Source of the DNA: an uncultured Elusimicrobia bacterium
GTDB lineage: Bacteria > Elusimicrobiota > Elusimicrobia > Elusimicrobiales > UBA9959
Reading direction: 5' to 3'
DNA length: 64,000 nucleotides
Assembly (NCBI GenBank): GCA_903917735.1
Contig: CAIXBR010000123.1
Coordinates: 3,883-67,882, forward strand
Part shown: piece by piece, positions 1 to 64,000 of the stretch
Position numbering within the stretch: position 1 is the first letter of the stretch
How the letters are laid out: every line of letters starts with the position of its first letter
Notes under the pieces: model-generated
Told to the model about the DNA's origin: nothing
What the model saw: only the letters and a program-made list of their open reading frames with translations
Databases searched by the model: none
Made by a program: the position numbers and the translations under genes

Positions 1-1361
1 AAAATAAAATTGTCGCTTAAGTTATATTTCGCGGCCGACTGCGCAAAGAAACTTCTGTCGACAGGATTGATCTGCACAAGGTTCGTCAGGTCCAGTTTCT
101 TGGTGAAAGCCTCCTGCCACTGGTTGCGGATGAAGAGCTGCTGGCTGGATGCGGGCTCCATGCTCCTTTGGGCGTAGTCGCGTATGGACCAGAGCGCGGC
201 GTTGGCCTTATCGAAAAGAGGGGCGAGCTCCGGGTAATTATAGATCCTTTGCAGATAGCCCGAGGCGAACCAGTTATGCCAGTCACTGGGCGTCATCCCG
301 GCTTCGTTATAATGGTATTCCACAAAGGTGCTCCGCTTGTGCCCGCTTTCGGTGAATGAAAAGCCGGCCACCGCTTCGTTGCGGGCGCGCATGCTGGAAT
401 CGCCGGGCAAGTAGCCTGCATAGGGCTTAGCGTCGACCCCGAACGATCTTGCGTCGTAGAGCAGCGCTTCGGCCGACAGGCTGCGGCGCTTGCCGCGGCT
501 CCATTCGGCGTAGACAACCAGCTTCTCGCCGATGCCGCGGGACAGGTCGGCGCCAAAAATAGGCTTGGCCGTTTCGCTGTAGTAAAGCAGGTCATAGCTA
601 AGGCCCTTATATGAAGAACTGAACTTGGCCAGATAGCGCGGGCGGGCGTTGGTCCGGTTCAGCGAGAAAGCGAAACTCGACTTATCCGTTATTACCAGGC
701 CGGTCCTATCCGATATCCTCGGGGCGGCGGCTAGGGTCAAGGAACCGAACGGTAGTATGCTCTGCGCCCTGGCCATGACCGTGCCCAGACGGTTCTCCCT
801 CAGTACGAGGGGGTCTTCGGAAGTGCGCAGGCTCACGGCGTCCTTCCTGAAAAAATCTACGGGGTTGAAGCCGATGGCCACACCGCTTTTGAGGTTTATC
901 CTCCCGGCGTCCAGGTAGTTCTCCCCGAAAGCGTTCCAGCTCAGGAAGGCTTCGTTCAGGTCGTTCTGTACCCGGCCGGAGGGAAAGTCGGTGCGGTTGC
1001 TGGAGAGGTGGTTGAGCCGGTCTACCAGCGTAAAGTTCAGCGACGGCAGGATCCGGATATCGGCTTTGCCGTAGAAAGTGAACCGGTTGGAGCAGCCGGG
1101 AGCATAATTGCGCGGCAGGGGGATGAGCGGGCTGTGCCGGCTGGAATTCACCTGCATTTCGTCTTCAAGGAAAAATCTATAGGAATTCCTGCCGCCGGCC
1201 GTGCCGGTAGAAACGGCCGGCTGCGCGGCGGAGACGGACTCCGGGATCAGGTCCAGGTCGTCATCCTGCCCGGCCGCGGCGTTTTGCCAGGCCAGGGACA
1301 GGACGACCGCGCCAAGGGTTAATCCCCTTTGAACCGCGGGAGATATTCTTTTTGGAACCAT
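1..1361 (-). CDS. Exported hypothetical protein (possible outer-membrane barrel), 3' end beyond window
   Basis: Hand translation of the minus strand. ATG at 1359-1361 (MVPKRISPAVQRGLTLGAVVLSLAWQNAAAGQDDD, signal-peptide-like) stays open to base 1. It is absent from the ORF track because it has no stop in the window. Overlaps the upstream LolA-like gene by 43 nt, so it is the last gene of that operon. Confidence 0.5.
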   Translation of the reverse strand, partial: MVPKRISPAVQRGLTLGAVVLSLAWQNAAAGQDDDLDLIPESVSAAQPAVSTGTAGGRNSYRFFLEDEMQVNSSRHSPLIPLPRNYAPGCSNRFTFYGKADIRILPSLNFTLVDRLNHLSSNRTDFPSGRVQNDLNEAFLSWNAFGENYLDAGRINLKSGVAIGFNPVDFFRKDAVSLRTSEDPLVLRENRLGTVMARAQSILPFGSLTLAAAPRISDRTGLVITDKSSFAFSLNRTNARPRYLAKFSSSYKGLSYDLLYYSETAKPIFGADLSRGIGEKLVVYAEWSRGKRRSLSAEALLYDARSFGVDAKPYAGYLPGDSSMRARNEAVAGFSFTESGHKRSTFVEYHYNEAGMTPSDWHNWFASGYLQRIYNYPELAPLFDKANAALWSIRDYAQRSMEPASSQQLFIRNQWQEAFTKKLDLTNLVQINPVDRSFFAQSAAKYNLSDNFI

Positions 1362-2092
1362 TCTTCCGGTATCTTCCTGTTGTTGTAGCTGTCGAAGATC
1401 ATTTTTGTAACGAGCTTCGGATCGACGCCGTCGATAATGATGGCTTCGGTGGGCCGTTCTCTGCCCAGTTCCGTCCTGTAGCCGCCATAGTAAACTATCT
1501 TCAGCAGGCGGCCGCTATCCGAATAGAATTTTCCTTTCAACGGGCGGGAATCCGCTTTGTCTACCCAGTATTCCACGCGGTAGTAATTCGAGTCGCCCCG
1601 GGAGGTCAGGTTCAGCTTATAGCAGGGGACCTTGGCCTTTGCGGAATCCATGATCGTTTCCTCGCCGGCCAGCTCGGCCTTGTAATCCTTATGCATGTTG
1701 GCCGTCATCACGTCGCCGTTCGAGGCCTGTCCCATCAGCCGCTGCTGGGGGGAAATGCGCACGCTGGATTTAGAGGTGGGGTCATAGAACCACAGTTCCG
1801 TCCCGTTCTTCAGCATTACTTTGCCCTGGTCCTTGGGCGGTTTCAGGAAAAGCGCCAGGGTGCGGTACTGCCCGGTAGCGGTATTTTCCTTCGAATAGAC
1901 GTTCAGCGCCATCGAGTTCTCCTGCTTGCCCGCCCGGTACTCCGTCAGGGAAACTACGATGCTGAAGGGGTTGTCCGGGTTGCGGACCGCGTCGGCTTGC
2001 GCAACTATCCCGTCCGCCGTCTTGGGTGTTTGCACCGCGTAAGACGGCAGCGCGAAAAAAGTAAGGACCACGGCCGAGATCATAGTTCTCAT
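1319..2092 (-). CDS. LolA-like outer-membrane lipoprotein-sorting family protein
   Basis: 257 aa with a signal peptide (MRTMISAVVLTFFALPSYA). Size and blocks (LWFYDP, YYRVEYWVD) resemble the LolA-like proteins that follow FtsX-type ABC pairs. Confidence 0.7.
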   Translation of the reverse strand: MRTMISAVVLTFFALPSYAVQTPKTADGIVAQADAVRNPDNPFSIVVSLTEYRAGKQENSMALNVYSKENTATGQYRTLALFLKPPKDQGKVMLKNGTELWFYDPTSKSSVRISPQQRLMGQASNGDVMTANMHKDYKAELAGEETIMDSAKAKVPCYKLNLTSRGDSNYYRVEYWVDKADSRPLKGKFYSDSGRLLKIVYYGGYRTELGRERPTEAIIIDGVDPKLVTKMIFDSYNNRKIPEEWFQKEYLPRFKGD

Positions 2093-2149
2093 ATATTCTC
2101 CTACTGCTGCGCCGTCCCGTTCCCCGGGTTGCTCCGGCAGTCTTGCCGC

Positions 2150-3544
2150 CTAATTGTGCCGCAGCGCGTCCACTATCGCCATCCTGGAAGCGTTGCGCGC
2201 CGGAAATACCGAAGAAAGCGTGGCCACGGATATAAGCCCAAGCCAGCAGACCGGCAGGAAAAAAGGCTGCAGGAACATATGGATGGACAGAAGTATCGGG
2301 GTGGCGTAATCCGGCGGGGTCCATGTCACTTCCATCAGGTTTATCGTGAAACTGACCACCAGCGCCAGTACTACTCCAAGGGTCGAGCCCAGTGTTCCCA
2401 GCAGAAAACCTTCGCCCACGAACTGGCTGATAATGGCGGAGCGCCGCAGCCCTAAGGCCCGGGCCGTGCCGATCTCGCTGATGCGCTCCATAACGCTCAT
2501 CGACATGGTGTTTATGGTGGTGAAAAGGACTATCACGCCCATGATGAGAGCTATGAACCCGAAGATGGTGGTGAACATCGAGATGGTCTGCCCGTACATG
2601 GGGCGGACCTCGCCAAACGTTTTCACTTCATAGTCGTCCGGCGGAAGGATCTGCTGCAGCCGCTTTTTGACCATTTCCATGTCGTCGGTGCGGTTCAGCT
2701 GAAGCATCAGCCCGGTCACTTTTTTCGCGCCCCGCCCGCTGATCAGTTTCTGCGCAAGGTCCAGGTTCATTATGATAAGACCGTCGTTGAAAGCTTTCGT
2801 GCCCATCATTATGGCTTTGCGAAGGCTCACCGAAACCACATTAGGCGCGCCGCCGGAAGTGGCGGCCAGGAGGTCGAGATGCGCCGTATCGCCGGTTCCC
2901 TCGGTATTCTTCTCCGGAAAATCCTCCCGGGTCAGCGCGCTGAAATCCTCGGTCGGCGCGCTGGCGGCAGTTTCCTTCTTTACCTGCGGCCGGGCAGCGC
3001 AATTATCCAGCTTGAGAGCGCCGCAAAGGTCCATCCTTTCGGCCATACCGTAGCCTATCACCCCGCCCGACAGGTCCGGATCCTGAAGCCCGGTAGAGAC
3101 GTCGGTCTTGGTGACCTTCATATGGTACTGGTCCCACGTCATAAGTTTCTCGAACAGCGAGGGCACTATGCCCATTCCGAAGAAAGACTGCGAAGTGTCC
3201 GCCACGAAATTGCCGGCTATTCCCTGAAAAGCCAGGAAAGGCATTACCAGCCGCAGCTGCGGCTTTATGACCGGGTCCGCGGTTATCAGCTGCGTCACAC
3301 GCCCGTAATCCTCCATCCCGTAAGCCGAGGGATTGGCCGAGCCGTACTGGGAATAACCTTTCCTGTAAATATGGATATGACCCGCCGATCTTACGTAGCC
3401 GGTCTGTAGCGTGTAGATTATAGAAGAAATATTACCGCCGAAAAGAAGGACCGAGAGGCTGCTCACGGCTATGGCGAGAATGGTCATCAGCGACCGCCGC
3501 TTATTGCGGCAGATGTTGCGGTAGGCTATCTTTAAGATTGTCAT
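2150..3544 (-). CDS. ABC transporter permease, FtsX/MacB/LolCE type
   Basis: 464 aa: N-terminal TM, large periplasmic loop, C-terminal FtsX-type TM bundle. 4-nt overlap with the upstream ATPase gene. Confidence 0.85.
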   Translation of the reverse strand: MTILKIAYRNICRNKRRSLMTILAIAVSSLSVLLFGGNISSIIYTLQTGYVRSAGHIHIYRKGYSQYGSANPSAYGMEDYGRVTQLITADPVIKPQLRLVMPFLAFQGIAGNFVADTSQSFFGMGIVPSLFEKLMTWDQYHMKVTKTDVSTGLQDPDLSGGVIGYGMAERMDLCGALKLDNCAARPQVKKETAASAPTEDFSALTREDFPEKNTEGTGDTAHLDLLAATSGGAPNVVSVSLRKAIMMGTKAFNDGLIIMNLDLAQKLISGRGAKKVTGLMLQLNRTDDMEMVKKRLQQILPPDDYEVKTFGEVRPMYGQTISMFTTIFGFIALIMGVIVLFTTINTMSMSVMERISEIGTARALGLRRSAIISQFVGEGFLLGTLGSTLGVVLALVVSFTINLMEVTWTPPDYATPILLSIHMFLQPFFLPVCWLGLISVATLSSVFPARNASRMAIVDALRHN

Positions 3545-4221
3545 AGAATTACCCCGTCCATTATCATAAACAGGTCCTCGGCGTTGGTTATGAGGTTGCG
3601 GTCGTGGGAGGAAAAGATGAAGGTAGTGTTCTCCTGCGCCTGAATCTTCTGCATAAGCTCTATTATCTCGGTCCCGGTCCTGTGGTCCAGGTTCGCCGTA
3701 GGCTCGTCGGCCAGTACCAGTTCGGGCTGTTTTACCAGGGCGCGGGCGATGGCCACCCGCTGCCGCTGGCCGCCGCTCAGCTCGTTCGGGAATTTGTCCC
3801 TGTGGTCGGCAAGCCCCACTTTTTCCAGCGTGGCCAGCACGCGCTCCCGGCGTTCCGCGGACGGGGTCTTCATCACAAGAAGGGGATACTCTACGTTCTC
3901 ATACGCGGAGAACACAGGCATGAGATTGAACGTCTGGAAGATAAAGCCTATATGCCTGGCGCGGAAATCCGACATCTCGTCGTCGGACATCAGCGCCGTG
4001 TTCTTGCCGCACACTTCAATGCTCCCGGTGGTGGGCGTATCTATGCAGCCGATGAGGTTTAAAAGGGTTGACTTGCCGCTGCCCGACTGACCTATTATGA
4101 CGTTGAACTTGTTGCGGGGGATCTCCGCGGTGATGCCCTTCAAAGCCTGTATCTCCACTTTGTCCAGCATGTGGGTCTTGGTGACGTTATTGAGCCGCAC
4201 CACAAATTGTGTTTCTGCCAT
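3541..4221 (-). CDS. ABC transporter ATP-binding protein (LolD/MacB-like)
   Basis: Walker A GQSGSGKST, signature LSGGQRQR, Walker B LVLADEPT, H-loop SSHD. Start moved to the internal ATG at 4221, which is preceded by GGAGGAAGG. The track start at 4308 has no RBS. Confidence 0.9.
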   Translation of the reverse strand: MAETQFVVRLNNVTKTHMLDKVEIQALKGITAEIPRNKFNVIIGQSGSGKSTLLNLIGCIDTPTTGSIEVCGKNTALMSDDEMSDFRARHIGFIFQTFNLMPVFSAYENVEYPLLVMKTPSAERRERVLATLEKVGLADHRDKFPNELSGGQRQRVAIARALVKQPELVLADEPTANLDHRTGTEIIELMQKIQAQENTTFIFSSHDRNLITNAEDLFMIMDGVIL

Positions 4222-4382
4222 ACCTTCCTCCGGAACTTGGAATTGAGCTGAACGGTAAATCCTACTGGGTCCTTTATGTATTGTAGCGAATTTACGAAGC
4301 CCGTCCAACGTATAGAATTATCCTGTAGCGAATTATCACGTATGCGAGCGCGGCGGAGCTTTTCCATATTCCGAAAAAACAC

Positions 4383-4498
4383 CGCGCTTTATGTTACTAC
4401 TAATAATTTGGGGGGATTGAAGCTGATTTTCGGGAAATTTTCAAGCGGGAAAAATGTCAGGCGAAGGGGAAACAACAATAACAGCACGTATGTGTCCT
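4383..4498. repeat. Direct repeat R1 (pairs with 5772-5889)
   Basis: Hand alignment gives roughly four of five positions identical over ~115 bp with R2. Shared blocks: CTTTATGTTA..., GAAAATTTTCA.GCGGAAAAA.ATGTCAG.CGAAGGGGAAAC. Confidence 0.7.
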
Positions 4499-4617
4499 AC
4501 TCTGCGTCTCCGTGAGGAGATTCTCCATCTCTATCCGAATCATTTTTGATAGCCACTATAAGGCATAAAAGGCACAATTGATTTTCTTTTGTGCTTTATG
4601 TGCATTTTTGGGGGACA

Positions 4618-4646
4618 ATAAAAAGCCGGGTGAACCGGCTTTTTTG
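4618..4646 (-). terminator. Rho-independent terminator of the ParA operon
   Basis: AAAAAGCCGG-GTGAA-CCGGCTTTTTT, with A/T runs on both sides, 26 nt after the stop at 4672. Confidence 0.75.
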
Positions 4647-4671
4647 AGTAATGCGTTTTGCAAAAACGCCT

Positions 4672-4869
4672 TTACCGGCCGAACATCGAACGGATAAGCC
4701 CCGTGATGCCCTTCTTCCTGGCCGGCGGCTTGAGGATAGCTTCCTGTATCTCCGCGCGGACGCCGCCGCTTTGGGCCGGCTTCCTGGCTTTCTTATCTTT
4801 CCCGCCCTTTTTTTCTTTCGGAATATCCAGCTGGTCCAAAGGGTTGAATCCTATAGTTTTTCTAGCCAT
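4672..4869 (-). CDS. 65-aa basic ParA-partner candidate
   Basis: ATG lies 4 nt after the ParA stop and a terminator follows. N-terminus MARKTIGFNPLDQL, Lys/Arg-rich middle, C-terminus KKGITGLIRSMFGR (amphipathic). Confidence 0.6.
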   Translation of the reverse strand: MARKTIGFNPLDQLDIPKEKKGGKDKKARKPAQSGGVRAEIQEAILKPPARKKGITGLIRSMFGR

Positions 4870-4873
4870 GGTT

Positions 4874-5638
4874 TTAGTTCTGCTTGTTCCGCTTGAGCAA
4901 TTCCCTGGCGAGGCTGCGGTAGTCCTCTGCCCCGGTGCTGCTGGAAGCGTACATTGTGATAGGCTTTCCGAACGAGGGACATTCGGCCAGCCGGACGTTC
5001 TCGCGGATGCTGGTCTTGTAGACCAGCTTCCCGAACTTTTGATGCAGGCTCTCCACCACTTCCCTGGAGTGATTCGTACGCTGGTCCACGCGGCAGGCGA
5101 GTATCCCGCAGATAAAAAGACCGGGATTGAGCCGCTCCTGCACCACCTCTACGGTCTGGGTAAGAGAGTACAGCCCGCCCAGCGCCATGATGTGCGCTTC
5201 CACGGGTATCAGCACTTCCTGGGCGGCGGAGAGCGCGTTGATGGTCAAAAGGTCCAGGGAGGGAGGGCAGTCTTTTATGAGGAAATCCCAGCGGTCGGCC
5301 GGGAGCTTGGCTATGCGCTTGCGCAGCACGGTTTCCACGCCTATCTCGCCGGCCAGGGCTTTGCCGGCGCCGGAGAGCGACATGGAGGAAGCGATGATGT
5401 CCAGATTGGGGATGGCGGTCGGCTGGACCAGATCGACGAGATTTTTACCCTCGGTTAGGACTTCCAGCAGGCCCCGGTTGGCGTCCTTAAAGCCCAGCCA
5501 GGAGGACGCTGCGGCGGCGGGGTCCAGGTCCATGATCAGGACACGCCGGCCGGATTCGGCCAATGAGGCCGCGAGATTTACGGCGGTTGTGGTCTTTCCG
5601 CTTCCGCCTTTCTGATTGAGGATTGCAATCGTGCGCAT
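4874..5638 (-). CDS. ParA/Soj-family P-loop ATPase
   Basis: Deviant Walker A NQKGGSGKTTTAVNLA, and ParA-type blocks DLDP, IPVE. Start set at MRTIAILNQKGG (track start 5713 adds 25 implausible residues). Confidence 0.85.
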   Translation of the reverse strand: MRTIAILNQKGGSGKTTTAVNLAASLAESGRRVLIMDLDPAAAASSWLGFKDANRGLLEVLTEGKNLVDLVQPTAIPNLDIIASSMSLSGAGKALAGEIGVETVLRKRIAKLPADRWDFLIKDCPPSLDLLTINALSAAQEVLIPVEAHIMALGGLYSLTQTVEVVQERLNPGLFICGILACRVDQRTNHSREVVESLHQKFGKLVYKTSIRENVRLAECPSFGKPITMYASSSTGAEDYRSLARELLKRNKQN

Positions 5639-5771
5639 GAAGGTAATATACATTATTATGGTTTGCGCTGAGAAGCGAGCGCTACGATAAAAGCCCCGCT
5701 TTGTAAGGAACATGTGAAAAGATAAATCTATTTTTATTGCGCGGCTTGAGCCGCGGAGGAACGCCGGTGCT

Positions 5772-5889
5772 TCGCGACTTTATGTTATTATAAATCAATT
5801 GGCGGATGGAAGCGGATTTCTGAAAATTTTCATGCGGAAAAAAATGTCAGACGAAGGGGAAACTAACAACAACAGCGCTTATGTTTCCA
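5772..5889. repeat. Direct repeat R2 (pairs with 4383-4498)
   Basis: See R1. Lies between the ParA start (5638) and the divergent MBL-fold gene (5942). Confidence 0.7.
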
Positions 5890-5941
5890 GTTTTAACAGG
5901 ACAGCTGTAATTATTGGCAGAAGATAAGGGGGCCGGACGCG

Positions 5942-6886
5942 ATGCATGTACATTTCTGGGGCACGAGAGGGTCGCTTCCTTATTCAATGACGGCCACTAC
6001 CGTAAGGGCGAAGATCCGCGCCGCCCTGCTTTTGTGGCGGGAAGAAAAGGGAACGGACGTTGATAGTTTTATCGACGGAAAGCTCCCCTTCCATATGCGC
6101 GGCGCCTACGGCGGGAATACATCCTGCGTGGAGATAGGGGGCTGCTCCGAGCCCGTGATCTGCGATGCCGGCACCGGCCTTAGGGACCTCGGGGCGGGGC
6201 TTGCCGGCGGCGCCCCGGCGGCAGCCAAGGTCTATAATATTTTCATTTCACATCTCCACTGGGACCATATTCAGGGTTTTCCCTTTTTTCCCCCGCTCTT
6301 CGATCCGGCTGCGGAAATAAATATTTTCGGCGGCCATGAAGATCTGCGCGAGGCTTTTACCGCCCAGCAGGAAGCCCCGTTCTTCCCGGTTCCCCTCAAG
6401 GCCGTCAGGGCGCGTTTGAATTTCCGAACGCTGAAACCGGACCGTCCCTACGATATCGCAGGCTGCAAGGTGCGTCCGATCGCCCAGTCTCATCCGGGTG
6501 GTTCGTACGGCTATATTTTTGAGCGCGGCGGCAAGAAGGTGGTTTACTCCACCGACTCCGAGCACAAGAGCCAGTCCGACAACGCCGGATATCCTTTTCT
6601 CAAGCACTTCAAGGACGCCGATCTCCTTATCCTTGACGCCCAGTACACACTGCTTGATGCGATAGACAAAAAGGAGAACTGGGGCCATTCCAGCAATCTG
6701 CTGGCCGTTGAACTGGCGGTGCGGTCCGGAGCCCGGAGTCTCTGCCTCTTCCACAACGAGCACACGTTCGACGATGAAAAGCTCTATAAATTCCTTTCCA
6801 ATACGGAAAAATATCTGCGGCTCTACGCTCCTTCCTCCCGGATAGAAGTTTTGATGGCTTATGACGGTCTGCATCTGATGCTCTGA
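5942..6886 (+). CDS. MBL-fold metallo-hydrolase
   Basis: HxHxDH motif (ISHLHWDHIQG). N-terminus MHVHFWGTRGS is typical of this superfamily. Confidence 0.8.
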   Translation: MHVHFWGTRGSLPYSMTATTVRAKIRAALLLWREEKGTDVDSFIDGKLPFHMRGAYGGNTSCVEIGGCSEPVICDAGTGLRDLGAGLAGGAPAAAKVYNIFISHLHWDHIQGFPFFPPLFDPAAEINIFGGHEDLREAFTAQQEAPFFPVPLKAVRARLNFRTLKPDRPYDIAGCKVRPIAQSHPGGSYGYIFERGGKKVVYSTDSEHKSQSDNAGYPFLKHFKDADLLILDAQYTLLDAIDKKENWGHSSNLLAVELAVRSGARSLCLFHNEHTFDDEKLYKFLSNTEKYLRLYAPSSRIEVLMAYDGLHLML

Positions 6887-6910
6887 AAAACATAAAAACC
6901 GCCGTCCCAG

Positions 6911-7166
6911 CGCCTGTTTTATCTATAATAACAAAACGCGGGCGTTTTTATGGATTTTGCGCGGTCCCCCCAGCGGCCGGCTGACCGGGCGTGTTTGCGC
7001 AGGGTTGTTGGTTTGTCAGTCGTCGGCCGGGGCGGGTTCTATATCTTAAATATAAGTCCGCGCGCAGGTCTAACCGGCATTCTTCGTCCGGCGGACCGCA
7101 GATTTGGGCTGTTTTGAGCGCGGGCTTGAATGTCGGGAATTCAGCCGGCAGGCCCAAGTGGGTTAA
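6911..7166 (-). mobile_element. IS91-family 3'-end relic, copy A (short form, diverged)
   Basis: Minus strand encodes GLPAEFPTFKPALKTAQICGPPDEEC. CTATAATAAC block at 6923-6932. Ends at GGGTTAA (7166). Confidence 0.65.
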
Positions 7167-7213
7167 ACTGGAAAAAAGGTTCAGGCAAATATCACGCCCG
7201 GGAGAGCTGAATT

Positions 7214-7828
7214 ATGGGATTCTCATTATTCCCTAGAAATATAAAGTTTTTCGAATATTTTCAGCGGCAGCAGAAGCTCGTGGCGCAAGCCGCCGGGGTG
7301 CTGCTGCTGCTGTGTTCCGGCGGGGGCGCGGCGGCGGAGCACTGCGGGCGCCTCCACGCGCTCGAAGACGAAGGGAACCGTCTGGTCCGGGAGATCTCCC
7401 GGCTCCTGGCGGAAACTTTTATAACTCCCATCGACCGCGAAGATGTCTACCGCATTGCGAACGGCTACGAAGAGCTGCTGAACCAGGCCCGCTCTATCGG
7501 CGTGCGGATCGGACTGTACCGCCTGGAGAAAAATAACGCGACGGTGCAGGAGCTGGCGGACTGTTTCAAGCAGATGACCGCGGGCTGCGGCGCCCTGCTC
7601 GACGGCATCTCCGCTGACAGTTATTCCGAGGCGCCGATGAACGACATCATCCGGCTTAAAACGGAAAGCGACAATCTGCTGCTCGTCGCGATGGGCGAGC
7701 TGTATGAAAAAACCGCAAGCGGGGACACTCTGACCGTAGCGCAGCTCCTTGACCGCTGCGAGGCGCTGCTAGTCGTCACGGAGCGCTTCGCTTATACGCT
7801 GGAAGCGATCGGCATTAAGAATGTTTGA
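7214..7828 (+). CDS. DUF47/PhoU-like protein associated with PiT transporters
   Basis: 204 aa, N-terminus FPRNIKFFEYF. 8-nt overlap with the downstream PiT gene, the usual pairing. Confidence 0.75.
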   Translation: MGFSLFPRNIKFFEYFQRQQKLVAQAAGVLLLLCSGGGAAAEHCGRLHALEDEGNRLVREISRLLAETFITPIDREDVYRIANGYEELLNQARSIGVRIGLYRLEKNNATVQELADCFKQMTAGCGALLDGISADSYSEAPMNDIIRLKTESDNLLLVAMGELYEKTASGDTLTVAQLLDRCEALLVVTERFAYTLEAIGIKNV

Positions 7829-8834
7829 GATCCCGGCTCTGCTGCTGGCCGTCATAATTATCGCGCTGGTCTTTGATTATACCAACGGGGCCCATGACAC
7901 GGGCAATGTCATAGCCACGGTGATAGCGACGCGCGCCCTCACGCCCATGCAGGCCGTAGCCATGGCCTCCGTCTTGAATTTCGCTGGGGCGATGGTAGGG
8001 AATAAAGTGGCGCTGACGGTCGGCACCGGCATCCTGAACACCGCGCTGATCATGAATTGCAGGCTGCTGGTGCCGGCCGCGCTGCTCGGAGCGATTTTCT
8101 GGAATGTCCTGACCTGGATCCTCGGACTGCCTTCTTCTTCCTCGCACGCGCTGGTGGGCGGGCTTATCGGCGCCGGCCTGGCTTACGGCGGCTGGGGAAC
8201 GCTGGAATATGCCAGCATTTTCTGGAAAGTCCTTGTGCCGATCTTCGCGTCTCCGCTGGCCGGGTTTATTGTCGGCTATTTCACCACCCTGAGCCTGGCC
8301 TGGGCTTGTACGAAGGCGAAGCCCAGGCCGGCCAACCGCGCCTTTCGCAGGCTGCAGATCCTGTCGTCCTCGGTGATGGCGTTCAGCCACGGGATGAACG
8401 ACGCCCAGAAGACCATGGGTATTATCACGCTTGCCCTGTTTATTTTCGGGAGGATCCCGGCGATCGTAGTGCCGCTGTGGGTCAAGATCGCCTGCGCAAC
8501 AGTGATGATGCTGGGGACCATAACGGGGGGCTGGAAGATAGTTAAGACGATGGGAAGCAAATTCTTCCACATGGAGCCGCTGCACGGCTTCGCTATCCAG
8601 ACCGCCTCGGCGCTGGTGATAGAGGGGGCGACTCATTTCGGCGCTCCCATCAGCACCACGCACGTGATCTCTTCGGCGGTGCTCGGTTCCGGCTCCGTGC
8701 GGAATTTTTCCGCGGTGCGCTGGGGCGTAGCAAAAAAGATGGTAACCGCGTGGGTTTTGACCCTGCCCGCCGCCGCGGTGGTGGGCGCGCTGATGTTCCG
8801 GCTACTGCAGTTCCTGGCCGGCTTTTCTAAATAA
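7821..8834 (+). CDS. Inorganic phosphate transporter, PiT (PHO4) family
   Basis: 337 aa polytopic protein with a GAHDTGNVIAT motif near the N-terminus and a second SHGMNDAQKTMG repeat. Confidence 0.85.
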   Translation: MFEIPALLLAVIIIALVFDYTNGAHDTGNVIATVIATRALTPMQAVAMASVLNFAGAMVGNKVALTVGTGILNTALIMNCRLLVPAALLGAIFWNVLTWILGLPSSSSHALVGGLIGAGLAYGGWGTLEYASIFWKVLVPIFASPLAGFIVGYFTTLSLAWACTKAKPRPANRAFRRLQILSSSVMAFSHGMNDAQKTMGIITLALFIFGRIPAIVVPLWVKIACATVMMLGTITGGWKIVKTMGSKFFHMEPLHGFAIQTASALVIEGATHFGAPISTTHVISSAVLGSGSVRNFSAVRWGVAKKMVTAWVLTLPAAAVVGALMFRLLQFLAGFSK

Positions 8835-8889
8835 GACTTTTCTATCCTGCCGGGACTGCAGCCGAAACCATTTTTGGCGTTCGATAGCC

Positions 8890-9312
8890 TTAGTGTTTTG
8901 TATTTCCCAGGTTAAAGACCAGGGTAAGGACATTGAACCCGGGGAGGCGGCGGTAGCTTACGCCATCGGTTACTTTTTTAATGAGATAAGCCCCGAGCCC
9001 GCCAATGGGGCGCTCGCTTATGTCCATGGACAGGTCGGGGTCCGGAAGTTTGGTTATATCGAATTCCCTGCCGGAGTCGCGGATCTCCACGCTGAACTTC
9101 CCTTCGGCTGAGGCGCAGTCGATCTCTATTTCTCCGGGATTTCCGGGGTTCGCGTATTTGAAAACGTTGGTGACGGCCTCTTCGAGAGCGAGCTCCATGT
9201 CCCCGATGCGCGCGGAGAACCCCGCGGCCGCGGCCGCCCCGGTCACGCACTCCGTTATCACCGGGAGGCTTTCGAGGACCGCCGGTATTTTTATGTGCCC
9301 CGTGGAGGACAT
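8890..9312 (-). CDS. RsbW/SpoIIAB-like anti-sigma serine kinase (HATPase_c_2)
   Basis: 140 aa. N-box ALEEAVTNVFKYA, G-boxes RDSGREFD and GGLGAYLI. Confidence 0.8.
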   Translation of the reverse strand: MSSTGHIKIPAVLESLPVITECVTGAAAAAGFSARIGDMELALEEAVTNVFKYANPGNPGEIEIDCASAEGKFSVEIRDSGREFDITKLPDPDLSMDISERPIGGLGAYLIKKVTDGVSYRRLPGFNVLTLVFNLGNTKH

Positions 9313-9316
9313 TCTT

Positions 9317-9652
9317 CTAAAAATCCTTCAAGCCTTCCGCTTCGGTATCATGGATCTTGAATATCCCGTGGAAACCGGAAATGGAAAAAACTTCCTTGAC
9401 GTGCCCCTGAAGCCCGGAAAAAACCAGCTTTCCGTTCTGTTCTTTAAGGCGCTTCGCCGAAGCCAGAATACTTCGCAGGCCCGCGCTGCTGATATACTCC
9501 AGCGCGCTCAGATCTATAAGGAAGTTCTTTTCGCCCTGCGCTATTAATTCGGAAACGCTTTTTTCGAATTCCGGAGCCGTTACGGCGTCCATACGGCCGC
9601 TGACCGTTAAGACCAGCGCGTTCGGTTCTTTTTTTGTGGAGATAGTCATCAT
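9317..9652 (-). CDS. STAS-domain anti-sigma-factor antagonist
   Basis: Start set at ATGATG after GAGGTG. DLSALEYISSAGLR motif contains the phosphorylatable Ser. Confidence 0.8.
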   Translation of the reverse strand: MMTISTKKEPNALVLTVSGRMDAVTAPEFEKSVSELIAQGEKNFLIDLSALEYISSAGLRSILASAKRLKEQNGKLVFSGLQGHVKEVFSISGFHGIFKIHDTEAEGLKDF

Positions 9653-9753
9653 GCACCTCGTATTCTCTTGTCTCTGGTATAATTGTAATACACTGCGCGT
9701 CGGAAAATACAGCCGTCCGGTGGTAAAGATCGCTCCGGCGGCAGCTCCGCTGG

Positions 9754-11466
9754 TCAATGATCGAAATGCAGAACTATACGCTGCCGGCCGTCTTTTTCGG
9801 CGGAATCTATCCTGTCCGCGTCTTTGCGGATCATGCAGAGGGAGAGCTGCATCCCGGAGATGGTCCTCTCCAGGGACTGGGGCTTCACATAAGTCCCGGT
9901 AAGATCGATAGGCTTTCCTGTGTATTGAAGGACCAGGTCCAGGTTGAATTCATCGAAGCTCATGTCCAGCTGGACCGGCTCCTTCGTCAGCTCCTCCGCG
10001 GCTAACATCTCCATGAGTTCGTTCAAGGCGGAGACGGCCCGGCTCACCACCTCCCGCCGCGCGCCCCAAAGGGCGCCATGTTGTTCCAGCAGGTCCTGGA
10101 GCTGTTCATACGTTGTTTTACCGGTCTCAAGGAGCTGGCGGCTTCTTTTCGTCAGGCCGATCTGAAAGATCAGCGTCAGCAGGATAGCGAGCAGGGTGGA
10201 TATATAGAGCGGCGAGGTTACAACAGGATGCAGCCAGTGATTCTCGATCCCGGCATAGATCTGCGGCAGGGCCGCGACGCTCAGGCCGAATATCAGGGAG
10301 ACCCCCAGAATGAATATCTTGCGCGGGTCCAGCATCCGCGACATCATGATCTGGAATCCGGTAAAGATTATGAAACAGACGGCGAACAGCGGCGCCGCGC
10401 CCATGACCGGCTGCGGCATCACGATGAAGATTTCGGCGAAGCGCGGGAAGAACGCCAGCGCGATAAGGATCCCGCCCGTAGTAAAAGCTATCTTGCGGCT
10501 TGTAGCTCCGGTGCCCAGGGAGAGACCTATATTGCTGGTAGACGTGGACTGTCCCATGCCGCCTATTAGGCCGCTGAGGCTCATCCCCAGGCCGTCCGCC
10601 AACAGGCCGTTCCTGATGCTTGCCATATTCGGCCGCTTCCAATCCGCGTCGTTGATCTTCTGGCACGTAGTCAGGTTGCCGATAGTTTTCACCGAAACAC
10701 AAAGACTGGCAATGGCGAAGGGCAGTAGCATGGAGGAGTCGAAGGACCAGCGAAGCAGTGTAATATCGGGCAGGGCCAGCAGGGGTTTGCCGAATATCTG
10801 CTGAATATGCGCCGCCGGCAGCAGGCCTGTGAAATAAGAAATGACATAGCCCGTTACCATGCCGATAATGACGGAATATAGGCGGAGCTTCCCCTTGCTC
10901 CACACGGTAATGGAGACCATCGTGCCCAGGGTGATGATGGATACCATTAACACGTGCGGGTTGATGGCGGGGCTGAGGTCCGTGATGCCGAGGAAATTCC
11001 GGACCGCGACAGGAATAACGGTGATGCCGACCATGGCCACCACCAGCCCCATGACCTCGGGCGTGAAAACCTTGCGCAGGCGGTGAACTATCCTGGAAAT
11101 GGCCATTTCAAAAATGCCGCTCAGGGCCGTCATCCCAAGGACCAGCGGGAGGCCGCCAAGCTTAGCGGCCATCAGAGAAGCGGAAATATAGGCGGGTTCG
11201 CAGACGGAGGGCATGAAATATCCGGAGCCGACGCCTTTTTTATTCAGCGCCTGCAGTAAAGTCCCGATCCCGCCTGCCAGAAGGGACATGCTGATAAAAA
11301 AACCCGCTTCCCCCTGCGAGCCGCCCATCCCCTGCACTACGATCAGGCCGAAGATTAAGGCCGTAGTAACCTGGAAGCTGTGCTGGAGCCCCAGCAAGAA
11401 GCAGGTGGGGAAAGGTACGGGATCATCCACGCCGTAGATAAGATTGGAAGGTTTGCGTCTTTTCAT
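9754..11466 (-). CDS. NCS2/SLC23-type (xanthine-uracil family) permease with C-terminal RsbW-like degenerate domain
   Basis: 570 aa polytopic protein with a QSTSTSNIGLSLGTGATSRK block typical of the family. The last ~125 aa are cytosolic and align by eye with the neighbouring RsbW-like protein. Confidence 0.7.
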   Translation of the reverse strand: MKRRKPSNLIYGVDDPVPFPTCFLLGLQHSFQVTTALIFGLIVVQGMGGSQGEAGFFISMSLLAGGIGTLLQALNKKGVGSGYFMPSVCEPAYISASLMAAKLGGLPLVLGMTALSGIFEMAISRIVHRLRKVFTPEVMGLVVAMVGITVIPVAVRNFLGITDLSPAINPHVLMVSIITLGTMVSITVWSKGKLRLYSVIIGMVTGYVISYFTGLLPAAHIQQIFGKPLLALPDITLLRWSFDSSMLLPFAIASLCVSVKTIGNLTTCQKINDADWKRPNMASIRNGLLADGLGMSLSGLIGGMGQSTSTSNIGLSLGTGATSRKIAFTTGGILIALAFFPRFAEIFIVMPQPVMGAAPLFAVCFIIFTGFQIMMSRMLDPRKIFILGVSLIFGLSVAALPQIYAGIENHWLHPVVTSPLYISTLLAILLTLIFQIGLTKRSRQLLETGKTTYEQLQDLLEQHGALWGARREVVSRAVSALNELMEMLAAEELTKEPVQLDMSFDEFNLDLVLQYTGKPIDLTGTYVKPQSLERTISGMQLSLCMIRKDADRIDSAEKDGRQRIVLHFDH

Positions 11467-11650
11467 TTTTTACGCTCTTGGCCCATTGGTGCTGGTTCTC
11501 TAACGACAGTGGGCGAGTGGCCGATTTGTCTGATAGACTATAGCAAAATCTATCTGGCGGATGAACCCGCTTTCAGCCGGGGGGTCTTGGGGGATTCTGG
11601 GATCAAACCCCAGGGCCTAATCACAATTTCCCCTGAACTTCAACGACCCA

Positions 11651-13519
11651 TCAGAATGCGATTGAGACCGTACCAGTAACACCGCGTTGGTTCCCGTTCT
11701 TACGCGAGAATGTTGTGTCAAATGTAAGATCCAGCGCTTTATTGCGCGACAGTCTCGCGTCCACTCCCGCAACCAGCTTACCATAGGTACCTGCAAGGCT
11801 GGACACTGGCGTGTGGACGGGCAAGGCCGAGTTCGGATCCTCACCCGTAGTTGTAATGACCCTCGACCCGGTCGAGAAGTAGTGTTCATCCGTAACATTA
11901 AGAAAGGATGTCAATCCATGCAAGCTGGCGCTCAGTTGGAGACCAGCCCGCCCGAGCAGCGTAGCCGACCGTTGTCTGCCCACGATCTGGGCAAGAACGA
12001 TGTCGCCGGACTCGTGGTATGAATCCACCGATACATGGGCGTATGTCAGGCCGGCGATCGGCCCAACCCGCAGGGCCTTGAGATCGAACAGATAACCTCC
12101 CTGCGCATCTGCGGCAAAACTGCTGCCGTCGGGCGAGGAGGTAAGGCTGCCTATCACACCAGGGCGGCGCAGGGAATAGCGGTTAAGCGCGCCGCTCAAC
12201 ACGGCATCTGCGAACCAATGCCGGCTGTTGAATGATGCATAACCGGCCAATTGATAGGAATCAAAAGCGATGGTCCCCATTCCGGCGTTCAGGTCTGAAG
12301 TCGGTCTGGCATAACCCGCGGCCAGGCCTAGCCGCAAGTTCGCCGCGGCCAGATATTCGGCGCCGGCAATTCCTTCGCCCTGGTTCCAGTCCATGCCATA
12401 GGTGTTTGTCCCATCCTTTCTGGTTCCGGTATTGTAATTTCCGGCAAGGAAAAGCGACAGTTTTCCTATGGTTAACTTAGCCGGCATATTTCCCGCCGAA
12501 TCGGCTGCCTGAGCAGCTTTAACCTTAGCCGCACGGAGGCGCCCGTTGTTAAGCCGCGCCAAAAGCGACGAGGAAAAGGCTTGCGCGCTTGCCGCTGCCA
12601 GGTCGGACTGGGCGGGCACCTGATAGGCCGAATTGAGCAGGTTCTGGATGTATTTGGCGATTATAAGGGCGAACGCATCCGACGGGTGGCCTCTGTAAAA
12701 CGCGTATTGGTTCTGAACGGAAAGCGGCGCCGCGGTGCAGCCTGAAATTCCGTAGCAATCCCCGGAAATAAATCCGTACATGGACGGCTCGTCCAGAACG
12801 CGGTTGGCCAGCGTGTTTACGTCCAGGATGCGCAAATGGACGCTGGTGCTTTCGTAAGGGGCTAAAGTGGCCGGAAGGACGGAGTTCAGCGTTGTGTAAT
12901 AGGCGTTGTCGGCGCTGTTCGCAACGCCGACTAAGTTTGCAAGACTGAACCCGCCAAGAGTCATCCTATCAAAGGGCATTCCGCCAAAAAGGATAAAGTT
13001 GCGCCCGCCCAGGGCGATAAGGTTGCCAACATCGGTTGAGATATAGCCGGCGACAGTATAACCCAGCCCCGCGCCTACGGTCACAGCGTATGACGCCGTG
13101 ATATCGTTCCCAGCGAAAGAAATACTGACCAGATCGCTCGCGCCTATGGTGCGGCCCAGCGCCTGGAACTCCGAGATCTGCCCGAACATGTTCGGATAAG
13201 TGCCGGCCGGGGAATCTGGATAGACGGGATAGGATAACGCGACGCTTTTGGTCCCCGGGCCGGCGGCAGTGCCGCCGATAGCGAAATCGTTGGTTTGCAC
13301 GAACTGGTACGGGGAAATAGCGCCCAACTGCATTGGCGTGTTGCGATAATTGGAGCAGACTCCAAGCGGCGTGCTCCAGACGGCGCAATCGTAACGAGCG
13401 TCCTGGAAACTGTCACCGAACTCATAGATGCTGCCTGCCTGGACAACTTGTGCATCCGCCCTTGGGATCCATGCGAACGAACAAACGGTGGCAACGGCGC
13501 CGATGAAAAAATATTTCAT
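11651..13519 (-). CDS. GDSL/SGNH esterase autotransporter (EstA-like)
   Basis: Signal peptide, block I FGDSFQD near the N-terminus, C-terminal beta-barrel ending TGTVSIAF. Confidence 0.8.
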   Translation of the reverse strand: MKYFFIGAVATVCSFAWIPRADAQVVQAGSIYEFGDSFQDARYDCAVWSTPLGVCSNYRNTPMQLGAISPYQFVQTNDFAIGGTAAGPGTKSVALSYPVYPDSPAGTYPNMFGQISEFQALGRTIGASDLVSISFAGNDITASYAVTVGAGLGYTVAGYISTDVGNLIALGGRNFILFGGMPFDRMTLGGFSLANLVGVANSADNAYYTTLNSVLPATLAPYESTSVHLRILDVNTLANRVLDEPSMYGFISGDCYGISGCTAAPLSVQNQYAFYRGHPSDAFALIIAKYIQNLLNSAYQVPAQSDLAAASAQAFSSSLLARLNNGRLRAAKVKAAQAADSAGNMPAKLTIGKLSLFLAGNYNTGTRKDGTNTYGMDWNQGEGIAGAEYLAAANLRLGLAAGYARPTSDLNAGMGTIAFDSYQLAGYASFNSRHWFADAVLSGALNRYSLRRPGVIGSLTSSPDGSSFAADAQGGYLFDLKALRVGPIAGLTYAHVSVDSYHESGDIVLAQIVGRQRSATLLGRAGLQLSASLHGLTSFLNVTDEHYFSTGSRVITTTGEDPNSALPVHTPVSSLAGTYGKLVAGVDARLSRNKALDLTFDTTFSRKNGNQRGVTGTVSIAF

Positions 13520-13601
13520 ATGCCTTCTTGCCGCTATGGCAGGACGGTTCCTAATACCTTAATATTCATCCGTCGGCTAAACGCGGAGGGGGCGGAAATT
13601 T

Positions 13602-16028
13602 TCATTCCGCCATTTTTGTAACCACCAGCCGCCACTGGGTGCCGTGAATTCCTACGCTGGTCCAGAATGTTTTTTTCTGCGCCGGCTTCTCCAGGCCCAA
13701 GCCGAGGAATTCATAGCTGCCCGTGCCGGCTTCCTTAGCTGCTATTTTCCTGCCTATCTCCAGCAGACCGGGGAAAGGTTTGTACAGCGGATCTTCGAAC
13801 AGCATCCGCCCTACCTCTTCATGGTCCTGGTCGTACAGGATACGCCCATCCGTCTGCATCAGCCAGGCCTCCGCCGGGAGCCCCTGCAGCGCCGGCGTAA
13901 TTATCGCCTCAAGTATAAATTCCGGCCTGAGCAGCAGGCTCACAGCTCCGGCCAGACTGCCGTCGGGAGAGAATACCGGGTATTCCAGGTCCACAGCCTC
14001 AAAACCTTCCACCGAACGGAACACTTTGCTTAACACCGGCTTTTGGGTCCGGTGCAGTTCGGCCACCTGTTCCTGGGCGCTGATGTCAGCTCCTTCCACG
14101 TTCTTGTATTCGCCGGGCTCTACCGTAACCATTATGCCTTTGGGGTCGACCGCGGCACAGTCAATAATTTCCGGGTTCGCGGAGCACAGGCCATATAAAA
14201 CCTTTACCGCTTCGGTTCCTGTAAGCCCGGTCTTGGAAAGGTCCACCCCGGCCTGGCCCAGCGCCTTGTCCAGTTTATTGAACTGCAAGTCTATTTGGTC
14301 CTTCAGTCCGGCCAGCAAGGCTTCTGGCTTAACCGCTGCTTTTTTCTCAGGCGTTACGGCCGTCTCCTGGAACCCCAGCGCATAATGCCAGCCGGTCAGC
14401 GGTGATACTTTGTAAAAGACCGTTTTTTCCATCCCATCGAATGAATACTCTATGACGCCTTCTGGCTTGGAAATTATCTCTGCCGCCGCCTTGGTGAGCG
14501 TAAGGCTGTTCTGAGTACCGGGCAGTTCAAGCATCTTGGCGGGGTCGCGGTGCAGGGCTGTCCGGCCCTGGCCGTCCAGAGCGTAAAAGACCATGCTCTC
14601 AGGCAAGTCCAGTTTCTCATTTATCAGCCCGGCCATGCTTTCTACTGAAAGCGAAACTCCTAAAGCGCCCGTAACCCGGCCGTCTTTCAGCACCGGCGCC
14701 GCCATGACAGCAGATTTTTTTCCGGTAGAGCGGCTTACGACAAGTTCGCCGGTGATGAGCTGACCTTTCATCAGGGGGCCGAAATACGGGCGGTCGCTGA
14801 GGTTCTGGTCGGCCAACCCTTTCTCCACCGTAAAATAAGTCCCGTCCGGACGCGCGAACCATACCGTGCCTGAAACATCACCTGCGTATTTGGCGAGCAG
14901 CGGTTTCATAGCTTCCCAGTCCCCGCTCTGTACCGGCTCGGTCACTGAAAGCAGCCGCAGCCCGTTGAGCGCCGCTGCGATATGCTCATCCGCGAAAGCT
15001 ACAAGAGCGGAAAGCGTTACACGCGGATCGGTTTTAAGGCCGGAGACTATCCTGTCGGCGGAGCTAAGTACCTGGTCGGGAACGGTCACGCCGAGGGCCG
15101 CCGCCGCGGAGGGGTTGATCAGCCTGAGCCCTTTCGCGGTGGTCACTACGGGGATGTCTTTTGCCGTTTTTCCCGCAGCGATCATTTGCAGTGTCATTTC
15201 TCCCGCCATCATGCCGTATTCCTCGGCCGACTCCGCAACGCCGCAAAGGGCGCCGTCCTCTACGTTGAAGTCAAGCAGGCCGGCCGTGGGTTTTTTGTTA
15301 TTGGCGAGGGTCCATTTTATCACTTCACCAGGCGCCATGCTCAGCTGGCCAGTCCTGCCGCGCACGGTGTGGTAGGTGTTGAAAATAACCGTGTCGGCCG
15401 TAAGCTGGGCCTTGGTCACGGCTGCCTGCCAGGCCTTGAATGTTTCCGGCTGTTCTATCATCACCAGTTTCAGCGGAAGGTTCTTAAGTGACTTGATATA
15501 TTCAATAACGCCTTCGGAGGTTTCGTTCCTATCCGTAATTAAAGCGGCGGTCCGGGCCCGGGGGGAAATTTCCCTGAGCAGGTTCATGGTCTCGGTCACA
15601 AAAGGGCGTTCTAGTATCCCGGTCACGTTCACCGCCGGGTAACCGTACTTGGCGGGGTCGGCGTTCACCCCGACGAAAACTACCTGGGGCTTTGTCCACC
15701 CGGCCAGTTTTTTAGCGAAAAATTCCTGCGCGTTATCATCGGCGGCGATAACTACGTCCGGCTGCAAGACCTTCACCCGTTCCAGCGCCATTTCGCCCGC
15801 CTTTATTTTCCAGTCCAGGCCGGGATAACGTTTGGTGTCCATGTAGAAGGTTTCGAGCTGTATGCCGCTGCCGGCCAGCTTGCTTTTTACGCCGCTGGTA
15901 ATGCCGTCCACCCAGGGGTAGCCGGTGTTATAGCTGTGCACCAGCAGCACTTTGCCGCCGGCCGCCGCCGCGGCCCCGGCCGAGAAAGCTATGATCGCTG
16001 CTGAAATGACACAGGATATTCTTTTCAT
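13602..16028 (-). CDS. Periplasmic protein: ABC-type substrate-binding domain fused to two Cache-like sensor modules
   Basis: Signal peptide. N-terminal VLLVHSYNTGYPWVDG is typical of the ABC_sub_bind family. Two PDC/Cache-like segments follow. No TM helix or output domain is seen. Confidence 0.6.
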   Translation of the reverse strand: MKRISCVISAAIIAFSAGAAAAAGGKVLLVHSYNTGYPWVDGITSGVKSKLAGSGIQLETFYMDTKRYPGLDWKIKAGEMALERVKVLQPDVVIAADDNAQEFFAKKLAGWTKPQVVFVGVNADPAKYGYPAVNVTGILERPFVTETMNLLREISPRARTAALITDRNETSEGVIEYIKSLKNLPLKLVMIEQPETFKAWQAAVTKAQLTADTVIFNTYHTVRGRTGQLSMAPGEVIKWTLANNKKPTAGLLDFNVEDGALCGVAESAEEYGMMAGEMTLQMIAAGKTAKDIPVVTTAKGLRLINPSAAAALGVTVPDQVLSSADRIVSGLKTDPRVTLSALVAFADEHIAAALNGLRLLSVTEPVQSGDWEAMKPLLAKYAGDVSGTVWFARPDGTYFTVEKGLADQNLSDRPYFGPLMKGQLITGELVVSRSTGKKSAVMAAPVLKDGRVTGALGVSLSVESMAGLINEKLDLPESMVFYALDGQGRTALHRDPAKMLELPGTQNSLTLTKAAAEIISKPEGVIEYSFDGMEKTVFYKVSPLTGWHYALGFQETAVTPEKKAAVKPEALLAGLKDQIDLQFNKLDKALGQAGVDLSKTGLTGTEAVKVLYGLCSANPEIIDCAAVDPKGIMVTVEPGEYKNVEGADISAQEQVAELHRTQKPVLSKVFRSVEGFEAVDLEYPVFSPDGSLAGAVSLLLRPEFILEAIITPALQGLPAEAWLMQTDGRILYDQDHEEVGRMLFEDPLYKPFPGLLEIGRKIAAKEAGTGSYEFLGLGLEKPAQKKTFWTSVGIHGTQWRLVVTKMAE

Positions 16029-16233
16029 TGTTCCTCCAGGAACTTCTGATCAGGAAAGATAACGGGAACCGCCCAGGCTGCAAAAACCCGGTTTGGTATT
16101 ATAATACAAAAAGTCGACGCCGCTTCCGGAATCACATGGCGGTTAGAGTGTTAATTGTGCTTTCTGCAATGACAAGACTATCCGGTTTTGATAAACTAAA
16201 GTGTAAAGTCGAAGTTACGGAGGAATCTGATAA

Positions 16234-17469
16234 ATGAAAACAGCAATAGGACTGGCTGCAATTCTTGGCTTCGTCGCCGCAATGGCGAGCGCGCAGGTCA
16301 ACAACTTCAAGTATGAGGGGCTTCTTGAGGTAAACAAGTACTATTCAAACAACACGCGCGATTATAACAGCAAGGCTGGCGACAAGGTCAATGACCAGGA
16401 CTTCCGCGCCAATATCGGCCTCATTTTTGAAGCCGGCCAGAACGTAAATGTGCAGGTCAACCTGATAAATTCGTCGGCTACCCCCCACACCGTTGATTTC
16501 GGCCAAGCTTACCTGGGAGTAAACAACCTGCTGGGCGGGAACCATAAATTCGGCCGCATGTTCTACGGTAACCCCGGCGACATGATCATATACTTCGGCC
16601 CGGACGCCTGGTACGTGAGCGGCATGGACTACACCGCCCTAGAAGGCTGGACCGGCAACTGGAAAAAGGACAAGCTTGAAGTCAACGCCCTCATCGCCAA
16701 GATGATAGACGGCAGAGGCAGCAGGACTGACGTGGATATTTACGGCGTTACCGCCAACTACGCCCTTAGCGAATACTTCAACCCCACCGCCTATGAGTAC
16801 CAGGGCACGGAGTATAATAACGCCTTCGCCGACAGCACCACCACCGCGTCGGTCGGGATCAACCGGTTCAACGTCTACGGCCTGAAAGCCAGCGGCAAAT
16901 ATAAGGGGGTGGAATATTCCGGCGAATATGCCATGAACAGCGGCAAGTATGTTCGCGCCAGTTCCCTCAAAAAGTATACCTACGAAGGCACGGCCATGCG
17001 GTTCAACGCCGCCTACGGCTTCGATCTGATGGGCAAGGCCAAAGTCAGCGGCGAGTACCTCTCCACCTCCGGGGACAAGAACGCCGCCGATTCCAAGGAC
17101 AAGAACTTCTACGGGCTCAACGGGAACTACAGGCCCGGCATCATAAACGGCGCCTTCAACAACCCCATCGGCAATACTACCACCTGGAACCTGGGCGCCA
17201 AATGGACCCCGGAAAAGCTGGCCAAGCTTGCCCTGGAAGCCAAGTATTATGATTACGCCGCCACCGAAAAAGTGACCATCGGCGCCAACAGCTATGATTC
17301 CTTTGGCACTGAATTCGATTTCACCGCCACCTGGAACTATAACGAGAAGCTGGCCCTCACAGGTTATTTCGCAACTGCCATGCCCGACAGCAAGTACTCG
17401 AAAGCGGTACTTGCCGGCAAGGACGATAATGCCCTGCAGGTCGGTCTGCTCGCCAGCCTGAAGTTTTAA
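16234..17469 (+). CDS. Outer-membrane beta-barrel (porin-like) protein
   Basis: Signal peptide ending ASAQ, alternating Y/G-rich strands, C-terminal ..LLASLKF. Confidence 0.65.
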   Translation: MKTAIGLAAILGFVAAMASAQVNNFKYEGLLEVNKYYSNNTRDYNSKAGDKVNDQDFRANIGLIFEAGQNVNVQVNLINSSATPHTVDFGQAYLGVNNLLGGNHKFGRMFYGNPGDMIIYFGPDAWYVSGMDYTALEGWTGNWKKDKLEVNALIAKMIDGRGSRTDVDIYGVTANYALSEYFNPTAYEYQGTEYNNAFADSTTTASVGINRFNVYGLKASGKYKGVEYSGEYAMNSGKYVRASSLKKYTYEGTAMRFNAAYGFDLMGKAKVSGEYLSTSGDKNAADSKDKNFYGLNGNYRPGIINGAFNNPIGNTTTWNLGAKWTPEKLAKLALEAKYYDYAATEKVTIGANSYDSFGTEFDFTATWNYNEKLALTGYFATAMPDSKYSKAVLAGKDDNALQVGLLASLKF

Positions 17470-17477
17470 TTAAGGTG

Positions 17478-17512
17478 AACCCCGGGGTTTTACGACCCCG
17501 GGGTTCTTATTT
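17478..17512 (+). terminator. Rho-independent terminator
   Basis: AACCCCGGGG-TTTTACG-ACCCCGGGGTT followed by a T-rich run. Confidence 0.6.
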
Positions 17513-17580
17513 GTAGATTAAAATAAATTAAAGTGACAGTATATTTAACTTGTCTTGAACTGCGTGGGACTACACTGAGG

Positions 17581-17983
17581 TTATCCCCAGCGCAAAGTTA
17601 TGGAGATACGGTGGGCATTGCCGATGCCGCCCATCGGGACGAAGGCGTAGTCGATGCTCTCGGACTTGAACTGATAACCGAAACCCGCGGTGATCTCTAT
17701 CCCGGCCTCGTTGCGTGTGCTGAAACCTAAACGTAACGCCAGCGGTTCCAGTAATCGCGTTTCGCCACCCGCGGCCAGCAGCGCGCCCTGGCCGCGCTCT
17801 TCGGTTATATCGAGCGCGATCAGGTTCTCATGGCCACACGCCTTGAAGCGATAGGCGGCCCCGGCCCGCAGGTTCAAAGGCAGATTTTCGTTCTTTTTAT
17901 CGAAACGCACGGCGGGCCCGAGATTCTGCAGAACAAGGGCGGGCCAGGCTGAGAATGACCGCGGCAATAGTAAATATTTTCAT
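17581..17983 (-). pseudogene. PorV-like outer-membrane protein, internally deleted and frameshifted
   Basis: ATG at 17983 overlaps the S41 stop (ATGA) and gives the signal peptide MKIFTIAAVILSLARPCSAE, then stops after 28 codons. A second frame retains only the last ~125 aa (..LPLNLRAGAAYRF..DYAFVPMGGIGNAHRISITL). Intact paralogs are 314-345 aa. Confidence 0.7.
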
Positions 17984-20454
17984 CGGATCACCAACAGCTT
18001 TTTCACCAAGTCAGCGCTCCCCGGGCTGCTGATGACCGCCAGATAGCCGCCCGTAGCGACATCCTGCCCCGAAGCGTTGCGGACGTCCCAGCGCAGTTTT
18101 CCATTAGAATTATCGGACCTGAAGCTCGTCACCAGCTGGCCGGTCACTGTGTAGATCTTTATCCCCGCGCGCTGCGGCAGATTGTCGAAGATGATACCCG
18201 AGTTAGGGTCGCAGGAAGAGTAAGTCTTGCCTTTGTCCGGATCGCCGCTGCCGGGCCGGTAGGGAATGGGATAGACCCGTAGCGTGGACAAGCCGGCTGC
18301 GGCCCCCGTACCAAAGGCGGTGAAGATGGACAAGTGGCGGATCTGCCCCGTAACTACCTTGCGCGCCGTGTCAGCCTTAGAGCCCGGCACCTCTTCCCAC
18401 AGCCCGCTCGTCTCGTCTATCACGTAAAGCCGCAGTGTGTCGGCGCGAACAGGCGGGGAAGTTCCGTCCACAAATCCCGTGTTGTTCGCGTCGGGGTAAG
18501 GGATTTTCACAGTGACCGGCAGTTCGAGCGTTCCCGTGGCGCGGCATCCGGCCACCACGATGAGGAACTCGGTCAGGGAACTGCCAGCGCCCCGCATTCC
18601 CGCCGGCACTACGGCCGCAGAAATCAGTGCGGTGGTGTTGCTCATCAGGGGGCGTTGCAGCGGAGAATCAGAAAGCATCCAGCCCGTGGCGGCTCCCAGA
18701 AGCGACAGGGGGATATCCAGCTCCGTAATGCCGTTGTTCCCCGTCAGAGTGCTGCTGTCCGTTCCCGTAATGTAGGACCCAAGCGCGGGCGTAAACACGG
18801 TCACAGTCCTTGAGAAGGCCTCCCCGGCGGGGTTGGAGGCCCGCAGGCAGCGGGAATAAGCTGTGGCCGGGGGAAGGCCGGTTTCAAGGTAATAAGTGGC
18901 GGAGCCTGGGAGCGAGGCCAGCAGGCCGCCGGTGGAAGTGAAAAGATCGAAAGTGCCCGTTAGCCCGCCGATAGGCGTCCAGGCCCAGCGTATCGCGGCG
19001 CTTGAAACCACGAGCGCTCTCAATCTTGGCGGAACGGGCGCTATCGTGTCGAGGGCGAAGGCAAGCTCGGGATCGTCGCCGTTAGCGAAGGCGATAGCCG
19101 TTTCTTTGGTTAGGGGGACGCGGATAGTCGGCGACACGCCGCCCGCGCCGTTGCGACTGTCGAGCTGGACGGTCTGGCTTTCGTCCAGCGATTGGCCGTA
19201 TGGGAACCCTATCTTAACGCCGCCGGGAAGCAAAACGCCGTCGCCCACCATGCCGAACGAACCGTTCGTGCCGTAGAACCCGATTATTTCCCCGTGGGAC
19301 GACCGTGCTATCCCCATAGCCACGCCCTCCCCCGAACTGATGGTTCCCGGGCTCACCAGGGCCCTTACCGGGCCGCCGTAGCGCGGCAGCTGCGGCACTA
19401 TAGAGATGGAACCGCCGCTAGTGATTGCACCGTTGTTGTCGATGCCTATCTCGTATACCCCGGTCTGCGTGTTGTAGTATTTCTGGTACTCATAGAAGGA
19501 GGCGGCCTGGTAAAAGAACCCGGAGTAGCGGGCGGCCATATCGTCGCTACCGCCGTGGTTGCCGCGCAGGTCGACTATCACGCCTGGGACGTCCGCGTCA
19601 ACAAAGGTCTGGATCGCAGTTTTGAAATCGTCATAGACGCGCTGCAGGTCCGCCTCCATCGTCAGCCTTATGTAGCCGTGCCCGCTGGGGAGTATCCTGA
19701 AGGCGACTGGCCACACCGCCATATCGGCGCCGGCGGCGAAATCCGCGCGCGCGAGGGTGGCGAAGTTGTCGCTTACGGCGGTGAGGACGGCGGTCTGCGC
19801 AGAGGACTCTCCGTCGTTGCGGAAGATGATGGTGGCCTGGGTCCCTACCGGGGCGCGGGCGAGGTTGTTGAATTGTTCTATGCGCACATTCTCGTCCGTA
19901 GCAAGCGGGCTGTTCCCGCCCCGCCAGGTCAGGTCCAGCTGTGAGAGCGCGGTAGAAATACCGACCCCGTTCCACTGGGTGATCTCCGCTCCGGGCAACA
20001 TTCCGGCGGCCGCAGCGGGGCCTCCTGGCAGAACCAGGTGGGCTATCACGTGCCCGTCGTCAAGTTCCGCGACGGCAAGCCCGAAGCCGCCGCCGATGCG
20101 ATTTCCGATCACTTCGTTTATAGCGGCGCCTTTTACACTGATGTGCCCGTCCGGCACGGAGAAGCCGTAACGGCGGAGAGCAGTCAGATACGCCAAAGTG
20201 TCGTTCGCCGACTCTGCCGCCGCTATCTGCGGGAGATACATTGTTCTGAGCCCCGCCCAGTCCACGGCCTTCCATTGTGTAAACGCGTATTCGCGGGAAA
20301 ATTTGGCATGGGCGGCTTCGAAGGCCTGCGTCCAGGTCATGGTACTGAAGTCTTCTTCCTGAGGGAGATGGATAATATCGCCGGCGTACCCGCTGGCGGC
20401 CGGTGCGGCAACCGCCAGGGCGAAAATGGCCACAGCTTTTTTAACTATTTTCAT
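17980..20454 (-). CDS. S41-family peptidase with PDZ, Fn3-like region and T9SS-type C-terminal domain
   Basis: Signal peptide, PDZ-like GLAVAELDDGHVIAHLVLPGGPAA, and DLRGNHGGS. The last ~90 aa match the CTD pattern (YPIPYRP..IKIYTVTGQLV..GGYLAVI..KKLLVIR). Confidence 0.8.
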   Translation of the reverse strand: MKIVKKAVAIFALAVAAPAASGYAGDIIHLPQEEDFSTMTWTQAFEAAHAKFSREYAFTQWKAVDWAGLRTMYLPQIAAAESANDTLAYLTALRRYGFSVPDGHISVKGAAINEVIGNRIGGGFGLAVAELDDGHVIAHLVLPGGPAAAAGMLPGAEITQWNGVGISTALSQLDLTWRGGNSPLATDENVRIEQFNNLARAPVGTQATIIFRNDGESSAQTAVLTAVSDNFATLARADFAAGADMAVWPVAFRILPSGHGYIRLTMEADLQRVYDDFKTAIQTFVDADVPGVIVDLRGNHGGSDDMAARYSGFFYQAASFYEYQKYYNTQTGVYEIGIDNNGAITSGGSISIVPQLPRYGGPVRALVSPGTISSGEGVAMGIARSSHGEIIGFYGTNGSFGMVGDGVLLPGGVKIGFPYGQSLDESQTVQLDSRNGAGGVSPTIRVPLTKETAIAFANGDDPELAFALDTIAPVPPRLRALVVSSAAIRWAWTPIGGLTGTFDLFTSTGGLLASLPGSATYYLETGLPPATAYSRCLRASNPAGEAFSRTVTVFTPALGSYITGTDSSTLTGNNGITELDIPLSLLGAATGWMLSDSPLQRPLMSNTTALISAAVVPAGMRGAGSSLTEFLIVVAGCRATGTLELPVTVKIPYPDANNTGFVDGTSPPVRADTLRLYVIDETSGLWEEVPGSKADTARKVVTGQIRHLSIFTAFGTGAAAGLSTLRVYPIPYRPGSGDPDKGKTYSSCDPNSGIIFDNLPQRAGIKIYTVTGQLVTSFRSDNSNGKLRWDVRNASGQDVATGGYLAVISSPGSADLVKKLLVIR

Positions 20455-21112
20455 TATTCGGGCAGTTCAATAAAGAACTCGGTTCCCGCCCCCTCTTTTG
20501 ATTTAACCCGGATCCTGCCGCCATTTTTTTCCGCCATACACTTTGCCATGGCCAGTCCAATGCCCTCCCCTTCTTCAACAGCAGGATCCTGCGCGTGTTC
20601 CCTGTAAAATACCTGCCAGATCTTATCCAGGTTCTGCGCTTTTATGCCGAGGCCGTTGTCGGAGAGTATAGATAACGGTATTGGCGCCCGTCCTTTCTCC
20701 TCTCACGATTATTTCCAGTTTCCGGCTCCGGTCCCGGTATTTTACGGCGTTATCCAGCAGGTTGGCGAAAAACTGACTTACAACTCCTGTGTCGCCCTTG
20801 CAGGGCGGCAGCGTTTCGACTTTTACCGCGCCGCCGGCAGCATCCAATTTATAGGTTAGCGAAGCCAGCAGAATTTTCAAAGGTGGTCTTTTGGGGAAGG
20901 ATGGTTTCCAGTAGTTCCCGGAGCTTCGGGATATCCCATTGTTTGTTGCCCAGATCATAGATAAACTGCCCTATGGTCTCTGCAGGCTTTACTTTAAAGC
21001 CTGCATAGAAAGAGCGGCTGGCGGAAACCACCCGCAGATCCTGGTCAAGAACTATCAAAGGTTCCCGAACGGTGTTAATTATGCTCTCGGCATATTCTTG
21101 GGATGGCACCAC
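20454..21112 (-). pseudogene. PAS/histidine-kinase relic
   Basis: PAS block IINTVREPLIVLDQDLRVV..WDIPKLRELLE. An N-box (FFANLLDNAVKY) and G-boxes (GEGIGLAMAK) follow in other frames. No H-box segment. At least two frameshifts. Confidence 0.65.
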
Positions 21113-21354
21113 AGTTCTTATCCAGAAACATTATTTCCTTAGTCTCTACCCCGGCCGCCGTTTAGAACGGGACATCAAACTATACTAAACAAAAAAACTT
21201 TTACAGCGTCAAAAGTCCCCGAGTTTACCCGGGCCGCAATACTTTTTGCTGCGCATCGCTTCCAGGATAGTTTTTCCGCTAAGTTCCTCTTTCGCTGTCA
21301 TCGGTTCTGCCCGTCCGTATGCGGCCGCCGCGCGTTATCGCGGGCAGACCGGGC

Positions 21355-22191
21355 TTACTTAAAGCCCAGACTCTTCCTGATAAATTGCGCGCGCTTAAAA
21401 TATTCCCGGGATAAAACCGGGTCTCCCTTTTTATCGAATAATCTGCCTAGTCCTTCAAGGCCCTTTGCCAGCCCCGGCGAATACTCCGCCAGGCGGTCTT
21501 CCTCTACGGACCCACTGAAGCCGGCGATAGCTTCGTCCAGCTTCCCTTCGCGCTCCGCCAGGCTGCCCAGATTTTGCAGACAGGCCGCGGCCAGCCGATG
21601 TTGTTTCAGACGTTTGGCTGAGCTCAGGGCCTCTTCAAAATATTTCCGCGCCCGGGCGGCTTCGGCCTGATCAAGCGCCAGGAGGCCCAGATTATTGGTA
21701 ATGACCGCGTAGCCGCTCTTGTCGCCGGCTTCCCGGGCCAGCCCTAGGGCCTTTTCAAACTCGGCTGCGGCTGCTTCGTAATTTCCCTGCAGGCGGAGAA
21801 CATTGCCTGAATTGTTCAGGTTTACGGCCAGCCCCTTGTTATTTTTTATTTCGCCGTTGAGCAGGCCGGCCTTTAAAAACTTTTCCTGCGCCGAGGGAAA
21901 CTCGCCCGCCTCCACATACAACTGCCCGAGATTGTTCAGGCTTTCGGCCATGCCGGCCCTGTCGTCTATTTCCATGGCCAGGGTCAGCGCTCTGTCATAA
22001 AGCTTCGCCGCGGCTGCGTAATCGCCGCGGAAATACGATTCGTTGCCGCGTAAATTCAGGCTTTTCGCTGCGTTATGCCGGTCGCTGACCACGTAAGAAC
22101 GGGTAGAACAGGCCGTGAGCAGGAGCAGGAAGATAAACAGCGCTTTCTGAGCGCCCCCGGCAACCCGCTTTTGAGATTTGAAAGTCAGCAT
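21355..22191 (-). CDS. TPR-repeat lipoprotein
   Basis: Lipobox LLLTACS and about six TPR units (AEFEKALGLARE, YFEEALSSAKR). Confidence 0.75.
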   Translation of the reverse strand: MLTFKSQKRVAGGAQKALFIFLLLLTACSTRSYVVSDRHNAAKSLNLRGNESYFRGDYAAAAKLYDRALTLAMEIDDRAGMAESLNNLGQLYVEAGEFPSAQEKFLKAGLLNGEIKNNKGLAVNLNNSGNVLRLQGNYEAAAAEFEKALGLAREAGDKSGYAVITNNLGLLALDQAEAARARKYFEEALSSAKRLKQHRLAAACLQNLGSLAEREGKLDEAIAGFSGSVEEDRLAEYSPGLAKGLEGLGRLFDKKGDPVLSREYFKRAQFIRKSLGFK

Positions 22192-22197
22192 TTTTAA

Positions 22198-23067
22198 TTA
22201 GGGAGTTCTCCCTTCGAAACCAAGGGAAGCGTCTTCCTTCAGGCGTTTCTCGATATTGCCCCTTATTAAAAGATTCTTCTGCAGCGAGCGGATCACTTTT
22301 TCCGATTCTTCCAGGTCCGTCCTGGCCGCCGAGATCGAAGCCTTGAACTCCGGCGTGGATTCTTCCATGCCCGCCAGGATATTGTCCAAATGAAGCGCGG
22401 AGGAGCTGAGTTTGTCATAAAGCTCGCGTTTCTCCACCAGCATTCCGATAGTCCCGGTTTCCGAGCCGAGCGCGTCCGCCAGCTTTTTTGTGGCGGTGTT
22501 GACATTGGTAAGGGCCTGCATGAGGTCTCCCTGCGGATTTGCTACTCTACTTGTGGCCGAATTGACGTTGGCGAGGGTCTGCATGAGGTCGCCCCGCGGG
22601 CTTTCCAGGTTCGCGATAAGCCGTGCGGTATTGTCGATGAGCGCTTTGAGGTCGACCTTTCCCTCGTCTACGGAGGGGATGACCCCTCCCTTGGGCAGGG
22701 GCGGGGCGTTGTCTGGACCGGGGATGATCTCCAGGCTGTTCGATCCCAGCATAGGCTGGACGAGGGAAATTTTGGCGCCGGTATTTATTTTGCGCGCATA
22801 CTGGCGAAAGACCTTGACCCCGACCTCCACCCGGTTGTCGGGGCCCAGCCCGACGGAAGAAATCTTGCCTGCATCCAGGCCTTTGATGGTGATGCTGGTC
22901 CCTATCCGCAGCCCCCTCCCCTCTTCGAAATACGCGATATACTGGGAATAGGACTGCAGCCATTTCTGTCCGCGCGCCACTATGGCAAGCAGGATGAGTA
23001 CTATCGCGCAGGATAACAGGAAAAATGCGCCGATGATCTTCTGCCGGTTTTTAAATTTAAAGTGCAT
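22198..23067 (-). CDS. mlaD: MlaD/MCE-domain protein
   Basis: N-terminal TM, MCE fold block GLRIGTSITIKGLDAGKISSV, long helical tail. Confidence 0.75.
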   Translation of the reverse strand: MHFKFKNRQKIIGAFFLLSCAIVLILLAIVARGQKWLQSYSQYIAYFEEGRGLRIGTSITIKGLDAGKISSVGLGPDNRVEVGVKVFRQYARKINTGAKISLVQPMLGSNSLEIIPGPDNAPPLPKGGVIPSVDEGKVDLKALIDNTARLIANLESPRGDLMQTLANVNSATSRVANPQGDLMQALTNVNTATKKLADALGSETGTIGMLVEKRELYDKLSSSALHLDNILAGMEESTPEFKASISAARTDLEESEKVIRSLQKNLLIRGNIEKRLKEDASLGFEGRTP

Positions 23068-23089
23068 AGGTCGTCCGTAATATTATGGT

Positions 23090-23830
23090 CTAATATTTCC
23101 GGTTTATCAAGGTCAACCGCTTGCAGCGGAAGTCCGCCACCATTCCCGCGTCCTTCAAAGGGCCGTAATAAGTGATCCTGCCGCCGTCCAGCGTAAGCAC
23201 TTTGTCTGCGGACTTGAGCAGCAGCTCCCTGTCCTGCGTGGTCAGGATCTGGCCGGCGCCTTTTCGCTTCTGCTGAAGTATTTCGGCCTCGATCAGCCCG
23301 GTAAATTCGGAGTCCGCGTTCTGCGTGGGCTCATCCCAGAAAAAAAAGTCGCGCCCGAGTAGCATCGTCCTTATGAAAGAGACCTTTTGCCGCACATCCG
23401 TAGACAGCGCGGCCGGGAGCGACTCGGCGACAGGAGCGAGGTTCAGCCGCTCAAGCCAGGCGTTAATCGAGCTCGAGATCCCGGCTTCCGTCGTCTCCCC
23501 GTAATACCGCAGCGGCAGGGCGAGGTTATCGAACACGTTCAGATTGGCGATGAGCACTGCCTCCTGAAAATATAAACCCATCCTGTACCTGAGTTCGTTC
23601 TGCTCTATCATGGAAAGGTCGCTGAATACTTTTCCGTCTATCAGCAGCTCGCCTTTGACCGGTGTTAAAAGCCCGGCGCAAAGTTTCAGCAGGGTGCTCT
23701 TGCCCGTGCCGATCGGCGCCACTATCGCCAGAACCTCACCGGGGCAAACTGAAAAAGAGGCCGACTCTATGAGATTCTCGCCCCCGTCATAGGCAAAAGA
23801 GACGTCTCTCAGTTCAAGTTTGAAGGGCAT
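23090..23830 (-). CDS. ABC ATPase of Mla-like system with degenerate signature and H-loop
   Basis: Walker A APIGTGKST, Walker B FFFWDEPT. The signature reads LSTDVRQK instead of LSGGQ, and the H-loop position reads TTQD. Confidence 0.75.
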   Translation of the reverse strand: MPFKLELRDVSFAYDGGENLIESASFSVCPGEVLAIVAPIGTGKSTLLKLCAGLLTPVKGELLIDGKVFSDLSMIEQNELRYRMGLYFQEAVLIANLNVFDNLALPLRYYGETTEAGISSSINAWLERLNLAPVAESLPAALSTDVRQKVSFIRTMLLGRDFFFWDEPTQNADSEFTGLIEAEILQQKRKGAGQILTTQDRELLLKSADKVLTLDGGRITYYGPLKDAGMVADFRCKRLTLINRKY

Positions 23831-23833
23831 GGG

Positions 23834-24619
23834 TTAAATATAAAAAAACGCCGTTATGATGATGTTGACGGCGAAACACGCGTATATCGACCAAACCACG
23901 GCGCGCGTAGCCACCTGGGGGATCTCCGTAAAAGAGAATTTAACGGAGAAGCCCTGGTAGCAGCAGATTACGGCCACTATTATCCCGAAGAGAAAGCACT
24001 TGATGCCGCTGACGGCCACGTCCCAGAAACCCAGGGCCCGGCTGAGATCGTCGAGATACAGGGTAAACGGGTAATGTATGATGAATCTCGAGACCAGATA
24101 GCCGCCGAATAAAGCCACCATGTTGAAAAAGAAAGAGAGACAGAACACGGCGACCGACATCCCGACTATCCTGGGAAACACCACGTAGCGCATCGGGTTT
24201 ATCCCCATCATCTCAAGCGCCTGTATTTCATGGTTCACCATCATATACCCTATTTCCGTGGCGATCGCGGTGCCCGATCGGCCTATCACTATGAACGCCG
24301 TTATTATAGGCCCCAGTTCTCTTACCACCACTACGACCATTATCTTGCCTATCAGGGAGTCCCCGCCCAGATCCGGCACCAAAGAAAAGGTTTCGATAAT
24401 GGTCACCCCGCCTAAAAGCAGGGCGATGACGGCCACTATCTTCATGGCTTCAACGCCGGTAAAAAGTATCTGGTTCATTACCACGCCGAAAACCACGCTG
24501 TCGCCGCGGCCGCGCTTGCCCATCCCCACCCTGAACGACTCCAGGAAAAGGGTGCCCATGTCGAGCAGATCAGAAATATACTGCCAGATAGCCGAACCCG
24601 TTCTTTCTAAAATATCCAT
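23834..24619 (-). CDS. mlaE: MlaE-family ABC permease
   Basis: 261 aa, ~5 TM. Blocks ELGPIITAFIVIGRSGTAIATEIG are typical of MlaE. Confidence 0.8.
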   Translation of the reverse strand: MDILERTGSAIWQYISDLLDMGTLFLESFRVGMGKRGRGDSVVFGVVMNQILFTGVEAMKIVAVIALLLGGVTIIETFSLVPDLGGDSLIGKIMVVVVVRELGPIITAFIVIGRSGTAIATEIGYMMVNHEIQALEMMGINPMRYVVFPRIVGMSVAVFCLSFFFNMVALFGGYLVSRFIIHYPFTLYLDDLSRALGFWDVAVSGIKCFLFGIIVAVICCYQGFSVKFSFTEIPQVATRAVVWSIYACFAVNIIITAFFYI

Positions 24620-24907
24620 TGGTGATTGTTTCCGCTATAATACCAAATCCGCGTACAGGACCCGGCCGGACTACGGCTTCGCGGCAATGACTAGAAACAA
24701 GTGCAGTGTGAATTCCGCTTTTATACGGCTATTTCGTCCCCCCTGGTTCGTCCTGTTTATTATTTCTGAAGCGAAAGCGCCAGCCCGGATAATACAGCAA
24801 ATCCAAGAGATAAAATTTTTTTATAAAAATACCCGGGACACAATATTTTGCTCCTGTCTTCGGACGGACACCGCCGCCTGAAGATAACATAGTAAATACG
24901 GATTGAG

Positions 24908-25196
24908 CAGAAAACACAAAGCTAATTATCGACTGTTTTTCCAGAGAGCCGCACCTTTTTCTTCTCCTGAAAGTTGCTAAAACTGCACCCTACCGCTATA
25001 ATAACAAAAAGCGTGGCTTTTCTTTGAAATTTTACTGAGTTCCCCGCGCCCGGCAGTGGCCGGGCGGGTTCTATTGCTTCGTATAAGTCGCCTTTCGGGT
25101 CCCGCTGGCAGTCTTCGTCTGGTGGACCGCAGGTTTGCGGCGCTTCAGGGGCAGGTTTAAACTTCGGGGAATCAGCGGGAGCCCCAGGTGGGTTAA
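24908..25196 (-). mobile_element. IS91-family 3'-end relic, copy B (short form)
   Basis: Minus strand encodes LTHLGLPADSPKFKPAPEAPQTCGPPDEDCQRDPKGDLYEAIEPA. TTGCTA-17-TATAAT at 24974-25002. Ends at GGGTTAA (25196). Confidence 0.8.
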
Positions 25197-25264
25197 ACAA
25201 GTATTGTATCATAGCGATAGAGGTATGTTTTTTGTAGATCCTTTTAGACGATCAGAAGTTTAAG

Positions 25265-25948
25265 ATGAGGTGGGAACCAACGATAAGTGCCCTTATGTTT
25301 ACTATAGATTTTCGGATCAGAGTCGGGTTTATGATCGTCGCCATGGTCTGGAATGTGGGGGCATTGGCGGCGGCGCAGCCGCAGGATGACGATCCTGTCA
25401 TCGAACTGCAAAAGACCCTGGAAGAGCAGGGAAAGCCTTATCAGGCGATAAACAATCTTAATCCTTTTAGTGATGACTACGGCAAGACAGATCCGCTTAC
25501 CCATACAAACTCATCAGGCGCCGTGGTCGTTTCATCCCAGTCGGCCAAGCAATTGGCGCAATTACAAAAGCTATTGTCCACCCCGGTCGTGCATGGCTAC
25601 TTGAGTCTGTTTTCTAAACCGGTTTTATCAAGCGGCATAAACAAGGTTATCAAACGTCCTAACCGCAAGATCCTTTTATATTCGGAAATAGGCTTACTGC
25701 TCTGCATGATCGTTTTTCGGGCTTGGCGACAATCCAAGGCGAAGCATTGGTACCGCAAGCTGTGGATAACTTTTTATTGCCTGGTTTTGGGCATGGGTCT
25801 TGGCGTGTTTGTGGTTCCGGCCGTTGTCATGGGGCGAAGTTATTTTGGTACGCTAAAGGAAATCGCGCAAAGCCTGCTGCCTTCGCATCATCGATATATT
25901 TTTAAAATTCCGGCCTTTGGAAACAATAAAGGACTCGGGGGAAGATAG
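25265..25948 (+). CDS. Hypothetical membrane/exported protein
   Basis: 227 aa with an N-terminal hydrophobic segment plus two C-terminal TM helices. No recognisable motif. Confidence 0.5.
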   Translation: MRWEPTISALMFTIDFRIRVGFMIVAMVWNVGALAAAQPQDDDPVIELQKTLEEQGKPYQAINNLNPFSDDYGKTDPLTHTNSSGAVVVSSQSAKQLAQLQKLLSTPVVHGYLSLFSKPVLSSGINKVIKRPNRKILLYSEIGLLLCMIVFRAWRQSKAKHWYRKLWITFYCLVLGMGLGVFVVPAVVMGRSYFGTLKEIAQSLLPSHHRYIFKIPAFGNNKGLGGR

Positions 25949-26038
25949 GCGGGAATACTTCAAGCACCCGCGCCAGACAGGCGGCCCAGGAATTAGCCTT
26001 CTTGTTCTGATGGTCTAGCAGGCGTTCCATGATTTATC
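25925..26038 (-). pseudogene. IS91-family transposase fragment
   Basis: Minus strand reads ..DHQNKKANSWAACLARVLEVFPPIFP. It matches KKKANSWAACLARVF.EIFPLICP of copy I. Confidence 0.6.
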
Positions 26039-26084
26039 AAGGCTATGCTAGTGCCGGAACAAGGCCTATGGCCATCAGACGACC
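26039..26084 (+). repeat. 46-nt hairpin mini-repeat, copy m1 (diverged)
   Basis: AAGGCTATGCTAGTGCCGGAACAAGGCCTATGGCCATCAGACGACC aligned to copies m4/m5. Confidence 0.6.
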
Positions 26085-26189
26085 ATGCCTGCGCTGCTGC
26101 CTCCATAGGTTGGAGCGCTCTCCTGAAAATAGGTTAGAATATAATAGATATTTATCGGGGGCTCTTTAGCATGGAAAACATTTAAGCGC

Positions 26190-27872
26190 ATGAAGAAATT
26201 TTTAATGTCAGGCCTCGTTCTGCTCGGTGTTTCCATTCCCGTTTCCGGGATGCAGCGCCCGTCCCCAGAGCAGCTCTCCGCCTACCGCAAGGACGGCACT
26301 TTTACCGAAAGGCTCGCCTTTGCCCGCACTATCGGCAACGACAAATTCTCTCCCGAAGTGGTGGCGCGCGTTAAGAACGCTCTCCGCATAAAGGCGCTCA
26401 TGCAGCAGGGGCTTACCCGCGAAAAGGCGATTTCTCTGACGCCTCCTCCCGCCTGGCGGGGGCTGCCCACCACCGGTACGCCTAAAATATTCGTCCTCCT
26501 CATCGACTTCAACGATTATGCCGGCGTGAATTCCTCGACCACGGTAAATACCAGGATCTTCGGAGCCGGCACCGGCGGCTATCCTTATGAAAGCCTCACT
26601 AACTATTACCTCAGGTCCTCTTACGGCCTGCTGAACATCCAGGGCGCTACGCTGGGCTGGTTTCACGCCGGAGTTGCGCGCGCGACCGTCCCTCAGACTA
26701 CCGCCGGCCGCGAGGCGCTCATAGAGCAGGCCGTCTCCTATTTCGCCGCGCATGGGCACGATTTCGCGCAATACGATAATAACGGCGACGGTACGGTGGA
26801 TTATTTTGCCGTTATATGGACCGGACCGGACAACGGCTGGGCTAATTTCTGGTGGGGGTATGAAACCTCTTTCACGGACCCGATCTATACTGTCAGCGGC
26901 AAGAAGCTGGGGAAGTACTCCTGGCAATGGGAATCCAGCCCCCCCGGCCAGGCGTACAGTCCCAGAGTGCTTATTCACGAGACCGGCCACGCGCTCGGCC
27001 TGCCCGACTACTACGACTATTACGCTGCCGCAGGCCCCGGTGGTGGCGTGGGCGGGCTGGATATGATGGATGCCGATACGGGGGACCACAACGCCTTCAG
27101 TAAATATATGCTGAACTGGCTCGCCCCCGTAAATTCCCCCTCGGGCACCCTGACCGGGACGCTCCGTCCCTCGGACGCCTATCCTGATGCCGTAAAAATG
27201 ATGCCGGAGTCCGTGGCCGGGGACGTTTTTAATGAATATTTCATAGTGCAGAACCGCCGGCAGACGGGCAACGACCAGGACTTTCCTTCCAGCGGGCTCC
27301 TTATCTGGCACGTGGACGCGCATCTGGACGCGAGCGGCCAGAATTTTCTTTTCGACAATTCCTATACGTCCCATAAGATCCTTCGCCTGATGGAAGCGGA
27401 CGGCCTGGAGTCCATCGAGGCCGGTTTTTCCGCCGAAGCAGGTGATTATTATACTCCGGGCAAGACCTTCACTCCGACCTCGGTGCCGAACAGCAATAAC
27501 TATTCCGGCGCTTATACCGGCATCAATATCGGAGATATCGCCGGGACTTCCGACTCCAGGACCTTCAATTATTATGTAATGGACGCAAACAAACTTGTCT
27601 CCCCCACGGATAATGTCTTTAGGCCGCTAAAGGGCGGCAAATGCAGGCTGGACGTGACGCCCTTAAAGGCCGGGAACTTTACCCTGAAGGTCTATACCGT
27701 TAACGGAAGTTTTGTTAAGACGATCTATACCGGCCCGGCGCCTATGGGCGTGAACACTTACAACTGGGCCGGGGATGCCGAAAGCGGGCGGATCGTGGCA
27801 AGCGGACTTTACCTGGTCCATGTCGCCGGGCCCGGACTGGACATAACGGAGAAAGTGGTGGTGATCAAATGA
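26190..27872 (+). CDS. M6-like (immune inhibitor A type) zinc metallopeptidase with T9SS-type C-terminal domain
   Basis: Signal peptide and HETGHALGLPDYYDY zinc motif. The last ~90 aa match the CTD pattern (FRPLKGG..LKVYTVNGSFV..SGLYLVHV..KVVVIK). Confidence 0.8.
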   Translation: MKKFLMSGLVLLGVSIPVSGMQRPSPEQLSAYRKDGTFTERLAFARTIGNDKFSPEVVARVKNALRIKALMQQGLTREKAISLTPPPAWRGLPTTGTPKIFVLLIDFNDYAGVNSSTTVNTRIFGAGTGGYPYESLTNYYLRSSYGLLNIQGATLGWFHAGVARATVPQTTAGREALIEQAVSYFAAHGHDFAQYDNNGDGTVDYFAVIWTGPDNGWANFWWGYETSFTDPIYTVSGKKLGKYSWQWESSPPGQAYSPRVLIHETGHALGLPDYYDYYAAAGPGGGVGGLDMMDADTGDHNAFSKYMLNWLAPVNSPSGTLTGTLRPSDAYPDAVKMMPESVAGDVFNEYFIVQNRRQTGNDQDFPSSGLLIWHVDAHLDASGQNFLFDNSYTSHKILRLMEADGLESIEAGFSAEAGDYYTPGKTFTPTSVPNSNNYSGAYTGINIGDIAGTSDSRTFNYYVMDANKLVSPTDNVFRPLKGGKCRLDVTPLKAGNFTLKVYTVNGSFVKTIYTGPAPMGVNTYNWAGDAESGRIVASGLYLVHVAGPGLDITEKVVVIK

Positions 27873-28813
27873 GGCTTCTCTCTGCCGGCCTGGCCTTCTT
27901 TCTGGGCGCGGTCCTGTTTGCCGCCGCGCGGGCCGAAAATGGTCTTACCGGAGCCCCTATTCTTAACAGGCCCGTAGGCGCCCGGTCTTCCGGTATGGGC
28001 AGGGCTTTTACCGCCGTGCCCGGTGACGTGGAAGATATCATGTACAACCCTGCGGGGCTGGCTTTCGCTCCAAGCCTGAAGGCCTATGCCGCGTATATGA
28101 ACGGTTTTGGCGGGGGAAATTATGGTTTTGCCGGGATCCCGCTCAAGCTCTGGAATTTTGTTCTTACCCCCGCTTTCTTGTATTACAATTCGGGCGGCAT
28201 GGACCTGAATCTTTCGGACGGGACGACCGGGAATGTCGTCGGCGAGATGGATAAGGTTTCCATGTTGTCGGCCGCCTACCAGCCCCTGCACGGGCTTGCT
28301 TTGGGCGCTACTGTCAAGCGCACCGAGATAGATCTGGCTGAAACGGCCTCGGCTTCGGCGATGAGCTATGATTTCGGCGCCCTTTACTCCATAGAGGACG
28401 GGCTCAGCTTCGGGGCGGCATCGTTGAATAATGGCGCCGCCATAAAGTTCGAGGACAAGGGCGACCCGTCACCGGCTACGTTCCGCGGCGGGGTTTCCTA
28501 TAAATTTGTTTTTAATCCGGCCAATTTCCTGGATCATTCTTCACCAGTTACCTACTGCGACCTGGTTTTCGCATCGGATTGGAGCAAGGTCAATAAGGAA
28601 GCTGGCCACTACCAGTCCGGCCTGGAGATGAATATGAAGATGCCGGAATCCATATTCTTAAGCTTGCGCGTAGGCTATCTGTTTAACCGGGCCGAAGACG
28701 GCTTTACCTTCGGCCTGGGCCTGAGGAACGGACCTTGGGATTTCGGGTTCGGCTTTGAAACGGCGAAAAAGCTGGATTCCCGTCATCCGGTTTCCGTTTC
28801 TTACGAGTTCTGA
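27869..28813 (+). CDS. PorV-like outer-membrane barrel protein
   Basis: ATGA overlap with the M6 gene. Signal peptide, SGMGRAFTAVPGDVEDIMYNPAGLAF near the N-terminus, ends ..HPVSVSYEF. Paralog of 46791-47828. Confidence 0.65.
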   Translation: MRLLSAGLAFFLGAVLFAAARAENGLTGAPILNRPVGARSSGMGRAFTAVPGDVEDIMYNPAGLAFAPSLKAYAAYMNGFGGGNYGFAGIPLKLWNFVLTPAFLYYNSGGMDLNLSDGTTGNVVGEMDKVSMLSAAYQPLHGLALGATVKRTEIDLAETASASAMSYDFGALYSIEDGLSFGAASLNNGAAIKFEDKGDPSPATFRGGVSYKFVFNPANFLDHSSPVTYCDLVFASDWSKVNKEAGHYQSGLEMNMKMPESIFLSLRVGYLFNRAEDGFTFGLGLRNGPWDFGFGFETAKKLDSRHPVSVSYEF

Positions 28814-28988
28814 TACTACCTCCCTTGCAGTATCAGCCTGCCACGTTTTGGTAAAATAACTACGATGTGTGGTTTTAACGCAGGGAGAATCCAGGAGAAT
28901 CCAGTTACATAGCGCTTAATTCCAGTAATGGGTATTATGTCGCCGGATTAGCACTACAAGCGTAAATTAGGATCAAAGGAATTCACAA

Positions 28989-29876
28989 ATGAAAATAAAC
29001 AAGTTGGTATCGATACTGGTATTAGCAGGGATGGCGGCAGCGCCTTCAGCAGTGTTTGCGCAAGCGCAGAAAGCGAAATCCCCAAAACAGGAAGCCGCCG
29101 CAACAAAAGCAGCAAAGCAGGATTATTCTTTTTTGAACGGCAAGACCGGGGCTGTGACCTTCATTAACTTGAGCGAGGAAAATTTCAAAGCTATCATTAA
29201 TAAACGGCTTGGCAGCAAGATCGAGAAATTCATATATAACGATTCCTTGACGGGGAATTTATCCATGCTAAAATCAGGCAGAGTTGATTTTGTGCTGACA
29301 CCTAATATTTCCGCGGATTATATCACTCAAAGAAATATGGATTTTAAATCCGTTATTTTTCCTATTGATAATAATCTGGTGATGATGTTGAGAAATTCCG
29401 ATGTAAAGCTCAGAGATTCGTTCGATTCGGCCATAGGCAAACTTAAAGCTTCCGGCAAGCTTAATGAGTTGTATAAAAAATGGATCACGGAACTGCCTGC
29501 CGGACAGGAACCCGCTATGCCGAAAGTTGAGAAAACATCGTATCCGGAAACCATTTATGTGGGCGTATCCGGCGATTTGCCGCCACTTGATTATGTCGCG
29601 GCGGACGGGAAACCAGCCGGTTATAACATCGCATTATTGGCTGAAATCTCTAAAACCATCGGAAAGAACATTGAAATTATATCCGTTGATTCGCAGGCAA
29701 GATTGACCGCTCTGCAATCCAAAAAGATCGATGTTTTTTTCTGGACGGTGAGGCCGAACAGCAAACTTCAGGAAAACTTTAACAAAAAAATGGCCGGCGC
29801 CGGGCAGGTCACACAAAAGTATATAATCACAAAACCGTATTGCGTGGTCAAGGCAGCTGTTCTGCTGAAAAAATAA
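28989..29876 (+). CDS. Family-3 solute-binding protein (amino-acid type), apparently circularly permuted
   Basis: Signal peptide. The canonical N-terminal block (IYVGVSGDLPPLDYVAADGKPAGYNIALL) sits in the C-terminal half, and the canonical C-terminal block (GRVDFVL..ASGKLNELYKKW) sits in the N-terminal half. The gene is visibly AT-richer than its flanks. Confidence 0.6.
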   Translation: MKINKLVSILVLAGMAAAPSAVFAQAQKAKSPKQEAAATKAAKQDYSFLNGKTGAVTFINLSEENFKAIINKRLGSKIEKFIYNDSLTGNLSMLKSGRVDFVLTPNISADYITQRNMDFKSVIFPIDNNLVMMLRNSDVKLRDSFDSAIGKLKASGKLNELYKKWITELPAGQEPAMPKVEKTSYPETIYVGVSGDLPPLDYVAADGKPAGYNIALLAEISKTIGKNIEIISVDSQARLTALQSKKIDVFFWTVRPNSKLQENFNKKMAGAGQVTQKYIITKPYCVVKAAVLLKK

Positions 29877-29895
29877 ACCGAGCCGGTATACACAG

Positions 29896-29939
29896 AAAAA
29901 GGGACAGGCTGCTTTATAAAAGTAGCCTGTCCCTTTTTC
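29896..29939. terminator. Bidirectional terminator
   Basis: AAAAAGGGACAGGCT-loop-AGCCTGTCCCTTTTT between convergent genes. Confidence 0.75.
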
Positions 29940-30003
29940 TACCCCGGAAATAAAACGCAGACCGGCTTTTTAGCAGGCCCGCGTTCTATACCGAAGACAG
30001 ACT

Positions 30004-31374
30004 TCAAAACTTCATTATCATTTCAACTTTTCCGGAGAGGCCGTTCATTTCGGAGGGGGCCGTGGAAGAGAGCGACTTTGAGATTATCCGGCGGACCGTC
30101 AGATCAAGCGCGGTGTTGTCAGTTAAATGCAAACCGCCGCCCAGCGCAAAGACGTCGTCCGTATATTTATAGGAAGAGAAGCCGTACCTGGAGTTGAGGT
30201 GCCTGGCGCTGGCCCGGATAGCTAAACGGGCTGACGGCAAAACCTCCACCCCGCCCGCAAAAGAATCCTGTGTGGTATTGGAAGGGCTGCCGCTGTTGTG
30301 GTCCGTATATTCCCACTTTGAATTTCCGGCCTCCGCTCCGATAAGAACGCGGCCGCCAAAAAGGCGCAGAGCCGCGCCGCCGGCCAACGCCCTGTTTGTT
30401 CGCAGGATGTTGATATAGCTGCTGCCGGCAGAATCGTCACGGCTCTCTTCGGTCTTGTTCGCGGTTTCTGCTCCGATGGTGAGCGCTCCCAGCGCAAGCA
30501 CAACGCGCGCGCCGAACTCCTTCGGCCCCGTTTTGTAGCCGTACGCCGACGAGGGTGAGGTCCAGTCTCCCCGCAATTTAGCCGCCGAACCGCGCAGCCC
30601 GAGCTTGAGCAGATTGCCGAAAGAGGCTACAAGCTGCGCGCCGTATTGCATCCCGGCAGAAGGGCGCTCGTAGGAACTGCTCCCCATGCTGCTGGAATAG
30701 CCCCTGTCCACATAATCGGCCGTTCCGCCGAAAGCCACGCCGGCCGGGCCGATATCCGTCTTATAGGCTATAGCTCCGCCGGCGGCATGCTGTCTGTCCG
30801 CGTACTTGTAAGTAGCCGCGCCGCTAGAATTATCAGTATCGGTTTCCTTGTAAGAGTTAAGACTGGCATGAAGTCCGAGCATAATCCTGCCGACGGTACA
30901 ACCATATCCGGCTCCGCCCGAGGGGCTCTTGGACAGCCATGTTTCGTTCATATAGGAAGGGGCAAATTTATCCCTTTCAGCCGTATCGGCAGCTTCCAGC
31001 TCGAACGATTTCAGCTGGGTGTGAACTCCCGACTGAAACTCGGTGTAGGAAGCTATATTGTGGTTGCCGGTGCCGCCCGTGGATTTTTCTTGGCCGTTGA
31101 AGTAGCTGCCTTCCGCTTTCAGCGTCTTCGACGATTCTTTAGCCAGCCAGGCGCGGTTATCGCCCCAGGAATTAAGATCAAGCGCGTTCGAGTCGTCTTC
31201 AATGGCGGCGCTCATCTGCAGCGCATCGAGACGACTGTCGGAAAATCTAACGTTCCTGTCCCTGATGCGCAGATCCTGGACCAGAGAGATGGAGCCGGAG
31301 AACTGAGCCTGAGCCAAAGCCGGAAAAAGAATGGCGGCAGCAAAGCCGGGCATTAATAGTTTAATTTTCATCAC
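30004..31374 (-). CDS. Outer-membrane beta-barrel hypothetical protein
   Basis: Signal peptide ending ALAQAQ, G/S/A/Y-rich alternating strands, C-terminal ..KVEMIMKF. Confidence 0.6.
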   Translation of the reverse strand: MMKIKLLMPGFAAAILFPALAQAQFSGSISLVQDLRIRDRNVRFSDSRLDALQMSAAIEDDSNALDLNSWGDNRAWLAKESSKTLKAEGSYFNGQEKSTGGTGNHNIASYTEFQSGVHTQLKSFELEAADTAERDKFAPSYMNETWLSKSPSGGAGYGCTVGRIMLGLHASLNSYKETDTDNSSGAATYKYADRQHAAGGAIAYKTDIGPAGVAFGGTADYVDRGYSSSMGSSSYERPSAGMQYGAQLVASFGNLLKLGLRGSAAKLRGDWTSPSSAYGYKTGPKEFGARVVLALGALTIGAETANKTEESRDDSAGSSYINILRTNRALAGGAALRLFGGRVLIGAEAGNSKWEYTDHNSGSPSNTTQDSFAGGVEVLPSARLAIRASARHLNSRYGFSSYKYTDDVFALGGGLHLTDNTALDLTVRRIISKSLSSTAPSEMNGLSGKVEMIMKF

Positions 31375-31635
31375 AGACTCTCCTCGCGCAATATTTTAGT
31401 TACTAATTATACCATGGCGGCGGCCGGCGGAACAGGTCGGGTAGTGCACTGAATAGACATGCGGCAGGGTGGCCTATCCGCTTCCGTCCTTTCGATTGAC
31501 GGTGCCTCAATAACCATTCCATTGCCATGTATCCGGATAGCAGAGTTAATCTGAATGAATTTGCCTGGTTCGCTTGTTTGGCAGGGGACAAATAAATTTA
31601 GCCAGTTTTCTAGTATCGCGCTGGGGCCTCTGTAC

Positions 31636-33195
31636 TCAGGCCAGGCCCACCAGCGGGAGCAGCAGCCGCAGTACCACCCAGATCACCAAGCCGCCTGCCA
31701 GGTCGAAAAGGAAGCCCGCACGCATCATTTTAGTGATAGGCACCAGCCCCGACCCGTACACGATGGCATTCGGCGGAGTGGAGACCGGCAGCATGAACCC
31801 CCAGCTGCAGCCGAAAATGGAACCCAGGGCCGGAGGCACCGGGTTTACGCCGGCTGCCAGGGCCAGGGAAATAACCACCGGCACCACCATATTGGTGGCG
31901 GCGGTGTTGGAGGTTGCTTCGCTGACGGCGATGGCGATGTAGATGGCCATAAAAGTGATGGTCCACAGAGAAGTGGCGCCGGACAGCTGCAGCAGCCCGC
32001 GACCGACATGCTCGGCCAGCCCGGTCTCGAACATAAGGCTGCCCAGGCTCAGGCCCCCGCCGAAAAGCAGCAGCGTACCCCAGTCAATCTCTACGGCCTG
32101 CCGCCAGGTGATAGTGAACTTCCTGTTCTTCCAGTCCACCGGCAGGATAAAAAGGAGGCCCGCGCCTATCAGCGCTGCGGCGGCTTCCGGCAGCCTCTGG
32201 CCGTACAGTTTCGTGAGCGGGGCGGAACTGCCGCAGAGAACCGCTAGGAAGCCGGGGATCACCCACAGGCAGACCGTTACCAGGAAGGCCGCCAAAGCGT
32301 TCTTCTGCCCGCGGGTCCAGGGCCCGAGCCTGGCCAGCTCTATGCGCACGAACTCCCGGCCGCCTTCCAGCGCCGGCATTTCCGGCCTGTGCAGGAAATA
32401 AAGCAGCAGAAAAAGCAGCCCGTACATCACCAGCAGCATGGGCACGGCAAACAGCATCCACTGGAAGAACGCTATCCTAACCCCGGCGAATTTCTCTATC
32501 ATGGCGATGCCGATAAGGTTGGGCGGGGTGCCCACCGGCGTACCGATGCCGCCGGCCGAGGAGGCGTAGGCGGCCATCAGCATCATGCCGGTGGCGAAGC
32601 GGAGCCGCGCAGGGTCGGGTCTCGTTCCGTTTTTCTTCTCCATCATGTCGGCCATGGCGGCAACTATCCCCACGCCGATGGGGAGCATCATGGCCGTGGT
32701 GGCCGTGTTGCTGAGCCACATGGAGATGAACGCCGTGATGGCGCCGAAGGCGAACAGGATGCGCCAGGACCGGTCGCCGATCCAGCCCAGGGACAGGATA
32801 CCGTAGGCGAGCCTGCGGTCCAGGGCGTGCACGCTCATGGCCCGGGCCAGGATGAAGCTGCCGAGAAACAGAAAAACGGTGGGCTCAGCGAAAGGGGCAA
32901 GCACTGTTCTTGCGTCGGCCACTCCGGCCAGTACGCAGAGCACGGCGCCCAGCACCGCTGTTACCGGGAGGGGAACGGGTTCGCCTATCCACCAGACCAC
33001 TACCCAGCCGATAATGGCGGCCAGGGTATGGGCGCCGCCGCTCAGGGCTGGCATGGGGACCAGCTGAAGGACCACGGCCAGCAGCGGCCCCAGGAAAAGG
33101 CTGATTTTCTGCCGCCATACTTCGAATTGTTCTTCGAGCGGGGAAATCACGGACGGTGAACCGTCTTCCTGCTGGCTGTTTTCCACATTTTCCAT
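31636..33195 (-). CDS. DASS/SLC13-family anion:sodium symporter
   Basis: 519 aa polytopic protein with two hairpin motifs, GTPVGTPPNLI and VSTPPNAIV. Confidence 0.8.
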   Translation of the reverse strand: MENVENSQQEDGSPSVISPLEEQFEVWRQKISLFLGPLLAVVLQLVPMPALSGGAHTLAAIIGWVVVWWIGEPVPLPVTAVLGAVLCVLAGVADARTVLAPFAEPTVFLFLGSFILARAMSVHALDRRLAYGILSLGWIGDRSWRILFAFGAITAFISMWLSNTATTAMMLPIGVGIVAAMADMMEKKNGTRPDPARLRFATGMMLMAAYASSAGGIGTPVGTPPNLIGIAMIEKFAGVRIAFFQWMLFAVPMLLVMYGLLFLLLYFLHRPEMPALEGGREFVRIELARLGPWTRGQKNALAAFLVTVCLWVIPGFLAVLCGSSAPLTKLYGQRLPEAAAALIGAGLLFILPVDWKNRKFTITWRQAVEIDWGTLLLFGGGLSLGSLMFETGLAEHVGRGLLQLSGATSLWTITFMAIYIAIAVSEATSNTAATNMVVPVVISLALAAGVNPVPPALGSIFGCSWGFMLPVSTPPNAIVYGSGLVPITKMMRAGFLFDLAGGLVIWVVLRLLLPLVGLA

Positions 33196-33420
33196 CTGTT
33201 GCCCTATTTAGACCAAAAAACGATACAGGGTGCGCATACGGCCGCGCCATGTAAAAATGATACAAAAAGCCGCGGACATCCACTAGTGCCCGTACGGTAA
33301 CTCGCATTTTTATATCCTTTTTTGATATACCCCTAACGTTACAATACCAAAAGTCACGACGCTTCCGTAAAATTTAAAAAGCCATTCGTGTAAAGGGTGG
33401 GCTTTTTAATCGGGGGCGTC

Positions 33421-33523
33421 GGTAGGAAACATAAAGCTAATTAATGCCTGCTTTTCCGGAGAGCCATACCTTTTTTTCGCCTGAAAACGTGTGCAGCCGA
33501 AACCGTTTTTTGGCATAATAGAG
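33421..33523 (-). mobile_element. IS91-end relic, copy F (outer ~100 bp only)
   Basis: GGTAGGAAACATAAAGCTAATTAATGCCTGCTTTTCCGGAGAG.. aligns with the outer ends of copies D, E and I. It ends at the CATAAT box. Confidence 0.65.
33491..33519 (+). promoter_or_regulatory. Promoter-like motif within copy F facing the STAS gene
   Basis: GTGCAG-17 nt-CATAAT, 36 nt upstream of the ATG at 33555, with a GAAAGGGGG Shine-Dalgarno between. Positionally homologous to the TTGCTA-17-TATAAT of other copies. Confidence 0.4.
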
Positions 33524-33554
33524 CTATATCTTCGGCAGTTGAAAGGGGGCATAA

Positions 33555-33935
33555 ATGGAACTTGAACTGAAATCGGTAGAAAGGAAGCCGTGCTTTTTTG
33601 AGATATCGCTGTCCGGCAGGCTGGACAGTTCCACCTATATCCGGCTTGAGCAACTGATAGCCTCCCTCATGCAAACCGTGGTGAAAGCGATAGTGCTTGA
33701 TCTGAGCGGGCTGGAGTATATCAGCAGCATGGGGCTGCGGGTCATCTTCAAAACGATGAAAGATCTGAAGGCCGGCGGCGGCATTCTGCTGGTCACTAAC
33801 GCCCAGCCGCAGGTAAAGAAGGTTTTTGAAATAGCCCACGCGCTGCCCGACGATTCCATTTTCACCAGCGTCCGGGAGGCCGACGAGTACTACGATATGA
33901 TCCAGGAAAAGGTGAAAAAAGAGAACCGCCCCTGA
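33555..33935 (+). CDS. STAS-domain anti-sigma-factor antagonist
   Basis: 126 aa, DLSGLEYISSMGLRVIF motif. Confidence 0.8.
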   Translation: MELELKSVERKPCFFEISLSGRLDSSTYIRLEQLIASLMQTVVKAIVLDLSGLEYISSMGLRVIFKTMKDLKAGGGILLVTNAQPQVKKVFEIAHALPDDSIFTSVREADEYYDMIQEKVKKENRP

Positions 33936-34141
33936 GGAATAGTCCGCGTTCCCTCTTCGTTGTTTCCTCGGGATTCCAGGGTTTTTTGTGTAAAATATTA
34001 GAGTGTATCAAGCTGCCCGCCGCGTAAAAGCCGGGGGGCAGGGTTTATTTTGGTTATAACTCCCCCGTTGCCCCGTGCAAGCGACATTTACAGTCTAACA
34101 GGCGAACCCGTAAATTTCAATATTCGACCGCGGGGAAGCGG

Positions 34142-34800
34142 TCATTTCTCCGTATGGCGGGTTACGGCTTCGTAGTTTCTGTGATTCCCCCCCGCCGCTT
34201 TTTCAGCGCCCGCCGCCCGCTCAGCAGCGCCGCGCCGTACAAGCTCTATGAAAGCGGGAGGGTTAATGACCCCGCCATTGCCGCCGGTAGCCGAGCGCGG
34301 AGAGGTCTTTCACCTGGGCGGCCGTTAGCTCCGGGTCTGCCTGCCAGCCCAGGGCCGCCACGCCGGCTACATAAGGGATGGACCAACTGCAGCCGCCCTG
34401 CCCCCAATAAGAATAAGTGCGCCGGATGAATTCCGTATCCTCGGCGACAGTGCGCCCCGAGGCGGGAGCCAGCAGCTGGTACGGCCCGTCGTAAGAAGGC
34501 AGGTTGGGCAGGCCTTTTTTGCATTTCGCGGGATTTTCAGGGTCGACGGGGTCGTAGGTGCAGGGCCCTATAAAGCCGCGGTTATCCTCGCAGTCGAGCA
34601 CCAGTAAACCGGCCTTCTCCGCTCGCGCGAACGCCTAGTCCCATTTCTTATTGTTCTTTTTACCGGCGAACCTGGCTATCTACCGGGAACACCTGGTAAA
34701 AGCCATAAATCTGGCGTCCATCTACAGTAATAGCGATGAAGACCTGAAGGACTCCGCCATCTATTCGATGGACGCGGGGATATACCAGATGATCCCCAAG
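34142..34800 (-). pseudogene. Peptidase-like gene relic (S8-type serine motif), N-terminally truncated
   Basis: GGCSWSIPYVAGVAALGW has the same spacing as the subtilase GTSMAAPHVAG. There is an in-frame TAG and at least two frameshifts. The upstream part is cut off by copy C. Confidence 0.4.
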
Positions 34801-34808
34801 GCTTAAAT

Positions 34809-35080
34809 CTGCAGGAAACATAAGTGAGGCTATCGCCTGATTTTCCGGAGAATCTCCCCTTTTCCTTCGCTGAATTTTGCCGGGTTCCCCCTCGTCCGGC
34901 GGTTTGCCGGGCATGCGTATCCAGCTGGCATTGTTCATCGGGCGGGCCGCAGTTTTGCAGTGCTACAGGGGCAGGTTTGGACTATGGAAAATCGGCGGGC
35001 AACCCCAGGCAGGTTAAGAGCCGCATTAGCTCTTTATCATTGAGAATAACAGCCACCGGCTTTATTTCTCTTTTGCATTT
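34809..35080 (-). mobile_element. IS91-family 3'-end relic, copy C (long form, internally deleted)
   Basis: Outer end CTGCAGGAAACATAAG. Minus strand encodes KCKREIKPVAVILNDKEL.. Lacks the TATAAT block and part of the tail. Confidence 0.65.
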
Positions 35081-35889
35081 TTTTCCGGGGGCTTGCTGAC
35101 TTGCCCGGCCGCAGGCACCACGTATATTGACCCTTCGTAAGAGCCGCCGTGCTCGCCCCGGGCCTTGACTAAGAGCACCCAGCAGGACTCTTCAGAAACG
35201 GCCGCGTCCTTTGGAAGGACTGCCGTAACGCGGTACTCCCAGCCGGCCGCGGTCTGCGCCGCGGACCCCGCTTTGGCCGGCCGTGTCGCGGTCGGGCTGT
35301 CGCCTTCCCCGTACAGTTCCAGGACAGCCTCCACCGAAGCCGCTCTTTTCTCCAGCGTCAGTACACCGGCCGCCTCGGCGCCGGGCGCGCACCGTATCTC
35401 GTCCGGCTCCAGCTTCACCTTGCCGAAATGGATGCGGTCCATAAGGGAACTCCCGCTTAGCCACAAGCTCGACCCCGTACCCGCCAGCAGGAAGATGGCG
35501 CCGAGAGCCATATTGAAAGCATCTTTAGGGTCCAGGGACGCCCGCAGCTGCCAGCCGGCGTACCCGGCCAGCCCCAACATCACTATCGACACCAGCCAGA
35601 TTTTGGAGAGCAGTAAATCCGCGTAGTTGGCGGCCTTAGCCGGCACCCGCAGAAAGAGGAGCAGGAAAGGCAGCCCGAAAGGCCCGGTCCAAATCCCGAT
35701 CCCGCCGAAAAGCATCCCCACGCCCAGCACGAACCAGTGGTTGTAATTCTCAAGGAAGGCGGCGGGGTGCAGCAGGCCCGCCGCTACCAGCAGCAGCCAC
35801 AGGGAAGCCGGCAGCAACAGCGAGGAAAAAGCCAGCCCGGCTACCACCCCGCCCATGGACCCAAAATTTTCTTTAAACCAGTTCATCAA
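35062..35889 (-). CDS. Hypothetical polytopic membrane protein
   Basis: 275 aa, ~5 N-terminal TM helices and a soluble C-terminal half. Its last codons and stop lie inside relic C. Confidence 0.55.
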   Translation of the reverse strand: MMNWFKENFGSMGGVVAGLAFSSLLLPASLWLLLVAAGLLHPAAFLENYNHWFVLGVGMLFGGIGIWTGPFGLPFLLLFLRVPAKAANYADLLLSKIWLVSIVMLGLAGYAGWQLRASLDPKDAFNMALGAIFLLAGTGSSLWLSGSSLMDRIHFGKVKLEPDEIRCAPGAEAAGVLTLEKRAASVEAVLELYGEGDSPTATRPAKAGSAAQTAAGWEYRVTAVLPKDAAVSEESCWVLLVKARGEHGGSYEGSIYVVPAAGQVSKPPEKNAKEK

Positions 35890-35958
35890 AACCTCCGCGC
35901 GGCTTCAGTCCTGGAAAGTCAGATTCTTCTATCCCCCAAAAGTCATATTCCGGACTAT

Positions 35959-36085
35959 CTGTAGGAAAGATAAAGCTAATTATCGCCTCTTTTTCCGGAG
36001 AACCGCTCTTTTTGCTGCCTGAAAAATTTGCAAAAAGTCTTTCTTTACCGTTATAAAAAAGTCGGCGTGGTTTCTTTAAAAAAAG
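35959..36085 (-). mobile_element. IS91-end relic, copy D (outer ~125 bp only)
   Basis: CTGTAGGAAAGATAAAGCTAATTATCGCCTCTTTTTCCGGAGAACCGC..TTGCAA-17-TTATAA. Confidence 0.65.
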
Positions 36086-36129
36086 CCCTCTTGGTACGAT
36101 GTACGGTTTAAGGCCGTGGGATGGCGGCA

Positions 36130-36522
36130 TCACTGTCCGGTTCGCGGATCGCTCCACACCACGGTGCTGCTGGAGGTATCGCAGCAGAACTCAGGACATT
36201 TTCCGTCCCCGCCGCCGGTCATTCCGCCGTCCGGAGCGCAGAGCCGGAGCCCGTTCACGTCGTAAAGGGCGCTGTACTGATCGCAGCAGACCGGCGGCAC
36301 ATAATAAGCAACCGCGCCCTTATACCCGCATTTATATATTTTACGCGGAGGGTTAGCGACAGGTTCCCGCTGGAACCCGGCTATCATCTGTTGAAGCCAA
36401 TCCCCTTTAGATCGTTCTGGAATGCCGGGACGCGAACATCCGCATAGCGGAACCAAAAGGATAATGACCGCGGCACGGATAAATCCCCGATTCAGATCCT
36501 TACTTAATGACGTTTTAACCAT
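36130..36522 (-). CDS. Cys-rich lipoprotein, hypothetical
   Basis: Lipobox LVPLCGCS and paired Cys motifs (PPVCCDQY, GKCPEFCCD). Confidence 0.6.
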   Translation of the reverse strand: MVKTSLSKDLNRGFIRAAVIILLVPLCGCSRPGIPERSKGDWLQQMIAGFQREPVANPPRKIYKCGYKGAVAYYVPPVCCDQYSALYDVNGLRLCAPDGGMTGGGDGKCPEFCCDTSSSTVVWSDPRTGQ

Positions 36523-36786
36523 AGCCTCATATTCAGCCGGAGCAGATTCGGTTGATCGGAAGGACTGCCGCTTTATTGTCCTGTAATAGCGTCGTAAACT
36601 TCCCTGTTAACAAATACCATTGCGGCGAATGGATATCTTGTCAGTTTCGGTGCGGCATCTTCGGCATAGGCCGCAGAACCGTCCAGGATGAACATATCCT
36701 GGTAGCCCTGCCCGTCGCTGAGAGGCTTGACCTTAAAACCGGCTAATGCCAGCTCCCGGACTGCACATAAGTGTCCAGGCCTTCAT

Positions 36787-37194
36787 CTGTAGGAAATATA
36801 AGAGCGGTTATTGCCTGTTATTTTCTTTTTTTTCGGAGAACCGCCCCTTTTTCTTCGCCTGAAATTTGTCGAAAACTTCCCTTACCGCTATAATAACAAA
36901 AAGCGGGGCTTTTCTTTGAAATTTTGCCGAGTCCCCCCGCGCCCGGCGGTTGCCGGGCGTATCGGGCGGTTAGTGGTTGGGTCAGTCGTCAGCCGGGGCG
37001 GGGTCTATTGCTTCGTATAAGTCGCCTTTGGGGTCCGGCTGGCTGTCTTCGTCTGGCGGGCCGCAGGTTTGCGACGCTTTTGCGTCAGGCTTTAACTTCG
37101 GGAAATCAGCGGGCAGGCCCAGGTGGGTTAAAAGCCGCACAAGTTCTTTATCATTGAGAATAATAGCGGCCGGCTTCATTTCCAGTTTACATTT
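36787..37194 (-). mobile_element. IS91-family 3'-end relic, copy E (long form, best preserved)
   Basis: Minus strand encodes KCKLEMKPAAIILNDKELVRLLTHLGLPADFPKLKPDAKASQTCGPPDEDSQPDPKGDLYEAIDPAPADD then stop, then the hairpin GCCCGGC-AACC-GCCGGGC, an AT-rich block, and the outer end ..CCTACAG. Confidence 0.85.
36866..36894 (+). promoter_or_regulatory. Conserved sigma70-like motif inside the relic end (reads antisense to the transposase relic)
   Basis: TTGTCG-17 nt-TATAAT. The same spacing is found in copy B (24974-25002, TTGCTA), copy I (49252-49280, TTGCTA), copy D (TTGCAA/TTATAA), and copy H on the opposite strand (48071-48099). Confidence 0.45.
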
Positions 37195-37196
37195 GA

Positions 37197-37850
37197 TTAT
37201 GGAACCTGTGGGGGCTCGTGACTAGCAGCTGATGGCAAGATTTTGGGTGTTGTATTCTTATCAACCTGCTCCCCTATCCCGGGATGGTCTTTTTTCAACT
37301 GCGCCATTTCGGCTTTATTGGCGTCCCGCAGTGCTTTGAGAGATGCGCTTTGGCCGGCTTTCCTGGCTTTCATGGCCCTGCGTATTTCCGACTGAGGCTT
37401 CGACTTCAGACTTTCCCTGAGCACCGCTATTTCCTCTGCCTGACTGTTTTTTAATTCGGTGATAGCAGCTCTGTGCTTTTTCCTGAGTTCATAAACGGTG
37501 CTTATTTTCTCCTGCCGGGCCGGCTCCTGCTTAACCGGGGTTCCGGACAACTCAGGCGGGAGCAAAGCACCGGCCGGCTCAGACTTAATCGGAGCTCCTG
37601 CCGGCTCGGACTTGAGGAGGGTTCCGTTCGGCTCTGACTTGACCGGGGCTCCGGCCAGTTCGGGTTTGAGCAGCGCTCCGGACGGCTCAGACTTAAGCGA
37701 GGTTCCGGCAGGCTCGGATTTGAGCGGGGTTCCGGGCTGATCGGACTGTACCGGGGTGGTGGATATTGCAGGCCTGCTCTCCTGGGTGTTTTGCGCGCAG
37801 GAAGGCGCAGCGAACCAGACCGCTGTCATTACCGCAAATATCGTTTTCAC
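37197..37850 (-). CDS. Secreted protein with 9-aa tandem repeats and a basic helical C-terminal half
   Basis: Signal peptide MKTIFAVMTAVWFAAPSCA, eight LKSEPAG(A/T)x-type units, then an ELKNSQAEEIAVLRESLK.. helical region. Confidence 0.65.
   Translation of the reverse strand: MKTIFAVMTAVWFAAPSCAQNTQESRPAISTTPVQSDQPGTPLKSEPAGTSLKSEPSGALLKPELAGAPVKSEPNGTLLKSEPAGAPIKSEPAGALLPPELSGTPVKQEPARQEKISTVYELRKKHRAAITELKNSQAEEIAVLRESLKSKPQSEIRRAMKARKAGQSASLKALRDANKAEMAQLKKDHPGIGEQVDKNTTPKILPSAASHEPPQVP
37533..37748 (-). repeat. 27-nt in-frame tandem repeat (about 8 units)
   Basis: Repeated GGCTC(A/G)GACTT(A/G)A..GG..C(C/T)(G/C)C units encoding (L/V)KSEP(A/S/N)G(A/T)(L/P/S). Confidence 0.7.
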
Positions 37851-38044
37851 GTTTCCCTCCTGATGGTATTGCTTGATATTACAAAAATCCGGCCGCCTCA
37901 GTTCTTCCGGAATACTACCGAGCGCGGCCAGCAGAATTCCTAATAGATGCCGAACCGGCGATGGGCTATACTTATAATATTCGGAGGCCGGGCCGGGCTT
38001 CGGAGTAATGAGTTTAAAAGACGACTCAATAGGGAGAATATTCC

Positions 38045-38317
38045 ATGAATGCGATATTTTTTATATCTCTTCTGGCGCTCGCGCTCAGCGGATGTTTTGT
38101 GACGGGCAAGCCCGGAGGCGGGATGGAAATTATCCCGATCCTGCCGGCGGTCGTAGAAGTGGATATGGATTCCCATTATGAATACAACGGGTATCACTAC
38201 TACTATGACCATGACCGCTGGTACTACTCGAATTCAATGGGGGGCTCCCGGAGGGAACTGCCGAGAAACCGATGGCCCAGAGAGGTCCGGCACGGGAACG
38301 GGAATCCTCATCGGTAA
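38045..38317 (+). CDS. Small Tyr/His-rich lipoprotein, hypothetical
   Basis: Lipobox LALSGC, then HYEYNGYHYYYDHDRWYY. Confidence 0.55.
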   Translation: MNAIFFISLLALALSGCFVTGKPGGGMEIIPILPAVVEVDMDSHYEYNGYHYYYDHDRWYYSNSMGGSRRELPRNRWPREVRHGNGNPHR

Positions 38318-38321
38318 AAAG

Positions 38322-38626
38322 CCGCCTTTATAATAACTAGCCTATGGCCATGCCGTAACAAGAGCTATGTGCATCAGACAGCCAAAAATCGCGGTTTTTC
38401 TTTAAAATTTTGCTGAGTTCCCCCGCGCCCGGCGGTAGCCGGGCGTATCGGGCGGTTAGTGGTTGGGTCAGTCGTCAGCCGGGGCGGGGTCTATTGCTTC
38501 GTATAAGTCGCCTTTCGGGTCCGGCTGGCAGTCTTCGTCCGGCGGGCCGCAGGTGTGTTCATATAACGTCGCTTGCGGGGCCGGTTTAAACTTCGGGAAT
38601 TCAGCAGGCAAGCCTAAGTGAGTTAA
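38322..38626 (-). mobile_element. IS91-family 3'-end relic, copy G (short form, carries mini-repeat m2)
   Basis: Minus strand encodes LTHLGLPAEFPKFKPAPQATLYEHTCGPPDEDCQPDPKGDLYEAIDPAPADD then stop. Hairpin GCCCGGC-TACC-GCCGGGC. Ends at GAGTTAA (38626). Confidence 0.8.
38338..38383 (+). repeat. 46-nt hairpin mini-repeat, copy m2
   Basis: TAGCCTATGGCCATGCCGTAACAAGAGCTATGTGCATCAGACAGCC. It interrupts TATAATAAC | AAAAATCGCGG, which is contiguous in copies B, E and I. Confidence 0.65.
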
Positions 38627-38715
38627 CTATGTCGAAGGGTTTTTCTTAAATCTGGCTCCCCCGATTGAATGATTTCCGCAACTTTATGAAAGAAGAAACG
38701 GATTTATTTCAGACC

Positions 38716-38740
38716 TCAATTGTGCAGTATACACAATTGA
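38716..38740. promoter_or_regulatory. Perfect inverted repeat, candidate operator
   Basis: TCAATTGTG-CAGTATA-CACAATTGA (9-bp arms) in an AT-rich spacer ~640 nt upstream of the giant gene. Confidence 0.35.
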
Positions 38741-39375
38741 AGCACTAATATTCATTTGGCCGGATTTTCACGGGAGAAGGTCAATATTTATCCGTAACCG
38801 TATACAAACGTTTACGCCCTCTAATAACTTTTGCCGAAGGTTTTTAACGCCGTTGAACAGCTTTTCCGTGAAGGGAAGGCCGTTCGGCGCCCTGGGCGCG
38901 GGCCAGCGGTTGACGCTGGCGTTCAAGTTCGGGAAAGAACTTGAAGGTTCCGGCCGGAAGCCCGCAGACTCCCCTGTTACCCGCGGGAAGCGCGCGGAGC
39001 ATGAAAAGGCCGCGCCGCTCCCCTTGCGAAAGAGAGCGGAAAAACGCTGCTCGAACAGCAGCTGGAAGAAAAGTTCCTGACGTGGTAAAAGTTCGCCTTT
39101 CCTGGCGGCCGTTCCGACCCCCATTAAGCAACAATCATCTGAGAATGTAAGAGTTCCTCCGCGGAACTCCTTCTGTACTCAACTTTCCCTTGAAAATTAC
39201 CGGTTTATCACGTATAACATCCGATAATATTGTTTGGTAAATGTTTGATGATTTGATGGTTTTTCCCTGATTTTTATCCGACACATTACAAACGGTAAAA
39301 AAATAAGGGTGTTCTTGTGGCCTCGGGAATTAACAGAGGTTGATTTGCGGCGTTTTACGGCGCGGCATCCGGCCT

Positions 39376-42300
39376 ATGAAAAGGATAATATTGTTTTTAG
39401 CGGCAACGGTACTCCTGTCGGCGGCGGTTTCCGCCGAACCGGAGTTGTTCCCGTTCAAGAACGGCATCCGGCCGCTCACCCCCGATCAGGAAGCGTACTT
39501 GAAGGACAGGGTGGTCCGGATAAATTCCATCAAGCCCAACAGACTGGCTCTGGCCAGGAGCGCCGCCGCGTCCGCGCCCCAGGCCGGACTGCCGCCCTCC
39601 GTCAGCAACTGGCAATACCTTCCCAAGGTCGGCAACCAGGGCGGCCAGGGCAGTTGCGCAGCGTGGTCCACCTGTTACTATTACAAAACCTACCAGGAAG
39701 CCAAGGAGCATGGCTGGAATAACCCCGATTACGGCGTGAATCCGGACCATGTCATGAGTCCGGCGTTCTGTTACAATCTTGTCAATGGTGGGGAGGACGG
39801 CGGGAGCATGCCCTCCTGGATAATGCAGATGATAGCGGATCACGGCGACGCTACCTGGCAGGATATGCCGTACGACCAGGGGGACTATCTCTCATGGCCG
39901 TCCCAGGCGGCATGGAAGAACGCCCTCCTCTACCGGGCGCAGAGCGCGGCGACCATAGATATTACCACCGATGCGGGAATAACGGCGCTTAAACAGCAAC
40001 TGGCCAACGGGGATATAGCCGTCATCGCGTTCAACGTCACGGCCAGCTTCGACCATTATCCCAGCGACTATCCCGGGGTCAACAGCCAGGTGCTTTATGA
40101 TAATTCCGGCGGCTCGCGCGGCGGGCATGCTGTGACGGTGATGGGCTATGACGACACCAAATCCTATGTGGGCGGTAACGGCGTTACCCAGCACGGCGCG
40201 TTCAAGATAGTAAATTCCTGGGGCAATACATGGGGAATAACCGACCCCGACATCGGGACCAAGGGATTTGTGTGGATGGCTTACGCATACCTGAAGAGCA
40301 AGACCGGCTACGGGCAGGCCTGGACTATGGTCGACAGGACGGGATATCAGCCTACCGTCTACGGAACCTTCGGCCTGGAGCATCCCAGCCGCGGGGACCT
40401 TAACGTTTATTTCCTTGGCGGCAGCAATAACGACAGTCCGGATTGGTCTTTTAACGCGCTGCCCAGCATGGGCGGGACGCATGCAGTTGCGCAGAAGGTC
40501 ACCGTGGACCTGTCATTGTACAGTCCCGATCTTAATGGTAAATTCTGGCTTAAGGTCAGCGATTCCCTGTCCAATTCCGCCACGGGACAGATAACATACA
40601 TGGGCGTTCAGCAGGCCGGTGGTCAGGAAGAAGTCTCGGCGGACACCCCGAAAAATACGCAGAACGGCAGCTATGTCTATGTACAGCTTTCCAACGGCGG
40701 AGGGGTAGGGTATACCGCGCTCGATCCTTCGTTCACCCAGGTTAACATTACAAGCCTCACGGTGACCTGGGACCTGATACCCGGCGCTAATTATACGGTA
40801 GTGCTGAGTTCGGACAGTTATTACACCGGCATTCTGTCTTCCGGGACCCAGGCCCAGAATTCCATCAACTTCCCCGGCCTTTCGGCAGGCGCAAGATATT
40901 ATTTCCAGGTCAAGATATCGACCGAATCGGACATGGGTTATTTTTACAACCGTTCTTCGGCCAGGACCCTGGTGGGGACATGGTCGGCCGCGACTGCGAT
41001 GTCAACGCCGCGGGGTTATCATGCCGCCATACTGCTGCCGGACGGCCGGGTGCTTGTTGCCGGCGGCTCCAGCGGCTCCTATCTCTCCTCCGCGGAAGTG
41101 TACGATCCGGGCGCAGGCACCTGGTCAAGCGCGGGTTCGATGGCGGCCGCGCGGACCTTTCCCGGCGCCGTGCTGCTGTCCGACGGCCGGGTGCTTGTCT
41201 CCGGAGGTTCCGGCTCCGGCGGTTTTCTTTCTTCCTCCGAACTCTACGACCCGGAGACCAATGCCTGGTCCGGCGCGGGGTCCATGTCCTCTCCGCGCGG
41301 GCGCCACACCGCCACGTTGCTACCTAACGGTAAGGTGCTTGTGACCGGCGGTTATTATTATGATAGTGAATGGCATTATCTTTCTTCCGCCGAGTTCTAC
41401 GACCCGAAAACCAATGTCTGGTCGAGCGCGGGCTCCATGTTTTCTGAGCGGGTATTTCATACCGCCACGCTTTTGCCTAACGGCAAAGTGCTGGTGGCAG
41501 GCGGGGATAACGGCTATCTCCCTCTCGCTTCGGCCGAGCTCTACGATCCCGTCACCAACAGCTGGTCAGCCGCTGCCGCGCCGCTATATGCGCGATATGC
41601 CCACACCGCCACGCTGCTGCCCGGCGGCAAAGTTCTGGTCGCGGGCGGGGGGGGAGGCGGATCCACCTCAGAACTCTACGATTCGAATACGAACAGCTGG
41701 TCGAGCGGGGGAGACATGCTGTCCTCGGGCCGTCAGTCTTCCACTTCGGCATTGCTGCCCGACGGCAAGGTTCTTGTGGCCGGCGGCCAGGGAGGCGGTT
41801 CCTCGACCGAGCTCTACGATCCGAAGACTAACGGCTGGTCGAGCGCTGGTTCGATGCTGTCTTCGGAGCGGGCCTACGGCACAGCCTCGCTGCTGCCCGA
41901 CGGCAGGGTTCTTGTGGCGGGCGGATACAGCAGCGGCTACCTTTCCTCCACCGAACTCTTCTCCCCGGCCGATCTGGTTTTGACAAAGTTGGCCCCGGTC
42001 TTTGCACAGGTGGGGGTTTCAAACCTTTCTGTTACATGGACGCCCGTTCAGGGCGCTAATTACACGGCTGTGCTTTCTTCGGACGCGAGTTTCATGAACC
42101 TTGCATCTTCAGCGACCCAGAGCGGAAATTCGGCCGGCTTTACGGGGCTTTCGCCCGCTACGCGGTATTTCTTCGAGGTCAAGCTTTCCACCGAGACCGA
42201 ATGGGCCTATGCGGGGAACACGATCTCCACCGCGACGCCTTCCCCCGCGGTCCTGTCCTGGACCGGAGAAACTAATTATGCCGCCGACGGACTGGACCCC

Positions 42301-45300
42301 GAAACCGGAACATCCACGATGACATTCACATACCGGGTTAAATTTACCGACGCCAACGGCAAAGCCCCGGCGGCCGGTTATCCGAAGCTCCATATACGGA
42401 AAGGCGGCGATGAAATAGTCGGCAGCCCGTTCACGATGGATCACATCAGCGGCGGTCCCTTAGCCGGCGCGATATATGAGTATTCGCGAAAGTTAAGCGC
42501 GGGAACGGATTATTCCTGCTATTTCGAGGCTTATGATTCCGATAATAACAGGGCCGCGGGGCCGCCCGTCTCGGCGGTGGACTCCCCGGACGTCTATGAC
42601 GGCGTCTGGGCGGTTGCGAATCATATGTCGTTGGCGCGAAGCGCCCATGCCGCAGTGCTGCTGCCCGGGGGCCGCGTGCTTATGGCCGGCGGTTCCAACG
42701 GATCTTACATTTCCTCCGCGGAGCTCTATGACCCGAACACTAACGCTTGGTCAAGCGCGGGTTCCATGTCATCAGCGCGCACCTATCACAGCGCCACGCT
42801 GCTGTCAGGCGGCAAAGTGCTGGTAGTAGGAGGGGCAGGAGGCGGCTCTTCTTCCGAGCTCTACGACCCGGACGCGAACAGCTGGTCGGGCACGGGCTCT
42901 ATGGCGTCGGCGCGGTATTATCACACCGCCACGATGCTGCCCAGCGGAAAGGTGCTTGTGGCGGGCGGCTCAGGCAGCGGCTGTCTTTCCTCGGCCGAGC
43001 TCTACGATCCCAATACGAACACCTGGTCAAGCGCGGGTTCCATGTCGGCGGCCAGGGAGTTCCATGCCGCCGTGCTGCTGTCTAACGGCAAGGTACTGGT
43101 GACAGGGGGGTATAACGGCAGTTCATATCTTTCCTCGGCCGACCTCTACGACCCTAATACGAACAGTTGGTCGAGCGCGGGTCCGATGTCTTATTCGCGC
43201 GGGTCGCACACCGCTACCTTGCTTCCCGGCGGGAAAGTGCTTATCGCGGGCGGAGGCTCCACGGCCGAGCTTTACGATCCGAACACCAATACCTGGTCGA
43301 GTGCGGGCTCTATGTACGTGACGCGCTACGACCACACGGCCACGCTGTTGCCCGACGGCAGGGTGCTCGTCGCCGGCGGTTCGGGCAGCGGTTATCTTTC
43401 CTCGACCGAGCTTTACGACCCGAACACGAATACCTGGTCAAACGCTGGGGCCATGTCGGCGGCACGATATTATCACACCGCCACCCTTCTGCCGTCCGGC
43501 AAGGCGCTGGTTGCCGGCGGTTATTATTATGAAAACAACACGTGGCATTATCTCTCATCCGCCGAACTCTACACTCCTGTCGGTTTAATGTTGACAAAGG
43601 TGACCCCGTCCCTTACGCAGGTGGGATTTTCGAGCTTTACCGTGACATGGACGCCGGTCGCCGGCGCGAATTACACGGCGGTCCTTTCCACAGACGCGAA
43701 TTTCATAAGCCTTGATTCTTCTGTGACCCAAGGCGGGAATTCAGCGACCTTTACGGGTCTCGCGCCGCTGACGCGGTATTTCTTTGAGGTCAAACTCTCC
43801 ACTGAAGCGGAATGGGCTTACTTCGGAAACAGAATATCCGCCGCGACGCCTTCTCCCGCGACCGCGCTGCATCCGCAATTCTTCCAGGTTTACGCGGCGA
43901 GCGCGACCGTGACCTGGGATGCTGTTCCCGGTTCCGCTTATACGGTGGTCCTGGGTTCCGATAGTTTCTACACGAATATCGTGTCGTCCGCGGGCCAGGC
44001 CGCGAACACAAAGACCTTTACGGGACTCAGTGCGGGAACAAGCTGGTATTTTGAGGTCAAGCTTTCTTCCGAAACCAATGCGGCTTACGCCTTCAATAGG
44101 ATATCCACGGCCACTCTTGCGGTCATGCCCTATCTCTCCGCCGGGCCGGTGTTTACGCATCTCTGCGCCAGCAGCATGACCGTGAACTGGTCTTCCGGAA
44201 CGGCCGCAATCGGTTTTGATCCTGCCGGCACGCTTTACACAGTGGAGCTCTCTACGGACGCCGGCTTCCAACCGGTGCTGGCTTCATCGCAAACTTACGG
44301 CCTGAGCGGAGTATTTGAGGATCTATCCCCTAACACATCCTATTATGCCCGTGTGCAGGCAATGAACGGCGGCGGTACGGGTACGGATTTCACCGCATTG
44401 GGCGCAACAGCCACTCTGGCGGTCATGCCCGGCCGGCCGGCGGGCGATGTGTACACGAAAATCTTCGCCGGCAGTATGACGGTCAACTGGTCTTCGGGGA
44501 CTGCTGCGACCGGCTACGATCCGGCCGGCACGCGTTACAAAGTGGAATTTTCAACATCAGCCGGATTCATCCCGATCTGCGGTTCCTCGCTGACATACGC
44601 TTTGAGCGCGGGCCTTACCGGTCTCGAGCCGGATACCATCTACTATTCAAGGATCGCGGCGGTAAACCGCTCAGGTGAGCCCTCTCTCTGGCTCGTCGCT
44701 CCGTCCACGGCCACCCTTCCCAACCCGCCGGCGGACGATAGTTCCCCGGTGAGGGACATGTCGGCCGGCAGTTTTGAATATCGATGGTCGGCCAACGACA
44801 ATCCTTCCGGAACGCTCTACGTGGCCCAGCTCTCGACCGCCCCGGGTTTTTCCGGGAGCGGCGATCGGCCGACCGCGACTGCCGGGACTTCCGCCAATTT
44901 CGCGGGTTTGACCGGCAATACGGCTTATTATGCGAGGGCGTATGCCATAGGCCGCGCAGGGCACATAACTCAGTTCAATACCGTAGTTTCCACTGTCACG
45001 CCGCCCCAGGCCCCCGCCGCCGGGGTTTTCAGCGTAGCCGGCTCGTCCGCGCTAACCGCCAACTGGGGGTTGGGCCTTAACAACGCCGCCGGGTTGACCT
45101 ATCTGGCACAGCTTTCCGTTTCGAATGTTTTTGCGGACGTCCTCGCGTCATCCGCTACGGCGGGAGTCTCGGCGGTATTCGGGCTTGGCGGACAGGGAGC
45201 CCCGCTCACTCCCGACACTTCCTACTACGTGCGCGTACTGGCGCTCGGTTATAGCGGTGCAGGGAACTTTTCGGACCTCGGGGGGATAGCAACGCTGGCT

Positions 45301-46794
45301 AACGCGCCGTCCCGGATGGAGGCTGTCGCCATAACCTCAGTGTCGGTGAGCCTGGACTGGTTGCCCAACGGCAATCCCGAGCCCGGCGCGGCATATGAAC
45401 TATGGCGGGATGTTGCCCCGGGCTTTACCGCGCCGCTGAAGACCAGCGTCTCCGGAAGCGGGTGTCTTGCCGGCGGTTTGTCCCCGCTGACGACCTATTA
45501 TTTCAAGGTTCGCGCGGTCAACAAGGCGGGGGTATATACGGATTTCGACTCGGATCTGTCCGTTCTGACTCACCCTCCCGCGCCGGGAGCAATCGTAATG
45601 AACGGAACGGCGGCGGGAGTGTCGTCCGTCAGATGGGCCTGGAACGACGCCGGAGCTGGAACGGCATACAGGGTCGTGAGCGCCGCGGGAGCGGACCTGT
45701 CGGGAGAGCTTGAGGCGGGGAGTACGTTCTGGGTCGAACCGCAGCTCTCCACTAATACCGCTTACTCCCGCATGGTGGTGGCGTCCAATCTTTCCGGGAT
45801 CTCCACTTCCGCTGCCGTTACCCGTTTTACGCTGGCTGCGGCGCCGGCCGGTTCCGGATTCCTCGAGGTCTGGCACAGCTCGGCCTCCATGAAATGGTCT
45901 GAGAACGGCGATCCGCCCGGAACCTCTTTCGAGGCGCAATACTGGACAATGGGCGGTTCAACGTCTTCAGTTGTGGCCGGTTCTACCTGTGCCGTGCTGA
46001 CCGGCCTGGCGCAGGAGACCACGGTCTATGCGCGGGTCAGGGCTCTTAACGGAGACGGCATTCCTTCCGCGTACGACGGGACGGCTTCCACCTTTATTCC
46101 GAACACGATGGTCGTTATCCAGCCCGGCAGCGGCTATACGCTTGTTTACGATCAAATATCATTGAATATCGCTCCCGACACTTTTAATGAGACCGTGAAT
46201 CTCCTTGTGAAACGGCCCGCCCAGGCACCGCCTGACAGCGGCGGACTTGCGGGTTTTTCGGCAAGTGTCCTGGTGGACATCTCAGCGCTGAACCCGTTAA
46301 CGCAAAAGCTCCAACCGTTAAAGGAAGTGATAGTCGCGGCGGATTACCGGAACATGGACCTGGAGGGAGCCGATGAAGGCACCTTGGTCATGGCGACTTA
46401 TAATGAAAGCCGCGCCGTCTGGGTCCCGCTTCCCTCGGTAAGGGACAGGAACGCTAAAACGGTGACGGCGAGGACCGGTCATTTCTCCCTGTTCCAGCTC
46501 ATGCATTCGTTCGCCCCGGAGAGCATTTCGGGGATAACGGTCGGGCCGAACCCTCTGAGGCCGGTAAGGAACCCGGGGCAAGCGTTCACGTTCAGGCATC
46601 TGCCTTCCGGCGCGAGCGTTAAAATTTACACTTGTCTCGGAGAACTGCTGTACGAAACGGCCGCTGACACGTCCGGCATGGCCGTCTGGGACGGAAAAAA
46701 CAAGGCGGGCAGGCTGGTCGGGAGCGATGTTTATCTGGCGCTGTTAAAATGGAAAGGCGAGAGAAAAGTCCTTAAACTGGTCATGGAAAAATGA
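39376..46794 (+). CDS. Giant secreted protein: C1 (papain-like) peptidase + two Kelch propeller blocks + many Fn3-like domains + T9SS-type C-terminal domain
   Basis: Start set at MKRIILFLAATVLLSAAVSAE (signal peptide). C1 triad context: QGGQGSCAAWS, GGHAVTVMGYDD, IVNSWGNTWG. More than 20 Kelch units (LLPDGRVLVAGG..ELYDP.TN.WS.AGSM). CTD GPNPLRP..VKIYTCLGELL..DVYLALL..LKLVMEK. Confidence 0.85.
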   Translation: MKRIILFLAATVLLSAAVSAEPELFPFKNGIRPLTPDQEAYLKDRVVRINSIKPNRLALARSAAASAPQAGLPPSVSNWQYLPKVGNQGGQGSCAAWSTCYYYKTYQEAKEHGWNNPDYGVNPDHVMSPAFCYNLVNGGEDGGSMPSWIMQMIADHGDATWQDMPYDQGDYLSWPSQAAWKNALLYRAQSAATIDITTDAGITALKQQLANGDIAVIAFNVTASFDHYPSDYPGVNSQVLYDNSGGSRGGHAVTVMGYDDTKSYVGGNGVTQHGAFKIVNSWGNTWGITDPDIGTKGFVWMAYAYLKSKTGYGQAWTMVDRTGYQPTVYGTFGLEHPSRGDLNVYFLGGSNNDSPDWSFNALPSMGGTHAVAQKVTVDLSLYSPDLNGKFWLKVSDSLSNSATGQITYMGVQQAGGQEEVSADTPKNTQNGSYVYVQLSNGGGVGYTALDPSFTQVNITSLTVTWDLIPGANYTVVLSSDSYYTGILSSGTQAQNSINFPGLSAGARYYFQVKISTESDMGYFYNRSSARTLVGTWSAATAMSTPRGYHAAILLPDGRVLVAGGSSGSYLSSAEVYDPGAGTWSSAGSMAAARTFPGAVLLSDGRVLVSGGSGSGGFLSSSELYDPETNAWSGAGSMSSPRGRHTATLLPNGKVLVTGGYYYDSEWHYLSSAEFYDPKTNVWSSAGSMFSERVFHTATLLPNGKVLVAGGDNGYLPLASAELYDPVTNSWSAAAAPLYARYAHTATLLPGGKVLVAGGGGGGSTSELYDSNTNSWSSGGDMLSSGRQSSTSALLPDGKVLVAGGQGGGSSTELYDPKTNGWSSAGSMLSSERAYGTASLLPDGRVLVAGGYSSGYLSSTELFSPADLVLTKLAPVFAQVGVSNLSVTWTPVQGANYTAVLSSDASFMNLASSATQSGNSAGFTGLSPATRYFFEVKLSTETEWAYAGNTISTATPSPAVLSWTGETNYAADGLDPETGTSTMTFTYRVKFTDANGKAPAAGYPKLHIRKGGDEIVGSPFTMDHISGGPLAGAIYEYSRKLSAGTDYSCYFEAYDSDNNRAAGPPVSAVDSPDVYDGVWAVANHMSLARSAHAAVLLPGGRVLMAGGSNGSYISSAELYDPNTNAWSSAGSMSSARTYHSATLLSGGKVLVVGGAGGGSSSELYDPDANSWSGTGSMASARYYHTATMLPSGKVLVAGGSGSGCLSSAELYDPNTNTWSSAGSMSAAREFHAAVLLSNGKVLVTGGYNGSSYLSSADLYDPNTNSWSSAGPMSYSRGSHTATLLPGGKVLIAGGGSTAELYDPNTNTWSSAGSMYVTRYDHTATLLPDGRVLVAGGSGSGYLSSTELYDPNTNTWSNAGAMSAARYYHTATLLPSGKALVAGGYYYENNTWHYLSSAELYTPVGLMLTKVTPSLTQVGFSSFTVTWTPVAGANYTAVLSTDANFISLDSSVTQGGNSATFTGLAPLTRYFFEVKLSTEAEWAYFGNRISAATPSPATALHPQFFQVYAASATVTWDAVPGSAYTVVLGSDSFYTNIVSSAGQAANTKTFTGLSAGTSWYFEVKLSSETNAAYAFNRISTATLAVMPYLSAGPVFTHLCASSMTVNWSSGTAAIGFDPAGTLYTVELSTDAGFQPVLASSQTYGLSGVFEDLSPNTSYYARVQAMNGGGTGTDFTALGATATLAVMPGRPAGDVYTKIFAGSMTVNWSSGTAATGYDPAGTRYKVEFSTSAGFIPICGSSLTYALSAGLTGLEPDTIYYSRIAAVNRSGEPSLWLVAPSTATLPNPPADDSSPVRDMSAGSFEYRWSANDNPSGTLYVAQLSTAPGFSGSGDRPTATAGTSANFAGLTGNTAYYARAYAIGRAGHITQFNTVVSTVTPPQAPAAGVFSVAGSSALTANWGLGLNNAAGLTYLAQLSVSNVFADVLASSATAGVSAVFGLGGQGAPLTPDTSYYVRVLALGYSGAGNFSDLGGIATLANAPSRMEAVAITSVSVSLDWLPNGNPEPGAAYELWRDVAPGFTAPLKTSVSGSGCLAGGLSPLTTYYFKVRAVNKAGVYTDFDSDLSVLTHPPAPGAIVMNGTAAGVSSVRWAWNDAGAGTAYRVVSAAGADLSGELEAGSTFWVEPQLSTNTAYSRMVVASNLSGISTSAAVTRFTLAAAPAGSGFLEVWHSSASMKWSENGDPPGTSFEAQYWTMGGSTSSVVAGSTCAVLTGLAQETTVYARVRALNGDGIPSAYDGTASTFIPNTMVVIQPGSGYTLVYDQISLNIAPDTFNETVNLLVKRPAQAPPDSGGLAGFSASVLVDISALNPLTQKLQPLKEVIVAADYRNMDLEGADEGTLVMATYNESRAVWVPLPSVRDRNAKTVTARTGHFSLFQLMHSFAPESISGITVGPNPLRPVRNPGQAFTFRHLPSGASVKIYTCLGELLYETAADTSGMAVWDGKNKAGRLVGSDVYLALLKWKGERKVLKLVMEK
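40975..42245 (+). repeat. Intragenic segmental duplication, copy 1 (Kelch block + Fn3)
   Basis: Ends ..LTKLAPVFAQVGVSNLSVTWTPVQGANYTAVLSSDASF..RYFFEVKLSTETEWAY..TPSPA. Colinear with 42600-43860. Confidence 0.7.
42600..43860 (+). repeat. Intragenic segmental duplication, copy 2 (Kelch block + Fn3)
   Basis: Ends ..LTKVTPSLTQVGFSSFTVTWTPVAGANYTAVLSTDANF..RYFFEVKLSTEAEWAY..TPSPA. Confidence 0.7.
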
Positions 46795-47828
46795 AAACGG
46801 GCAAATTAGTGGATTGGCGCTATGTCCTGGTCTTTCCGGCGATCTTCGCCGTAATATGTCCGTTACGCTCCTTCGCGGGTTTTGACGCCGGCGACAAAGG
46901 CACATCCGCGGCGCAATTCCTTAAATTGGGCGCCGGGGCGAGGGCGGCCGGAATGGGGGAGGCATATTCGGCGGTCTGCGCCGACTCCGGAGCCGTTTAC
47001 TGGAATCCGGGAGGCCTCGGCTTTCTGAACGGCGTTTCCGGGACCTTCACGCACGCGGACCTGTTCGGCGAGCTGAACTATGAGTACCTGGGGTACGCGC
47101 AGTCCTTCGGGAACGCCGGAACCGCCGGGCTGGGCGTCCAGTACCTGTCGTCCGGGCGCATACCCGAAACGGACGCCGCCGGTTTTGAGACCGGAGCCGC
47201 TATGGCGCCGGTGCAGTACGCCGTCTCCCTTGCTTATGCGCGCAAGGTCGGCGGCTTCGGGATAGGCGCGGCAGCCAAGTATATAAGGTCCCGGCTCTCG
47301 GCGACCGCCTCCGCCTTAGCCGCCGACGCCGGCGTTCTAAGCCCTGCCCTGATGGATAATAAGCTCCGGCTGGCGTTCGTGGTCCAGAACGCGGGCGGCG
47401 GATTGAAATACGGGCAAAGCACCGATCCCCTGCCTTTAAATTTGAAACTGGGCGGCGCTTTCTCTTTTTCGGACAAGCTGATCTTCGGCCTCGATGTTAA
47501 TTCCCCGCGCGATAACAGGATCTATGCCGGCGCCGGCGCTGAATACCTGCTCCGCTATTCCGGGGTCTCTTTCGCCCTCCGCCTCGGTTATAACAGCAGG
47601 ACTTCTGGAGACATCGACGGGATGACCGGAGTTTCTACGGGGCTCGGGGTTGTGTTCCACGACATGGTCCTGGACTACGCTTTTATTCCGTTCGGTCCCC
47701 TCGGTTTCGCGCACAGGATCTCGCTGAGCTTCAAATTAGGCGGAAAGGCTCCGTTCCCGGCCCCCGCAGCGCTGAGAAAACCAGGCTCTCCGGTCCTTGG
47801 CGGGGCGGACGTGCAAAAATCGCGGTGA
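46791..47828 (+). CDS. PorV-like outer-membrane barrel protein
   Basis: ATGA overlap with the giant gene. Signal peptide, AAGMGEAYSAVCADSGAVYWNPGGLGF block, ends ..VLDYAFIPFGPLGFAHRISLSFKLG plus a short tail. Confidence 0.7.
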   Translation: MKTGKLVDWRYVLVFPAIFAVICPLRSFAGFDAGDKGTSAAQFLKLGAGARAAGMGEAYSAVCADSGAVYWNPGGLGFLNGVSGTFTHADLFGELNYEYLGYAQSFGNAGTAGLGVQYLSSGRIPETDAAGFETGAAMAPVQYAVSLAYARKVGGFGIGAAAKYIRSRLSATASALAADAGVLSPALMDNKLRLAFVVQNAGGGLKYGQSTDPLPLNLKLGGAFSFSDKLIFGLDVNSPRDNRIYAGAGAEYLLRYSGVSFALRLGYNSRTSGDIDGMTGVSTGLGVVFHDMVLDYAFIPFGPLGFAHRISLSFKLGGKAPFPAPAALRKPGSPVLGGADVQKSR

Positions 47829-47833
47829 CGAGC

Positions 47834-48137
47834 TTAACCCACCTGGGCCTACCCGCTGATTTCCCGAAGTTCAAGCCTGCCGCAAAAGCGTCGCAAACCT
47901 GCGGCCTGTCAGACGAAGACTGCCAGCCGGACCCGAAAGGCGACTTATACGAAGCAATAGACCCCGCCCCGGCTGACGACTGACCCAACCACTAACCGCC
48001 CGATACGCCCGGCAACCGCCGGGCGCGGGGGGACTCGGCAAAATCTCAAAGAAAAGCCCTGCTTTTTGTTATTATAGCGGTAGGGCGCGGTTTTAGCAGA
48101 GGATAACAGGCGATAATCGCACTTATGCTGCCTACAG
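47834..48137 (+). mobile_element. IS91-family 3'-end relic, copy H (short form, opposite orientation)
   Basis: Plus strand encodes LTHLGLPADFPKFKPAAKASQTCGLSDEDCQPDPKGDLYEAIDPAPADD then stop, hairpin, and outer end CCTACAG at 48131-48137. Starts 5 nt after the PorV-like stop. Confidence 0.85.
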
Positions 48138-48146
48138 ATCGGATTC

Positions 48147-48210
48147 AAGGCTATACCGTGTTAGGCCAATGGCAATGCCGCAACGGACGCTATGCGTATC
48201 AGACAGCGGC
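48147..48210 (+). repeat. Hairpin mini-repeat, copy m3 (longer, diverged)
   Basis: AAGGCTATACCGTGTTAGGCCAATGGCAATGCCGCAACGGACGCTATGCGTATCAGACAGCGGC, 9 nt beyond the outer end of copy H. Confidence 0.45.
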
Positions 48211-48220
48211 GCCCTGCGGT

Positions 48221-48985
48221 TTATCTGCTGTGGCCCTCGAACACGACAACATTAGCCATCACATCTGACGAAACTATCATATCCGGGAATTGTTTTTTCA
48301 GTTTGGCGGCAACGGCTTTGGGCTGGTCCATGCCTTCGGTGGACAGTTCTATCCACACCTGACCGGCCATGGCCGAGTTTTTTCGCGGGAGCGCTAAGGT
48401 CAGATCGGGATACGCCGAGAATATTTCACGTATGCGCTGCTCGTATAAAAAATCCCCGGAAAAAAATACCACGCAGCTGTCATCGTTGGCATGGCATGAC
48501 ACATTTTTCACTTCCGGAAGTTCCTTTATCTTTTTCAGGTTTTGACTTTTGATATAGGCCAGCTTCACGGAGTCAACCATCCCCGTAGATTTTCTGGGAT
48601 TCAGTTCTGCCGCCCGGATCGCGTCATTATCCTGATAGAATATTATTTTAAATCCGAGTTTGCCGAAAAAAGTCTCCACATTAATTCTGGTTTCCCGCGC
48701 TGTTTTTCCCCCTATCCTGGCGCTTAGCAGCTCTACATTAATGAATGGTTTGGAGTCCTCATCCTGGCCGAATACATCCGCCAGCTGCGCGGATTTCTGT
48801 GGCACGGCCGGAATAGGCGGCTTAGAGGTATTTTCCGTGATAACAGGAATGGCGGTGCTGAACTCCCCGCCTCCCTCAGCTATAGCGTCCCTGAAATCGG
48901 AGGGCAGCGCGGTTTTTTGCCGCGTGAAGATCAGCGTCCCAAGGGTTACTGCCACCGCTATAAGCGCCAGTGTTTTAGTTCTCAT
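48221..48985 (-). CDS. Hypothetical exported protein
   Basis: 254 aa with the signal-anchor MRTKTLALIAVAVTLGTLIF. No recognisable motif. Confidence 0.55.
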   Translation of the reverse strand: MRTKTLALIAVAVTLGTLIFTRQKTALPSDFRDAIAEGGGEFSTAIPVITENTSKPPIPAVPQKSAQLADVFGQDEDSKPFINVELLSARIGGKTARETRINVETFFGKLGFKIIFYQDNDAIRAAELNPRKSTGMVDSVKLAYIKSQNLKKIKELPEVKNVSCHANDDSCVVFFSGDFLYEQRIREIFSAYPDLTLALPRKNSAMAGQVWIELSTEGMDQPKAVAAKLKKQFPDMIVSSDVMANVVVFEGHSR

Positions 48986-49536
48986 AAAAGGATACCCCTG
49001 TATTTGTGGCGCCTTTCCGCTAGTACGCTACAACAATGGCTATCGGCATAACAGCTAGCGGCACCTGTATTCCTGAACTTCAGATATTCAATTGTAGCGT
49101 CACAACCCGGATTTGTCAAGGGCCGTAGGACCCCGTAGGACGATTGTCACGAAAAGGTAAAGCGTCAAAATATGTAGGCAACATAAAGACGGTTATCGCC
49201 TGTTATCCTCTGTTTTTCCCGGAGAACCGCACCTTTTTCTTCGCTTGAAAGTTGCTAAAACCGCGCCCTACCGCTATAATAACAAAAAGTGGGGCTTTTC
49301 TTTGAAATTTTACCGAGTCCCCCCCGCGCCCGGCGGTTGCCGGGCGTGTCGGGCGGTTAGTGGTTGGGTCAGTCGTCAGCCGGGGCGGGGTCTATTGCTT
49401 CGTATAAGTTGCTTTTTGGGTCCGGCTGGCAGTCTTCGTCGGGCGGGCCGCAGGTTTGCGGCGCTTTTGCGGCAGGCTTGAACTTCGGGAAATCAGCGGG
49501 CAGCCCCAGATGGGTTAAGAGACGCACAAGTTCCTT

Positions 49537-49582
49537 GGCCGTTTGACGAGCATAGCTCTTGATACGGCACTGGCATAGCCTT
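49537..49582 (-). repeat. 46-nt hairpin mini-repeat, copy m4
   Basis: AAGGCTATGCCAGTGCCGTATCAAGAGCTATGCTCGTCAAACGGCC, inserted between ILND and KELVRLL codons that are contiguous in copies C and E. Confidence 0.75.
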
Positions 49583-49633
49583 GTCATTGAGAATAACAGC
49601 CACCGGCTTCATTTCTAGTTTGCATTTAGGGCA

Positions 49634-49653
49634 TTATGCCGATATCGGCATAA
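49634..49653. repeat. Perfect 20-bp palindrome inside the transposase relic
   Basis: TTATGCCGATATCGGCATAA, immediately upstream (sense direction) of the point where long-form copies C and E begin. Confidence 0.8.
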
Positions 49654-49677
49654 GGGGCAGATAAGCGGGAAGATCTC

Positions 49678-49723
49678 GGCCGTTTGATGGCCATAGGCCT
49701 TGATACGGCACTGGCATAGCCTT
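49678..49723 (-). repeat. 46-nt hairpin mini-repeat, copy m5
   Basis: AAGGCTATGCCAGTGCCGTATCAAGGCCTATGGCCATCAAACGGCC, splitting ..CLARVF | EIFPLICPLC. Confidence 0.75.
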
Positions 49724-50270
49724 GAAAACCCGGGCCAGACAGGCGGCCCAGGAGTTGGCCTTCTTTTTGAGCTTATCAACTTTTTCTTGCACGATAATGC
49801 GGTCTGTTTCCTTTGCCGCTTTCGCGGCAAGCAGCGGCCGCAGCGGGGACCTGGGCGCCAGCGCGCCGTAATAGTGAATTATATTTTTATTTTTTTTGGG
49901 GGGGCGGCATAAGCAGGCCCCAGCGCCGCATGAACTCGATGGGCGTCATGGTCAGCAGTTCCGATTTCCCCTCCCTTGTATCAGTGCGGTAGATGACCAG
50001 ATTGCTTTTGACCGCATAGATAAGCCGCGCCAGCGAAATGGCGGGGCGGGGACCGGTGTAAAAACCAGTTCACACCTGCCCAGGGAGCCTGCTTTCATAT
50101 CAAAGAGCCCGTCCGAGACCACCGCGTGCACATGGATGTGCAGGTTCAGCGAGCCGCCGAACCGCTGTATAAAATGCAGTTGGGCGGGCGCCCCGCCGCC
50201 GTTCTTCCGCAGGAAGCGGTCTATTTCACGCGTGAATATTTTACAGCGTAGTGTCGCTCATTAGAGGGTC

Positions 50271-50673
50271 ATTTTTCAAGAAAAAAAGGTCCCTTCCACA
50301 GTTTTGTGGCATATTTTTAGCTAAAATTCGCTACGACATCCCTCCGTTCAAGGCTTTTACGCGGCCGGGTTCTCTTTTATTTGACGTCGGACGAAGCCGC
50401 GCCAGTCACTCATCAGGATCAAGGCGCAGGCGTAACAGTTGCCTTTGCCCCTGCCTTCCATGGGAGGCCCAGAAAACCTTTGGTTCACTGCCGTATCCAT
50501 TTAACGGCGGATTTCTCCGCCTTCAGGTTTTTGGCTTCGGATTTTCATCCGGCCAACGCTCCGCTGGCTTACGGCCGTGGCGTCCTCGCCCAAAAAGAAG
50601 GGCGAAGGAAGCTGCTAATCGGGACGTGTGGTTGTTCCAACACTACGCATAGCTCACTTCCTTCGCCAAATCT
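50271..50673 (-). ncRNA. Candidate IS110/IS1111 bridge (seek) RNA region
   Basis: 403 nt without an ORF, downstream of the transposase stop. Contains an 11-bp stem GGCGAAGGAAG...CTTCCTTCGCC and a GGCGGAGAAATCCGCC hairpin. The call rests on position and structure only. Confidence 0.3.
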
Positions 50674-51693
50674 TTACGCGAAAGCCAGCGCCTCATCGAA
50701 CACTTCCTGGTCTTTCAGCACGTGGTAGCAGGCGCGCGCCAGTTTATGCGCCACCGCCTTGGCCGCCACTATCTTGTTCGTCTTGGTCATCTTGCGTTGA
50801 TAGAAATTCCTGATACGCTCGTTATACCGTATGGCAAAATGTGCAGCTTCAATAAACGCCCAAGCCAGGTATTTATTCCCGTTCTTCCGATTGCCTTCGC
50901 CTTTCTTTTTGCCGTTGCTCCAGCGGGAACTGCCCACACAGCTCGCATAGGAAGCGAAGTGCCCGACTTTCTTAAAGCGCTTCATGTCGCCGGCTTCGTA
51001 CATTATCGTCATGCCGAGGACCTCCCAGATCCCGTCGATCGTTAGGATCTTCCTGAATTCCGGTTTTAACCTGGCCTGCTTAAGAACCACTTTTTCAAGC
51101 GCAACAACCTGTTCGTCCAGGCAACGCATAACTGATAGATTGCTTTTTACTGCCAGCTCAAGCACGCTGTTCCCGCGGCAGTACTGGCCGATTGTCTCGT
51201 CATCCAGCTTCCGGACACCGTCCGTGTTTATTTTTTTGCCGCTGTTCCGGCTCACCAGGCCTTGTATGCTCAGTATCTGCGTGGTGCGGCAGCGCACCAA
51301 CTGGGCGCGCTTGCGCAGCAGGTCCCGCACGGCCCGGTCTTCCTTCGGCTGTATGTAGCCTGTCGGCAATACGCCCAGCCGCAACAGGTGCGCCAAGTGC
51401 CGGGCATCGTGTTCGTCCCCGGTGTATTTAAGCCCTTCATAAACTTTCACCGCCGCAGTGTTCACAAGCTTTACATCGTAGCCCTCGTCCATCAGCCCAT
51501 CGACCAGCCAGTACCAGTTATACGTCGATTCCACAGCTATCGCCTGGATCCTTTTCTTGTACGGCGCCAGTCCGGCCAATATGGTCTTCAGATCATTGGG
51601 GTAGCGTTCTTCAAGCACAACCCAGTCCTTTTCGTTCAGTATTACCAGCACGCTGTTATTGGAATGCAGGTCTATTGCCGAGTATAATTTCAT
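50674..51693 (-). CDS. IS110-family (DEDD) transposase
   Basis: Start set at MKLYSAIDLHSNN after AAGGAGGGG. Blocks AIDLH, AVESTYNWYWL, and C-terminal FASYASCVGS..GNKYLAWAFIEAAHFAIR are typical of the family. Confidence 0.85.
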   Translation of the reverse strand: MKLYSAIDLHSNNSVLVILNEKDWVVLEERYPNDLKTILAGLAPYKKRIQAIAVESTYNWYWLVDGLMDEGYDVKLVNTAAVKVYEGLKYTGDEHDARHLAHLLRLGVLPTGYIQPKEDRAVRDLLRKRAQLVRCRTTQILSIQGLVSRNSGKKINTDGVRKLDDETIGQYCRGNSVLELAVKSNLSVMRCLDEQVVALEKVVLKQARLKPEFRKILTIDGIWEVLGMTIMYEAGDMKRFKKVGHFASYASCVGSSRWSNGKKKGEGNRKNGNKYLAWAFIEAAHFAIRYNERIRNFYQRKMTKTNKIVAAKAVAHKLARACYHVLKDQEVFDEALAFA

Positions 51694-51783
51694 ACAAGTC
51701 CCCTCCTTAGCTGTTTTGTAATTGCTTCTAGACAAAGCAATGTTACAAACTGCGGGAGGGGACCCTCTATATGATTATCGGGC

Positions 51784-51818
51784 AAAAAAAGCCCCGGGGT
51801 TATCCCCGGGGTTTTTTT
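51784..51818. terminator. Terminator after the thiolase gene
   Basis: AAAAAAAGCCCCGGGG-TTAT-CCCCGGGGTTTTTTT. Confidence 0.8.
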
Positions 51819-51831
51819 ATTGGTCGTGCGT

Positions 51832-53010
51832 TTACCGCTCTACGCAGATGGCTATGCCCATGCCGCCGCCTATGCAGAGGGTGGCCAGACCTTTCTTCAC
51901 GTTGCGCTTCTTCATCTCGTGCAGCAGGGTGACCAGGATGCGCGCGCCCGAGGCGCCCACGGGGTGGCCCAGCGCTATGGCGCCGCCGTTCACGTTGACG
52001 ATGTCTGTATTGAAGCCGAGCTCCTTGGCTACCGAGAGGCTCTGGGCCGCGAAGGCCTCGTTGGCCTCTATCAGCTCAACGTCCTTCAGTTCCCAATTGG
52101 CCTTCTTCAGGGCTTTGCGCACGGCTTCGGCCGGGCCTATGCCCATGATGGAGGGGTCCACGCCGGCCCAGGCGTAGGAAACTATCTTCGCCATGGGCGT
52201 GAGATTGTGCTTCTTCACCGCGTCGGCGGAAGCCACCAGCACGCAGGCGGCGCCGTCGTTAATACCTGAGGCGTTGGCGGCCGTAACCGTGCCGTCTTTC
52301 TTGAACGCTGGGCGGAGCTTCGCCAGGCCCTCGGCGGTAACGCCGGCTTTGGGGAACTCGTCCTTCGCGAACATTATGGGATCGCCCTTACGCTGCGGTA
52401 TTGCCACAGCTACTATCTCGTCGGCGAAGCGGTTCTCTTTCAGGGACTTCTCAGTTTTGTTCTGGGAGCCGGCCGCGAATTTATCCTGCTCTTCGCGGGT
52501 CAGGCCGTACTTTGTCGCCAGGTTCTCGGCGGTAACGCCCATGTGGTAGTTATTAAAAACGTCCATCAGGCCGTCGTTGATCAGGGAATCGACAAGTTCG
52601 CCGTTGCCCATCTTGTAGCCGTAACGGGCTTTCTTCAGCAGGTACGGGGCATTGGTCATGCTCTCAGCGCCGCCGGCTATTATCATTTCTGCGTCGCCGC
52701 ACATGATGTTCTGCGCAGCCATCGCCACCGTGCGCATGCCGGAACCGCAAAGCATGTTCAGCGTCACGGCGGTCTTCTCGGCCGGGATGCCGGCCCCTAT
52801 GGCCATCTGCCGCGCGGGGCCCTGGCCCACGCCGGCCTGGTAAATGCTGCCCATCAGCACCTCGTCGATGTCGGCGGGGTTCACTTTAGCCCGCTCCATA
52901 ACCGCTTTAACAACCACCTTCCCGAGTTCCACAGAGCTGAAATCAGCCAGGCTTCCCCCGAAGCTGCCTATCGCCGTCCTGACGCCTTCCACTATGAACA
53001 CTTCTTTCAT
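51832..53010 (-). CDS. Acetyl-CoA C-acetyltransferase (thiolase II)
   Basis: 392 aa. Active-site contexts LNMLCGSGMR, NVNGGAIALGHPVGASG, and CIGGGMG at the C-terminus. Confidence 0.9.
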   Translation of the reverse strand: MKEVFIVEGVRTAIGSFGGSLADFSSVELGKVVVKAVMERAKVNPADIDEVLMGSIYQAGVGQGPARQMAIGAGIPAEKTAVTLNMLCGSGMRTVAMAAQNIMCGDAEMIIAGGAESMTNAPYLLKKARYGYKMGNGELVDSLINDGLMDVFNNYHMGVTAENLATKYGLTREEQDKFAAGSQNKTEKSLKENRFADEIVAVAIPQRKGDPIMFAKDEFPKAGVTAEGLAKLRPAFKKDGTVTAANASGINDGAACVLVASADAVKKHNLTPMAKIVSYAWAGVDPSIMGIGPAEAVRKALKKANWELKDVELIEANEAFAAQSLSVAKELGFNTDIVNVNGGAIALGHPVGASGARILVTLLHEMKKRNVKKGLATLCIGGGMGIAICVER

Positions 53011-53046
53011 TTTAGTTTCCTCCGTTAAGTTAATTAAAAAACAAAT

Positions 53047-54375
53047 TCACAAATAGCCGAGTTTCGCTGCCTGCTCCGCCAGCTGCGTCCTGAAATCCGG
53101 GTGCGCCACGCCTATCAGCGCCGCGGCCCTTTCGCGCACGGTGCGGCCGCGCAGGCGCGCTATGCCGAACTCGGTGACGATAATGTCCGTGTTGGCGCGG
53201 TGCAGCGTTACCGCGGTGCCCTCGGCCAGCACGGGCACGATGCAGGATACCGTCCCTTTTCTGGCGGTGGAGCGGCAGGCTATTATCGACTTACCCAACC
53301 CGTCGTAAGCTTCTTTCGCGCCTACGGCGGTATCTGTCTGGCCGCCGGTACCGGAATACTGCACGGTCCCTATGGACTCGCTGGCCACCTGGCCGGTCAG
53401 GTCCACGGTAAGGCAGGTGTTGATGGATACCATGCGGGAATTCTGCCGTATCACGGCGGGGTCGTTAACCCAGGCGCCGCGGCGGAACTCCACGGCGGGA
53501 TTGTCGTCCAGCCAGTCGTAAAGCTTGCGGGATCCCATCGCGAAGGTGCAGACGAACTTGTCCTTGCAGAGTGCCTTCCTCTTGTTGGTGATAACGCCGG
53601 CCTCGTAAAGCTCCATCATCGAGTCCACCATCATTTCGGTGTGCACTCCCAGATCTTTCTTGCCTTTCAGCGCCAGGGCCGCGGCGTTGGGGATGCCACC
53701 TATACCCAGCTGTATGGTGGAGCCGTCCTCTACAAGCTCGGCTATATGGTTGCCGATGGCCGTTTCAATCTGGTCCGGGTTGGGCGAAGGCAGCGCCGGC
53801 ACTTCCTGGTCGTGTTCCACGAACCAGTCCACGTCGTTCATGTGCAGGTGTGTGTCGCCGAAGGTGCGCGGAAGATTCCTGTTTATCTCCAGGACAACAG
53901 TGTCGGCGGCTTCGAGAATGTCTTTTTCGTAGGTGACTCCAAGAGAAAGCGACACAAAACCATGGGCGTCGGGCAGGGTGCAGGTCCCGAAGAAAATATC
54001 GGGCTTGCGGGCCTGCAGCCGGTCCAGCGCGGCGCGGTGCAGCATGTTGGGCACGTAGGTCACAGTGCCTGCGCCGGCGGCCAGCGCCTGGCGCGAGCCG
54101 GGGGCGTGGAACCAACTGGCCAACTCAAAATGGCCCTTCATCTCCGGCTTTATGTAAAAATCGTAGGGTTTCAGCGTCAGCACCGAGAATACCCGGGCGT
54201 CTTTCACGCGCGGCGCGGCTGTGTGAAAGCGGCTCATGCAGCCCTGCGGCTCGGAGGCGCACTGCGCCACTATTATGTCGTCACCGCTCTTTATTTTAGC
54301 CACGGCTTCGTCCGCGGTTATCAGCTTGGCGGCGTACGCCTTACTGTGTTCCTGTTTTTTTCCCATGGTTACCAT
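53047..54375 (-). CDS. Acetyl-CoA hydrolase/transferase family protein (4-hydroxybutyrate/butyryl CoA-transferase type)
   Basis: 442 aa. Blocks IQLGIGGIPNA, SGTGGQTDT and VTEFGIARLRG are characteristic of the family. Confidence 0.8.
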   Translation of the reverse strand: MVTMGKKQEHSKAYAAKLITADEAVAKIKSGDDIIVAQCASEPQGCMSRFHTAAPRVKDARVFSVLTLKPYDFYIKPEMKGHFELASWFHAPGSRQALAAGAGTVTYVPNMLHRAALDRLQARKPDIFFGTCTLPDAHGFVSLSLGVTYEKDILEAADTVVLEINRNLPRTFGDTHLHMNDVDWFVEHDQEVPALPSPNPDQIETAIGNHIAELVEDGSTIQLGIGGIPNAAALALKGKKDLGVHTEMMVDSMMELYEAGVITNKRKALCKDKFVCTFAMGSRKLYDWLDDNPAVEFRRGAWVNDPAVIRQNSRMVSINTCLTVDLTGQVASESIGTVQYSGTGGQTDTAVGAKEAYDGLGKSIIACRSTARKGTVSCIVPVLAEGTAVTLHRANTDIIVTEFGIARLRGRTVRERAAALIGVAHPDFRTQLAEQAAKLGYL

Positions 54376-55010
54376 TAATCCCCCGTCTTGCGCGCTAGTA
54401 TCCCTCTTTTGAAGATCCTCGCGAACAGCTTCACGGCTTCCGTGTCCGGCAGGCCGTAATGTCCCTTCACCTTGAAAAGCTTTTCCATTATGAAATAGTT
54501 ATAGTAGTTCCAGGTCACCATCATCAGGGCGGCTACCGGGTCCACATCGGGGGCTATCTTCTCCAGGCCGCCGGCGCCCCGCGTCTTCATGGCGGCGGCG
54601 TAGCCAGCCCGCATATTAGCGAACAGCTTCGCCACGTGCTTAGCCTCAAACTCCACCACGTCCACATATATAAGGAGGATATAGGCCGAGAACTTCTCCA
54701 CGGTAGCGCGGGAGGCGAAGCCCAGCGCCTCGATATTGTCGGGAAAAGAGGACGAGAGCAGCGCCTTGATCAGCGGCTGGTCGGGCTGGAAATATTCTTT
54801 CTCACAGGTTTCCAGCAGGGAGACGAAGATCTCTTCCTTGGTGGCGAAATAGTTGTAAATATTGCCCAGCGATACCCCGGCCTCCGCGGCGATGTCGCGG
54901 GTGGAGGTGCCGTGGAAACCCTGTTTGGTAAAAAGCTTGGAGGCCGCGGCCAGTATGCGGCCCAGGTTGGCCTTCTGCGCTGGCTTTTTTTTGCCGGGGA
55001 TTGTTTTCAT
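54375..55010 (-). CDS. TetR/AcrR-family transcriptional regulator
   Basis: N-terminal HTH FTKQGFHGTSTRDIAAEAGVSLGNIYNYF. 1-nt overlap with the CoA-transferase gene. Confidence 0.85.
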   Translation of the reverse strand: MKTIPGKKKPAQKANLGRILAAASKLFTKQGFHGTSTRDIAAEAGVSLGNIYNYFATKEEIFVSLLETCEKEYFQPDQPLIKALLSSSFPDNIEALGFASRATVEKFSAYILLIYVDVVEFEAKHVAKLFANMRAGYAAAMKTRGAGGLEKIAPDVDPVAALMMVTWNYYNYFIMEKLFKVKGHYGLPDTEAVKLFARIFKRGILARKTGD

Positions 55011-55034
55011 ATATGAACGATCGTTCGTTCATAT
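55011..55034. promoter_or_regulatory. Candidate TetR operator
   Basis: ATATGAACGA-TCGT-TCGTTCATAT (perfect 10-bp arms), immediately upstream of the TetR start codon. Confidence 0.5.
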
Positions 55035-55074
55035 AAATTCTAGCAAACCCTTTTTAAAAAAGCAACAGTCAAAT

Positions 55075-55103
55075 AAAAAGCCCCCGCTACCGGGGGCTTT
55101 TTA
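55075..55103 (-). terminator. Rho-independent terminator
   Basis: AAAAAGCCCCCG-CTAC-CGGGGGCTTTTT after the stop at 55119. Confidence 0.75.
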
Positions 55104-55118
55104 GCGCGGTTGGGCCGC

Positions 55119-55586
55119 CTATAGCTTCCGGAGCACATAATACTCCGGCGTCCGGTGCCTTATGGTGTAGTCGCCGCTCTTCCATTCGAAGAACATGTAC
55201 GTACGGCCTTTTATCTCCGTTATCGTATAGCGGGACGCGGTCTTGTCCCCGTTATGGGTAACCACGCCTTTGCTCCACCTGAACCACGGAGCGCCCCCGG
55301 GGGAGAAAGGCATTACGGCCATGGCGCCGTTCGGCAGGAACTTGAAGCCGCCCAGGTAGAGGTTTTCCTGGAAGCTCTTATACCCCGGGACGAAGTCCCC
55401 GGGCATCCTTACGAAATCAACGCTAACCCATTCGCCCAGCACGGCGGGGTCGTTCACGAAGGGCAGGTTTATATCGTCCACCAGCCTGCCGTTAACTTCT
55501 GTGGTGTTTATTTTTACATCTTCGGCGCATGCCAGCGTGCCGAAACCCGCAAGAACCGCTATAACCGCAAGTATTCCAAGTTTCAT
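55119..55586 (-). CDS. Secreted single-domain paralog of 55694-56476 (unknown family)
   Basis: Signal peptide. Shares DDINLPFVNDP..W.SVDFV..P..F.PG, GDKTAS.Y.I.EI.G..YMFFEWKSGDY.IR and YYVLRK with both halves of the neighbour. Confidence 0.65.
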   Translation of the reverse strand: MKLGILAVIAVLAGFGTLACAEDVKINTTEVNGRLVDDINLPFVNDPAVLGEWVSVDFVRMPGDFVPGYKSFQENLYLGGFKFLPNGAMAVMPFSPGGAPWFRWSKGVVTHNGDKTASRYTITEIKGRTYMFFEWKSGDYTIRHRTPEYYVLRKL

Positions 55587-55614
55587 AAAGCCTCCTTGTT
55601 ATTCGCTTCCAACT

Positions 55615-55645
55615 GTTATTACGCACAGGCCCCGAAAGTATTACA
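55615..55645 (-). promoter_or_regulatory. Candidate ECF-type promoter
   Basis: Minus strand TGTAAT-16 nt-CGTAATAAC, followed by an AAGGAGG SD and the ATG at 55586. Near-identical motif at 57301-57331. Confidence 0.45.
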
Positions 55646-55649
55646 AAAG

Positions 55650-55677
55650 AAAAAGCCCCCGCGCAGGGGGCCTTTTC
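55650..55677 (-). terminator. Rho-independent terminator
   Basis: AAAAAGCCCCC-GCGCA-GGGGGCCTTTT after the stop at 55694. Confidence 0.75.
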
Positions 55678-55693
55678 TTGCGGCAGGATAATT

Positions 55694-56476
55694 TTATTTT
55701 TTCTTCAGCACGTAATAGAAGGGCTTCGCGCCGCGCAGCACGTAATCGCCGCTCTTCCACTCGAAGAACATATAGCGGGCGCCCTTTATTTCCTTTATCA
55801 CATAGGCGCTGGCCGTCTTGTCGCCGTGGTGCATTACCACGCCCTTGGTCCAAGTCCACCAGGGCTTGCCGCCCTTGCCCTTAGGCAGGAACACCATTTC
55901 CTTAAGATAGAGGTCGTCGCCCCAGGCTTTGGCCGCCGGGTCGAACCGCTCCGGGCTCGCCACGAAATCCACGCTTTCCCATTTCCCTATCACGGCTGGG
56001 TCGTTCACGAACGGCAAATCTATGTTGTCGCGCCGTATAGCTGCCTCTTTCCTGAGCACATAATAATGCGGCTTCTGGTGCCGTATAGAATAGTCGCCGC
56101 TCTTCCACTCAAAGAACATATACTTCGCGCCGCTTATTTCCTTTATTTCATAGCGGCTGGCTGTTTTGTCGCCATGGTGCATCACCACACCTTTGGTCCA
56201 GGTAAGCCAGCCGTTAGGACTTTTGCCGTCCGGCAGGAAAACCAGTTCTTTCAGATAGAGTTCCCCACCAAAACCCTGGCGGCCCGGGGTAAAATCCCCC
56301 GGCTTTTCCACATAATCCACAGCGCGCCAGGTGCCGATCACTCCGGCATCATCGACAAAAGGCAGGCTGATATCGTCCACCGTACGTCCGTCCTTGTCGA
56401 TATAACTTTTTATTTCCTGTCCCAGCGCGGGCCCCGCGGCCAGCAGCGCGGCCAGTATTATGATCTTTATTTTCAT
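55694..56476 (-). CDS. Secreted protein with two tandem copies of the same unknown domain
   Basis: Start set at MKIKIIILAALLAAGPALGQ (signal peptide, GAGGGAAGG upstream). Two ~120-aa repeats, each ending YYVL(R/K)K. Confidence 0.65.
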   Translation of the reverse strand: MKIKIIILAALLAAGPALGQEIKSYIDKDGRTVDDISLPFVDDAGVIGTWRAVDYVEKPGDFTPGRQGFGGELYLKELVFLPDGKSPNGWLTWTKGVVMHHGDKTASRYEIKEISGAKYMFFEWKSGDYSIRHQKPHYYVLRKEAAIRRDNIDLPFVNDPAVIGKWESVDFVASPERFDPAAKAWGDDLYLKEMVFLPKGKGGKPWWTWTKGVVMHHGDKTASAYVIKEIKGARYMFFEWKSGDYVLRGAKPFYYVLKKK

Positions 56477-56477
56477 A

Positions 56478-56801
56478 TCAGTACCTTCCCTCGGCCATAT
56501 AATCCCCAAGCCCTTGGCGCCCACATTCCCCGTACCCGTCCGCGGTTAGGTTATAGGAAGCGGCCGGCGCCGGGGCCGCCAGCGGCTTCTGCCGCACGTT
56601 CACCATCAGAAGGACCGCCGCCAGCGCCGCCACCGGCAGCAACCAAACGAAAGGTCTCCTGCGGCCGCGCCGTTCGGCCCTGTCCAGCAGGCTTCCTTTC
56701 AGCGTGTCACGCACGCGGCTTTCACCGCTGAAGTCCGCCCTCTTCAGCCTTCCGGCCAAACCGGAAAAATCCTTAAAATCTTCTTCGTCCTTGTAGCTCA
56801 T
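56478..56801 (-). CDS. Single-pass anti-sigma factor candidate
   Basis: 107 aa. 4-nt overlap with the ECF sigma gene, one TM (FVWLLPVAALAAVLLMV), short periplasmic tail. Confidence 0.6.
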   Translation of the reverse strand: MSYKDEEDFKDFSGLAGRLKRADFSGESRVRDTLKGSLLDRAERRGRRRPFVWLLPVAALAAVLLMVNVRQKPLAAPAPAASYNLTADGYGECGRQGLGDYMAEGRY

Positions 56802-57295
56802 AAATTCTCCGGCCCCAGCCGCTCTTTCAGTTTCTTCATGGCCCGAAACAAGATCACCGCCACATTGCTTTCGCCCAGCCCCGTCTCCCCGGCTATGTCC
56901 CGGTTGGTCATCTCAAGCGTGAATTTCATAGCTATCAGTTCGCGCTCAACCTCTGAAAGTTCAGCCAGCGCGGCCAGCAGCAGGGCGTTCTCCTCGCTCC
57001 GCTGCGCCGAACCTTCCACCGATTCTCCGGAAGCTATGTTCTCCTCCCGGTCGGTTATGGTGAACCAGCCCCGCACCTTCCTGCGCCTGAAATAGTCGTT
57101 CAGCGTGTTGCGCGCTATGGCGAACAACCAGGGCTCAAGGCCGTGCCGCTCCGGGTCGAAACTGTCGTACTTGTCCAGCACCTTTTCAAAGACCGCCGAC
57201 ACCAGGTCGTCCGCCGCGCCGCGCTCCAGTACCCTGTAGCGGATATAGTTGTATATCCGCGCAAAGTATTTGTCGTATAGTTCTTCGAAGCCCAT
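56798..57295 (-). CDS. ECF-type RNA polymerase sigma factor
   Basis: 165 aa. Region 2 (YNYIRYRV..ADDLVSAVFEKV) and region 4 HTH (TNRDIAGETGLGESNVAVILFRAMKKL). Confidence 0.85.
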   Translation of the reverse strand: MGFEELYDKYFARIYNYIRYRVLERGAADDLVSAVFEKVLDKYDSFDPERHGLEPWLFAIARNTLNDYFRRRKVRGWFTITDREENIASGESVEGSAQRSEENALLLAALAELSEVERELIAMKFTLEMTNRDIAGETGLGESNVAVILFRAMKKLKERLGPENL

Positions 57296-57300
57296 TTTAT

Positions 57301-57331
57301 GTTATTACGCGCCGCAGGCCGAAGTATTACA
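57301..57331 (-). promoter_or_regulatory. Candidate autoregulated ECF-type promoter
   Basis: Minus strand TGTAAT-16 nt-CGTAATAAC, ending ~8 nt before the sigma ATG (near-leaderless). Confidence 0.45.
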
Positions 57332-57347
57332 AAAAGGCGCGGTCAAC

Positions 57348-58019
57348 TCAGACATTTGTCCTGGCGGCCCGTACCTGGCGCACCGTCTCGATTATAGCCG
57401 GCAGTATGGAAACTAAGATAATGGCCATTATCATCAGGGAGAAGTTGTTTTTGATAATGGGGAGGTTCCCGAAGAAATAGCCGGCGAAGGTTATAAGGGT
57501 AACCCAGGTGAAGCCGCCTATAACGTTAAACATCAGGAACCTCGGGTAGGTCATAGAACCCACGCCAGCCACGAAAGGCGCGAAGGTGCGGATTATCGGC
57601 ACATACTTGCAGAGAATTATGGCTTTCCCGCCGTATTTTTCGTAGAAAGCGTGGGTCTTCAGCAGGTATTCCTTCTTGAAGATCCTGGAATTTTCGTAAT
57701 GGAACACCTTGGGGCCTATATAATTCCCGATGGCGTAATTGGTGTTATCCCCCAGCACCGCAGCGAAGACCAGCAGCGGCCAGACCTTGTGGATGTCCAG
57801 ATAGCCCAGCGCGGAGAACGTGCCCACTACGAAAAGCAGGGAATCTCCCGGCAGCATCGGAGTGACCACCAGGCCGGTCTCGCCGAAGATTATCAGGAAA
57901 AGTATCAGGTAGGTCCAGGCTCCGTAATCCTGTATAACGGCCCCCAGCGTACGGTCCAGGTGAAGCAGGACGTGAAGCGCGTGCATGAACCAGCCGCCTA
58001 TCTGCGAGATCATTTCCAT
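57348..58019 (-). CDS. DedA-family membrane protein
   Basis: 223 aa. Blocks FGETGLVVTPMLPGDSLL and KYVPIIRTFAPFVAGVG. Confidence 0.85.
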   Translation of the reverse strand: MEMISQIGGWFMHALHVLLHLDRTLGAVIQDYGAWTYLILFLIIFGETGLVVTPMLPGDSLLFVVGTFSALGYLDIHKVWPLLVFAAVLGDNTNYAIGNYIGPKVFHYENSRIFKKEYLLKTHAFYEKYGGKAIILCKYVPIIRTFAPFVAGVGSMTYPRFLMFNVIGGFTWVTLITFAGYFFGNLPIIKNNFSLMIMAIILVSILPAIIETVRQVRAARTNV

Positions 58020-58077
58020 TGTTTAACCTTCCCGGCGGGCCGCCCCGCTTTTCCACAATGATATTTTACAACTTGCG

Positions 58078-58134
58078 TGGGTGCCGTACCAAGCGCTATG
58101 CTCATCAAACGGCCGATACCAAGCGCCGTCAGCC
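58078..58134 (+). repeat. Hairpin mini-repeat, copy m6 (partial, with extra half-unit)
   Basis: GTGCCGTACCAAGCGCTATGCTCATCAAACGGCC plus GATACCAAGCGCCGTCAGCC, in an ordinary intergenic spacer. Confidence 0.5.
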
Positions 58135-58156
58135 TTTTTAGGGTTATAATTTAACT

Positions 58157-58975
58157 ATGGAAAGAGATTACGGAAAGGTCCCGCTGGAACGCGCGCTCTC
58201 AAAGCTGGGGGCCGCTTCGCGCAGCCAGACCAGGGAATGGATACTGAAAGGCCGCCTGCAGGTGAACGGCAGGACCGTGCGCGACACTCAGTTCATGGTC
58301 TCCCCGGAAAAAGACAGGTTCACGGTGGACGGCAAGCCCATGCAGAACGACGGCTGGCAGGCCATAGTCCTGAACAAGCCGAAGGGGATAGTCACCACCA
58401 AGAGCGACGAGCAGGGCCGCCGCACAGTTTTCGACCTGCTGCCCTCCGAACTGCAGACCCTGCACCCGGTGGGCCGCCTGGACATGGCCACCACGGGCCT
58501 GCTGATACTCACCAACGACACACGTCTCTCCTCTTACCTGACCGACCCGGCCAACGCCATCTTGCGCACCTATATAGTTACCGTAACCGGCGAAATGACC
58601 GAAGCCGCCCTGGCGAAAGCTGCGGCCGGAATAATGGACGAGGGAGAACTCCTGAAGCCTTCCGGCATAACGCTGCGCAAGACCAGCGGCCGGGAATCCC
58701 ACCTTACGGTGGAACTGACAGAGGGCAAGAACCGCGAGATCCGCCGGCTCTTCGGAGCGCTGGGCCACGAGGTCACCAGCCTGAAGAGGGTGGCTTTCGG
58801 GCCGCTGCAGCTGGGCGCCCTGGAGCCCGGCAAGTTCCGCCGCCTGACAAGGGAAGAACTGAAGATAAAAGAAATTTCCGCGCCGGTAGTAAAGAAACTG
58901 GAGCCGCCCCACCCCTGGAGACAGGAAAATAAACGTTTTAAAAGAAAAATGCCGCCCGGAAGGCGGCACTTTTGA
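58157..58975 (+). CDS. RsuA/RluB-family pseudouridine synthase
   Basis: S4 domain (LSKLGAASRSQTREWILKGRLQVNG), catalytic HPVGRLDMATTGLLILTND, basic tail. Confidence 0.85.
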   Translation: MERDYGKVPLERALSKLGAASRSQTREWILKGRLQVNGRTVRDTQFMVSPEKDRFTVDGKPMQNDGWQAIVLNKPKGIVTTKSDEQGRRTVFDLLPSELQTLHPVGRLDMATTGLLILTNDTRLSSYLTDPANAILRTYIVTVTGEMTEAALAKAAAGIMDEGELLKPSGITLRKTSGRESHLTVELTEGKNREIRRLFGALGHEVTSLKRVAFGPLQLGALEPGKFRRLTREELKIKEISAPVVKKLEPPHPWRQENKRFKRKMPPGRRHF

Positions 58976-58978
58976 CTT
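58945..58978. terminator. Bidirectional terminator between convergent genes
   Basis: AAAAATGCCGCC-CGGAA-GGCGGCACTTTT, overlapping the last codons of the synthase gene. Confidence 0.55.
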
Positions 58979-58987
58979 TCTGCCAGG

Positions 58988-61555
58988 TTAATCCACTGTT
59001 ATAGATTTGCTGACATTTTTGGGCGAGTCGGGATGCACCCCGTGGTCCATTATCTCCAGCCGGTTCAGGAAGTTCATCTTCCGCACGCTCATCTCAAGGG
59101 CCAGCAGTTGCAGCGCCACCGAACTGGTGAAAAAGACAAGCAGGTCGTCGTCCGTCTTCGGAAGCACGATGTAGCCGGATTTGTAGGTCTTCGAATACAT
59201 CGAGGGCACGCTTTTTTCCGCGGCGTCGCGCAACACCTTGTTCTCCTCGGCTATCACGTAAATATTCGCACCGCGTATCTTGTGCGTATTTATCTGCGAG
59301 ATAGTGAGGTTTATGTCCCTGGAATTGGGGCCGGTCACGAAGACAAGCGGGTAATTGGTATACATGCTTTCGAAAAAATTATGCTCCTTGAGTATCCCGT
59401 CCAATATACCTGACTCTTCCGCGGAAAGCCCGATGGGCTTGATATCGAAAAAAGCGTAGTCGGACACGGCGTGGAAGATCCTGGCCAGGCTTTCCGCCGT
59501 TAAGTTCTTGCCGTCTTTTCTCTTTATCGCGTACTTTATGGTGTCCGAAAGCTTGTTCACCAGCCCGCCCACGCCCTCCATCCCGAAAATAGTATTCACG
59601 CCCAGTATGGTGTTGGGCCCGTGCTTGAACTCCGGGGCTTCGAAACCTTCGGTGTGGTTCAGCACCACCTCGCGCACCTTCAGCGCGCCTTCCCTTGCGA
59701 TGCCCTGCATCCCCGTGGCGAGTATATGTATACTCGGCTCAAGGAACAGGTCTATCCCGGCCTGCTCCACCGCATCGCGCGTGTTCTTGATGACGGCGCC
59801 TATCAGCTCCGGCACAAGGTAGAGGTTCTCGCGGGCTTTTTCAAGGGTCTCTTTTGAAACGGCCCTTATCTTCTCTTTTGAAAAATGCCCGGCCAGGTAA
59901 ACGGCCAGGACGTACAGCACCAGCAGCTGGTTAATGAAGCTCTTCGTCGCGGGCACGGCTATTTCGGGCCCGCAGTGCAGCGGTATAAAAATATCCGATT
60001 TCTCCAGGGCTATAGTGGAGTTGACGTTGTTCAGGATATTTACATTTACGACTTTTTTGCCGGCTTCTTTCACCTGGTTGAAGACGTCTATCAGGTCTTT
60101 CGTTTCGCCGCTCTGGCTTATGCCTATAATGATGTCACCGTTCTCTACGGAATCCAGGCATTGCGCGCGGAAATCTCCCGGCAGGCAGGCCGTAATGTTT
60201 ATCCCGGCTATCTTGTTGAAGAAGACCGACGCGCATTTGGCAGCGTTATAGGAAGTGCCGCAGGCTACGAAATAGGCGGTGTTGCCGCTCTTGTAGCAGG
60301 CGGCCATTTTCTGCACAAAGCCGGCCACCCTTACGTTAATATCCTCTATCTCTTCCAGCATGAACAGCGCGTCCATGAATTTTATGGCCGGGTTGTTCTT
60401 AGCCGAACCGCCGGAAGCGCGCATCTCGCCGAAAAAGTCGGCGAGGTAGGACTCGAAAGGCAGCGTATTGAGTGAAGGGCGATAGCCCTTGATAAAGGGC
60501 AGCGCTTTTTCCGCCGCCGTCTCCAGGAAAGCGGCCGAAGCCGCTTTAAGCTCGCCAATCTGAGTCAGCGCGGCCAGCCTGAGTATTTCAGCCTTCAGTC
60601 CTGCTACGAGCCTGGGATTTTTGGCAGTGGCTTTCCTGACCAGGTCTATCAGGGGCGACTTATCGGCGAAATAGTTAAGGACCCTGTTGGATGCGTCTAC
60701 TTCGCTAAAGATCTCCTGTTCCATAAAATACTTAAACGGCTTTTTCAGCTCGGTTTCCTCTACCTTCAGGTGGCTGCGGACGGCGGTCTTTTCTATGCGC
60801 GCGCCGGTCTTGATGTTATAGAAATCGGCCTTGGCGTGGGTATAAAGGGCGAACTCGTCCTCTTTAAGCGGGTAAATTATTTTGGTCAGCGAAAGCACGC
60901 TGGCGAGGTCCGAGGAGGCGATGATGAAACCGCCGTGCGCGTCAGCACCTTCACCCATGTAGAGGCTGCTGCCGGCCTTGATGCAGGCCATAAGTTGCGT
61001 GACGGGGTCCACTACCACGGCGGCGAAGGAGCCCACCATCTTTTTCGAAGCTTCCATTATGGCGGTTTTCAGCGCGGCGTATCTTTGCCGGCCATCGCCT
61101 CCTTTCTTCAGTTTCTTCAGCTCTATCGCGAAGAAATGCTCGATGGTGTGCACCAGCATTTCCCCGTCGTTATCGCTTTTTACGTCATGGCCGCGGCTTA
61201 CCAGCCACTCTTTGAGCTGGTCGCAGTTGGTGATATTGCCGTTATGGGCGCCGTACAGGTGGGTATGGCAGCGCACCTCGTGGGGCTGCGCGTTTTCCTT
61301 GGTTACCATGCCGAAAGTGGCCCAGCGCACCTGGCCGCAGAACAGTTTCCCGGCCAGCTTGTCGATGCCGAGTTTTTTAGTGATTATGGTGGGGGCGCCG
61401 ACGTCTTTTCTTAGCGCTATCCTCCCCGCGGCGTTCTGTATGAGGGCGCCGGTGGAATCATAGCCGCGGTATTCAAGCATCCTCAGAAGCCTAGAAGCCA
61501 CCGCCCCAAGGTCTTCTCTGTCCTTTTCGCACCGCAGGCCTATAACTCCGCACAT
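58988..61555 (-). CDS. glmS: Glutamine-fructose-6-phosphate aminotransferase-like protein, unusually long (855 aa)
   Basis: N-terminal MCGVIG class-II amidotransferase, two SIS-type regions (ACGTSYNAA, ISQSGETKD), C-terminal ..SKSITVD. Extra segments compared with the roughly 600-aa length I recall for canonical GlmS. Confidence 0.7.
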   Translation of the reverse strand: MCGVIGLRCEKDREDLGAVASRLLRMLEYRGYDSTGALIQNAAGRIALRKDVGAPTIITKKLGIDKLAGKLFCGQVRWATFGMVTKENAQPHEVRCHTHLYGAHNGNITNCDQLKEWLVSRGHDVKSDNDGEMLVHTIEHFFAIELKKLKKGGDGRQRYAALKTAIMEASKKMVGSFAAVVVDPVTQLMACIKAGSSLYMGEGADAHGGFIIASSDLASVLSLTKIIYPLKEDEFALYTHAKADFYNIKTGARIEKTAVRSHLKVEETELKKPFKYFMEQEIFSEVDASNRVLNYFADKSPLIDLVRKATAKNPRLVAGLKAEILRLAALTQIGELKAASAAFLETAAEKALPFIKGYRPSLNTLPFESYLADFFGEMRASGGSAKNNPAIKFMDALFMLEEIEDINVRVAGFVQKMAACYKSGNTAYFVACGTSYNAAKCASVFFNKIAGINITACLPGDFRAQCLDSVENGDIIIGISQSGETKDLIDVFNQVKEAGKKVVNVNILNNVNSTIALEKSDIFIPLHCGPEIAVPATKSFINQLLVLYVLAVYLAGHFSKEKIRAVSKETLEKARENLYLVPELIGAVIKNTRDAVEQAGIDLFLEPSIHILATGMQGIAREGALKVREVVLNHTEGFEAPEFKHGPNTILGVNTIFGMEGVGGLVNKLSDTIKYAIKRKDGKNLTAESLARIFHAVSDYAFFDIKPIGLSAEESGILDGILKEHNFFESMYTNYPLVFVTGPNSRDINLTISQINTHKIRGANIYVIAEENKVLRDAAEKSVPSMYSKTYKSGYIVLPKTDDDLLVFFTSSVALQLLALEMSVRKMNFLNRLEIMDHGVHPDSPKNVSKSITVD

Positions 61556-61637
61556 AGTGTCACCTCGTTAGAATTCACCGTAGCGCAATATTATTATATT
61601 ACTTTCGCGCTTGAGACACCTGACTAGGGATTCCGGA

Positions 61638-61771
61638 GGGGGTGTCGAGGGCATAGGTTCGGCGGGCCCTGTCGCAAGGAGCCGCTTGCGTAAGCGCGGC
61701 GACTGAGAGAGGAGGTGCGCGCACGGTGTGCGCGACGCCGTGCCCGACGGGCCCATGCCCTCGACACCCCC
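61638..61771. repeat. 134-bp GC-rich element with perfect 17-bp terminal inverted repeats
   Basis: GGGGGTGTCGAGGGCAT ... ATGCCCTCGACACCCCC enclosing further hairpins (GCGCAC-ACC-GTGCGC). Lies in the leader between tRNA-Val and the GlmS-like gene. Confidence 0.7.
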
Positions 61772-61805
61772 GACCACGCTAACCTGCAAAGGCTTCTCTA
61801 TATAA

Positions 61806-61834
61806 TAAAAATGCCGCCGGAAGGCGACATTTTA
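61806..61834 (-). terminator. Terminator after tRNA-Val
   Basis: Minus strand AAAATGTCGCC-TTCC-GGCGGCATTTTT. Confidence 0.65.
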
Positions 61835-61842
61835 ATTAAATC

Positions 61843-61917
61843 TGGTGGGTGATACAGGATTTGAACCTGTGACATCTGTCGTGTGAGGACAGCGCTCTAC
61901 CGCTGAGCTAATCACCC
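61843..61917 (-). tRNA. tRNA-Val (anticodon CAC), CCA encoded
   Basis: Hand-folded cloverleaf: acceptor GGGTGAT/ATCACCC, D stem GCTC/GAGC, anticodon stem CTGTC/GACAG with loop CTCACAC, T stem ACAGG/CCTGT with loop TTCAAAT. 75 nt. Confidence 0.9.
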
Positions 61918-61978
61918 GAAAACAACCCGCTGCCTTAATTTTACCACATTTGCGTCATTTACTGAAAACCGCGGGCTT

Positions 61979-62602
61979 TTAAATATAGAACAGCACGGCG
62001 AAGTAATGGCACAGGCTGCCGGCCAGCACGAACAGGTGCCAGATGCCGTGAAAATACCGGAAGCGCTTGTCCATAACGTAAAAAACCACACCAGAAGTGT
62101 AGAACAGCCCGCCGCCCATCAGCCAGCCCACGCCCCAGTGCGGCATGGCGCGCATCAGCGGCCCAAGGGCGATGGTTATAAGCCAGCCCATCATCAGGTA
62201 TATCACCAGCTGCGGCACGCGGCTGCCCTTGCCATGGACCGCGTCCAGCACTATGCCGAATACGGCCAGAACCCAGATAATTATGAATAGGGACCAGCCC
62301 AAAGTCCCGCGCAGGGTCACCAGCATGAACGGCGTGTAGGTTCCGGCTATAAGGAGATAAATGGACTGGTGGTCTATTACCCGGAAGATATTCTTTGCGC
62401 GCCCGCCCAGGCTGTGATAGAGCGCCGAAGAGAGGTACAGCATGAAGAGCGTGGCTCCGTAAATAGAAAAACTAGTTATGCGCCAGGCGTCCCCGCGCCG
62501 CGCGGCCGATACCACCAGCACCACCAGGCCGGCCAGCGCCAGGACCGCGCCCACGATGTGGGTAACGCTGTTAAAAACGTCCTCTTTTCCCATGTCTGTC
62601 AT
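61979..62602 (-). CDS. Hemolysin III / PAQR-family membrane protein
   Basis: 207 aa, 7 TM. Blocks HSLGGR, DHQSIYLLIAGTYTPF and FHGIWHLFVL. Confidence 0.85.
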   Translation of the reverse strand: MTDMGKEDVFNSVTHIVGAVLALAGLVVLVVSAARRGDAWRITSFSIYGATLFMLYLSSALYHSLGGRAKNIFRVIDHQSIYLLIAGTYTPFMLVTLRGTLGWSLFIIIWVLAVFGIVLDAVHGKGSRVPQLVIYLMMGWLITIALGPLMRAMPHWGVGWLMGGGLFYTSGVVFYVMDKRFRYFHGIWHLFVLAGSLCHYFAVLFYI

Positions 62603-63519
62603 GCGGTTATGACCTTAACCGCGCGCGGCAGGGTCTCGAACACCGCCGGGAACATCCCGTCCGCTTCGCCGTCTATATTAAGGTAAACGGTTTCGTCGGA
62701 CTCGGCCTCTAGCCTGCGCACGCTTGTAACGGTTATGCCGGAGGAATTGATGTGTGTGCCCTTGTAGAGCCTGGGGAAATTTTTTACCAGCTCGAAGCGG
62801 CTCATGTCCGGCACCAGCACCAGGTCCATCAGCCCGTCGTCGTCCTTCGTGCCGGGGGCGATCCTCATGCCGCCGCCCATGGACGAAGTGTTGGCCAGCA
62901 CGCCCAGGTGGTAGCGGCCCGAAAGGTCACGCCCGTCGGCTTTAAGCCTGACGGTTTTAGCCCGGGCGCCCAGGATAACCCGCGCCGAGGAAACCGCGTA
63001 CGAGACGGTGCCGCCCAGCGCCTTGCCCATTCTTTTTATATGGTGGGCCACGTCGCCTGCCAGGCCGAAGGCCGCTATATTTATAAAATGCCGCTCCCGG
63101 GGCGCACCGTCCAGCCCGCTGTAATTTATTCTGCCCACGTCCAGCGGCCGGCTCTTCCCGGAGGCTATAAGGGCTAACAGCGCGCTGCCGTCTTTCGGGT
63201 AGCCGAGGTGGCGGGCCAGGTCGCAGCCCGAGCCGGACGGCATGGCGGCAAGCGTCAGCGCCGCGCGGCGCGCCGCGGGAAGGCGCATTACGCCCTCAAG
63301 CATTTCGCTAAAAGTGCCGTCGCCGCCGACCGCCACTATTTTCAGCGCTCCGTCGACGGCGGCCTTAACCGCAAGTTCGGTCGCGTGGCCGGGTTTCTCG
63401 GTGATAAGACAAAGCGCGCCGGGGAAGGCGCGCAGTATTTTCGGGCGAAGGCCGGCCCAGACCCGCGCGGCGCGGCCGTGCCCGGCGGCGGGATTCATTA
63501 TAAAAACCGTTTCAGCCAT
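62599..63519 (-). CDS. Diacylglycerol-kinase-family lipid kinase (YegS-like)
   Basis: NPAAGHGRA, and a VAVGGDGTFSEM catalytic loop. ATGA overlap with the downstream gene. Confidence 0.85.
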   Translation of the reverse strand: MAETVFIMNPAAGHGRAARVWAGLRPKILRAFPGALCLITEKPGHATELAVKAAVDGALKIVAVGGDGTFSEMLEGVMRLPAARRAALTLAAMPSGSGCDLARHLGYPKDGSALLALIASGKSRPLDVGRINYSGLDGAPRERHFINIAAFGLAGDVAHHIKRMGKALGGTVSYAVSSARVILGARAKTVRLKADGRDLSGRYHLGVLANTSSMGGGMRIAPGTKDDDGLMDLVLVPDMSRFELVKNFPRLYKGTHINSSGITVTSVRRLEAESDETVYLNIDGEADGMFPAVFETLPRAVKVITA

Positions 63520-63632
63520 AACGATATGTTATCAAAATTGGGTATTTAGCACGACGGCGGGACAAAACAGAGGCGGCACTGAAAGCCGTTGAACCGCGCT
63601 TTAGTGCCGCCTTCTTACGCCAAGAAGCGAAG

Positions 63633-63719
63633 TTACTTCTTCTTCGCTTTCTTTACGGCTTTCTTCGCCACTTTCTTCACGGCGACTTTCTTGGCAACTG
63701 CTTTTTTAGCTTTAGGCAT
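63633..63719 (-). CDS. 28-aa Lys-rich peptide (below the track's smallest listed ORF, 60 aa)
   Basis: MPKAKKAVAKKVAVKKVAKKAVKKAKKK. AAGGAGA lies 10 nt upstream, and a 9-bp-stem hairpin (GGCGGCACT...AGTGCCGCC) plus a T-run lies downstream. Confidence 0.45.
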   Translation of the reverse strand: MPKAKKAVAKKVAVKKVAKKAVKKAKKK

Positions 63720-63857
63720 TGTTCTTTTTTTCTCCTTGCGCCTACTTTGCGCGTGAATTGATTCTATATATTGTTCTATGCAATTGCAATAGAAATCTTC
63801 GTTTTTTTAAAAATATTTTTCGCTGGCGGGCGCGGCAAGGTTTCATATAATGAAGAA

Positions 63858-64000
63858 ATGGACCGGTTAACAGAGGTTTTAGAACTCTCCAAGCTTCCGG
63901 AAGGAAAGCTCTCCGCGGTTTTCCCGAAAGGCCTGCCCGTTATCCTGATACGACGGGGAGCGGAGGTTTTCGCGCTTGAGAACCGCTGCGCCCACATGGG
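63858..64000 (+). CDS. Rieske [2Fe-2S]-type ferredoxin domain protein, 5' part only
   Basis: MDRLTEVLELSKLPEGKLSAVFPKGLPVILIRRGAEVFALENRCAHM.. The CxH box arrives at the expected distance. The ORF runs off the window. Confidence 0.5.
   Translation, partial: MDRLTEVLELSKLPEGKLSAVFPKGLPVILIRRGAEVFALENRCAHM

Follow-up and report, generated by a model that had tools for sequence, protein, structure and literature searches.

Secreted peptidases with T9SS-type C-terminal domains are encoded together with PorV/PorQ-family barrels in putative cargo–carrier cassettes of Elusimicrobiota

Three genes for secreted peptidases with T9SS-type C-terminal domains (CTDs) are each directly followed, in the 64-kb Elusimicrobia window (the whole stretch of DNA analysed), by a gene or gene relic for a PorV/PorQ-family barrel, and the same arrangement recurs on other passengers across Elusimicrobiota. 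By analogy with known carrier–cargo pairs, each locus is on balance probably a two-gene cassette of a cargo and its cognate carrier/anchor, in which the CTD would be bound by its own barrel.

HMMs built in this analysis and run over all six frames of the entire window revealed only three CTD ORFs and three PorV/PorQ-family barrels (two intact and one internally deleted relic), all of them paired, and the six ORFs and three ATGA-coupled pairs were found in the sequence exactly where the initial annotation had placed them. The cargos (S41 and M6 peptidases and the C1 giant) each carry an N-terminal signal peptide, and all three junctions are 4-nt ATGA overlaps in which the cargo stop is shared with the barrel start (ATCAAATGAGG at 27869, GAAAAATGAAAA at 46791 and, on the minus strand, ATCCGATGAAA at 17983). 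For all three pairs to be adjacent by chance, with correct order and strand, the probability is by a rough estimate ~1e-5 or less. At the junction of the M6 pair, GGTGGTGATC is Shine-Dalgarno-like and complementary to the 16S 3' end, and may serve as the Shine-Dalgarno sequence of the barrel gene. Besides metabolic genes, the rest of the window carries an Mla operon and genes for an autotransporter and an IS110 transposase.

Table 1. Features of the three cargo–barrel pairs, with positions in the 64-kb window
Feature	Position	Strand	Characteristics
S41 peptidase cargo, 824 aa	17980..20454	-	PF03572 E 8.5e-15; CTD 17983-18267
Relic of S41 partner barrel	17581..17983	-	signal-peptide start at 17983, frame break, ~170 codons deleted
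M6 metallopeptidase cargo, 560 aa	26190..27872	+	signal peptide, HETGH catalytic domain, C-terminal CTD
CTD of M6 cargo, last 95 aa	27585..27869	+	T9SS/FlgD-Ig-type beta-sandwich
Coupling junction of M6 pair	27857..27872	+	GGTGGTGATC in last cargo codons, then AAATGA (stop + start)
Partner barrel of M6 cargo, 314 aa	27869..28813	+	signal peptide; PorV/PorQ family
Giant C1 peptidase cargo, 2472 aa	39376..46794	+	papain domain, two Kelch propeller blocks, many fn3; CTD 46507-46791
Partner barrel of C1 cargo, 345 aa	46791..47828	+	PorV/PorQ family; 30-aa disordered tail

The cargos differ in their passengers, the M6 cargo scoring 154 bits against TIGR03296 (cut-off 111) and the C1 cargo matching Peptidase_C1, Kelch and fn3 in Pfam, and they resemble each other at the C-terminus. 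The shared motif had been confined to the last ~85–90 aa; the last ~90 aa do align, while the similarity between the S41 and C1 cargos extends over ~150 aa. Reading of these tails as T9SS/FlgD-Ig-type beta-sandwich CTDs is supported at the superfamily/fold level: the best match of the CTD profile was the PorZ CTD (E 2.9e-12), the S41 C-terminus matched the same domain with E 1.6e-9, and that of the C1 cargo matched the CTD part of the PorZ model. Moreover, the all-beta AF2 model of the M6 CTD (pLDDT 74) had as its top PDB folds PorZ (5m11), the RemA CTD (8gl6_D), FlgD, PorU and the mirolase CTD, with E values of only 2e-3 to 4e-2. In the HMM check proposed in the initial annotation, the M6 cargo, alone among the window cargos, passed PF13860 (FlgD_ig; 33 bits, cut-off 27), and none of the three CTDs reached the cut-off of the type A model TIGR04183/PF18962 (20.5 bits for M6 and 15.1 bits for S41 against the TIGR04183 cut-off of 23, and no TIGR04183 match for C1). 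By HMM, fold and profile, the CTD has its closest likeness in PorZ and PorU, whose CTDs are retained. When the three window CTDs were used as a profile query, they gave only 6 short matches, too few to show the taxonomic spread.

Both intact barrels passed the NCBIfam PorV/PorQ-family model NF033709 (cut-off 90 bits), the M6 partner with 98.5 bits and the C1 partner with 177.5 bits, and the latter also passed PF19572 (PorV; 42.6 bits, cut-off 27). Neither reached the equivalog cut-off of PorV (NF033710, 250 bits) or of PorQ (NF033711, 220 bits), and both scored higher on the PorQ than on the PorV model (44.5 and 24.0 bits respectively, far under the cut-offs, for the M6 partner; 102.9 and 82.2 bits for the C1 partner). 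The barrels share a GARxxGMGxA..AV....NPxGL block, and hhalign related the M6-partner and C1-partner families with a probability of 100% (E 1e-55). Searched against the PDB, the M6-partner subfamily profile found PorV (6h3i_F, E 5.5e-8), and the AF2 model of the C1 partner (pLDDT 82.9) matched best Flavobacterium johnsoniae PorV (8gl6_F and 6h3i_F; E 4e-13, TM 0.67) and then FadL and TodX, a fold of the FadL/TodX superfamily. HMM scores, profile comparison with the PDB and fold thus support the assignment of the partners to the PorV/PorQ family that had been suggested from the bare sequence, and the PorP/SprF models (PF11751, TIGR03519) gave no match at E<=0.1 in the Pfam or NCBIfam search. 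A search with the family profile matched 15,282 family clusters, and many homologues also match PF03687 or PF03349; viral contigs scanned with the barrel yielded no match.

The relic beside the S41 gene is genuine. Its ORF 17581-17967 retains the C-terminal ~115 aa of the barrel, only this C-terminal third being matched by the barrel HMM built here (positions 179-300, E 4e-55), and the same truncated 128-aa ORF was called in independent assembly data. The S41 gene itself is intact although its partner is a relic, which suggests that loss of the private barrel need not entail loss of the cargo.

We then extended the comparison to 39 Elusimicrobiota loci with 43 barrels. A barrel lay directly after a CTD ORF in 36 of the 43 cases, with an NTGA overlap in half of the pairs (18/36), and genomes held several barrel paralogues; one locus (L029) has three pairs in succession, and singleton barrels also occur (L024 and L035). 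The co-occurrence in related genomes that the initial annotation had wished to see checked is therefore there, and the adjacency is not incidental. In the subfamily of the M6 partner, the AAA-TGA junction was kept in 10/10 loci and a CTD gene with an ATGA overlap was found in every context examined, with passengers that were M6, C1 plus lectin or unrecognised domains. The passengers are thus swapped: the M6 CTD is 42–54% identical to CTDs on unrelated passengers whose barrels are orthologous. Elsewhere in Elusimicrobiota they comprise Ig, fn3, NHL, SBBP or unassigned domains and are mostly non-enzymatic, so the module is not peptidase-specific, as the window had made it appear. The further proposal of a dedicated barrel for each cargo holds in large part, given the 36 pairs, the retained ATGA and the co-variation of the partners, and fails for the 7/43 CTD genes in the Elusimicrobiota loci that have no barrel of their own.

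Distances between CTDs and between barrels were correlated (Spearman 0.70, reached in 0/2000 permutations), with an identical rank order among the three window pairs; this co-variation could partly reflect inheritance of both genes as a unit rather than co-evolution of an interface. Adjacency, common strand, conservation and passenger-independent co-variation, which define a cognate cargo–carrier cassette operationally, were all observed, and comparative sequence data support the view that the pair is a conserved, translationally coupled and apparently co-evolving cassette and no accident of the window. No CTD gene could be detected upstream of a more distant set of PorV-family barrels (L102-L116), which come from soil metagenomes, and this makes pairing a property of particular subfamilies and not of the whole superfamily. 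In Rhodothermales and Calditrichota, the related barrels lie beside a TonB-dependent receptor and are neither PorV nor PorQ equivalogs by NCBIfam. The ~1150-aa CTD proteins upstream of them were considered as PorU, in which case porU-porV would be the precedent, and rejected because NCBIfam shows that they are not.

In the mechanism that we propose, Sec would export the peptidase to the periplasm, and the PorV/PorQ-family barrel whose gene directly follows would recognise the C-terminal beta-sandwich CTD of the enzyme. The CTD would then remain on the extracellular loops of the barrel, displaying the enzyme non-covalently at the cell surface, much as PorQ holds PorZ, PorV holds PorU and SprF holds SprB. 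With no CTD-removing sortase to recycle the barrel, barrel and cargo would be needed 1:1, and this need may in turn account for the presence of a barrel gene with each cargo and for the conserved translational coupling through ATGA. The folded passenger might cross the outer membrane through an unrecognised SprA-like translocon, through a T2SS or by another system. A bolder version, which we put forward tentatively and consider rather doubtful, is that Elusimicrobiota with these cassettes lack SprA and GldKLMN, CTD and barrel forming a free-standing display/export module outside the FCB superphylum.

The barrel might itself translocate the cargo, as a self-contained, T9SS-independent and two-partner-like unit, possibly assisted by BAM. 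Its 1:1 coupled genes recall the logic of tpsA/tpsB, annotation of the 64-kb window disclosed no T9SS core genes, reviews confine T9SS genes and CTDs to the FCB group (PMC11285876), and in one locus (L030) a variant pair has an Omp85-like ORF as its neighbour. We nevertheless find this unlikely for a small FadL/PorV-type barrel that has no POTRA and an N-terminal segment which the AF2 model places together with the barrel: PorV of the solved system is a carrier and not a pore (PMC10994853), the order of signal and barrel differs from that in T5b, and cargos of 2500–3300 aa with Kelch, NHL and SBBP propellers and enzyme domains look as if exported folded. We give hardly any credence to an ordinary T9SS in which a single general PorV operates and adjacency is incidental, even though CTD and barrel both come from T9SS-associated superfamilies, because the comparative data already refute incidental adjacency: the window pairs and most barrels of other genomes are adjacent to their cargos, ATGA is conserved, partners co-vary, barrel paralogues are several per genome, and neither intact barrel reaches a PorV or PorQ equivalog cut-off.

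Two further readings were weighed. S41 peptidases are typically periplasmic and many barrel relatives bear periplasmic HEAT or TPR extensions, as would suit a periplasmic cargo tethered to the inner face of the outer membrane by the barrel or by such an extension. This is improbable for cargos whose domains (fn3, Ig, lectin, C1, M6) recall adhesins or exoenzymes and for window barrels, which have no periplasmic domain, and the CTD lies on the extracellular loops of PorV in the solved complexes (PMC10994853). It is improbable, too, that the barrel is a FadL-like channel importing the products of the adjacent peptidase, a functional coupling with no CTD binding: most Elusimicrobiota cargos are non-enzymes, and it is the CTD, not the passenger, that is conserved along with the barrel. 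Such a channel would accord with the FadL/TodX superfamily fold, with the peptidases that make up all three window cargos and with the TonB-dependent receptor that adjoins a related pair in FCB genomes.

If each locus is a cassette of cargo and cognate carrier, a non-FCB phylum would possess numerous paralogues of the PorV family, each tied to a single CTD cargo, in contrast to current accounts, in which type A-like CTDs all depend on a single general PorV and CTDs, like T9SS genes, occur in the FCB group alone. The cassettes would amount to a natural library of cognate CTD–barrel pairs on swappable passengers, suited to co-variation analysis of the recognition code; they yield a prediction of the way in which Elusimicrobiota of gut and groundwater present proteases and adhesins, and suggest a compact two-gene surface-display system for engineering. 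Should SprA and GldKLMN be absent, there would be a direct bearing on the origin of T9SS, the pair being possibly an ancestral unit later recruited into T9SS or a minimal T9SS derivative.

Among known systems, two-partner secretion (T5b, TpsA/TpsB) also couples, in a two-gene unit, a secreted protein with a dedicated outer-membrane barrel. In TpsB, however, the barrel is of the Omp85 type, with 16 strands and POTRA domains, and TpsA has an N-terminal TPS signal. The window pairs had no match to Omp85, ShlB, POTRA or TPS domains in Pfam and NCBIfam, and their recognition module is C-terminal, so that the likeness to two-partner secretion drawn in the initial annotation is poor. FadL/TodX channels and Treponema UPF0164 proteins have the barrel superfamily in common with the window barrels, with a far weaker match than that of PorV, and we know of no pairing of theirs with CTD proteins. 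Much closer analogues are PorZ-PorQ, PorU-PorV and SprB-SprF. F. johnsoniae PorV, known from the SprA-PorV-RemA-CTD structures (6H3I, 8GL6), matches the barrel best in both sequence and fold, and the RemA CTD is among the top folds for the window CTD. That PorV is a single recycled general carrier at the SprA translocon, reportedly serving all type A cargos (PMC12618676), whereas here there is about one barrel per cargo. We found no paper on T9SS, PorV, SprA or PorV2 in Elusimicrobia in a literature search.

Dedicated barrels are known for type B cargos such as SprB-SprF and PG1035-PorP, whose CTDs bind and require genetically linked PorP/SprF shuttles; there the linked barrel is needed for secretion of the cargo and anchors it, and specificity resides in the pair of CTD and shuttle (PMC9143113, PMC12618676). 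Conserved motifs of these shuttles are necessary and not sufficient for specificity, and the recognition code is listed as unresolved (PMC12618676). The present barrels differ in belonging to the PorV/PorQ family, and the CTDs in being FlgD-Ig/type-A-like and not TIGR04131. In the Porphyromonas gingivalis attachment complex, PorV serves as the anchor of PorU and PorQ as that of PorZ (PMC7463736), and there too a surface protein retains a beta-sandwich CTD held by a PorV/PorQ-family barrel. Unlike these, the window barrels fall below the PorQ/PorV equivalog cut-offs and belong to a phylum outside the FCB group, where ordinary enzymes and adhesins, and not subunits of the machinery, are the cargos, and where the two genes are adjacent, translationally coupled and present as many paralogous pairs per genome.

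Six reading frames, confirmed by ORF listing and translation, make up three pairs in the window, each comprising a secreted peptidase cargo (S41, M6 or C1) that ends in a T9SS-like C-terminal domain (CTD) and a partner barrel encoded directly 3′ of it. At all three junctions the partner ORF starts at an ATGA that includes the cargo stop codon, and signal peptides are present at the N-termini of all three cargos and both intact partners. HMMs built on the CTDs and barrels of the window itself, applied to all six frames, found exactly three CTDs and exactly three barrels, every one paired. The pairs described in the initial annotation are real and no product of chance. As for the S41 partner, it is truly a relic: its signal-peptide start runs into a stop after 28 codons, ~115 C-terminal barrel residues are intact in a different frame and ~170 codons are lost, and independent assemblies of the organism at ENA also have this truncated ORF called. 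Between the S41 and M6 cassettes is an operon for outer-membrane lipid asymmetry, and the C1 pair is followed by a transposase gene. In a different assembly (L087; ERZ27313102 k141_793401), the C1 pair adjoins an inverted copy of the window's ~29–38 kb segment, an arrangement that suggests strain-level inversion of the stretch between the M6 and C1 cassettes. For six window ORFs (217–456 aa), neither Pfam nor NCBIfam returned any match; several of these border the cassettes and are also conserved in the organism's other assemblies.

Coordinates of the cassettes, related loci (L0xx, barrel-anchored loci from other genomes or assemblies) and other features
Feature	Sequence	Coordinates	Strand
S41 peptidase cargo	window	17980-20454	-
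S41 partner barrel, relic	window	17581-17983	-
M6 metallopeptidase cargo	window	26190-27872	+
M6 partner barrel	window	27869-28813	+
C1 peptidase cargo, 2472 aa, with Kelch and fn3 arrays	window	39376-46794	+
C1 partner barrel	window	46791-47828	+
Pre-CTD similarity, S41	window	18268-18430	-
Pre-CTD similarity, C1	window	46340-46506	+
Autotransporter, 622 aa	window	11651-13519	-
MlaE/ABC ATPase/MlaD operon and TPR protein	window	21355-24619	-
IS110-family transposase	window	50674-51735	-
ORF without match	window	16234-17469	+
ORF without match	window	25265-25948	+
ORF without match	window	30004-31374	-
ORF without match	window	35062-35889	-
ORF without match	window	37197-37850	-
ORF without match	window	48221-48985	-
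Extended C1-partner relative	L006	8249-9757	
Extended C1-partner relative	L007	7073-8572	
Extended C1-partner relative	L008	1887-3572	
Extended C1-partner relative	L017	9923-11455	
Extended C1-partner relative	L019	5414-6847	
Coiled-coil barrel variant	L030	11572-15222	
Coiled-coil barrel variant	L066	1344-3325	
Receptor, CTD protein and barrel cluster (example)	L042	3583-10936	

As had been proposed, the cargo tails belong to the T9SS CTD/FlgD-Ig superfamily, of which they are divergent members. The M6 tail passes the FlgD_ig model, the M6 and S41 tails fall slightly under the TIGR04183 cut-off, and the S41 and C1 tails match the PorZ model within its CTD. A CTD profile of nine sequences matched the CTDs of PorZ (E 2.9e-12) and PorU (E 0.009), and an AF2 model (pLDDT 74) gave an all-beta sandwich whose best fold matches, with modest E-values, are PorZ, the RemA CTD, FlgD and PorU. 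The 85–90 aa first assigned to the shared tail are too few for S41 and C1, where ~55 aa of similarity N-terminal to the CTD proper (..W..VP......K.VTG...H.S.F..) extend the shared module to ~150 aa; this motif recurs in metagenomic fragments P0250, P0252 and P0255.

The suggested resemblance of the partners to PorV/PorQ barrels was borne out by family models, profiles and fold. Both intact barrels score above the cut-off of NCBIfam NF033709 ("PorV/PorQ family", 90 bits), the M6 partner with 98.5 and the C1 partner with 177.5 bits, and lie far below the PorV (24 and 82 bits respectively; cut-off 250) and PorQ (44.5 and 103 bits; cut-off 220) equivalogs; only the C1 partner passes Pfam PorV. Against the PDB, homologue profiles of the C1 and M6 partners matched Flavobacterium johnsoniae PorV (E 1.6e-25 and 5.5e-8), and the two subfamilies align with each other at E 1e-55 and 25% identity (hhalign). 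The C1-partner AF2 model (pLDDT 82.9) is closest to PorV (8gl6_F, 6h3i_F; E 4e-13, TM 0.67), followed by FadL and TodX. The relatives closest to the C1-partner barrel carry variable C-terminal extensions of 150–250 aa (TPR-like, HEAT repeats, Ig/CTD-like or Lys-rich), presumably periplasmic, whereas the barrel in the window ends in no more than 30 disordered residues; PorV–HEAT fusions were many among the protein-search matches. With the M6-partner profile, the PorV/PorQ-type superfamily comprises 15,282 clusters (50% identity) at E ≤ 1e-3 and 335 at E ≤ 1e-30.

Homologues of both barrels come nearly all from Elusimicrobiota MAGs, many already named "PorV/PorQ family protein" at NCBI. A scan limited to a single genome for each species yielded 241 relatives; 80 loci were retained, 39 of them from Elusimicrobiota, Endomicrobia and Firestonebacteria. 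Among the 43 barrels at these 39 loci, 36 have a same-strand CTD-ending ORF directly 5′, two lie at contig ends and five are unpaired; half of the paired junctions (18/36) are NTGA overlaps, the others gaps of 2–30 nt, and one locus (L029) holds three consecutive pairs. Cargos range from ~250 to >3300 aa, with passengers (the parts other than the CTD) that include Big_5, TIG, fn3, NHL, SBBP, peptidases and unknown domains, so a peptidase-only module is not general. Nor is a strict allotment of one barrel per cargo, since 7/43 CTD genes lack a private barrel; these CTDs are 49–73% identical to a neighbouring CTD that has one, which suggests that a barrel may be shared by several cargos. At L030, a PorV-like barrel with a fused coiled coil of ~200 aa is followed by a 134-aa protein (signal peptide and CTD, nothing else) and an Omp85-like ORF; L066 shows this variant arrangement too.

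In all M6-partner subfamily contexts examined (three look-ups plus eight loci from metagenomes, with barrel identity as low as ~41%), the cargo is 475–835 aa, ends in ..(V/I)V(L/V)IK and overlaps the barrel start through AAA-TGA. The final cargo codons GTG GTG ATC AAA TGA include GGTGATC, complementary to the 16S 3′ end, and the terminal V-V-I-K motif may, on this reading of the sequence, also provide the ribosome-binding site and the start for the barrel gene. Cargos of this subfamily have an M6, a C1 plus lectin-like or an unknown passenger, with CTDs still 42–54% identical to that in the window. CTD distances correlate with barrel distances over 40 pairs from Elusimicrobiota (Spearman 0.70; 0/2000 permutations); in 34 of these, one of the three nearest barrels is the partner of the nearest CTD, and the window's three pairs have the same rank order in both distances. 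Given this co-variation and the CTD identity across differing passengers, the conserved unit is CTD plus barrel, with exchangeable passengers, and the proposal of dedicated barrels is supported, as co-evolving ones.

At the other scan loci (Rhodothermales, other Bacteroidota and Calditrichota), the barrel is directly preceded by a CTD protein, uniformly ~1150 aa in size, and beside the pair are a TonB-dependent receptor and TIGR04183 proteins of the ordinary kind. Assignment as porU–porV was rejected, there being no PorU sortase match and a barrel that passes the family model only. This conserved cluster (L038–L083), with an uncharacterised CTD protein and a barrel that is neither PorV nor PorQ, is an undescribed paralogous CTD–barrel pair within the FCB group. 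At these T9SS-phyla loci a barrel follows 40/85 detected CTD genes, versus 36/43 in Elusimicrobiota, both sets being biased as barrel-anchored. More distant family members from soil metagenomes had no upstream CTD gene.

No core T9SS genes occur within the 64-kb window; a 2024 paper (PMC11285876) states that phyla outside FCB lack T9SS genes and CTD proteins, and our literature search found no paper tying Elusimicrobiota to T9SS. That the barrel itself translocates its cargo is unlikely, as it is of the small plugged FadL type and the cargos are large and propeller-rich. The likeness to two-partner secretion drawn initially does not hold, because the defining Omp85/POTRA barrel and TPS domain are both missing from the window pairs. 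A classical autotransporter in the window (PF03797 beta-domain, E 4e-39) indicates that type Va secretion, too, serves surface proteins in this organism.

Carrier and anchor functions offer closer parallels. At the SprA translocon, the extracellular loops of PorV bind type A CTDs, which PorV then carries off (PMC10994853); PorU and PorZ retain their CTDs, with PorV and PorQ as anchors (PMC7463736). We infer that the barrel likewise binds the cargo CTD and keeps hold of it, in a topology that would display the peptidase on the cell surface. An anchor that is not recycled would be needed 1:1 with its cargo, which would explain gene pairing and translational coupling. Cognate pairing of CTD and carrier has so far been described for type B CTDs in Bacteroidota, whose cargos bind and require genetically linked PorP/SprF-like shuttles, their anchors (PMC9143113, PMC12618676). 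The window modules fit this logic but differ in combining a PorV/PorQ-family barrel with a PorZ-like CTD, so that the cognate CTD pairing would involve PorV-family barrels and a non-FCB phylum.

What the first reader, a model, noticed from the sequence alone, without database searches (positions are those of the whole stretch)
33421..38626. Head-to-tail array of IS91-family 3'-end relics, each next to one exported-protein gene or gene relic (cassette-like accretion island)
Seen: five copies or part-copies of one repeat lie in the same orientation within 5.3 kb (F 33421-33523, C 34809-35080, D 35959-36085, E 36787-37194, G 38322-38626). Two more (H 47834-48137, inverted; I 49172-50257) flank the next genes, and older copies sit at 6911-7166 and 24908-25196. 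On its sense strand a full copy has four parts: the last 50-70 codons of a transposase (..KCKLEMKPAAIILNDKELVRLLTHLGLPADFPKFKPA..QTCGPPDEDCQPDPKGDLYEAIDPAPADD then stop), a GC hairpin, an AT-rich block, and a common outer end ..CCTACAG. Copy I continues upstream into QRFGGSLNLHIHVHAVVSDGLF, IIHYYGALAP, SWAACLARVF and CPLC. These are hallmark blocks of IS91/ISCR-family HUH rolling-circle transposases, so the repeat is the transposase 3' end plus the adjacent terminus. Beside several copies, one short gene or gene relic on the relic's strand sits where the rest of the transposase should be. 37197-37850 stops a few nt from E. 35062-35889 terminates inside C. 36130-36522 ends ~45 nt from D. The PorV-like gene stops a few nt before H. 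Two genes in the array (33555-33935, 38045-38317) are on the opposite strand. Most intact genes in these units (35062-35889, 36130-36522, 37197-37850, 38045-38317, 48221-48985) carry signal peptides, lipoboxes or TM segments; the STAS gene 33555-33935 does not. Inference: units of cargo gene plus IS91 end have accumulated serially. Repeated one-ended rolling-circle capture (as proposed for ISCR elements) or recombination at the ends would produce this. I do not know of a described cassette array built this way. No intact transposase is in the window.
Basis: partly seen in the sequence, partly recalled or inferred. Interest (0 to 1): 0.8.

Follow-up and report, generated by a model that had tools for sequence, protein, structure and literature searches.

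The report
Cluster of IS91-family right-end fragments
The repeats are real leftovers of a rolling-circle jumping gene (IS91 family) in an Elusimicrobiota genome. They look like short "right-end" copies made when transposition stops early at two fixed internal sites, a behaviour already shown for IS801, not like a new gene-cassette system.

Summary
Nine copies or part-copies of one repeat lie at the stated coordinates. Each carries the last 50-70 codons of an IS91-family (Y2 HUH) transposase plus the adjacent oriIS terminus (..TTTCCTACAG).

The cassette-accretion reading is not supported. The inner ends are not random. Across the window and 12 other Elusimicrobiota contigs, 12 copies start at |TTAACCCAC and 5 start at |AAATGCAA. 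All 17 have a different upstream flank. The first site resembles the left (terIS) end of intact relatives (yAAyCCGACAC plus a palindrome). Two reciprocal left-hand fragments end at the second site.

This matches the experimentally shown behaviour of IS801, which makes 229/360/679-nt right-end fragments bounded by a left-end-like tetranucleotide.

No unit of gene plus relic is seen twice. No flank is shared between copies, and no integrase or intact transposase is present. Population contigs are identical to the window. The nearest relatives (58-63% identical in the giant protease) are not syntenic, so an empty-site test was not possible.

Clustering (p~0.02) and shared orientation (8/9, p~0.04) are only mildly unusual. 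Multi-copy clusters recur in several other Elusimicrobiota contigs, mostly in one orientation.

Verdict: a new member of a known kind, of modest interest.

The parts
6883..7166 (-). Copy A. Class-1 right-end fragment that starts at TTAACCCAC (7166). Its oriIS end is degenerate and overlaps the stop codon of the convergent gene 5942-6886.
24905..25196 (-). Copy B. Class-1 right-end fragment with a diverged oriIS end (..TTTTCTGCTC).
25929..26018 (-). Reciprocal left-hand transposase fragment (..KKANSWAACLARVLEVFPPIF). It ends exactly at the class-2 site (..TATCTTCCCC|GAGTCC).
33420..33545 (-). Copy F. Old, decayed terminal fragment with oriIS end ..TTTCCTACCG. Its inner limit is uncertain and reaches to about 10 nt from the STAS start codon.
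34809..35080 (-). Copy C. Class-2 right-end fragment that starts at AAATGCAAA (35080). It has internal deletions and the oriIS end ..TTTCCTGCAG. The last 6 codons and the stop of ORF 35062-35889 lie inside it.
35959..36088 (-). Copy D. Short, diverged terminal fragment comprising the second hairpin, the AT-rich block and the oriIS end ..TTTCCTACAG. Its inner end lies near |AAAGAAA.
36787..37194 (-). Copy E. Complete class-2 right-end fragment (408 nt). It carries 65 intact C-terminal codons, a GC hairpin, a terminator-like hairpin with a T run, an AT-rich block and the oriIS end.
38322..38626 (-). Copy G. Class-1 start (TTAACTCAC at 38626) from a different transposase subfamily (SLYEH type). 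It lacks the oriIS end, being cut after TTATTATA. A 46-nt hairpin element is inserted at 38332-38385.
47834..48137 (+). Copy H. Class-1 right-end fragment, the only inverted copy, 96% identical to E. It has a ~43-nt internal deletion and starts 5 nt after the PorV-like stop codon.
49172..50270 (-). Copy I. The longest relic, a transposase pseudogene running from about residue 160 to the stop. It has frameshifts and two 46-nt insertions (49534-49583, 49675-49724). It is cut at its 5' side where the noncoding tail of an IS110-family element begins.
33555..38317 (.). Genes lying between the array copies. None is shown to be cargo.
- STAS 33555-33935 (+)
- subtilase-like gene fragment 34263-34640 (-)
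- multi-TM ORF 35062-35889 (-)
- DUF6970 lipoprotein 36130-36522 (-)
- repeat-rich exported ORF 37197-37850 (-)
- small lipoprotein 38045-38317 (+)

Best explanation
The repeats are dead copies of IS91/ISCR-superfamily rolling-circle insertion sequences. At least two transposase subfamilies are represented. The host is an uncultured Elusimicrobiota bacterium.

Most copies are not randomly decayed full-length elements. They are discrete right-end (oriIS-end) fragments. Proposed mechanism:
1. Transposition starts at oriIS (..TTTCCTACAG, usually followed by AT).
2. It runs back through the 3' end of tnpA.
3. It stops early at one of two internal sites that mimic the normal stop signal: |TTAACCCAC (about 300-nt product) or |AAATGCAA (about 410-nt product).
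4. The short product inserts without a target duplication.

Repeated insertions of such fragments, mostly in one orientation, accumulated in a gene-poor variable stretch (33.4-50.3 kb). That stretch is full of small exported ORFs and gene debris. Later decay, an IS110 insertion and 46-nt hairpin-element insertions then damaged the copies.

The genes between the copies are most simply resident accessory genes. Because each fragment carries the transposase gene's own terminator-like hairpins, copies lying just after a same-strand stop codon (E, H, C, D) probably now act as those genes' terminators.

Shown: the family assignment, the two recurrent boundaries, the unique flanks, the lack of a target duplication, the reciprocal left fragments, and the resemblance of the class-1 site to the terIS end.

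Inferred: premature termination as the cause, independent insertion of each array copy, and the terminator role.
For: Family.
- Pfam Y2_Tnp hits the stitched relic.
- An intact relative (L007, 482 aa) has Zn_Tnp_IS91 plus Y2_Tnp.
- That relative scores 115 bits on NCBIfam IS91 and 177 bits on ISCR clade Ia.
- It is about 35% identical to ISPps1.

Boundaries.
- Twelve independent copies begin at TTAACCCAC: window A, B, G, H; L027-L031; L033; L053; L056.
- Five begin at AAATGCAA: window C, E; L022; L054; L057.
- Each has an unrelated upstream flank.
- Fifteen other copies run on into tnpA at these points.
- The class-1 boundary occurs in both transposase subfamilies.

Ter mimicry. The left ends of five full-length relatives align as yAAyCCGACAC..TGTCGGG. 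This contains a 7-bp palindrome (DNA fold z = -2.5). It resembles TTAACCCAC and matches the IS91-family terIS layout of a cleavage tetranucleotide plus a subterminal palindrome (PMC13181058).

Reciprocal products. Left fragments end at the class-2 site in the window (25929) and in L031.

Precedent. IS801 makes 229/360/679-nt right-end fragments bounded by a left-end-like tetranucleotide in 26% of events (PMC3189936).

No target duplication is seen at E, H or C.

Multi-copy clusters recur in other MAGs. Copies share one orientation in L028, L031, L033 and L056, but orientation is mixed in L022, L006 and L010. L056 and L028 also show head-to-tail ori ends.
Against: - No empty site could be shown for any copy. 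Same-population contigs are identical, and relatives at 58-84% identity are not syntenic.
- No intact transposase more than 80% identical to the window relics was found (best 77%), so current mobility is unproven.
- The internal sites and the target share only A/T-richness. They do not share a clear common tetranucleotide.
- The exact left terminus of the full-length element is defined only to within a few nt.
- Three relic boundaries lie 0-5 nt from stop codons (E, H, C). Simple random insertion does not explain this.
- D, F, the 5' end of I and the ori-side end of G do not fall at recurrent sites and need ordinary decay or rearrangement.
- The oriIS subterminal palindrome expected for the family is weak here.
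Confidence: 0.6

Rival explanations
1. Gene capture and accretion. A short right-end fragment lying downstream of a gene is mobilised in trans. Termination at its weak inner site fails, so the upstream gene is carried along. Such gene-plus-end units then insert one after another, for example at the oriIS junction of a resident copy, and build a head-to-tail cassette-like array.
For: - IS91-family elements do carry off upstream DNA. IS801 moved 290-1431 nt. One-ended transposition runs at 1-14% in IS91 and IS1294.
- The transposase scores higher on the ISCR model than on the IS91 model.
- Four relics (E, H, C, D) follow a same-strand ORF within 0-45 nt. Five array copies share one orientation.
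- Head-to-tail ori ends with little or no spacer occur in L056 and L028. In L028 an exported-protein gene sits between two same-orientation relics.
- The array genes are absent next to the orthologous giant protease-PorV pair in two relatives.
Against: - No unit or inter-relic segment is duplicated in the window.
- All 17 class-1 and class-2 copies have unique upstream flanks, including several copies from the same MAG. Read-through is therefore not visibly common.
- The model needs the simple insertion step first and then a second step for every unit.
- A and B sit antisense between ordinary genes. Two array genes are on the opposite strand.
- Only 1 of 6 short copies in other MAGs follows a same-strand gene.
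- The sequences after the array's ori ends (AT..) look like those after singleton copies elsewhere.
Confidence: 0.15
2. Ordinary decay. Full-length IS copies once inserted repeatedly in a dispensable region. They were then trimmed by deletions, by homologous recombination between copies and by other mobile elements. The shared inner ends reflect descent from a few already truncated progenitors, or recombination hot spots, and not transposase-made termination.
For: - Bardaji et al. concluded that most natural IS801 fragments arise from reorganisations.
- Copy I is cut by an IS110-family element, G has lost its ori end, C and H carry internal deletions, and D and F are short and diverged.
- The region also holds a subtilase gene fragment.
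- Left-hand fragments exist as well.
Against: - Random deletion does not give 12 and 5 independent junctions at the same nucleotide, in different genomes and in two transposase subfamilies, each with a different flank.
- Copying of a truncated progenitor with new flanks is itself transposition of the short element.
- Most copies keep the oriIS end, which is the end essential for IS91-family mobility.
Confidence: 0.2

Closest known systems
IS801 'miniature' right-end fragments made by one-ended transposition (Pseudomonas syringae; Bardaji et al. 2011, PMC3189936)
   Same: - Both are IS91-family elements.
- The fragments keep the right (ori) end and run without gaps to a discrete inner end that resembles the element's left end.
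- Several size classes exist: 229/360/679 nt for IS801, about 300 and 410 nt here.
- There is no target duplication.
- The fragments often lie beside genes for secreted proteins and in non-syntenic regions.
   Different: - The host is an uncultured Elusimicrobiota bacterium, and the transposase is only about 35% identical to characterised relatives.
- The inner site shares a 7-8 nt match (TAACCCA/G) with the left end, not just a tetranucleotide.
- The same two sites recur across many genomes, whereas natural IS801 fragments mostly lack this hallmark.
- Mobility here is inferred from sequence and has not been observed.
ISCR elements and ISPps1 (IS91-like gene-mobilising elements next to resistance and catabolic genes)
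   Same: - The transposase is of the Y2 HUH type, about 480-510 aa, with a zinc-binding N-terminal domain.
- The oriIS lies just downstream of tnpA.
- Neighbouring DNA on the ter side can be co-mobilised.
- The best NCBIfam score is to ISCR clade Ia (177 bits, far below the 925-bit cut-off). The best plasmid relative is ISPps1.
   Different: - No evidence here that the neighbouring genes were moved.
- The relatives have a recognisable palindromic left end.
- The window holds only fragments and no working transposase.
Integron cassette arrays
   Same: A run of short, mostly single-gene units in one orientation, each followed by a copy of a repeated sequence.
   Different: - There is no integrase, attI or attC-type recombination site.
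- The repeat is a transposase-gene tail plus an IS terminus.
- Two of the genes lie on the opposite strand.
- The repeats differ in length and in subfamily.
5'-truncated and non-autonomous Helitrons (eukaryotic rolling-circle transposons)
   Same: - Copies share one fixed terminus and vary at the other end.
- Short non-autonomous copies are mobilised in trans.
- Head-to-tail arrangements of termini occur.
- Flanking genes are occasionally captured.
   Different: Helitrons use a different transposase family (Rep-helicase), occur in a different host domain, and have different termini.

Membership tests
IS91 / ISCR superfamily insertion sequence | Transposase with the Y2_Tnp (HUH, two-tyrosine) catalytic domain and the N-terminal IS91 zinc-binding domain | tested here: met
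   Relic I hits Y2_Tnp at E 7e-13, and its HUH block LNLHIHVHAV is visible. The intact relative L007 hits Y2_Tnp at 1e-25 and Zn_Tnp_IS91 at 1e-16, both above the Pfam cut-offs. The NCBIfam IS91 equivalog score is 115 bits, just under its 125-bit cut-off, so this is a distant member.
IS91 / ISCR superfamily insertion sequence | Two different ends with no terminal inverted repeats: oriIS downstream of tnpA, and terIS upstream with a subterminal palindrome next to the cleavage site | tested here: met
   The conserved right end is ..GCGATAAnnnnCCTTATGTTTCCTACAG. The left end of five full-length relatives is yAAyCCGACAC..TGTCGGG, with a 7-bp palindrome. The two ends are unrelated. An oriIS palindrome is only weakly detectable.
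IS91 / ISCR superfamily insertion sequence | No target-site duplication, and a short target sequence abutting oriIS | tested here: inconclusive
   No direct repeat flanks E, H, C, L027, L030 or L031. In 9 of 12 copies 'AT' follows ..CCTACAG. Whether AT belongs to the target or to the element could not be settled without empty sites.
One-ended-transposition right-end fragment (IS801 type) | An intact right end, continuous sequence, and an inner end at a discrete site resembling the element's left end | tested here: met
   Met for A, B, C, E and H, and for the inner end of G. Twelve copies start at TTAACCCAC and five at AAATGCAA. TTAACCCAC resembles the left end TAACCCGAC/TAACCCAAC. Not met for D, F and I, nor for the ori side of G.
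One-ended-transposition right-end fragment (IS801 type) | Observed generation of the fragment from a full-length donor by the transposase | not testable with these tools
   This needs a transposition assay, or insertion polymorphism between near-identical genomes. Population contigs are all identical.
ISCR-type gene capture unit / mobile cassette | The same gene-plus-end unit present in two or more genomic contexts, or captured DNA ending at a surrogate ter site | tested here: not met
   No inter-relic segment is repeated in the window. All 17 short copies have unique upstream flanks. Homologues of the array genes are absent from all fetched loci. The test is limited to 64 kb plus about 55 loci; whole genomes were not available.
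Integron | A tyrosine-recombinase integrase with attI, and cassettes ending in attC sites | tested here: not met
   No ORF next to the array has an integrase domain. The repeat is a transposase-gene tail plus an IS terminus.

The most novel reading that the evidence does not exclude
The short right-end fragments may still be mobilised in trans. Occasional read-through of their weak inner stop sites would then drag the adjacent upstream gene along. Such gene-plus-end units would insert at or near existing oriIS junctions. The 33-50 kb region would then be a rolling-circle-built array of exported-protein cassettes, an integron-like accretion system with no integrase.
Probability: 0.12. Interest if true: 0.7.

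Novelty: new member of a known kind. Interest (0 to 1): 0.3.

Why it matters
IS91/ISCR elements matter because they move neighbouring genes, yet their termination step is poorly understood.

These natural fragments map two precise internal stop sites in an uncharacterised branch of the family. One site mimics the normal left end. Reciprocal left-hand fragments are also present. This gives concrete sequences to test for what the transposase recognises at termination.

The result also shows that short IS91-derived fragments spread in Elusimicrobiota, break metagenome assemblies at these points, and create chimeric ORF ends.

It does not reveal a new kind of gene-cassette system.

Tried and rejected
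1. Synteny and empty-site test through the neighbouring DASS symporter. Homologues at 81-84% identity (P0002, P0010, P0016) sit in unrelated contexts.
2. The same test through the giant protease-PorV pair. Relatives at 58-63% identity keep only that pair.
3. Presence/absence polymorphism in the source population. Twelve contigs from several samples are 99.98-100% identical to the window and simply break at the repeats.
4. Search for an intact autonomous copy close to the window relics. The best hit is 77% identical, and most hits are on contigs of 1-2 kb.
5. The idea that the short copies form a separate MITE lineage marked by a 'TATATGAACAC' insert. Rejected, because the same variant occurs in full-length transposases L008, L009, L019, L052 and L060.
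6. The idea that C extends upstream of the class-2 site into ORF 35062-35889. Rejected, because the tblastn extension is spurious.
7. The idea that the array sits inside a split subtilase gene. The fragment 34263-34640 does not reach C's ori end, and no N-terminal half lies beyond G.
8. Self-targeting, meaning an ori end directly preceding the class-1 or class-2 starts. Only a doubtful case in L054 was found.
9. Rfam finds nothing in the region.
10. GC content and GC skew give no sign of a foreign island or of replication direction.
11. The metagenome DNA-pattern scan gave only 13 loci, of which 7 carried the element.

Full report
WHAT IS THERE

blastn of the longest copy against the window, together with an independent repeat search, recovers nine copies:
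- A 6883-7166
- B 24905-25196
- F 33420-~33545
- C 34809-35080
- D 35959-~36088
- E 36787-37194
- G ~38322-38626
- H 47834-48137, the only inverted copy
- I 49172-~50270

On the sense strand a complete copy such as E has five parts:
- the last 65 codons of a protein ending ..LTHLGLPADFPK..DEDxQPDPKGDLYEAIDPAPADD
- a GC hairpin (CCCGGCAACCGCCGGG)
- a terminator-like hairpin followed by a T run
- an AT-rich block
- a conserved terminus ..GCGATAAnnnnCCTTATGTTTCCTACAG

A stitched translation of I hits Pfam Y2_Tnp (E 7e-13) and the NCBIfam IS91 and ISCR models. No intact transposase is in the window.

SOURCE AND RELATIVES

The window is from an uncultured Elusimicrobiota bacterium. Identical contigs occur in several ENA metagenome samples. 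A scan of one genome per species found 30 loci with relatives of the transposase, all in Elusimicrobiota-type MAGs.

Intact genes of about 480-500 aa occur in L007, L008, L011, L012, L014 and L032. The L007 protein has:
- Zn_Tnp_IS91 plus Y2_Tnp
- 115 bits on the IS91 equivalog, whose cut-off is 125
- 177 bits on ISCR clade Ia
- about 35% identity to ISPps1-type IS91-like transposases on plasmids

It is therefore a distant branch of the IS91/ISCR superfamily.

THE KEY RESULT: THE INNER ENDS ARE NOT RANDOM

I aligned every copy found in the window, in the genome loci and in a metagenome pattern scan.
- Twelve copies lose homology to the transposase gene at exactly |TTAACCCAC, the codons for LTHLGL. 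These are window A, B, G and H, plus L027, L028, L029, L030, L031, L033, L053 and L056.
- Five lose it at exactly |AAATGCAA, the KC of the CPKC zinc-finger motif. These are window C and E, plus L022, L054 and L057.
- Each of the 17 has a different upstream flank.
- Fifteen further copies read straight through both points.

The first boundary occurs in both transposase subfamilies present: a 'QTCGPP' type (A, B, H) and an 'SLYEHACGPP' type (G and most copies from other MAGs). It is therefore not inherited from a single truncated ancestor.

The left ends of five full-length relatives align as yAAyCCGACAC..TGTCGGG, a terminus followed at once by a 7-bp palindrome. This is the published layout of IS91-family terIS (PMC13181058). 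The internal site TTAACCCAC matches that left terminus (TAACCCGAC, TAACCCAAC) over 7-8 nt.

Two reciprocal left-hand fragments end at the second site. One is in the window at 26018-25929 (..TATCTTCCCC|GAGTCC, where full-length copies read ..TATCTGCCCC|AAATGC). The other is in L031.

No target duplication flanks the copies. In 9 of 12 cases 'AT' follows ..CCTACAG.

WHAT THIS MEANS

In the IS91 family, transposition starts at oriIS and ends at terIS or at sequences that resemble it (PMC13181058; PMC3189936). For IS801, a trap assay showed the following:
- 26% of events are right-end fragments of 229, 360 or 679 nt, bounded by a tetranucleotide like the left end.
- Rarer events carry 290-1431 nt of upstream DNA.
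- In nature, IS801 fragments often border genes for secreted effectors.

The Elusimicrobiota copies have the same anatomy. They keep the essential oriIS end, run without gaps to a discrete inner site, and have new flanks each time.

I therefore read A, B, C, E and H, and the inner end of G, as products of premature termination (one-ended transposition) at two internal ter-like sites. This is an inference from sequence. No transposition was observed.

D and F are short and diverged. I is cut at its 5' side next to an IS110-family element. G has lost its oriIS end. These four features need ordinary decay.

THE CASSETTE-ACCRETION IDEA

Points in its favour:
- Four relics follow a same-strand ORF by 0-45 nt.
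- The five array copies share one orientation.
- The family is known to capture upstream DNA.
- Same-orientation clusters recur elsewhere, in L028, L031, L033 and L056. They include two ori ends 62 nt apart in L056, and an ori end directly followed by a transposase fragment in L028.

Nothing shows that any gene moved with a relic:
- No inter-relic segment is repeated.
- All 17 short copies have unique flanks, including several copies from the same MAG.
- A and B lie antisense between ordinary genes. A sits between a metallo-beta-lactamase-fold gene and a PhoU-like gene. B sits between an MlaE permease gene and an ORF with no Pfam match.
- Two array genes are on the opposite strand.
- Only 1 of 6 short copies in other MAGs follows a same-strand gene.

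The model also needs the simple insertion step first and then a second step for each unit.

Clustering (five in 5.3 kb, p~0.02) and orientation (8 of 9, p~0.04) are only mildly unusual. The region is gene-poor and holds a subtilase gene fragment, an IS110-family element and small ORFs without known families. This pattern is expected where insertions are tolerated. Shared orientation could also reflect strand-specific insertion of a single-stranded intermediate, but GC skew is too flat to test this.

The very tight spacing of E, H and C to stop codons is not explained by either model. One possibility is that copies bringing their own terminator just behind a gene are the ones that survive.

WHAT COULD NOT BE DONE

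The decisive empty-site test failed for lack of close relatives:
- Contigs from the same population are 99.98-100% identical to the window and merely break at the repeats.
- Symporter homologues at 81-84% identity, and giant-protease homologues at 58-63%, sit in different contexts and carry neither the relics nor the array genes.
- No intact transposase more than 80% identical to the window relics exists in the protein collection. An active partner in this genome is therefore unproven.

VERDICT

The mechanism most likely at work is the known one-ended, prematurely terminated transposition of IS91-family elements. Here it is documented in a new phylum, with unusually clear internal stop sites.

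The gene-capture reading remains possible at about 12-15%, but no positive evidence supports it.

Classification: a new member of a known kind, of modest interest.

Noticed in passing
window 49534-49583, 49675-49724, 38332-38385, 26034-26084, 58081-58116; also L053 ~230-330 and L018 ~10540: A 46-nt element (AAGGCTATGCCAGTGCCGTATCAAGGCCTATGGCCATCAAACGGCC) is inserted twice in relic I, once in relic G at TTTTTG|TTATTATA, and elsewhere in the window. The G insertion point is also hit in a copy from another metagenome. The element folds into a nested hairpin, and two copies differ by a compensatory stem change (GGCC/GGCC versus GAGC/GCTC). It looks like a REP-like or miniature mobile element spread across Elusimicrobiota. 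No partner enzyme was identified.
   Followed up: partly
window 25197-25928 with 25929-26018 and 24905-25196: ORF 25265-25948 (227 aa, no Pfam hit, opposite strand) lies exactly between two same-orientation IS fragments. One is a transposase left fragment that ends at the class-2 site. The other is relic B, which starts at the class-1 site. It is as if a 732-nt segment had replaced the 64 nt between the two sites of one IS copy. This may be a coincidence of two relics or a site-specific replacement event. It is unexplained.
   Followed up: partly
window 50276-51800: An IS110-family element abuts the truncated 5' end of relic I. Its transposase is 50674-51735 on the minus strand (DEDD_Tnp_IS110 plus Transposase_20), with about 400 nt of noncoding tail. 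It is probably responsible for that truncation.
   Followed up: partly
L033 ~10140-10320 and L006 ~10680: In two other MAGs a different small element, with terminal inverted repeats GATTCCGCTGAAAAACCCCC..GGGGGTTTTTCAGCGGAATC, is inserted at the same point of the IS91 relic (GAAGCAAT|). The apparent target duplication is AAGCAAT.
   Followed up: no
window 39340-47828: A 2484-aa secreted protein combines a C1 peptidase domain, Kelch beta-propeller blocks and many fibronectin-III-like repeats. Its stop overlaps the start of a PorV-like outer-membrane gene. The pair is the only part of the neighbourhood conserved in relatives (58-63% identity), which suggests a cargo-and-shuttle pair of a type IX-like secretion route in Elusimicrobiota.
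   Followed up: partly
window 34263-34640 (-): A fragment of a subtilase (Peptidase_S8, weak hit at 0.0025) lacks its N-terminal two thirds. It is gene debris inside the array region.
   Followed up: partly
window 36866-36894 and 49252-49280 (+): The conserved TTATTATAG block of the relic reads, on the antisense strand, as a good sigma-70-like promoter (TTGTCG/TTGCTA, 17-nt spacer, TATAAT). It points back into the transposase tail. This could be an antisense regulatory promoter of the intact element.
   Followed up: no
protein hits P0148, P0179, P0185, P0223: Several database ORFs combine a host domain (trypsin PF00089, PF03942, PF03994 or glucoamylase PF00723) with a C-terminus encoded by this transposase tail. 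Relic insertions therefore often create chimeric gene ends, as with 35062-35889 here.
   Followed up: no

Follow-up and report, generated by a model that had tools for sequence, protein, structure and literature searches.

How might a bacterium expose a very large, many-domained protease at its surface? The question is raised by a giant gene in a 64-kb window (the whole stretch of DNA analyzed; GCA_903917735.1 CAIXBR010000123.1:3883-67882) from an uncultured Elusimicrobia bacterium. A housekeeping protein encoded in the window clusters at 90% identity or above with proteins from Elusimicrobiota and Elusimicrobiales MAGs. In a search of GTDB species representatives, the closest match was from Aerophobetes, at 55% identity. 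An earlier note on this DNA described a papain-like peptidase borne on a long Fn3 stalk with two Kelch propellers, encoded next to a barrel. Sequence profiles, structural models and analogy lead us to propose, with moderate confidence, a surface-display function for this pair of genes, in which a protease/adhesin would be tethered to the barrel through its C-terminal domain (CTD) and would be releasable at an HFS site.

Architecture of the giant protein

The reading frame is uninterrupted from 39376 to 46794 (+), as the earlier note had it, and encodes 2472 aa counted from the ATG, with a predicted mass of 255 kDa. A TTG at 39340 is another possible start and would give 2484 aa; the N termini of homologs (MKRKLLFLAA...) favor the ATG. 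The signal peptide can be read straight from the sequence, as had been claimed. Scans found no sigma-70-like promoter upstream of the giant gene and no terminator 3' of the barrel gene, and an Rfam scan of 34-52 kb gave no match. The features of the two genes are as follows.

39376..39435 (+): Sec signal peptide, aa 1-20, MKRIILFLAATVLLSAAVSA followed by EPE (sequence reading; homologs begin alike)
39436..39600 (+): conserved N-terminal extension, aa 21-75, with the motif G-x-R-P-x-T-P-x-E (seen in alignments A1 and A2 of the family)
39601..40341 (+): papain-family (C1) cysteine peptidase domain (PF00112, conservation, Foldseek)
39637, 39655, 40126 and 40213 (+): predicted C1 catalytic residues Gln88, Cys94, His251 and Asn280, respectively; also Trp282
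40342..40710 (+): family-specific post-C1 beta-sandwich domain, aa 323-445 (aligned in most of 22 homologs)
40714..40968 (+): Fn3 module 1 (iterated internal HMM, E 6e-33)
40981..41973 (+): Kelch beta-propeller 1, seven blades, aa 536-866 (Kelch Pfam families; blade motifs)
41983..42237 (+): Fn3 module 2, end of the first copy of the duplicated block (internal HMM)
42247..42600 (+): 118-aa insert domain between the duplicated blocks, kept at 61-63% identity in relatives P0027 and P0028
42607..43584 (+): Kelch beta-propeller 2, seven blades, aa 1078-1403 (Pfam; 64% aa identity to block 1)
43594..43848 (+): Fn3 module 3, end of the second copy of the duplicated block
43861..46098 (+): Fn3 modules 4-11, eight in tandem, forming the stalk (internal HMM, E 4e-23 to 2e-35 each)
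46102..46530 (+): pre-CTD beta-sandwich of ~140 aa with an HFS motif, candidate MAIN/GAIN/ZU5-type domain
46537..46791 (+): CTD, predicted T9SS-like Ig/FlgD-type beta-sandwich (NCBIfam, Foldseek)
46791..47828 (+): gene for a PorV/PorQ-family outer-membrane beta-barrel, 345 aa (NF033709)

The earlier note had overlooked the post-C1 beta-domain, the 118-aa insert domain (which has no Pfam match at E<=1) and the pre-CTD HFS domain.

By sequence and structural model, the N-terminal domain is a C1 peptidase with a complete catalytic set and predicted activity. The Cys, His and Asn/Trp motifs lie where they had been reported (QGSCAAWS at aa 91, GGHAVTVMGYDD at aa 249 and NSWG at aa 280), and Peptidase_C1 (PF00112) matches aa 82-287 with 38.0 bits against a cutoff of 20.7 (E 2.5e-9). 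The catalytic residues align throughout the family: among 23 sequences (22 homologs), H251 and N280 are invariant, and conservation is 90% or higher at Q88, C94 and W282. In alignment A2, the invariant residues are Q62, C68, H225 and N254. An AF2 model of the region has a papain fold (pTM 0.80), for which Foldseek returns Lpg2622 (E 6e-11), cathepsin B and Der p 1 (TMt 0.75) at E 6e-11 to 8e-7. Pfam detects no I29 propeptide in the giant protein, which has instead the conserved extension of ~55 aa, possibly a short pro-region and modeled by AF2 as two short helices. The absence of I29 does not exclude the protein from C1, because some bacterial members also lack it.

Among solved structures, the best structure and sequence matches to this domain are Lpg2622 of Legionella pneumophila (6A0N) and xylellain of Xylella fastidiosa (3OIS), which have the papain fold and the Cys/His region in common with it at just ~16-17% identity. 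Both are small single-domain secreted enzymes, whereas the family of the giant protein adds a conserved beta-sandwich and the giant protein itself has >2,000 extra residues. This beta-sandwich is 48-73% identical among close relatives (P0026-P0030 and P0032) and all-beta in the AF2 model, and its Foldseek matches are weak and PLAT/C2-like (E about 1e-2). The combination of C1 and beta-sandwich occurs at 192 loci in species-representative genomes, spread over many candidate phyla, and can also make up a short secreted enzyme by itself, in proteins of about 490-550 aa.

Beyond the protease, Kelch_1 to Kelch_6 match at E 3e-89 to 3e-57, with 7+7 blade motifs, and Pfam fn3 matches at E 1.3e-39. 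The two propellers agree with the Kelch runs previously placed at 40975-41965 and 42600-43575. Each propeller forms with the following Fn3 module a duplicated block (432 aa at 64% identity, or 1254 nt at 69%, with an offset of 1611 nt). The earlier estimate of a ~1.25-kb intragenic duplication was right in size. The duplicated Fn3 modules, described as near-identical, are in fact 73% identical, and they are followed by 8 further modules (11 in total) rather than about a dozen. A function for the propellers as radical copper oxidases (galactose/glyoxal oxidase, GlxA) was considered and rejected: NF052501 reaches 165 bits, below its cutoff of 800, and the match to Glyoxal_oxid_N covers Kelch repeats only, with no DUF1929-type Cu-ligand C-terminal domain present.

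A coding sequence this strongly repetitive could in principle reflect collapse or expansion of Kelch repeats during assembly, an outcome that the earlier note had named as fatal to its reading. Because the copies are 64% identical in amino acids and 69% in nucleotides, the duplication is by sequence divergence old, and not an assembly artefact. The copies differ at 31% of nucleotides and contain no long exact repeats. An identical ORF recurs on 8 or more contigs, and 13 contigs carry the barrel gene next to it; the contigs stem from six or more assemblies, named in two styles, and the identity is 99.9-100%. P0027 and P0028 have the same two-propeller layout and insert domain. The probability of an artefact is negligible, and we exclude it on these three grounds.

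The long repeat stalk and propellers are adhesin-like, and papain-like and ZU5 domains serve as releasing peptidases in polymorphic toxins (PMC3482391). The protein might thus be mainly an adhesin or a toxin-delivery fiber, with the C1 domain acting solely in self-processing or as a toxin against neighbors, as in polymorphic toxin systems. Its layout argues against such a function: the peptidase is N-terminal rather than a toxin tip at the C terminus, RHS/FilH repeats are lacking, and the next gene encodes a barrel and not a small immunity-like protein. The occurrence of the C1 and post-C1 module in stand-alone enzymes also counts against it, and we consider a fiber that serves mainly for adhesion or toxin delivery very unlikely.

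The C-terminal region and its private barrel

Modeling predicts for the CTD a fold that resembles the CTDs of the T9SS proteins PorZ and PorU. In isolation, its only NCBIfam match is the PorZ CTD region (36.8 bits, E 1.6e-9). The model, with per-block pLDDT of 77-92, gives Foldseek matches to PorZ (5m11, E 1e-5), to PorU (6za2, E 9e-5) and to the translocon-bound T9SS substrate CTDs 8glk_D and 8gl8_D (TMt 0.70-0.73, prob 1.00). Against the curated models of T9SS cargo, the domain does not reach the type A cutoff (TIGR04183/PF18962) and scores 16.7 bits with the type B model CHU_C, for which the cutoff is 27. The CTD of a neighboring M6 protease passes type A TIGR04183, with 24.3 bits against a cutoff of 23.

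The operon of giant gene and barrel proposed in the earlier note is borne out. The ATG of the barrel gene overlaps the TGA of the giant gene as ATGA, and NF033709 places the product in the PorV/PorQ family with 177.5 bits against a cutoff of 90. The equivalog models all score below cutoff (PorQ 102.9/220, PorV 82.2/250, PorV2 60.7/325). Elsewhere in the window, a PorV-like ORF comes after each of two further CTD proteases (M6 and S41), and NF033709 matches the barrel at 27869-28813 with 98.5 bits against the cutoff of 90. The private barrel of each cargo in the window is only 26% identical to the next barrel.

The unit of CTD protein and private barrel is conserved. An ectodomain, an HxS domain in parentheses in our scheme, and a CTD, together with a private PorV-like barrel, are found in 10 of the 11 relatives that could be checked. 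A PorV/UPF0164/PorP-like barrel gene lies directly downstream of P0026, P0027, P0028, P0030 and P0005, the last having the only barrel partner that matches PorP_SprF; a barrel gene is likewise directly downstream at three Aerophobetes loci and of two non-protease module proteins (P0091 and P0093). Most of the cargo-barrel junctions in relatives are 4-nt overlaps. A CTD-less C1 homolog (L008) has no such barrel gene in its whole 21-kb locus. That the gene pair is one case of a general cassette had been overlooked. The earlier note did not recognize the domain combination as a described family, and indeed no named family carries the architecture, which is common to five unnamed metagenomic relatives.

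PorV-family barrels are FadL-like, and all three proteases in the window (C1, M6 and S41) precede a barrel ORF. The pairs could therefore combine a protease with an uptake channel that imports hydrophobic peptides or other products of the protease and has no role in anchoring. However, the barrel tracks the CTD and not the enzyme: non-protease Fn3/SBBP proteins with an HxS domain and CTD have a barrel too, whereas the CTD-less C1 homolog is without one. Since the barrel also scores as a member of the PorV/PorQ family, a pure uptake channel appears highly improbable.

The domain preceding the CTD carries the motif His2369-Phe2370-Ser2371 (nt 46480-46488) and is probably a self-cleaving domain of the MAIN/GAIN/ZU5 type, with cleavage predicted from conservation, modeling and analogy. 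HFS is invariant in four of four close homologs and in alignments A4 and A5. At E<=1e-3 the domain has 4377 homologous representatives, and among the best 148 of these, 142 have H-x-S/T (HFS in 82, HLS in 54, HLT in 4 and another H-x-S in 2) and 6 have none. In 141 of the same best 148 of 4377, the protein ends 70-110 aa past the domain, leaving a tail of ~90 aa, the length of a CTD. The AF2 model, in which HFS (134-136) occupies a beta-turn between strands 127-132 and 137-143 (block pLDDT about 75-86), is of moderate confidence, with per-block pLDDT of 51-86 over aa 1-150 and below 70 in the first 80 residues. Foldseek matches it to ankyrin ZU5 (E 0.03), whose TMq of 0.37-0.40 exceeds that of every other match, and lists no GAIN domain in the top 50.

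Pfam and NCBIfam sequence profiles give no match to the HFS domain. A sequence link to solved structures was also sought and rejected, the PDB profile search returning chance matches only, and a profile search with 22 diverse HFS domains in a word-indexed protein database found 5 proteins with uninformative names. Comparison is provided by the MAIN domains, with whose published motif, cleavage position and order signal peptide-ectodomains-MAIN-anchor (bioRxiv 10.64898/2026.05.12.724683) the giant protein agrees in its motif, putative cleavage position and domain order, and by the proposal that ZU5 and GPS form one autoproteolytic superfamily that is also present in bacterial surface proteins (Zhang et al. 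2012, PMC3482391).

The cassette lies between copies of a dispersed repeat:

38383..38557 (no strand): left-hand copy of a dispersed repeat family, one arm of the inverted repeat around the cassette, 93% complementary to 47894-48068
47833..48085 (no strand): right repeat copy, inverted, immediately 3' of the barrel stop codon (complementarity)

The right copy is 96% complementary to 36880-37131 and 93% to 38383-38557, and the left arm is the junction of an inverted variant in contig L002. This variant may reflect a true inversion polymorphism of 9.3 kb or a switch during assembly at a repeat core that is identical over 105 nt. The copies carry an ORF tail of 45-90 codons only ('...LTHLGLPADFP...ADD' and stop), which we take to resemble IS91 C termini, and contain no Y2 (HUH) transposase or recognizable fragment of one. 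The earlier note had seen IS91 relics bracketing the operon. The flanking dispersed repeats are confirmed; the IS91 identity is not, as three peptides encoded by the repeats had no NCBIfam match at E<=10 and tblastn against plasmids gave one irrelevant match. An exact scan of JGI metagenomes for the 45-nt core found no match. The related suggestion that the operon may be accessory is supported in part, by the repeats, relics of other barrels and the inverted variant, but not by a confirmed IS91 identity.

Proposed display, release and the T9SS alternative

In the display cassette that we favor, the protein would be exported by Sec and would then pass the outer membrane, after which the cognate barrel would bind the CTD. 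This hold would resemble that of PorQ on PorZ, of PorV on PorU and of PorP/SprF-like barrels on type B CTD proteins. The protein may stand tens of nanometers off the surface (a rough estimate, at about 3.5 nm per Fn3) with the C1 protease at its distal tip, and the propellers may serve as ligand-binding modules. The HFS domain would cleave itself between Phe2370 and Ser2371, and the halves would stay non-covalently assembled, as in MAIN/GAIN. Force or ligand binding could then shed the ectodomain, leaving the last strand and the CTD in the barrel. The idea that a protease on a long Fn3/Kelch stalk is a surface degradative or adhesive device, already put forward in the earlier note, gains support from the catalytic tetrad, the papain fold, the T9SS-like CTD and the coupled barrel, from which we infer its function.

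Alternatively, the protein may be ordinary T9SS cargo. A complete T9SS (SprA/Sov, PorKLMN and PorU) would then be encoded elsewhere, a lipid or glycan anchor would take the place of the CTD after its cleavage, and the barrel would be a specialized shuttle. The CTD fold, the similarity to PorZ and PorU and the neighboring M6 protease, whose CTD passes TIGR04183, are consistent with such a route, and Bacteroidota offer documented cases in which the genes of a substrate and its cognate shuttle form a pair, for example PorP/SprF-like barrels for Flavobacterium type B cargo (PMC9143113, PMC12618676). On the other hand, the host belongs to Elusimicrobiota, and T9SS is described in literature abstracts as confined to Bacteroidota/FCB. 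In addition, type A CTDs of Bacteroidota share one generic PorV, whereas the barrels here are private and only 26% identical, and no T9SS core gene lies within the 64-kb window. Ordinary T9SS cargo is on these grounds rather unlikely, if far from implausible.

No T9SS translocon or motor gene is among the genes of the 64-kb window, and we found nothing relevant in the literature on T9SS, PorV or CTDs in Elusimicrobia/Elusimicrobiota. How a protein of 255 kDa whose propellers are folded would cross the outer membrane is left unexplained by the favored display cassette, because the window has no T9SS core gene and T9SS has been placed in Bacteroidota/FCB. A more speculative extension, which we advance tentatively, is that Elusimicrobiota and further lineages outside Bacteroidota, Aerophobetes among them, use a minimal display system of two genes that is independent of the Bacteroidota T9SS. 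Any ectodomain could be joined to a self-cleaving HxS (MAIN/GAIN-like) domain and a CTD, and would be co-translated with a private PorV/PorQ-like barrel to receive and hold this CTD. Proteases and adhesins would in this way be tethered non-covalently, and force or ligand binding could shed them. In the genome, the largest example of that system would be the giant C1-Kelch-Fn3 protein.

Relation to known surface systems

Porphyromonas gingivalis has T9SS cargo, such as the gingipains RgpB and Kgp, that resembles the giant protein: these are cysteine proteases exported by Sec, they contain Ig-like modules and a CTD beta-sandwich, and a PorV-family barrel takes part in their outer-membrane display, as proposed for the giant protein. 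They belong to C25, whereas the giant protein is a C1 enzyme from another phylum, Elusimicrobiota. It further differs in having a private, translationally coupled barrel where gingipains use a generic PorV, an HFS domain ahead of the CTD and a far longer Kelch/Fn3 stalk, and in showing no sign of a PorU sortase or of attachment to A-LPS.

PorZ and PorU keep their CTDs, held by PorQ and PorV. The CTD of the giant protein is nearest PorZ in sequence and PorZ and PorU in predicted fold, and its barrel is from the PorV/PorQ family, yet below both equivalog cutoffs (103/220 and 82/250). PorZ and PorU are components of the secretion system, whereas the giant protein is a predicted enzyme/adhesin whose gene is adjacent to and overlaps that of its barrel. 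This genetic logic, with cargo linked to its own barrel gene, is that of the type B pairs SprB-SprF and PG1035-PorP, in which a PorP/SprF-like barrel anchors or targets its cargo by binding to the CTD (PMC9143113, PMC12618676). In contrast to type B systems, the barrel here is PorV/PorQ and not PorP/SprF, the CTD is nearer type A/PorZ and the host is outside Bacteroidota.

MAIN proteins such as Bacillus subtilis YfkN offer the closest parallel for the HFS motif, which likewise lies in a beta-turn, close to where the beta-sandwich ends (10.64898/2026.05.12.724683). They are similarly large and similarly built from a signal peptide, enzymatic or adhesion domains, an autoproteolytic domain (a candidate one in the giant protein) and a surface anchor. 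The anchors differ: sortase signals, cell-wall-binding domains and SLH in MAIN proteins, a CTD and putative outer-membrane barrel in a diderm here. The terms 'T9SS', 'type IX', 'PorV' and 'C-terminal domain' are absent from the main text of the preprint (10.64898/2026.05.12.724683).

If the display cassette is real, T9SS-type tails and PorV-family barrels would not be confined to the secretion machine of Bacteroidota, and a portable module of cargo plus private barrel would exist in deep-branching uncultured phyla, which would bear on the evolution of T9SS sorting and on how such bacteria expose enzymes. MAIN domains, recently described with sortase, SLH and cell-wall anchors, would be found in diderms with an outer-membrane barrel as their anchor too, and a widespread, unstudied family of C1 plus beta-sandwich proteins would gain a testable function. 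For the organism itself, the presence of three putative surface-protease cassettes within 30 kb suggests that extracellular proteolysis is central to its life.

Architecture of the giant protein

The giant gene (39376-46794, plus strand) is an uninterrupted ORF of 2472 aa counted from its ATG, as the earlier note had described. An alternative in-frame TTG at 39340 yields 2484 aa; the ATG is favored because homologs begin MKRKLLFLAA.... The mature protein has a computed mass of about 256 kDa and pI of 5.2. An identical protein, called as 2472 or 2484 aa, is found on at least eight contigs of public metagenome assemblies. The adjacent barrel gene occurs on 13 contigs, which come from six or more ENA assemblies, and four of these contigs match the window at 99.9-100% identity across 8.9-21 kb. 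An 855-aa SIS-domain housekeeping protein encoded in the window groups, at 90% identity or above, with Elusimicrobiota and Elusimicrobiales MAG proteins, which identifies the host as an uncultured member of the Elusimicrobiota.

The C1-type catalytic set seen in the earlier reading holds up in a profile comparison, Pfam Peptidase_C1 matching aa 82-287 at 38 bits (gathering cutoff 20.7). A query with aa 1-475 returns 24 homologs of 26-55% identity, in whose alignment His251 and Asn280 are invariant and conservation reaches 90% or more at Gln88, Cys94, and Trp282; this conservation marks the catalytic set as genuine and maintained by selection. When aa 27-445 are modeled with AlphaFold2 (pTM 0.80), the model matches Legionella Lpg2622, cathepsin B, and Der p 1 with E values of 6e-11 to 8e-7. 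No I29 propeptide was found in the giant protein, and the C1 domain is preceded by a conserved extension of ~55 aa with the motif G-x-R-P-x-T-P-x-E. The peptidase is followed by a 120-aa beta-sandwich that is alignable in most homologs and bears a weak structural likeness to PLAT/C2-like domains only. This C1 plus beta-sandwich module is widespread (192 loci among GTDB species representatives), with the best matches in Aerophobetes (49-55% identity) and Elusimicrobia (49%), and its C-terminal additions differ, including PKD, VCBS, SLH, dockerin, and T9SS tails.

The two Kelch runs form two seven-bladed propellers (aa 536-866 and 1078-1403). An iterated internal HMM finds 11 Fn3 modules: propeller 1 has one on either side, propeller 2 is followed by one, and the other eight stand in tandem; the long Fn3 stalk proposed earlier is thus present, although with eight further modules rather than about a dozen. 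The propeller plus Fn3 block is duplicated at an offset of 1611 nt (432 aligned residues, 64% identity; 1254 nt, 69%), in agreement with the ~1.25-kb duplication first reported, but its two Fn3 copies, described as near-identical, share 73% identity. Since the copies have diverged to this extent, the duplication is not an assembly collapse or expansion. The blocks are separated by a 118-aa insert domain of no recognised family, and this layout, insert included, recurs in two relatives (P0027 and P0028); three others (P0026, P0029, and P0030) have a single propeller. A reading as GlxA or glyoxal oxidase was rejected, as the matches cover the Kelch repeats only and, at 165 bits, remain under the cutoff of 800. 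The architecture of the giant protein is new and unnamed, and its parts are known ones.

C-terminal tandem and barrel partner

Within the last 230 residues, which the earlier reading had not resolved, the final 85 aa form a T9SS-like C-terminal domain (CTD). Its sole NCBIfam match is the PorZ CTD region (36.8 bits, E 1.6e-9), and it falls below the cutoffs of the curated type A and CHU_C models. Its AlphaFold2 model matches PorZ (5m11, E 1e-5) and PorU (6za2), as well as substrate CTDs inside the T9SS translocon (8glk_D and 8gl8_D, TMt 0.70-0.73).

A beta-sandwich of 140 aa, marked by an invariant Gly-His-Phe-Ser-x-Phe motif (HFS, aa 2369-2371), stands immediately N-terminal to the CTD. With E<=1e-3 as the limit, its profile detects 4,377 representative proteins. 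Among the 148 best of these matches, 142 retain H-x-S/T (HFS in 82, HLS in 54) and 141 end 70-110 residues past the domain (median 90), so the HxS domain and CTD constitute a common C-terminal tandem. The ectodomains it carries are diverse, among them Fn3, SBBP and NHL propellers, TIG, and C1. The largest-coverage fold matches of the HFS domain are to ankyrin ZU5 (E ~0.03, TMq 0.37-0.40), with no direct GAIN match. In MAIN domains, HFS in a turn between two strands is an autoproteolytic site cut between Phe and Ser, the cleaved fragments remain associated, and the domain stands between enzymatic or adhesion domains, which follow a signal peptide, and a surface anchor (Brogan and Rudner, 10.64898/2026.05.12.724683). 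The modeled HFS likewise occupies a strand-strand turn, in a domain placed before a putative surface anchor. ZU5, GPS, and Nup98 autopeptidases have been united in one superfamily, with bacterial surface proteins noted to contain such domains (Zhang et al., PMC3482391). On these precedents, motif and model make the HFS domain a probable self-cleaving module of MAIN/ZU5 type.

The start of the barrel gene (46791-47828) overlaps the stop codon of the giant gene as ATGA. Its product scores 177.5 bits against the PorV/PorQ family model (cutoff 90) and is under cutoff in the PorV, PorQ, and PorV2 equivalog models. A PorV/UPF0164/PorP-like barrel gene lies directly 3' of five relatives (P0005, P0026, P0027, P0028, and P0030) in otherwise unrelated neighborhoods; P0032 was left out because its contig ends there. 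Three Aerophobetes loci likewise have a downstream barrel gene, and two of them, L006 and L007, hold a minimal 548-codon form consisting of signal peptide, C1, beta-sandwich, and CTD. The barrel also accompanies the HxS-CTD module in proteins without the protease (P0091 and P0093, 4-nt overlap), and no PorV-like ORF was found across the 21-kb locus of L008, an Elusimicrobia homolog without a CTD. The pairing of CTD cargo with a barrel is conserved. The barrel next to P0026 (L085 15408-16871, 487 aa) is unusual in that HEAT repeats extend the PorV/UPF0164 barrel at its C-terminus.

The same logic recurs twice more in the window, with M6 and S41 peptidases.

Further CTD cargo and barrel genes in the window
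26190-27872, plus strand: M6 metalloprotease, 560 aa; CTD passes the T9SS type A model
27869-28813, plus strand: PorV/PorQ-family barrel, 314 aa, 98.5 bits; overlaps the M6 gene by ATGA
17980-20454, minus strand: S41 peptidase, 824 aa; HLS (MAIN-like) motif and CTD

The M6-linked barrel and the barrel paired with the giant gene share only 26% identity. Directly after the S41 stop lies the C-terminal half only of a PorV-like barrel (HMM positions 195-319; 17581-20454, minus strand, together with S41), probably a truncated partner gene. Another surface protein (11651-13519, minus strand, 622 aa) ends in an autotransporter beta-domain (type V secretion).

Repeats, with possible inversion and turnover of the cassette

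Copies of a dispersed repeat family (~120-370 nt) stand on both sides of the cassette of giant gene and barrel; each copy has a short ORF tail, '...LTHLGLPADFP...DPAPADD*', and then a GC-rich hairpin.

The seven repeat copies in the window
7031-7148
24936-25179
34882-35080
36828-37194
38383-38635
47833-48085 (inverted)
49214-49581

Two repeat copies that flank the cassette in opposite orientation are 93% complementary over 38383-38557 and 47894-48068. Compared with window positions 38461-48068, the independent contig L002 (ERZ27313102 k141_793401) carries the giant gene and barrel on a 9.3-kb segment that is inverted relative to its flanks, and the junction falls in a 105-nt core identical between both repeat copies; the arrangement reflects a strain-level inversion or else a switch by the assembler. 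Moving with the flank in L002 are a 217-aa ORF without family match (37197-37850, minus strand), which contains a tandem array of 27-nt period (37521-37763; 9-aa repeats), and its 90-aa neighbor.

Some 400 nt 5' of the giant gene, a relic of another barrel remains at 38877-38966 (plus strand): the final beta-strand of a PorV-like protein ('PFGALGAGQRLTLAFKFG'), overlapped by a probably spurious 118-aa minus-strand ORF. It points to the loss of an earlier cassette at this site. On the downstream side, 2.8 kb from the cassette, is an IS110-family transposase gene (DEDD_Tnp_IS110 and Transposase_20; 50674-51735, minus strand). Together with the differing neighborhoods of the relatives, the relic and transposase suggest that cassettes turn over in the region, which lends some support to the earlier view of the operon as accessory. 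The bracketing repeats stand, but HMM and BLAST searches did not confirm them as IS91 relics. Farther on, three-copy direct repeats of 161 and 94 nt at 55126-56377 (63-75% identity) reveal a tandem set of small paralogous genes on the minus strand without Pfam matches.

Proposed tether and outer-membrane passage

Beyond the demonstrated domain order, intact catalytic set, CTD fold, barrel family, and conserved gene pairing, a mechanism can be proposed in which the protease would be held at the distal tip of a stalk whose reach is estimated, from 11 Fn3 modules (each ~3.5 nm long) and other domains, at tens of nm, with the propellers serving as binding modules. As in the PorQ-PorZ, PorV-PorU, and type B CTD/PorP-SprF pairs (PMC9143113, PMC12618676), the private barrel would bind the CTD and keep the giant protein on the outer membrane. 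The HFS domain would render this tether non-covalent, so that the ectodomain could be released. These roles are all inferred by analogy. Overall, what was first seen in the sequence is confirmed with small corrections, and the cell-surface degradative or adhesive machine envisaged at the outset is supported and extended.

Passage across the outer membrane is the weakest link. Either a T9SS encoded elsewhere in the genome carries the giant protein across, as a T9SS-like CTD might imply, or a different route is used; no T9SS core genes lie within the 64-kb window, and the literature, in the portions consulted, places T9SS in Bacteroidota/FCB. More interesting than the giant protein itself is the general cassette, a cargo with a predicted autoproteolytic HxS domain and CTD plus a private PorV/PorQ-like barrel, which occurs in a phylum beyond the known range of T9SS.
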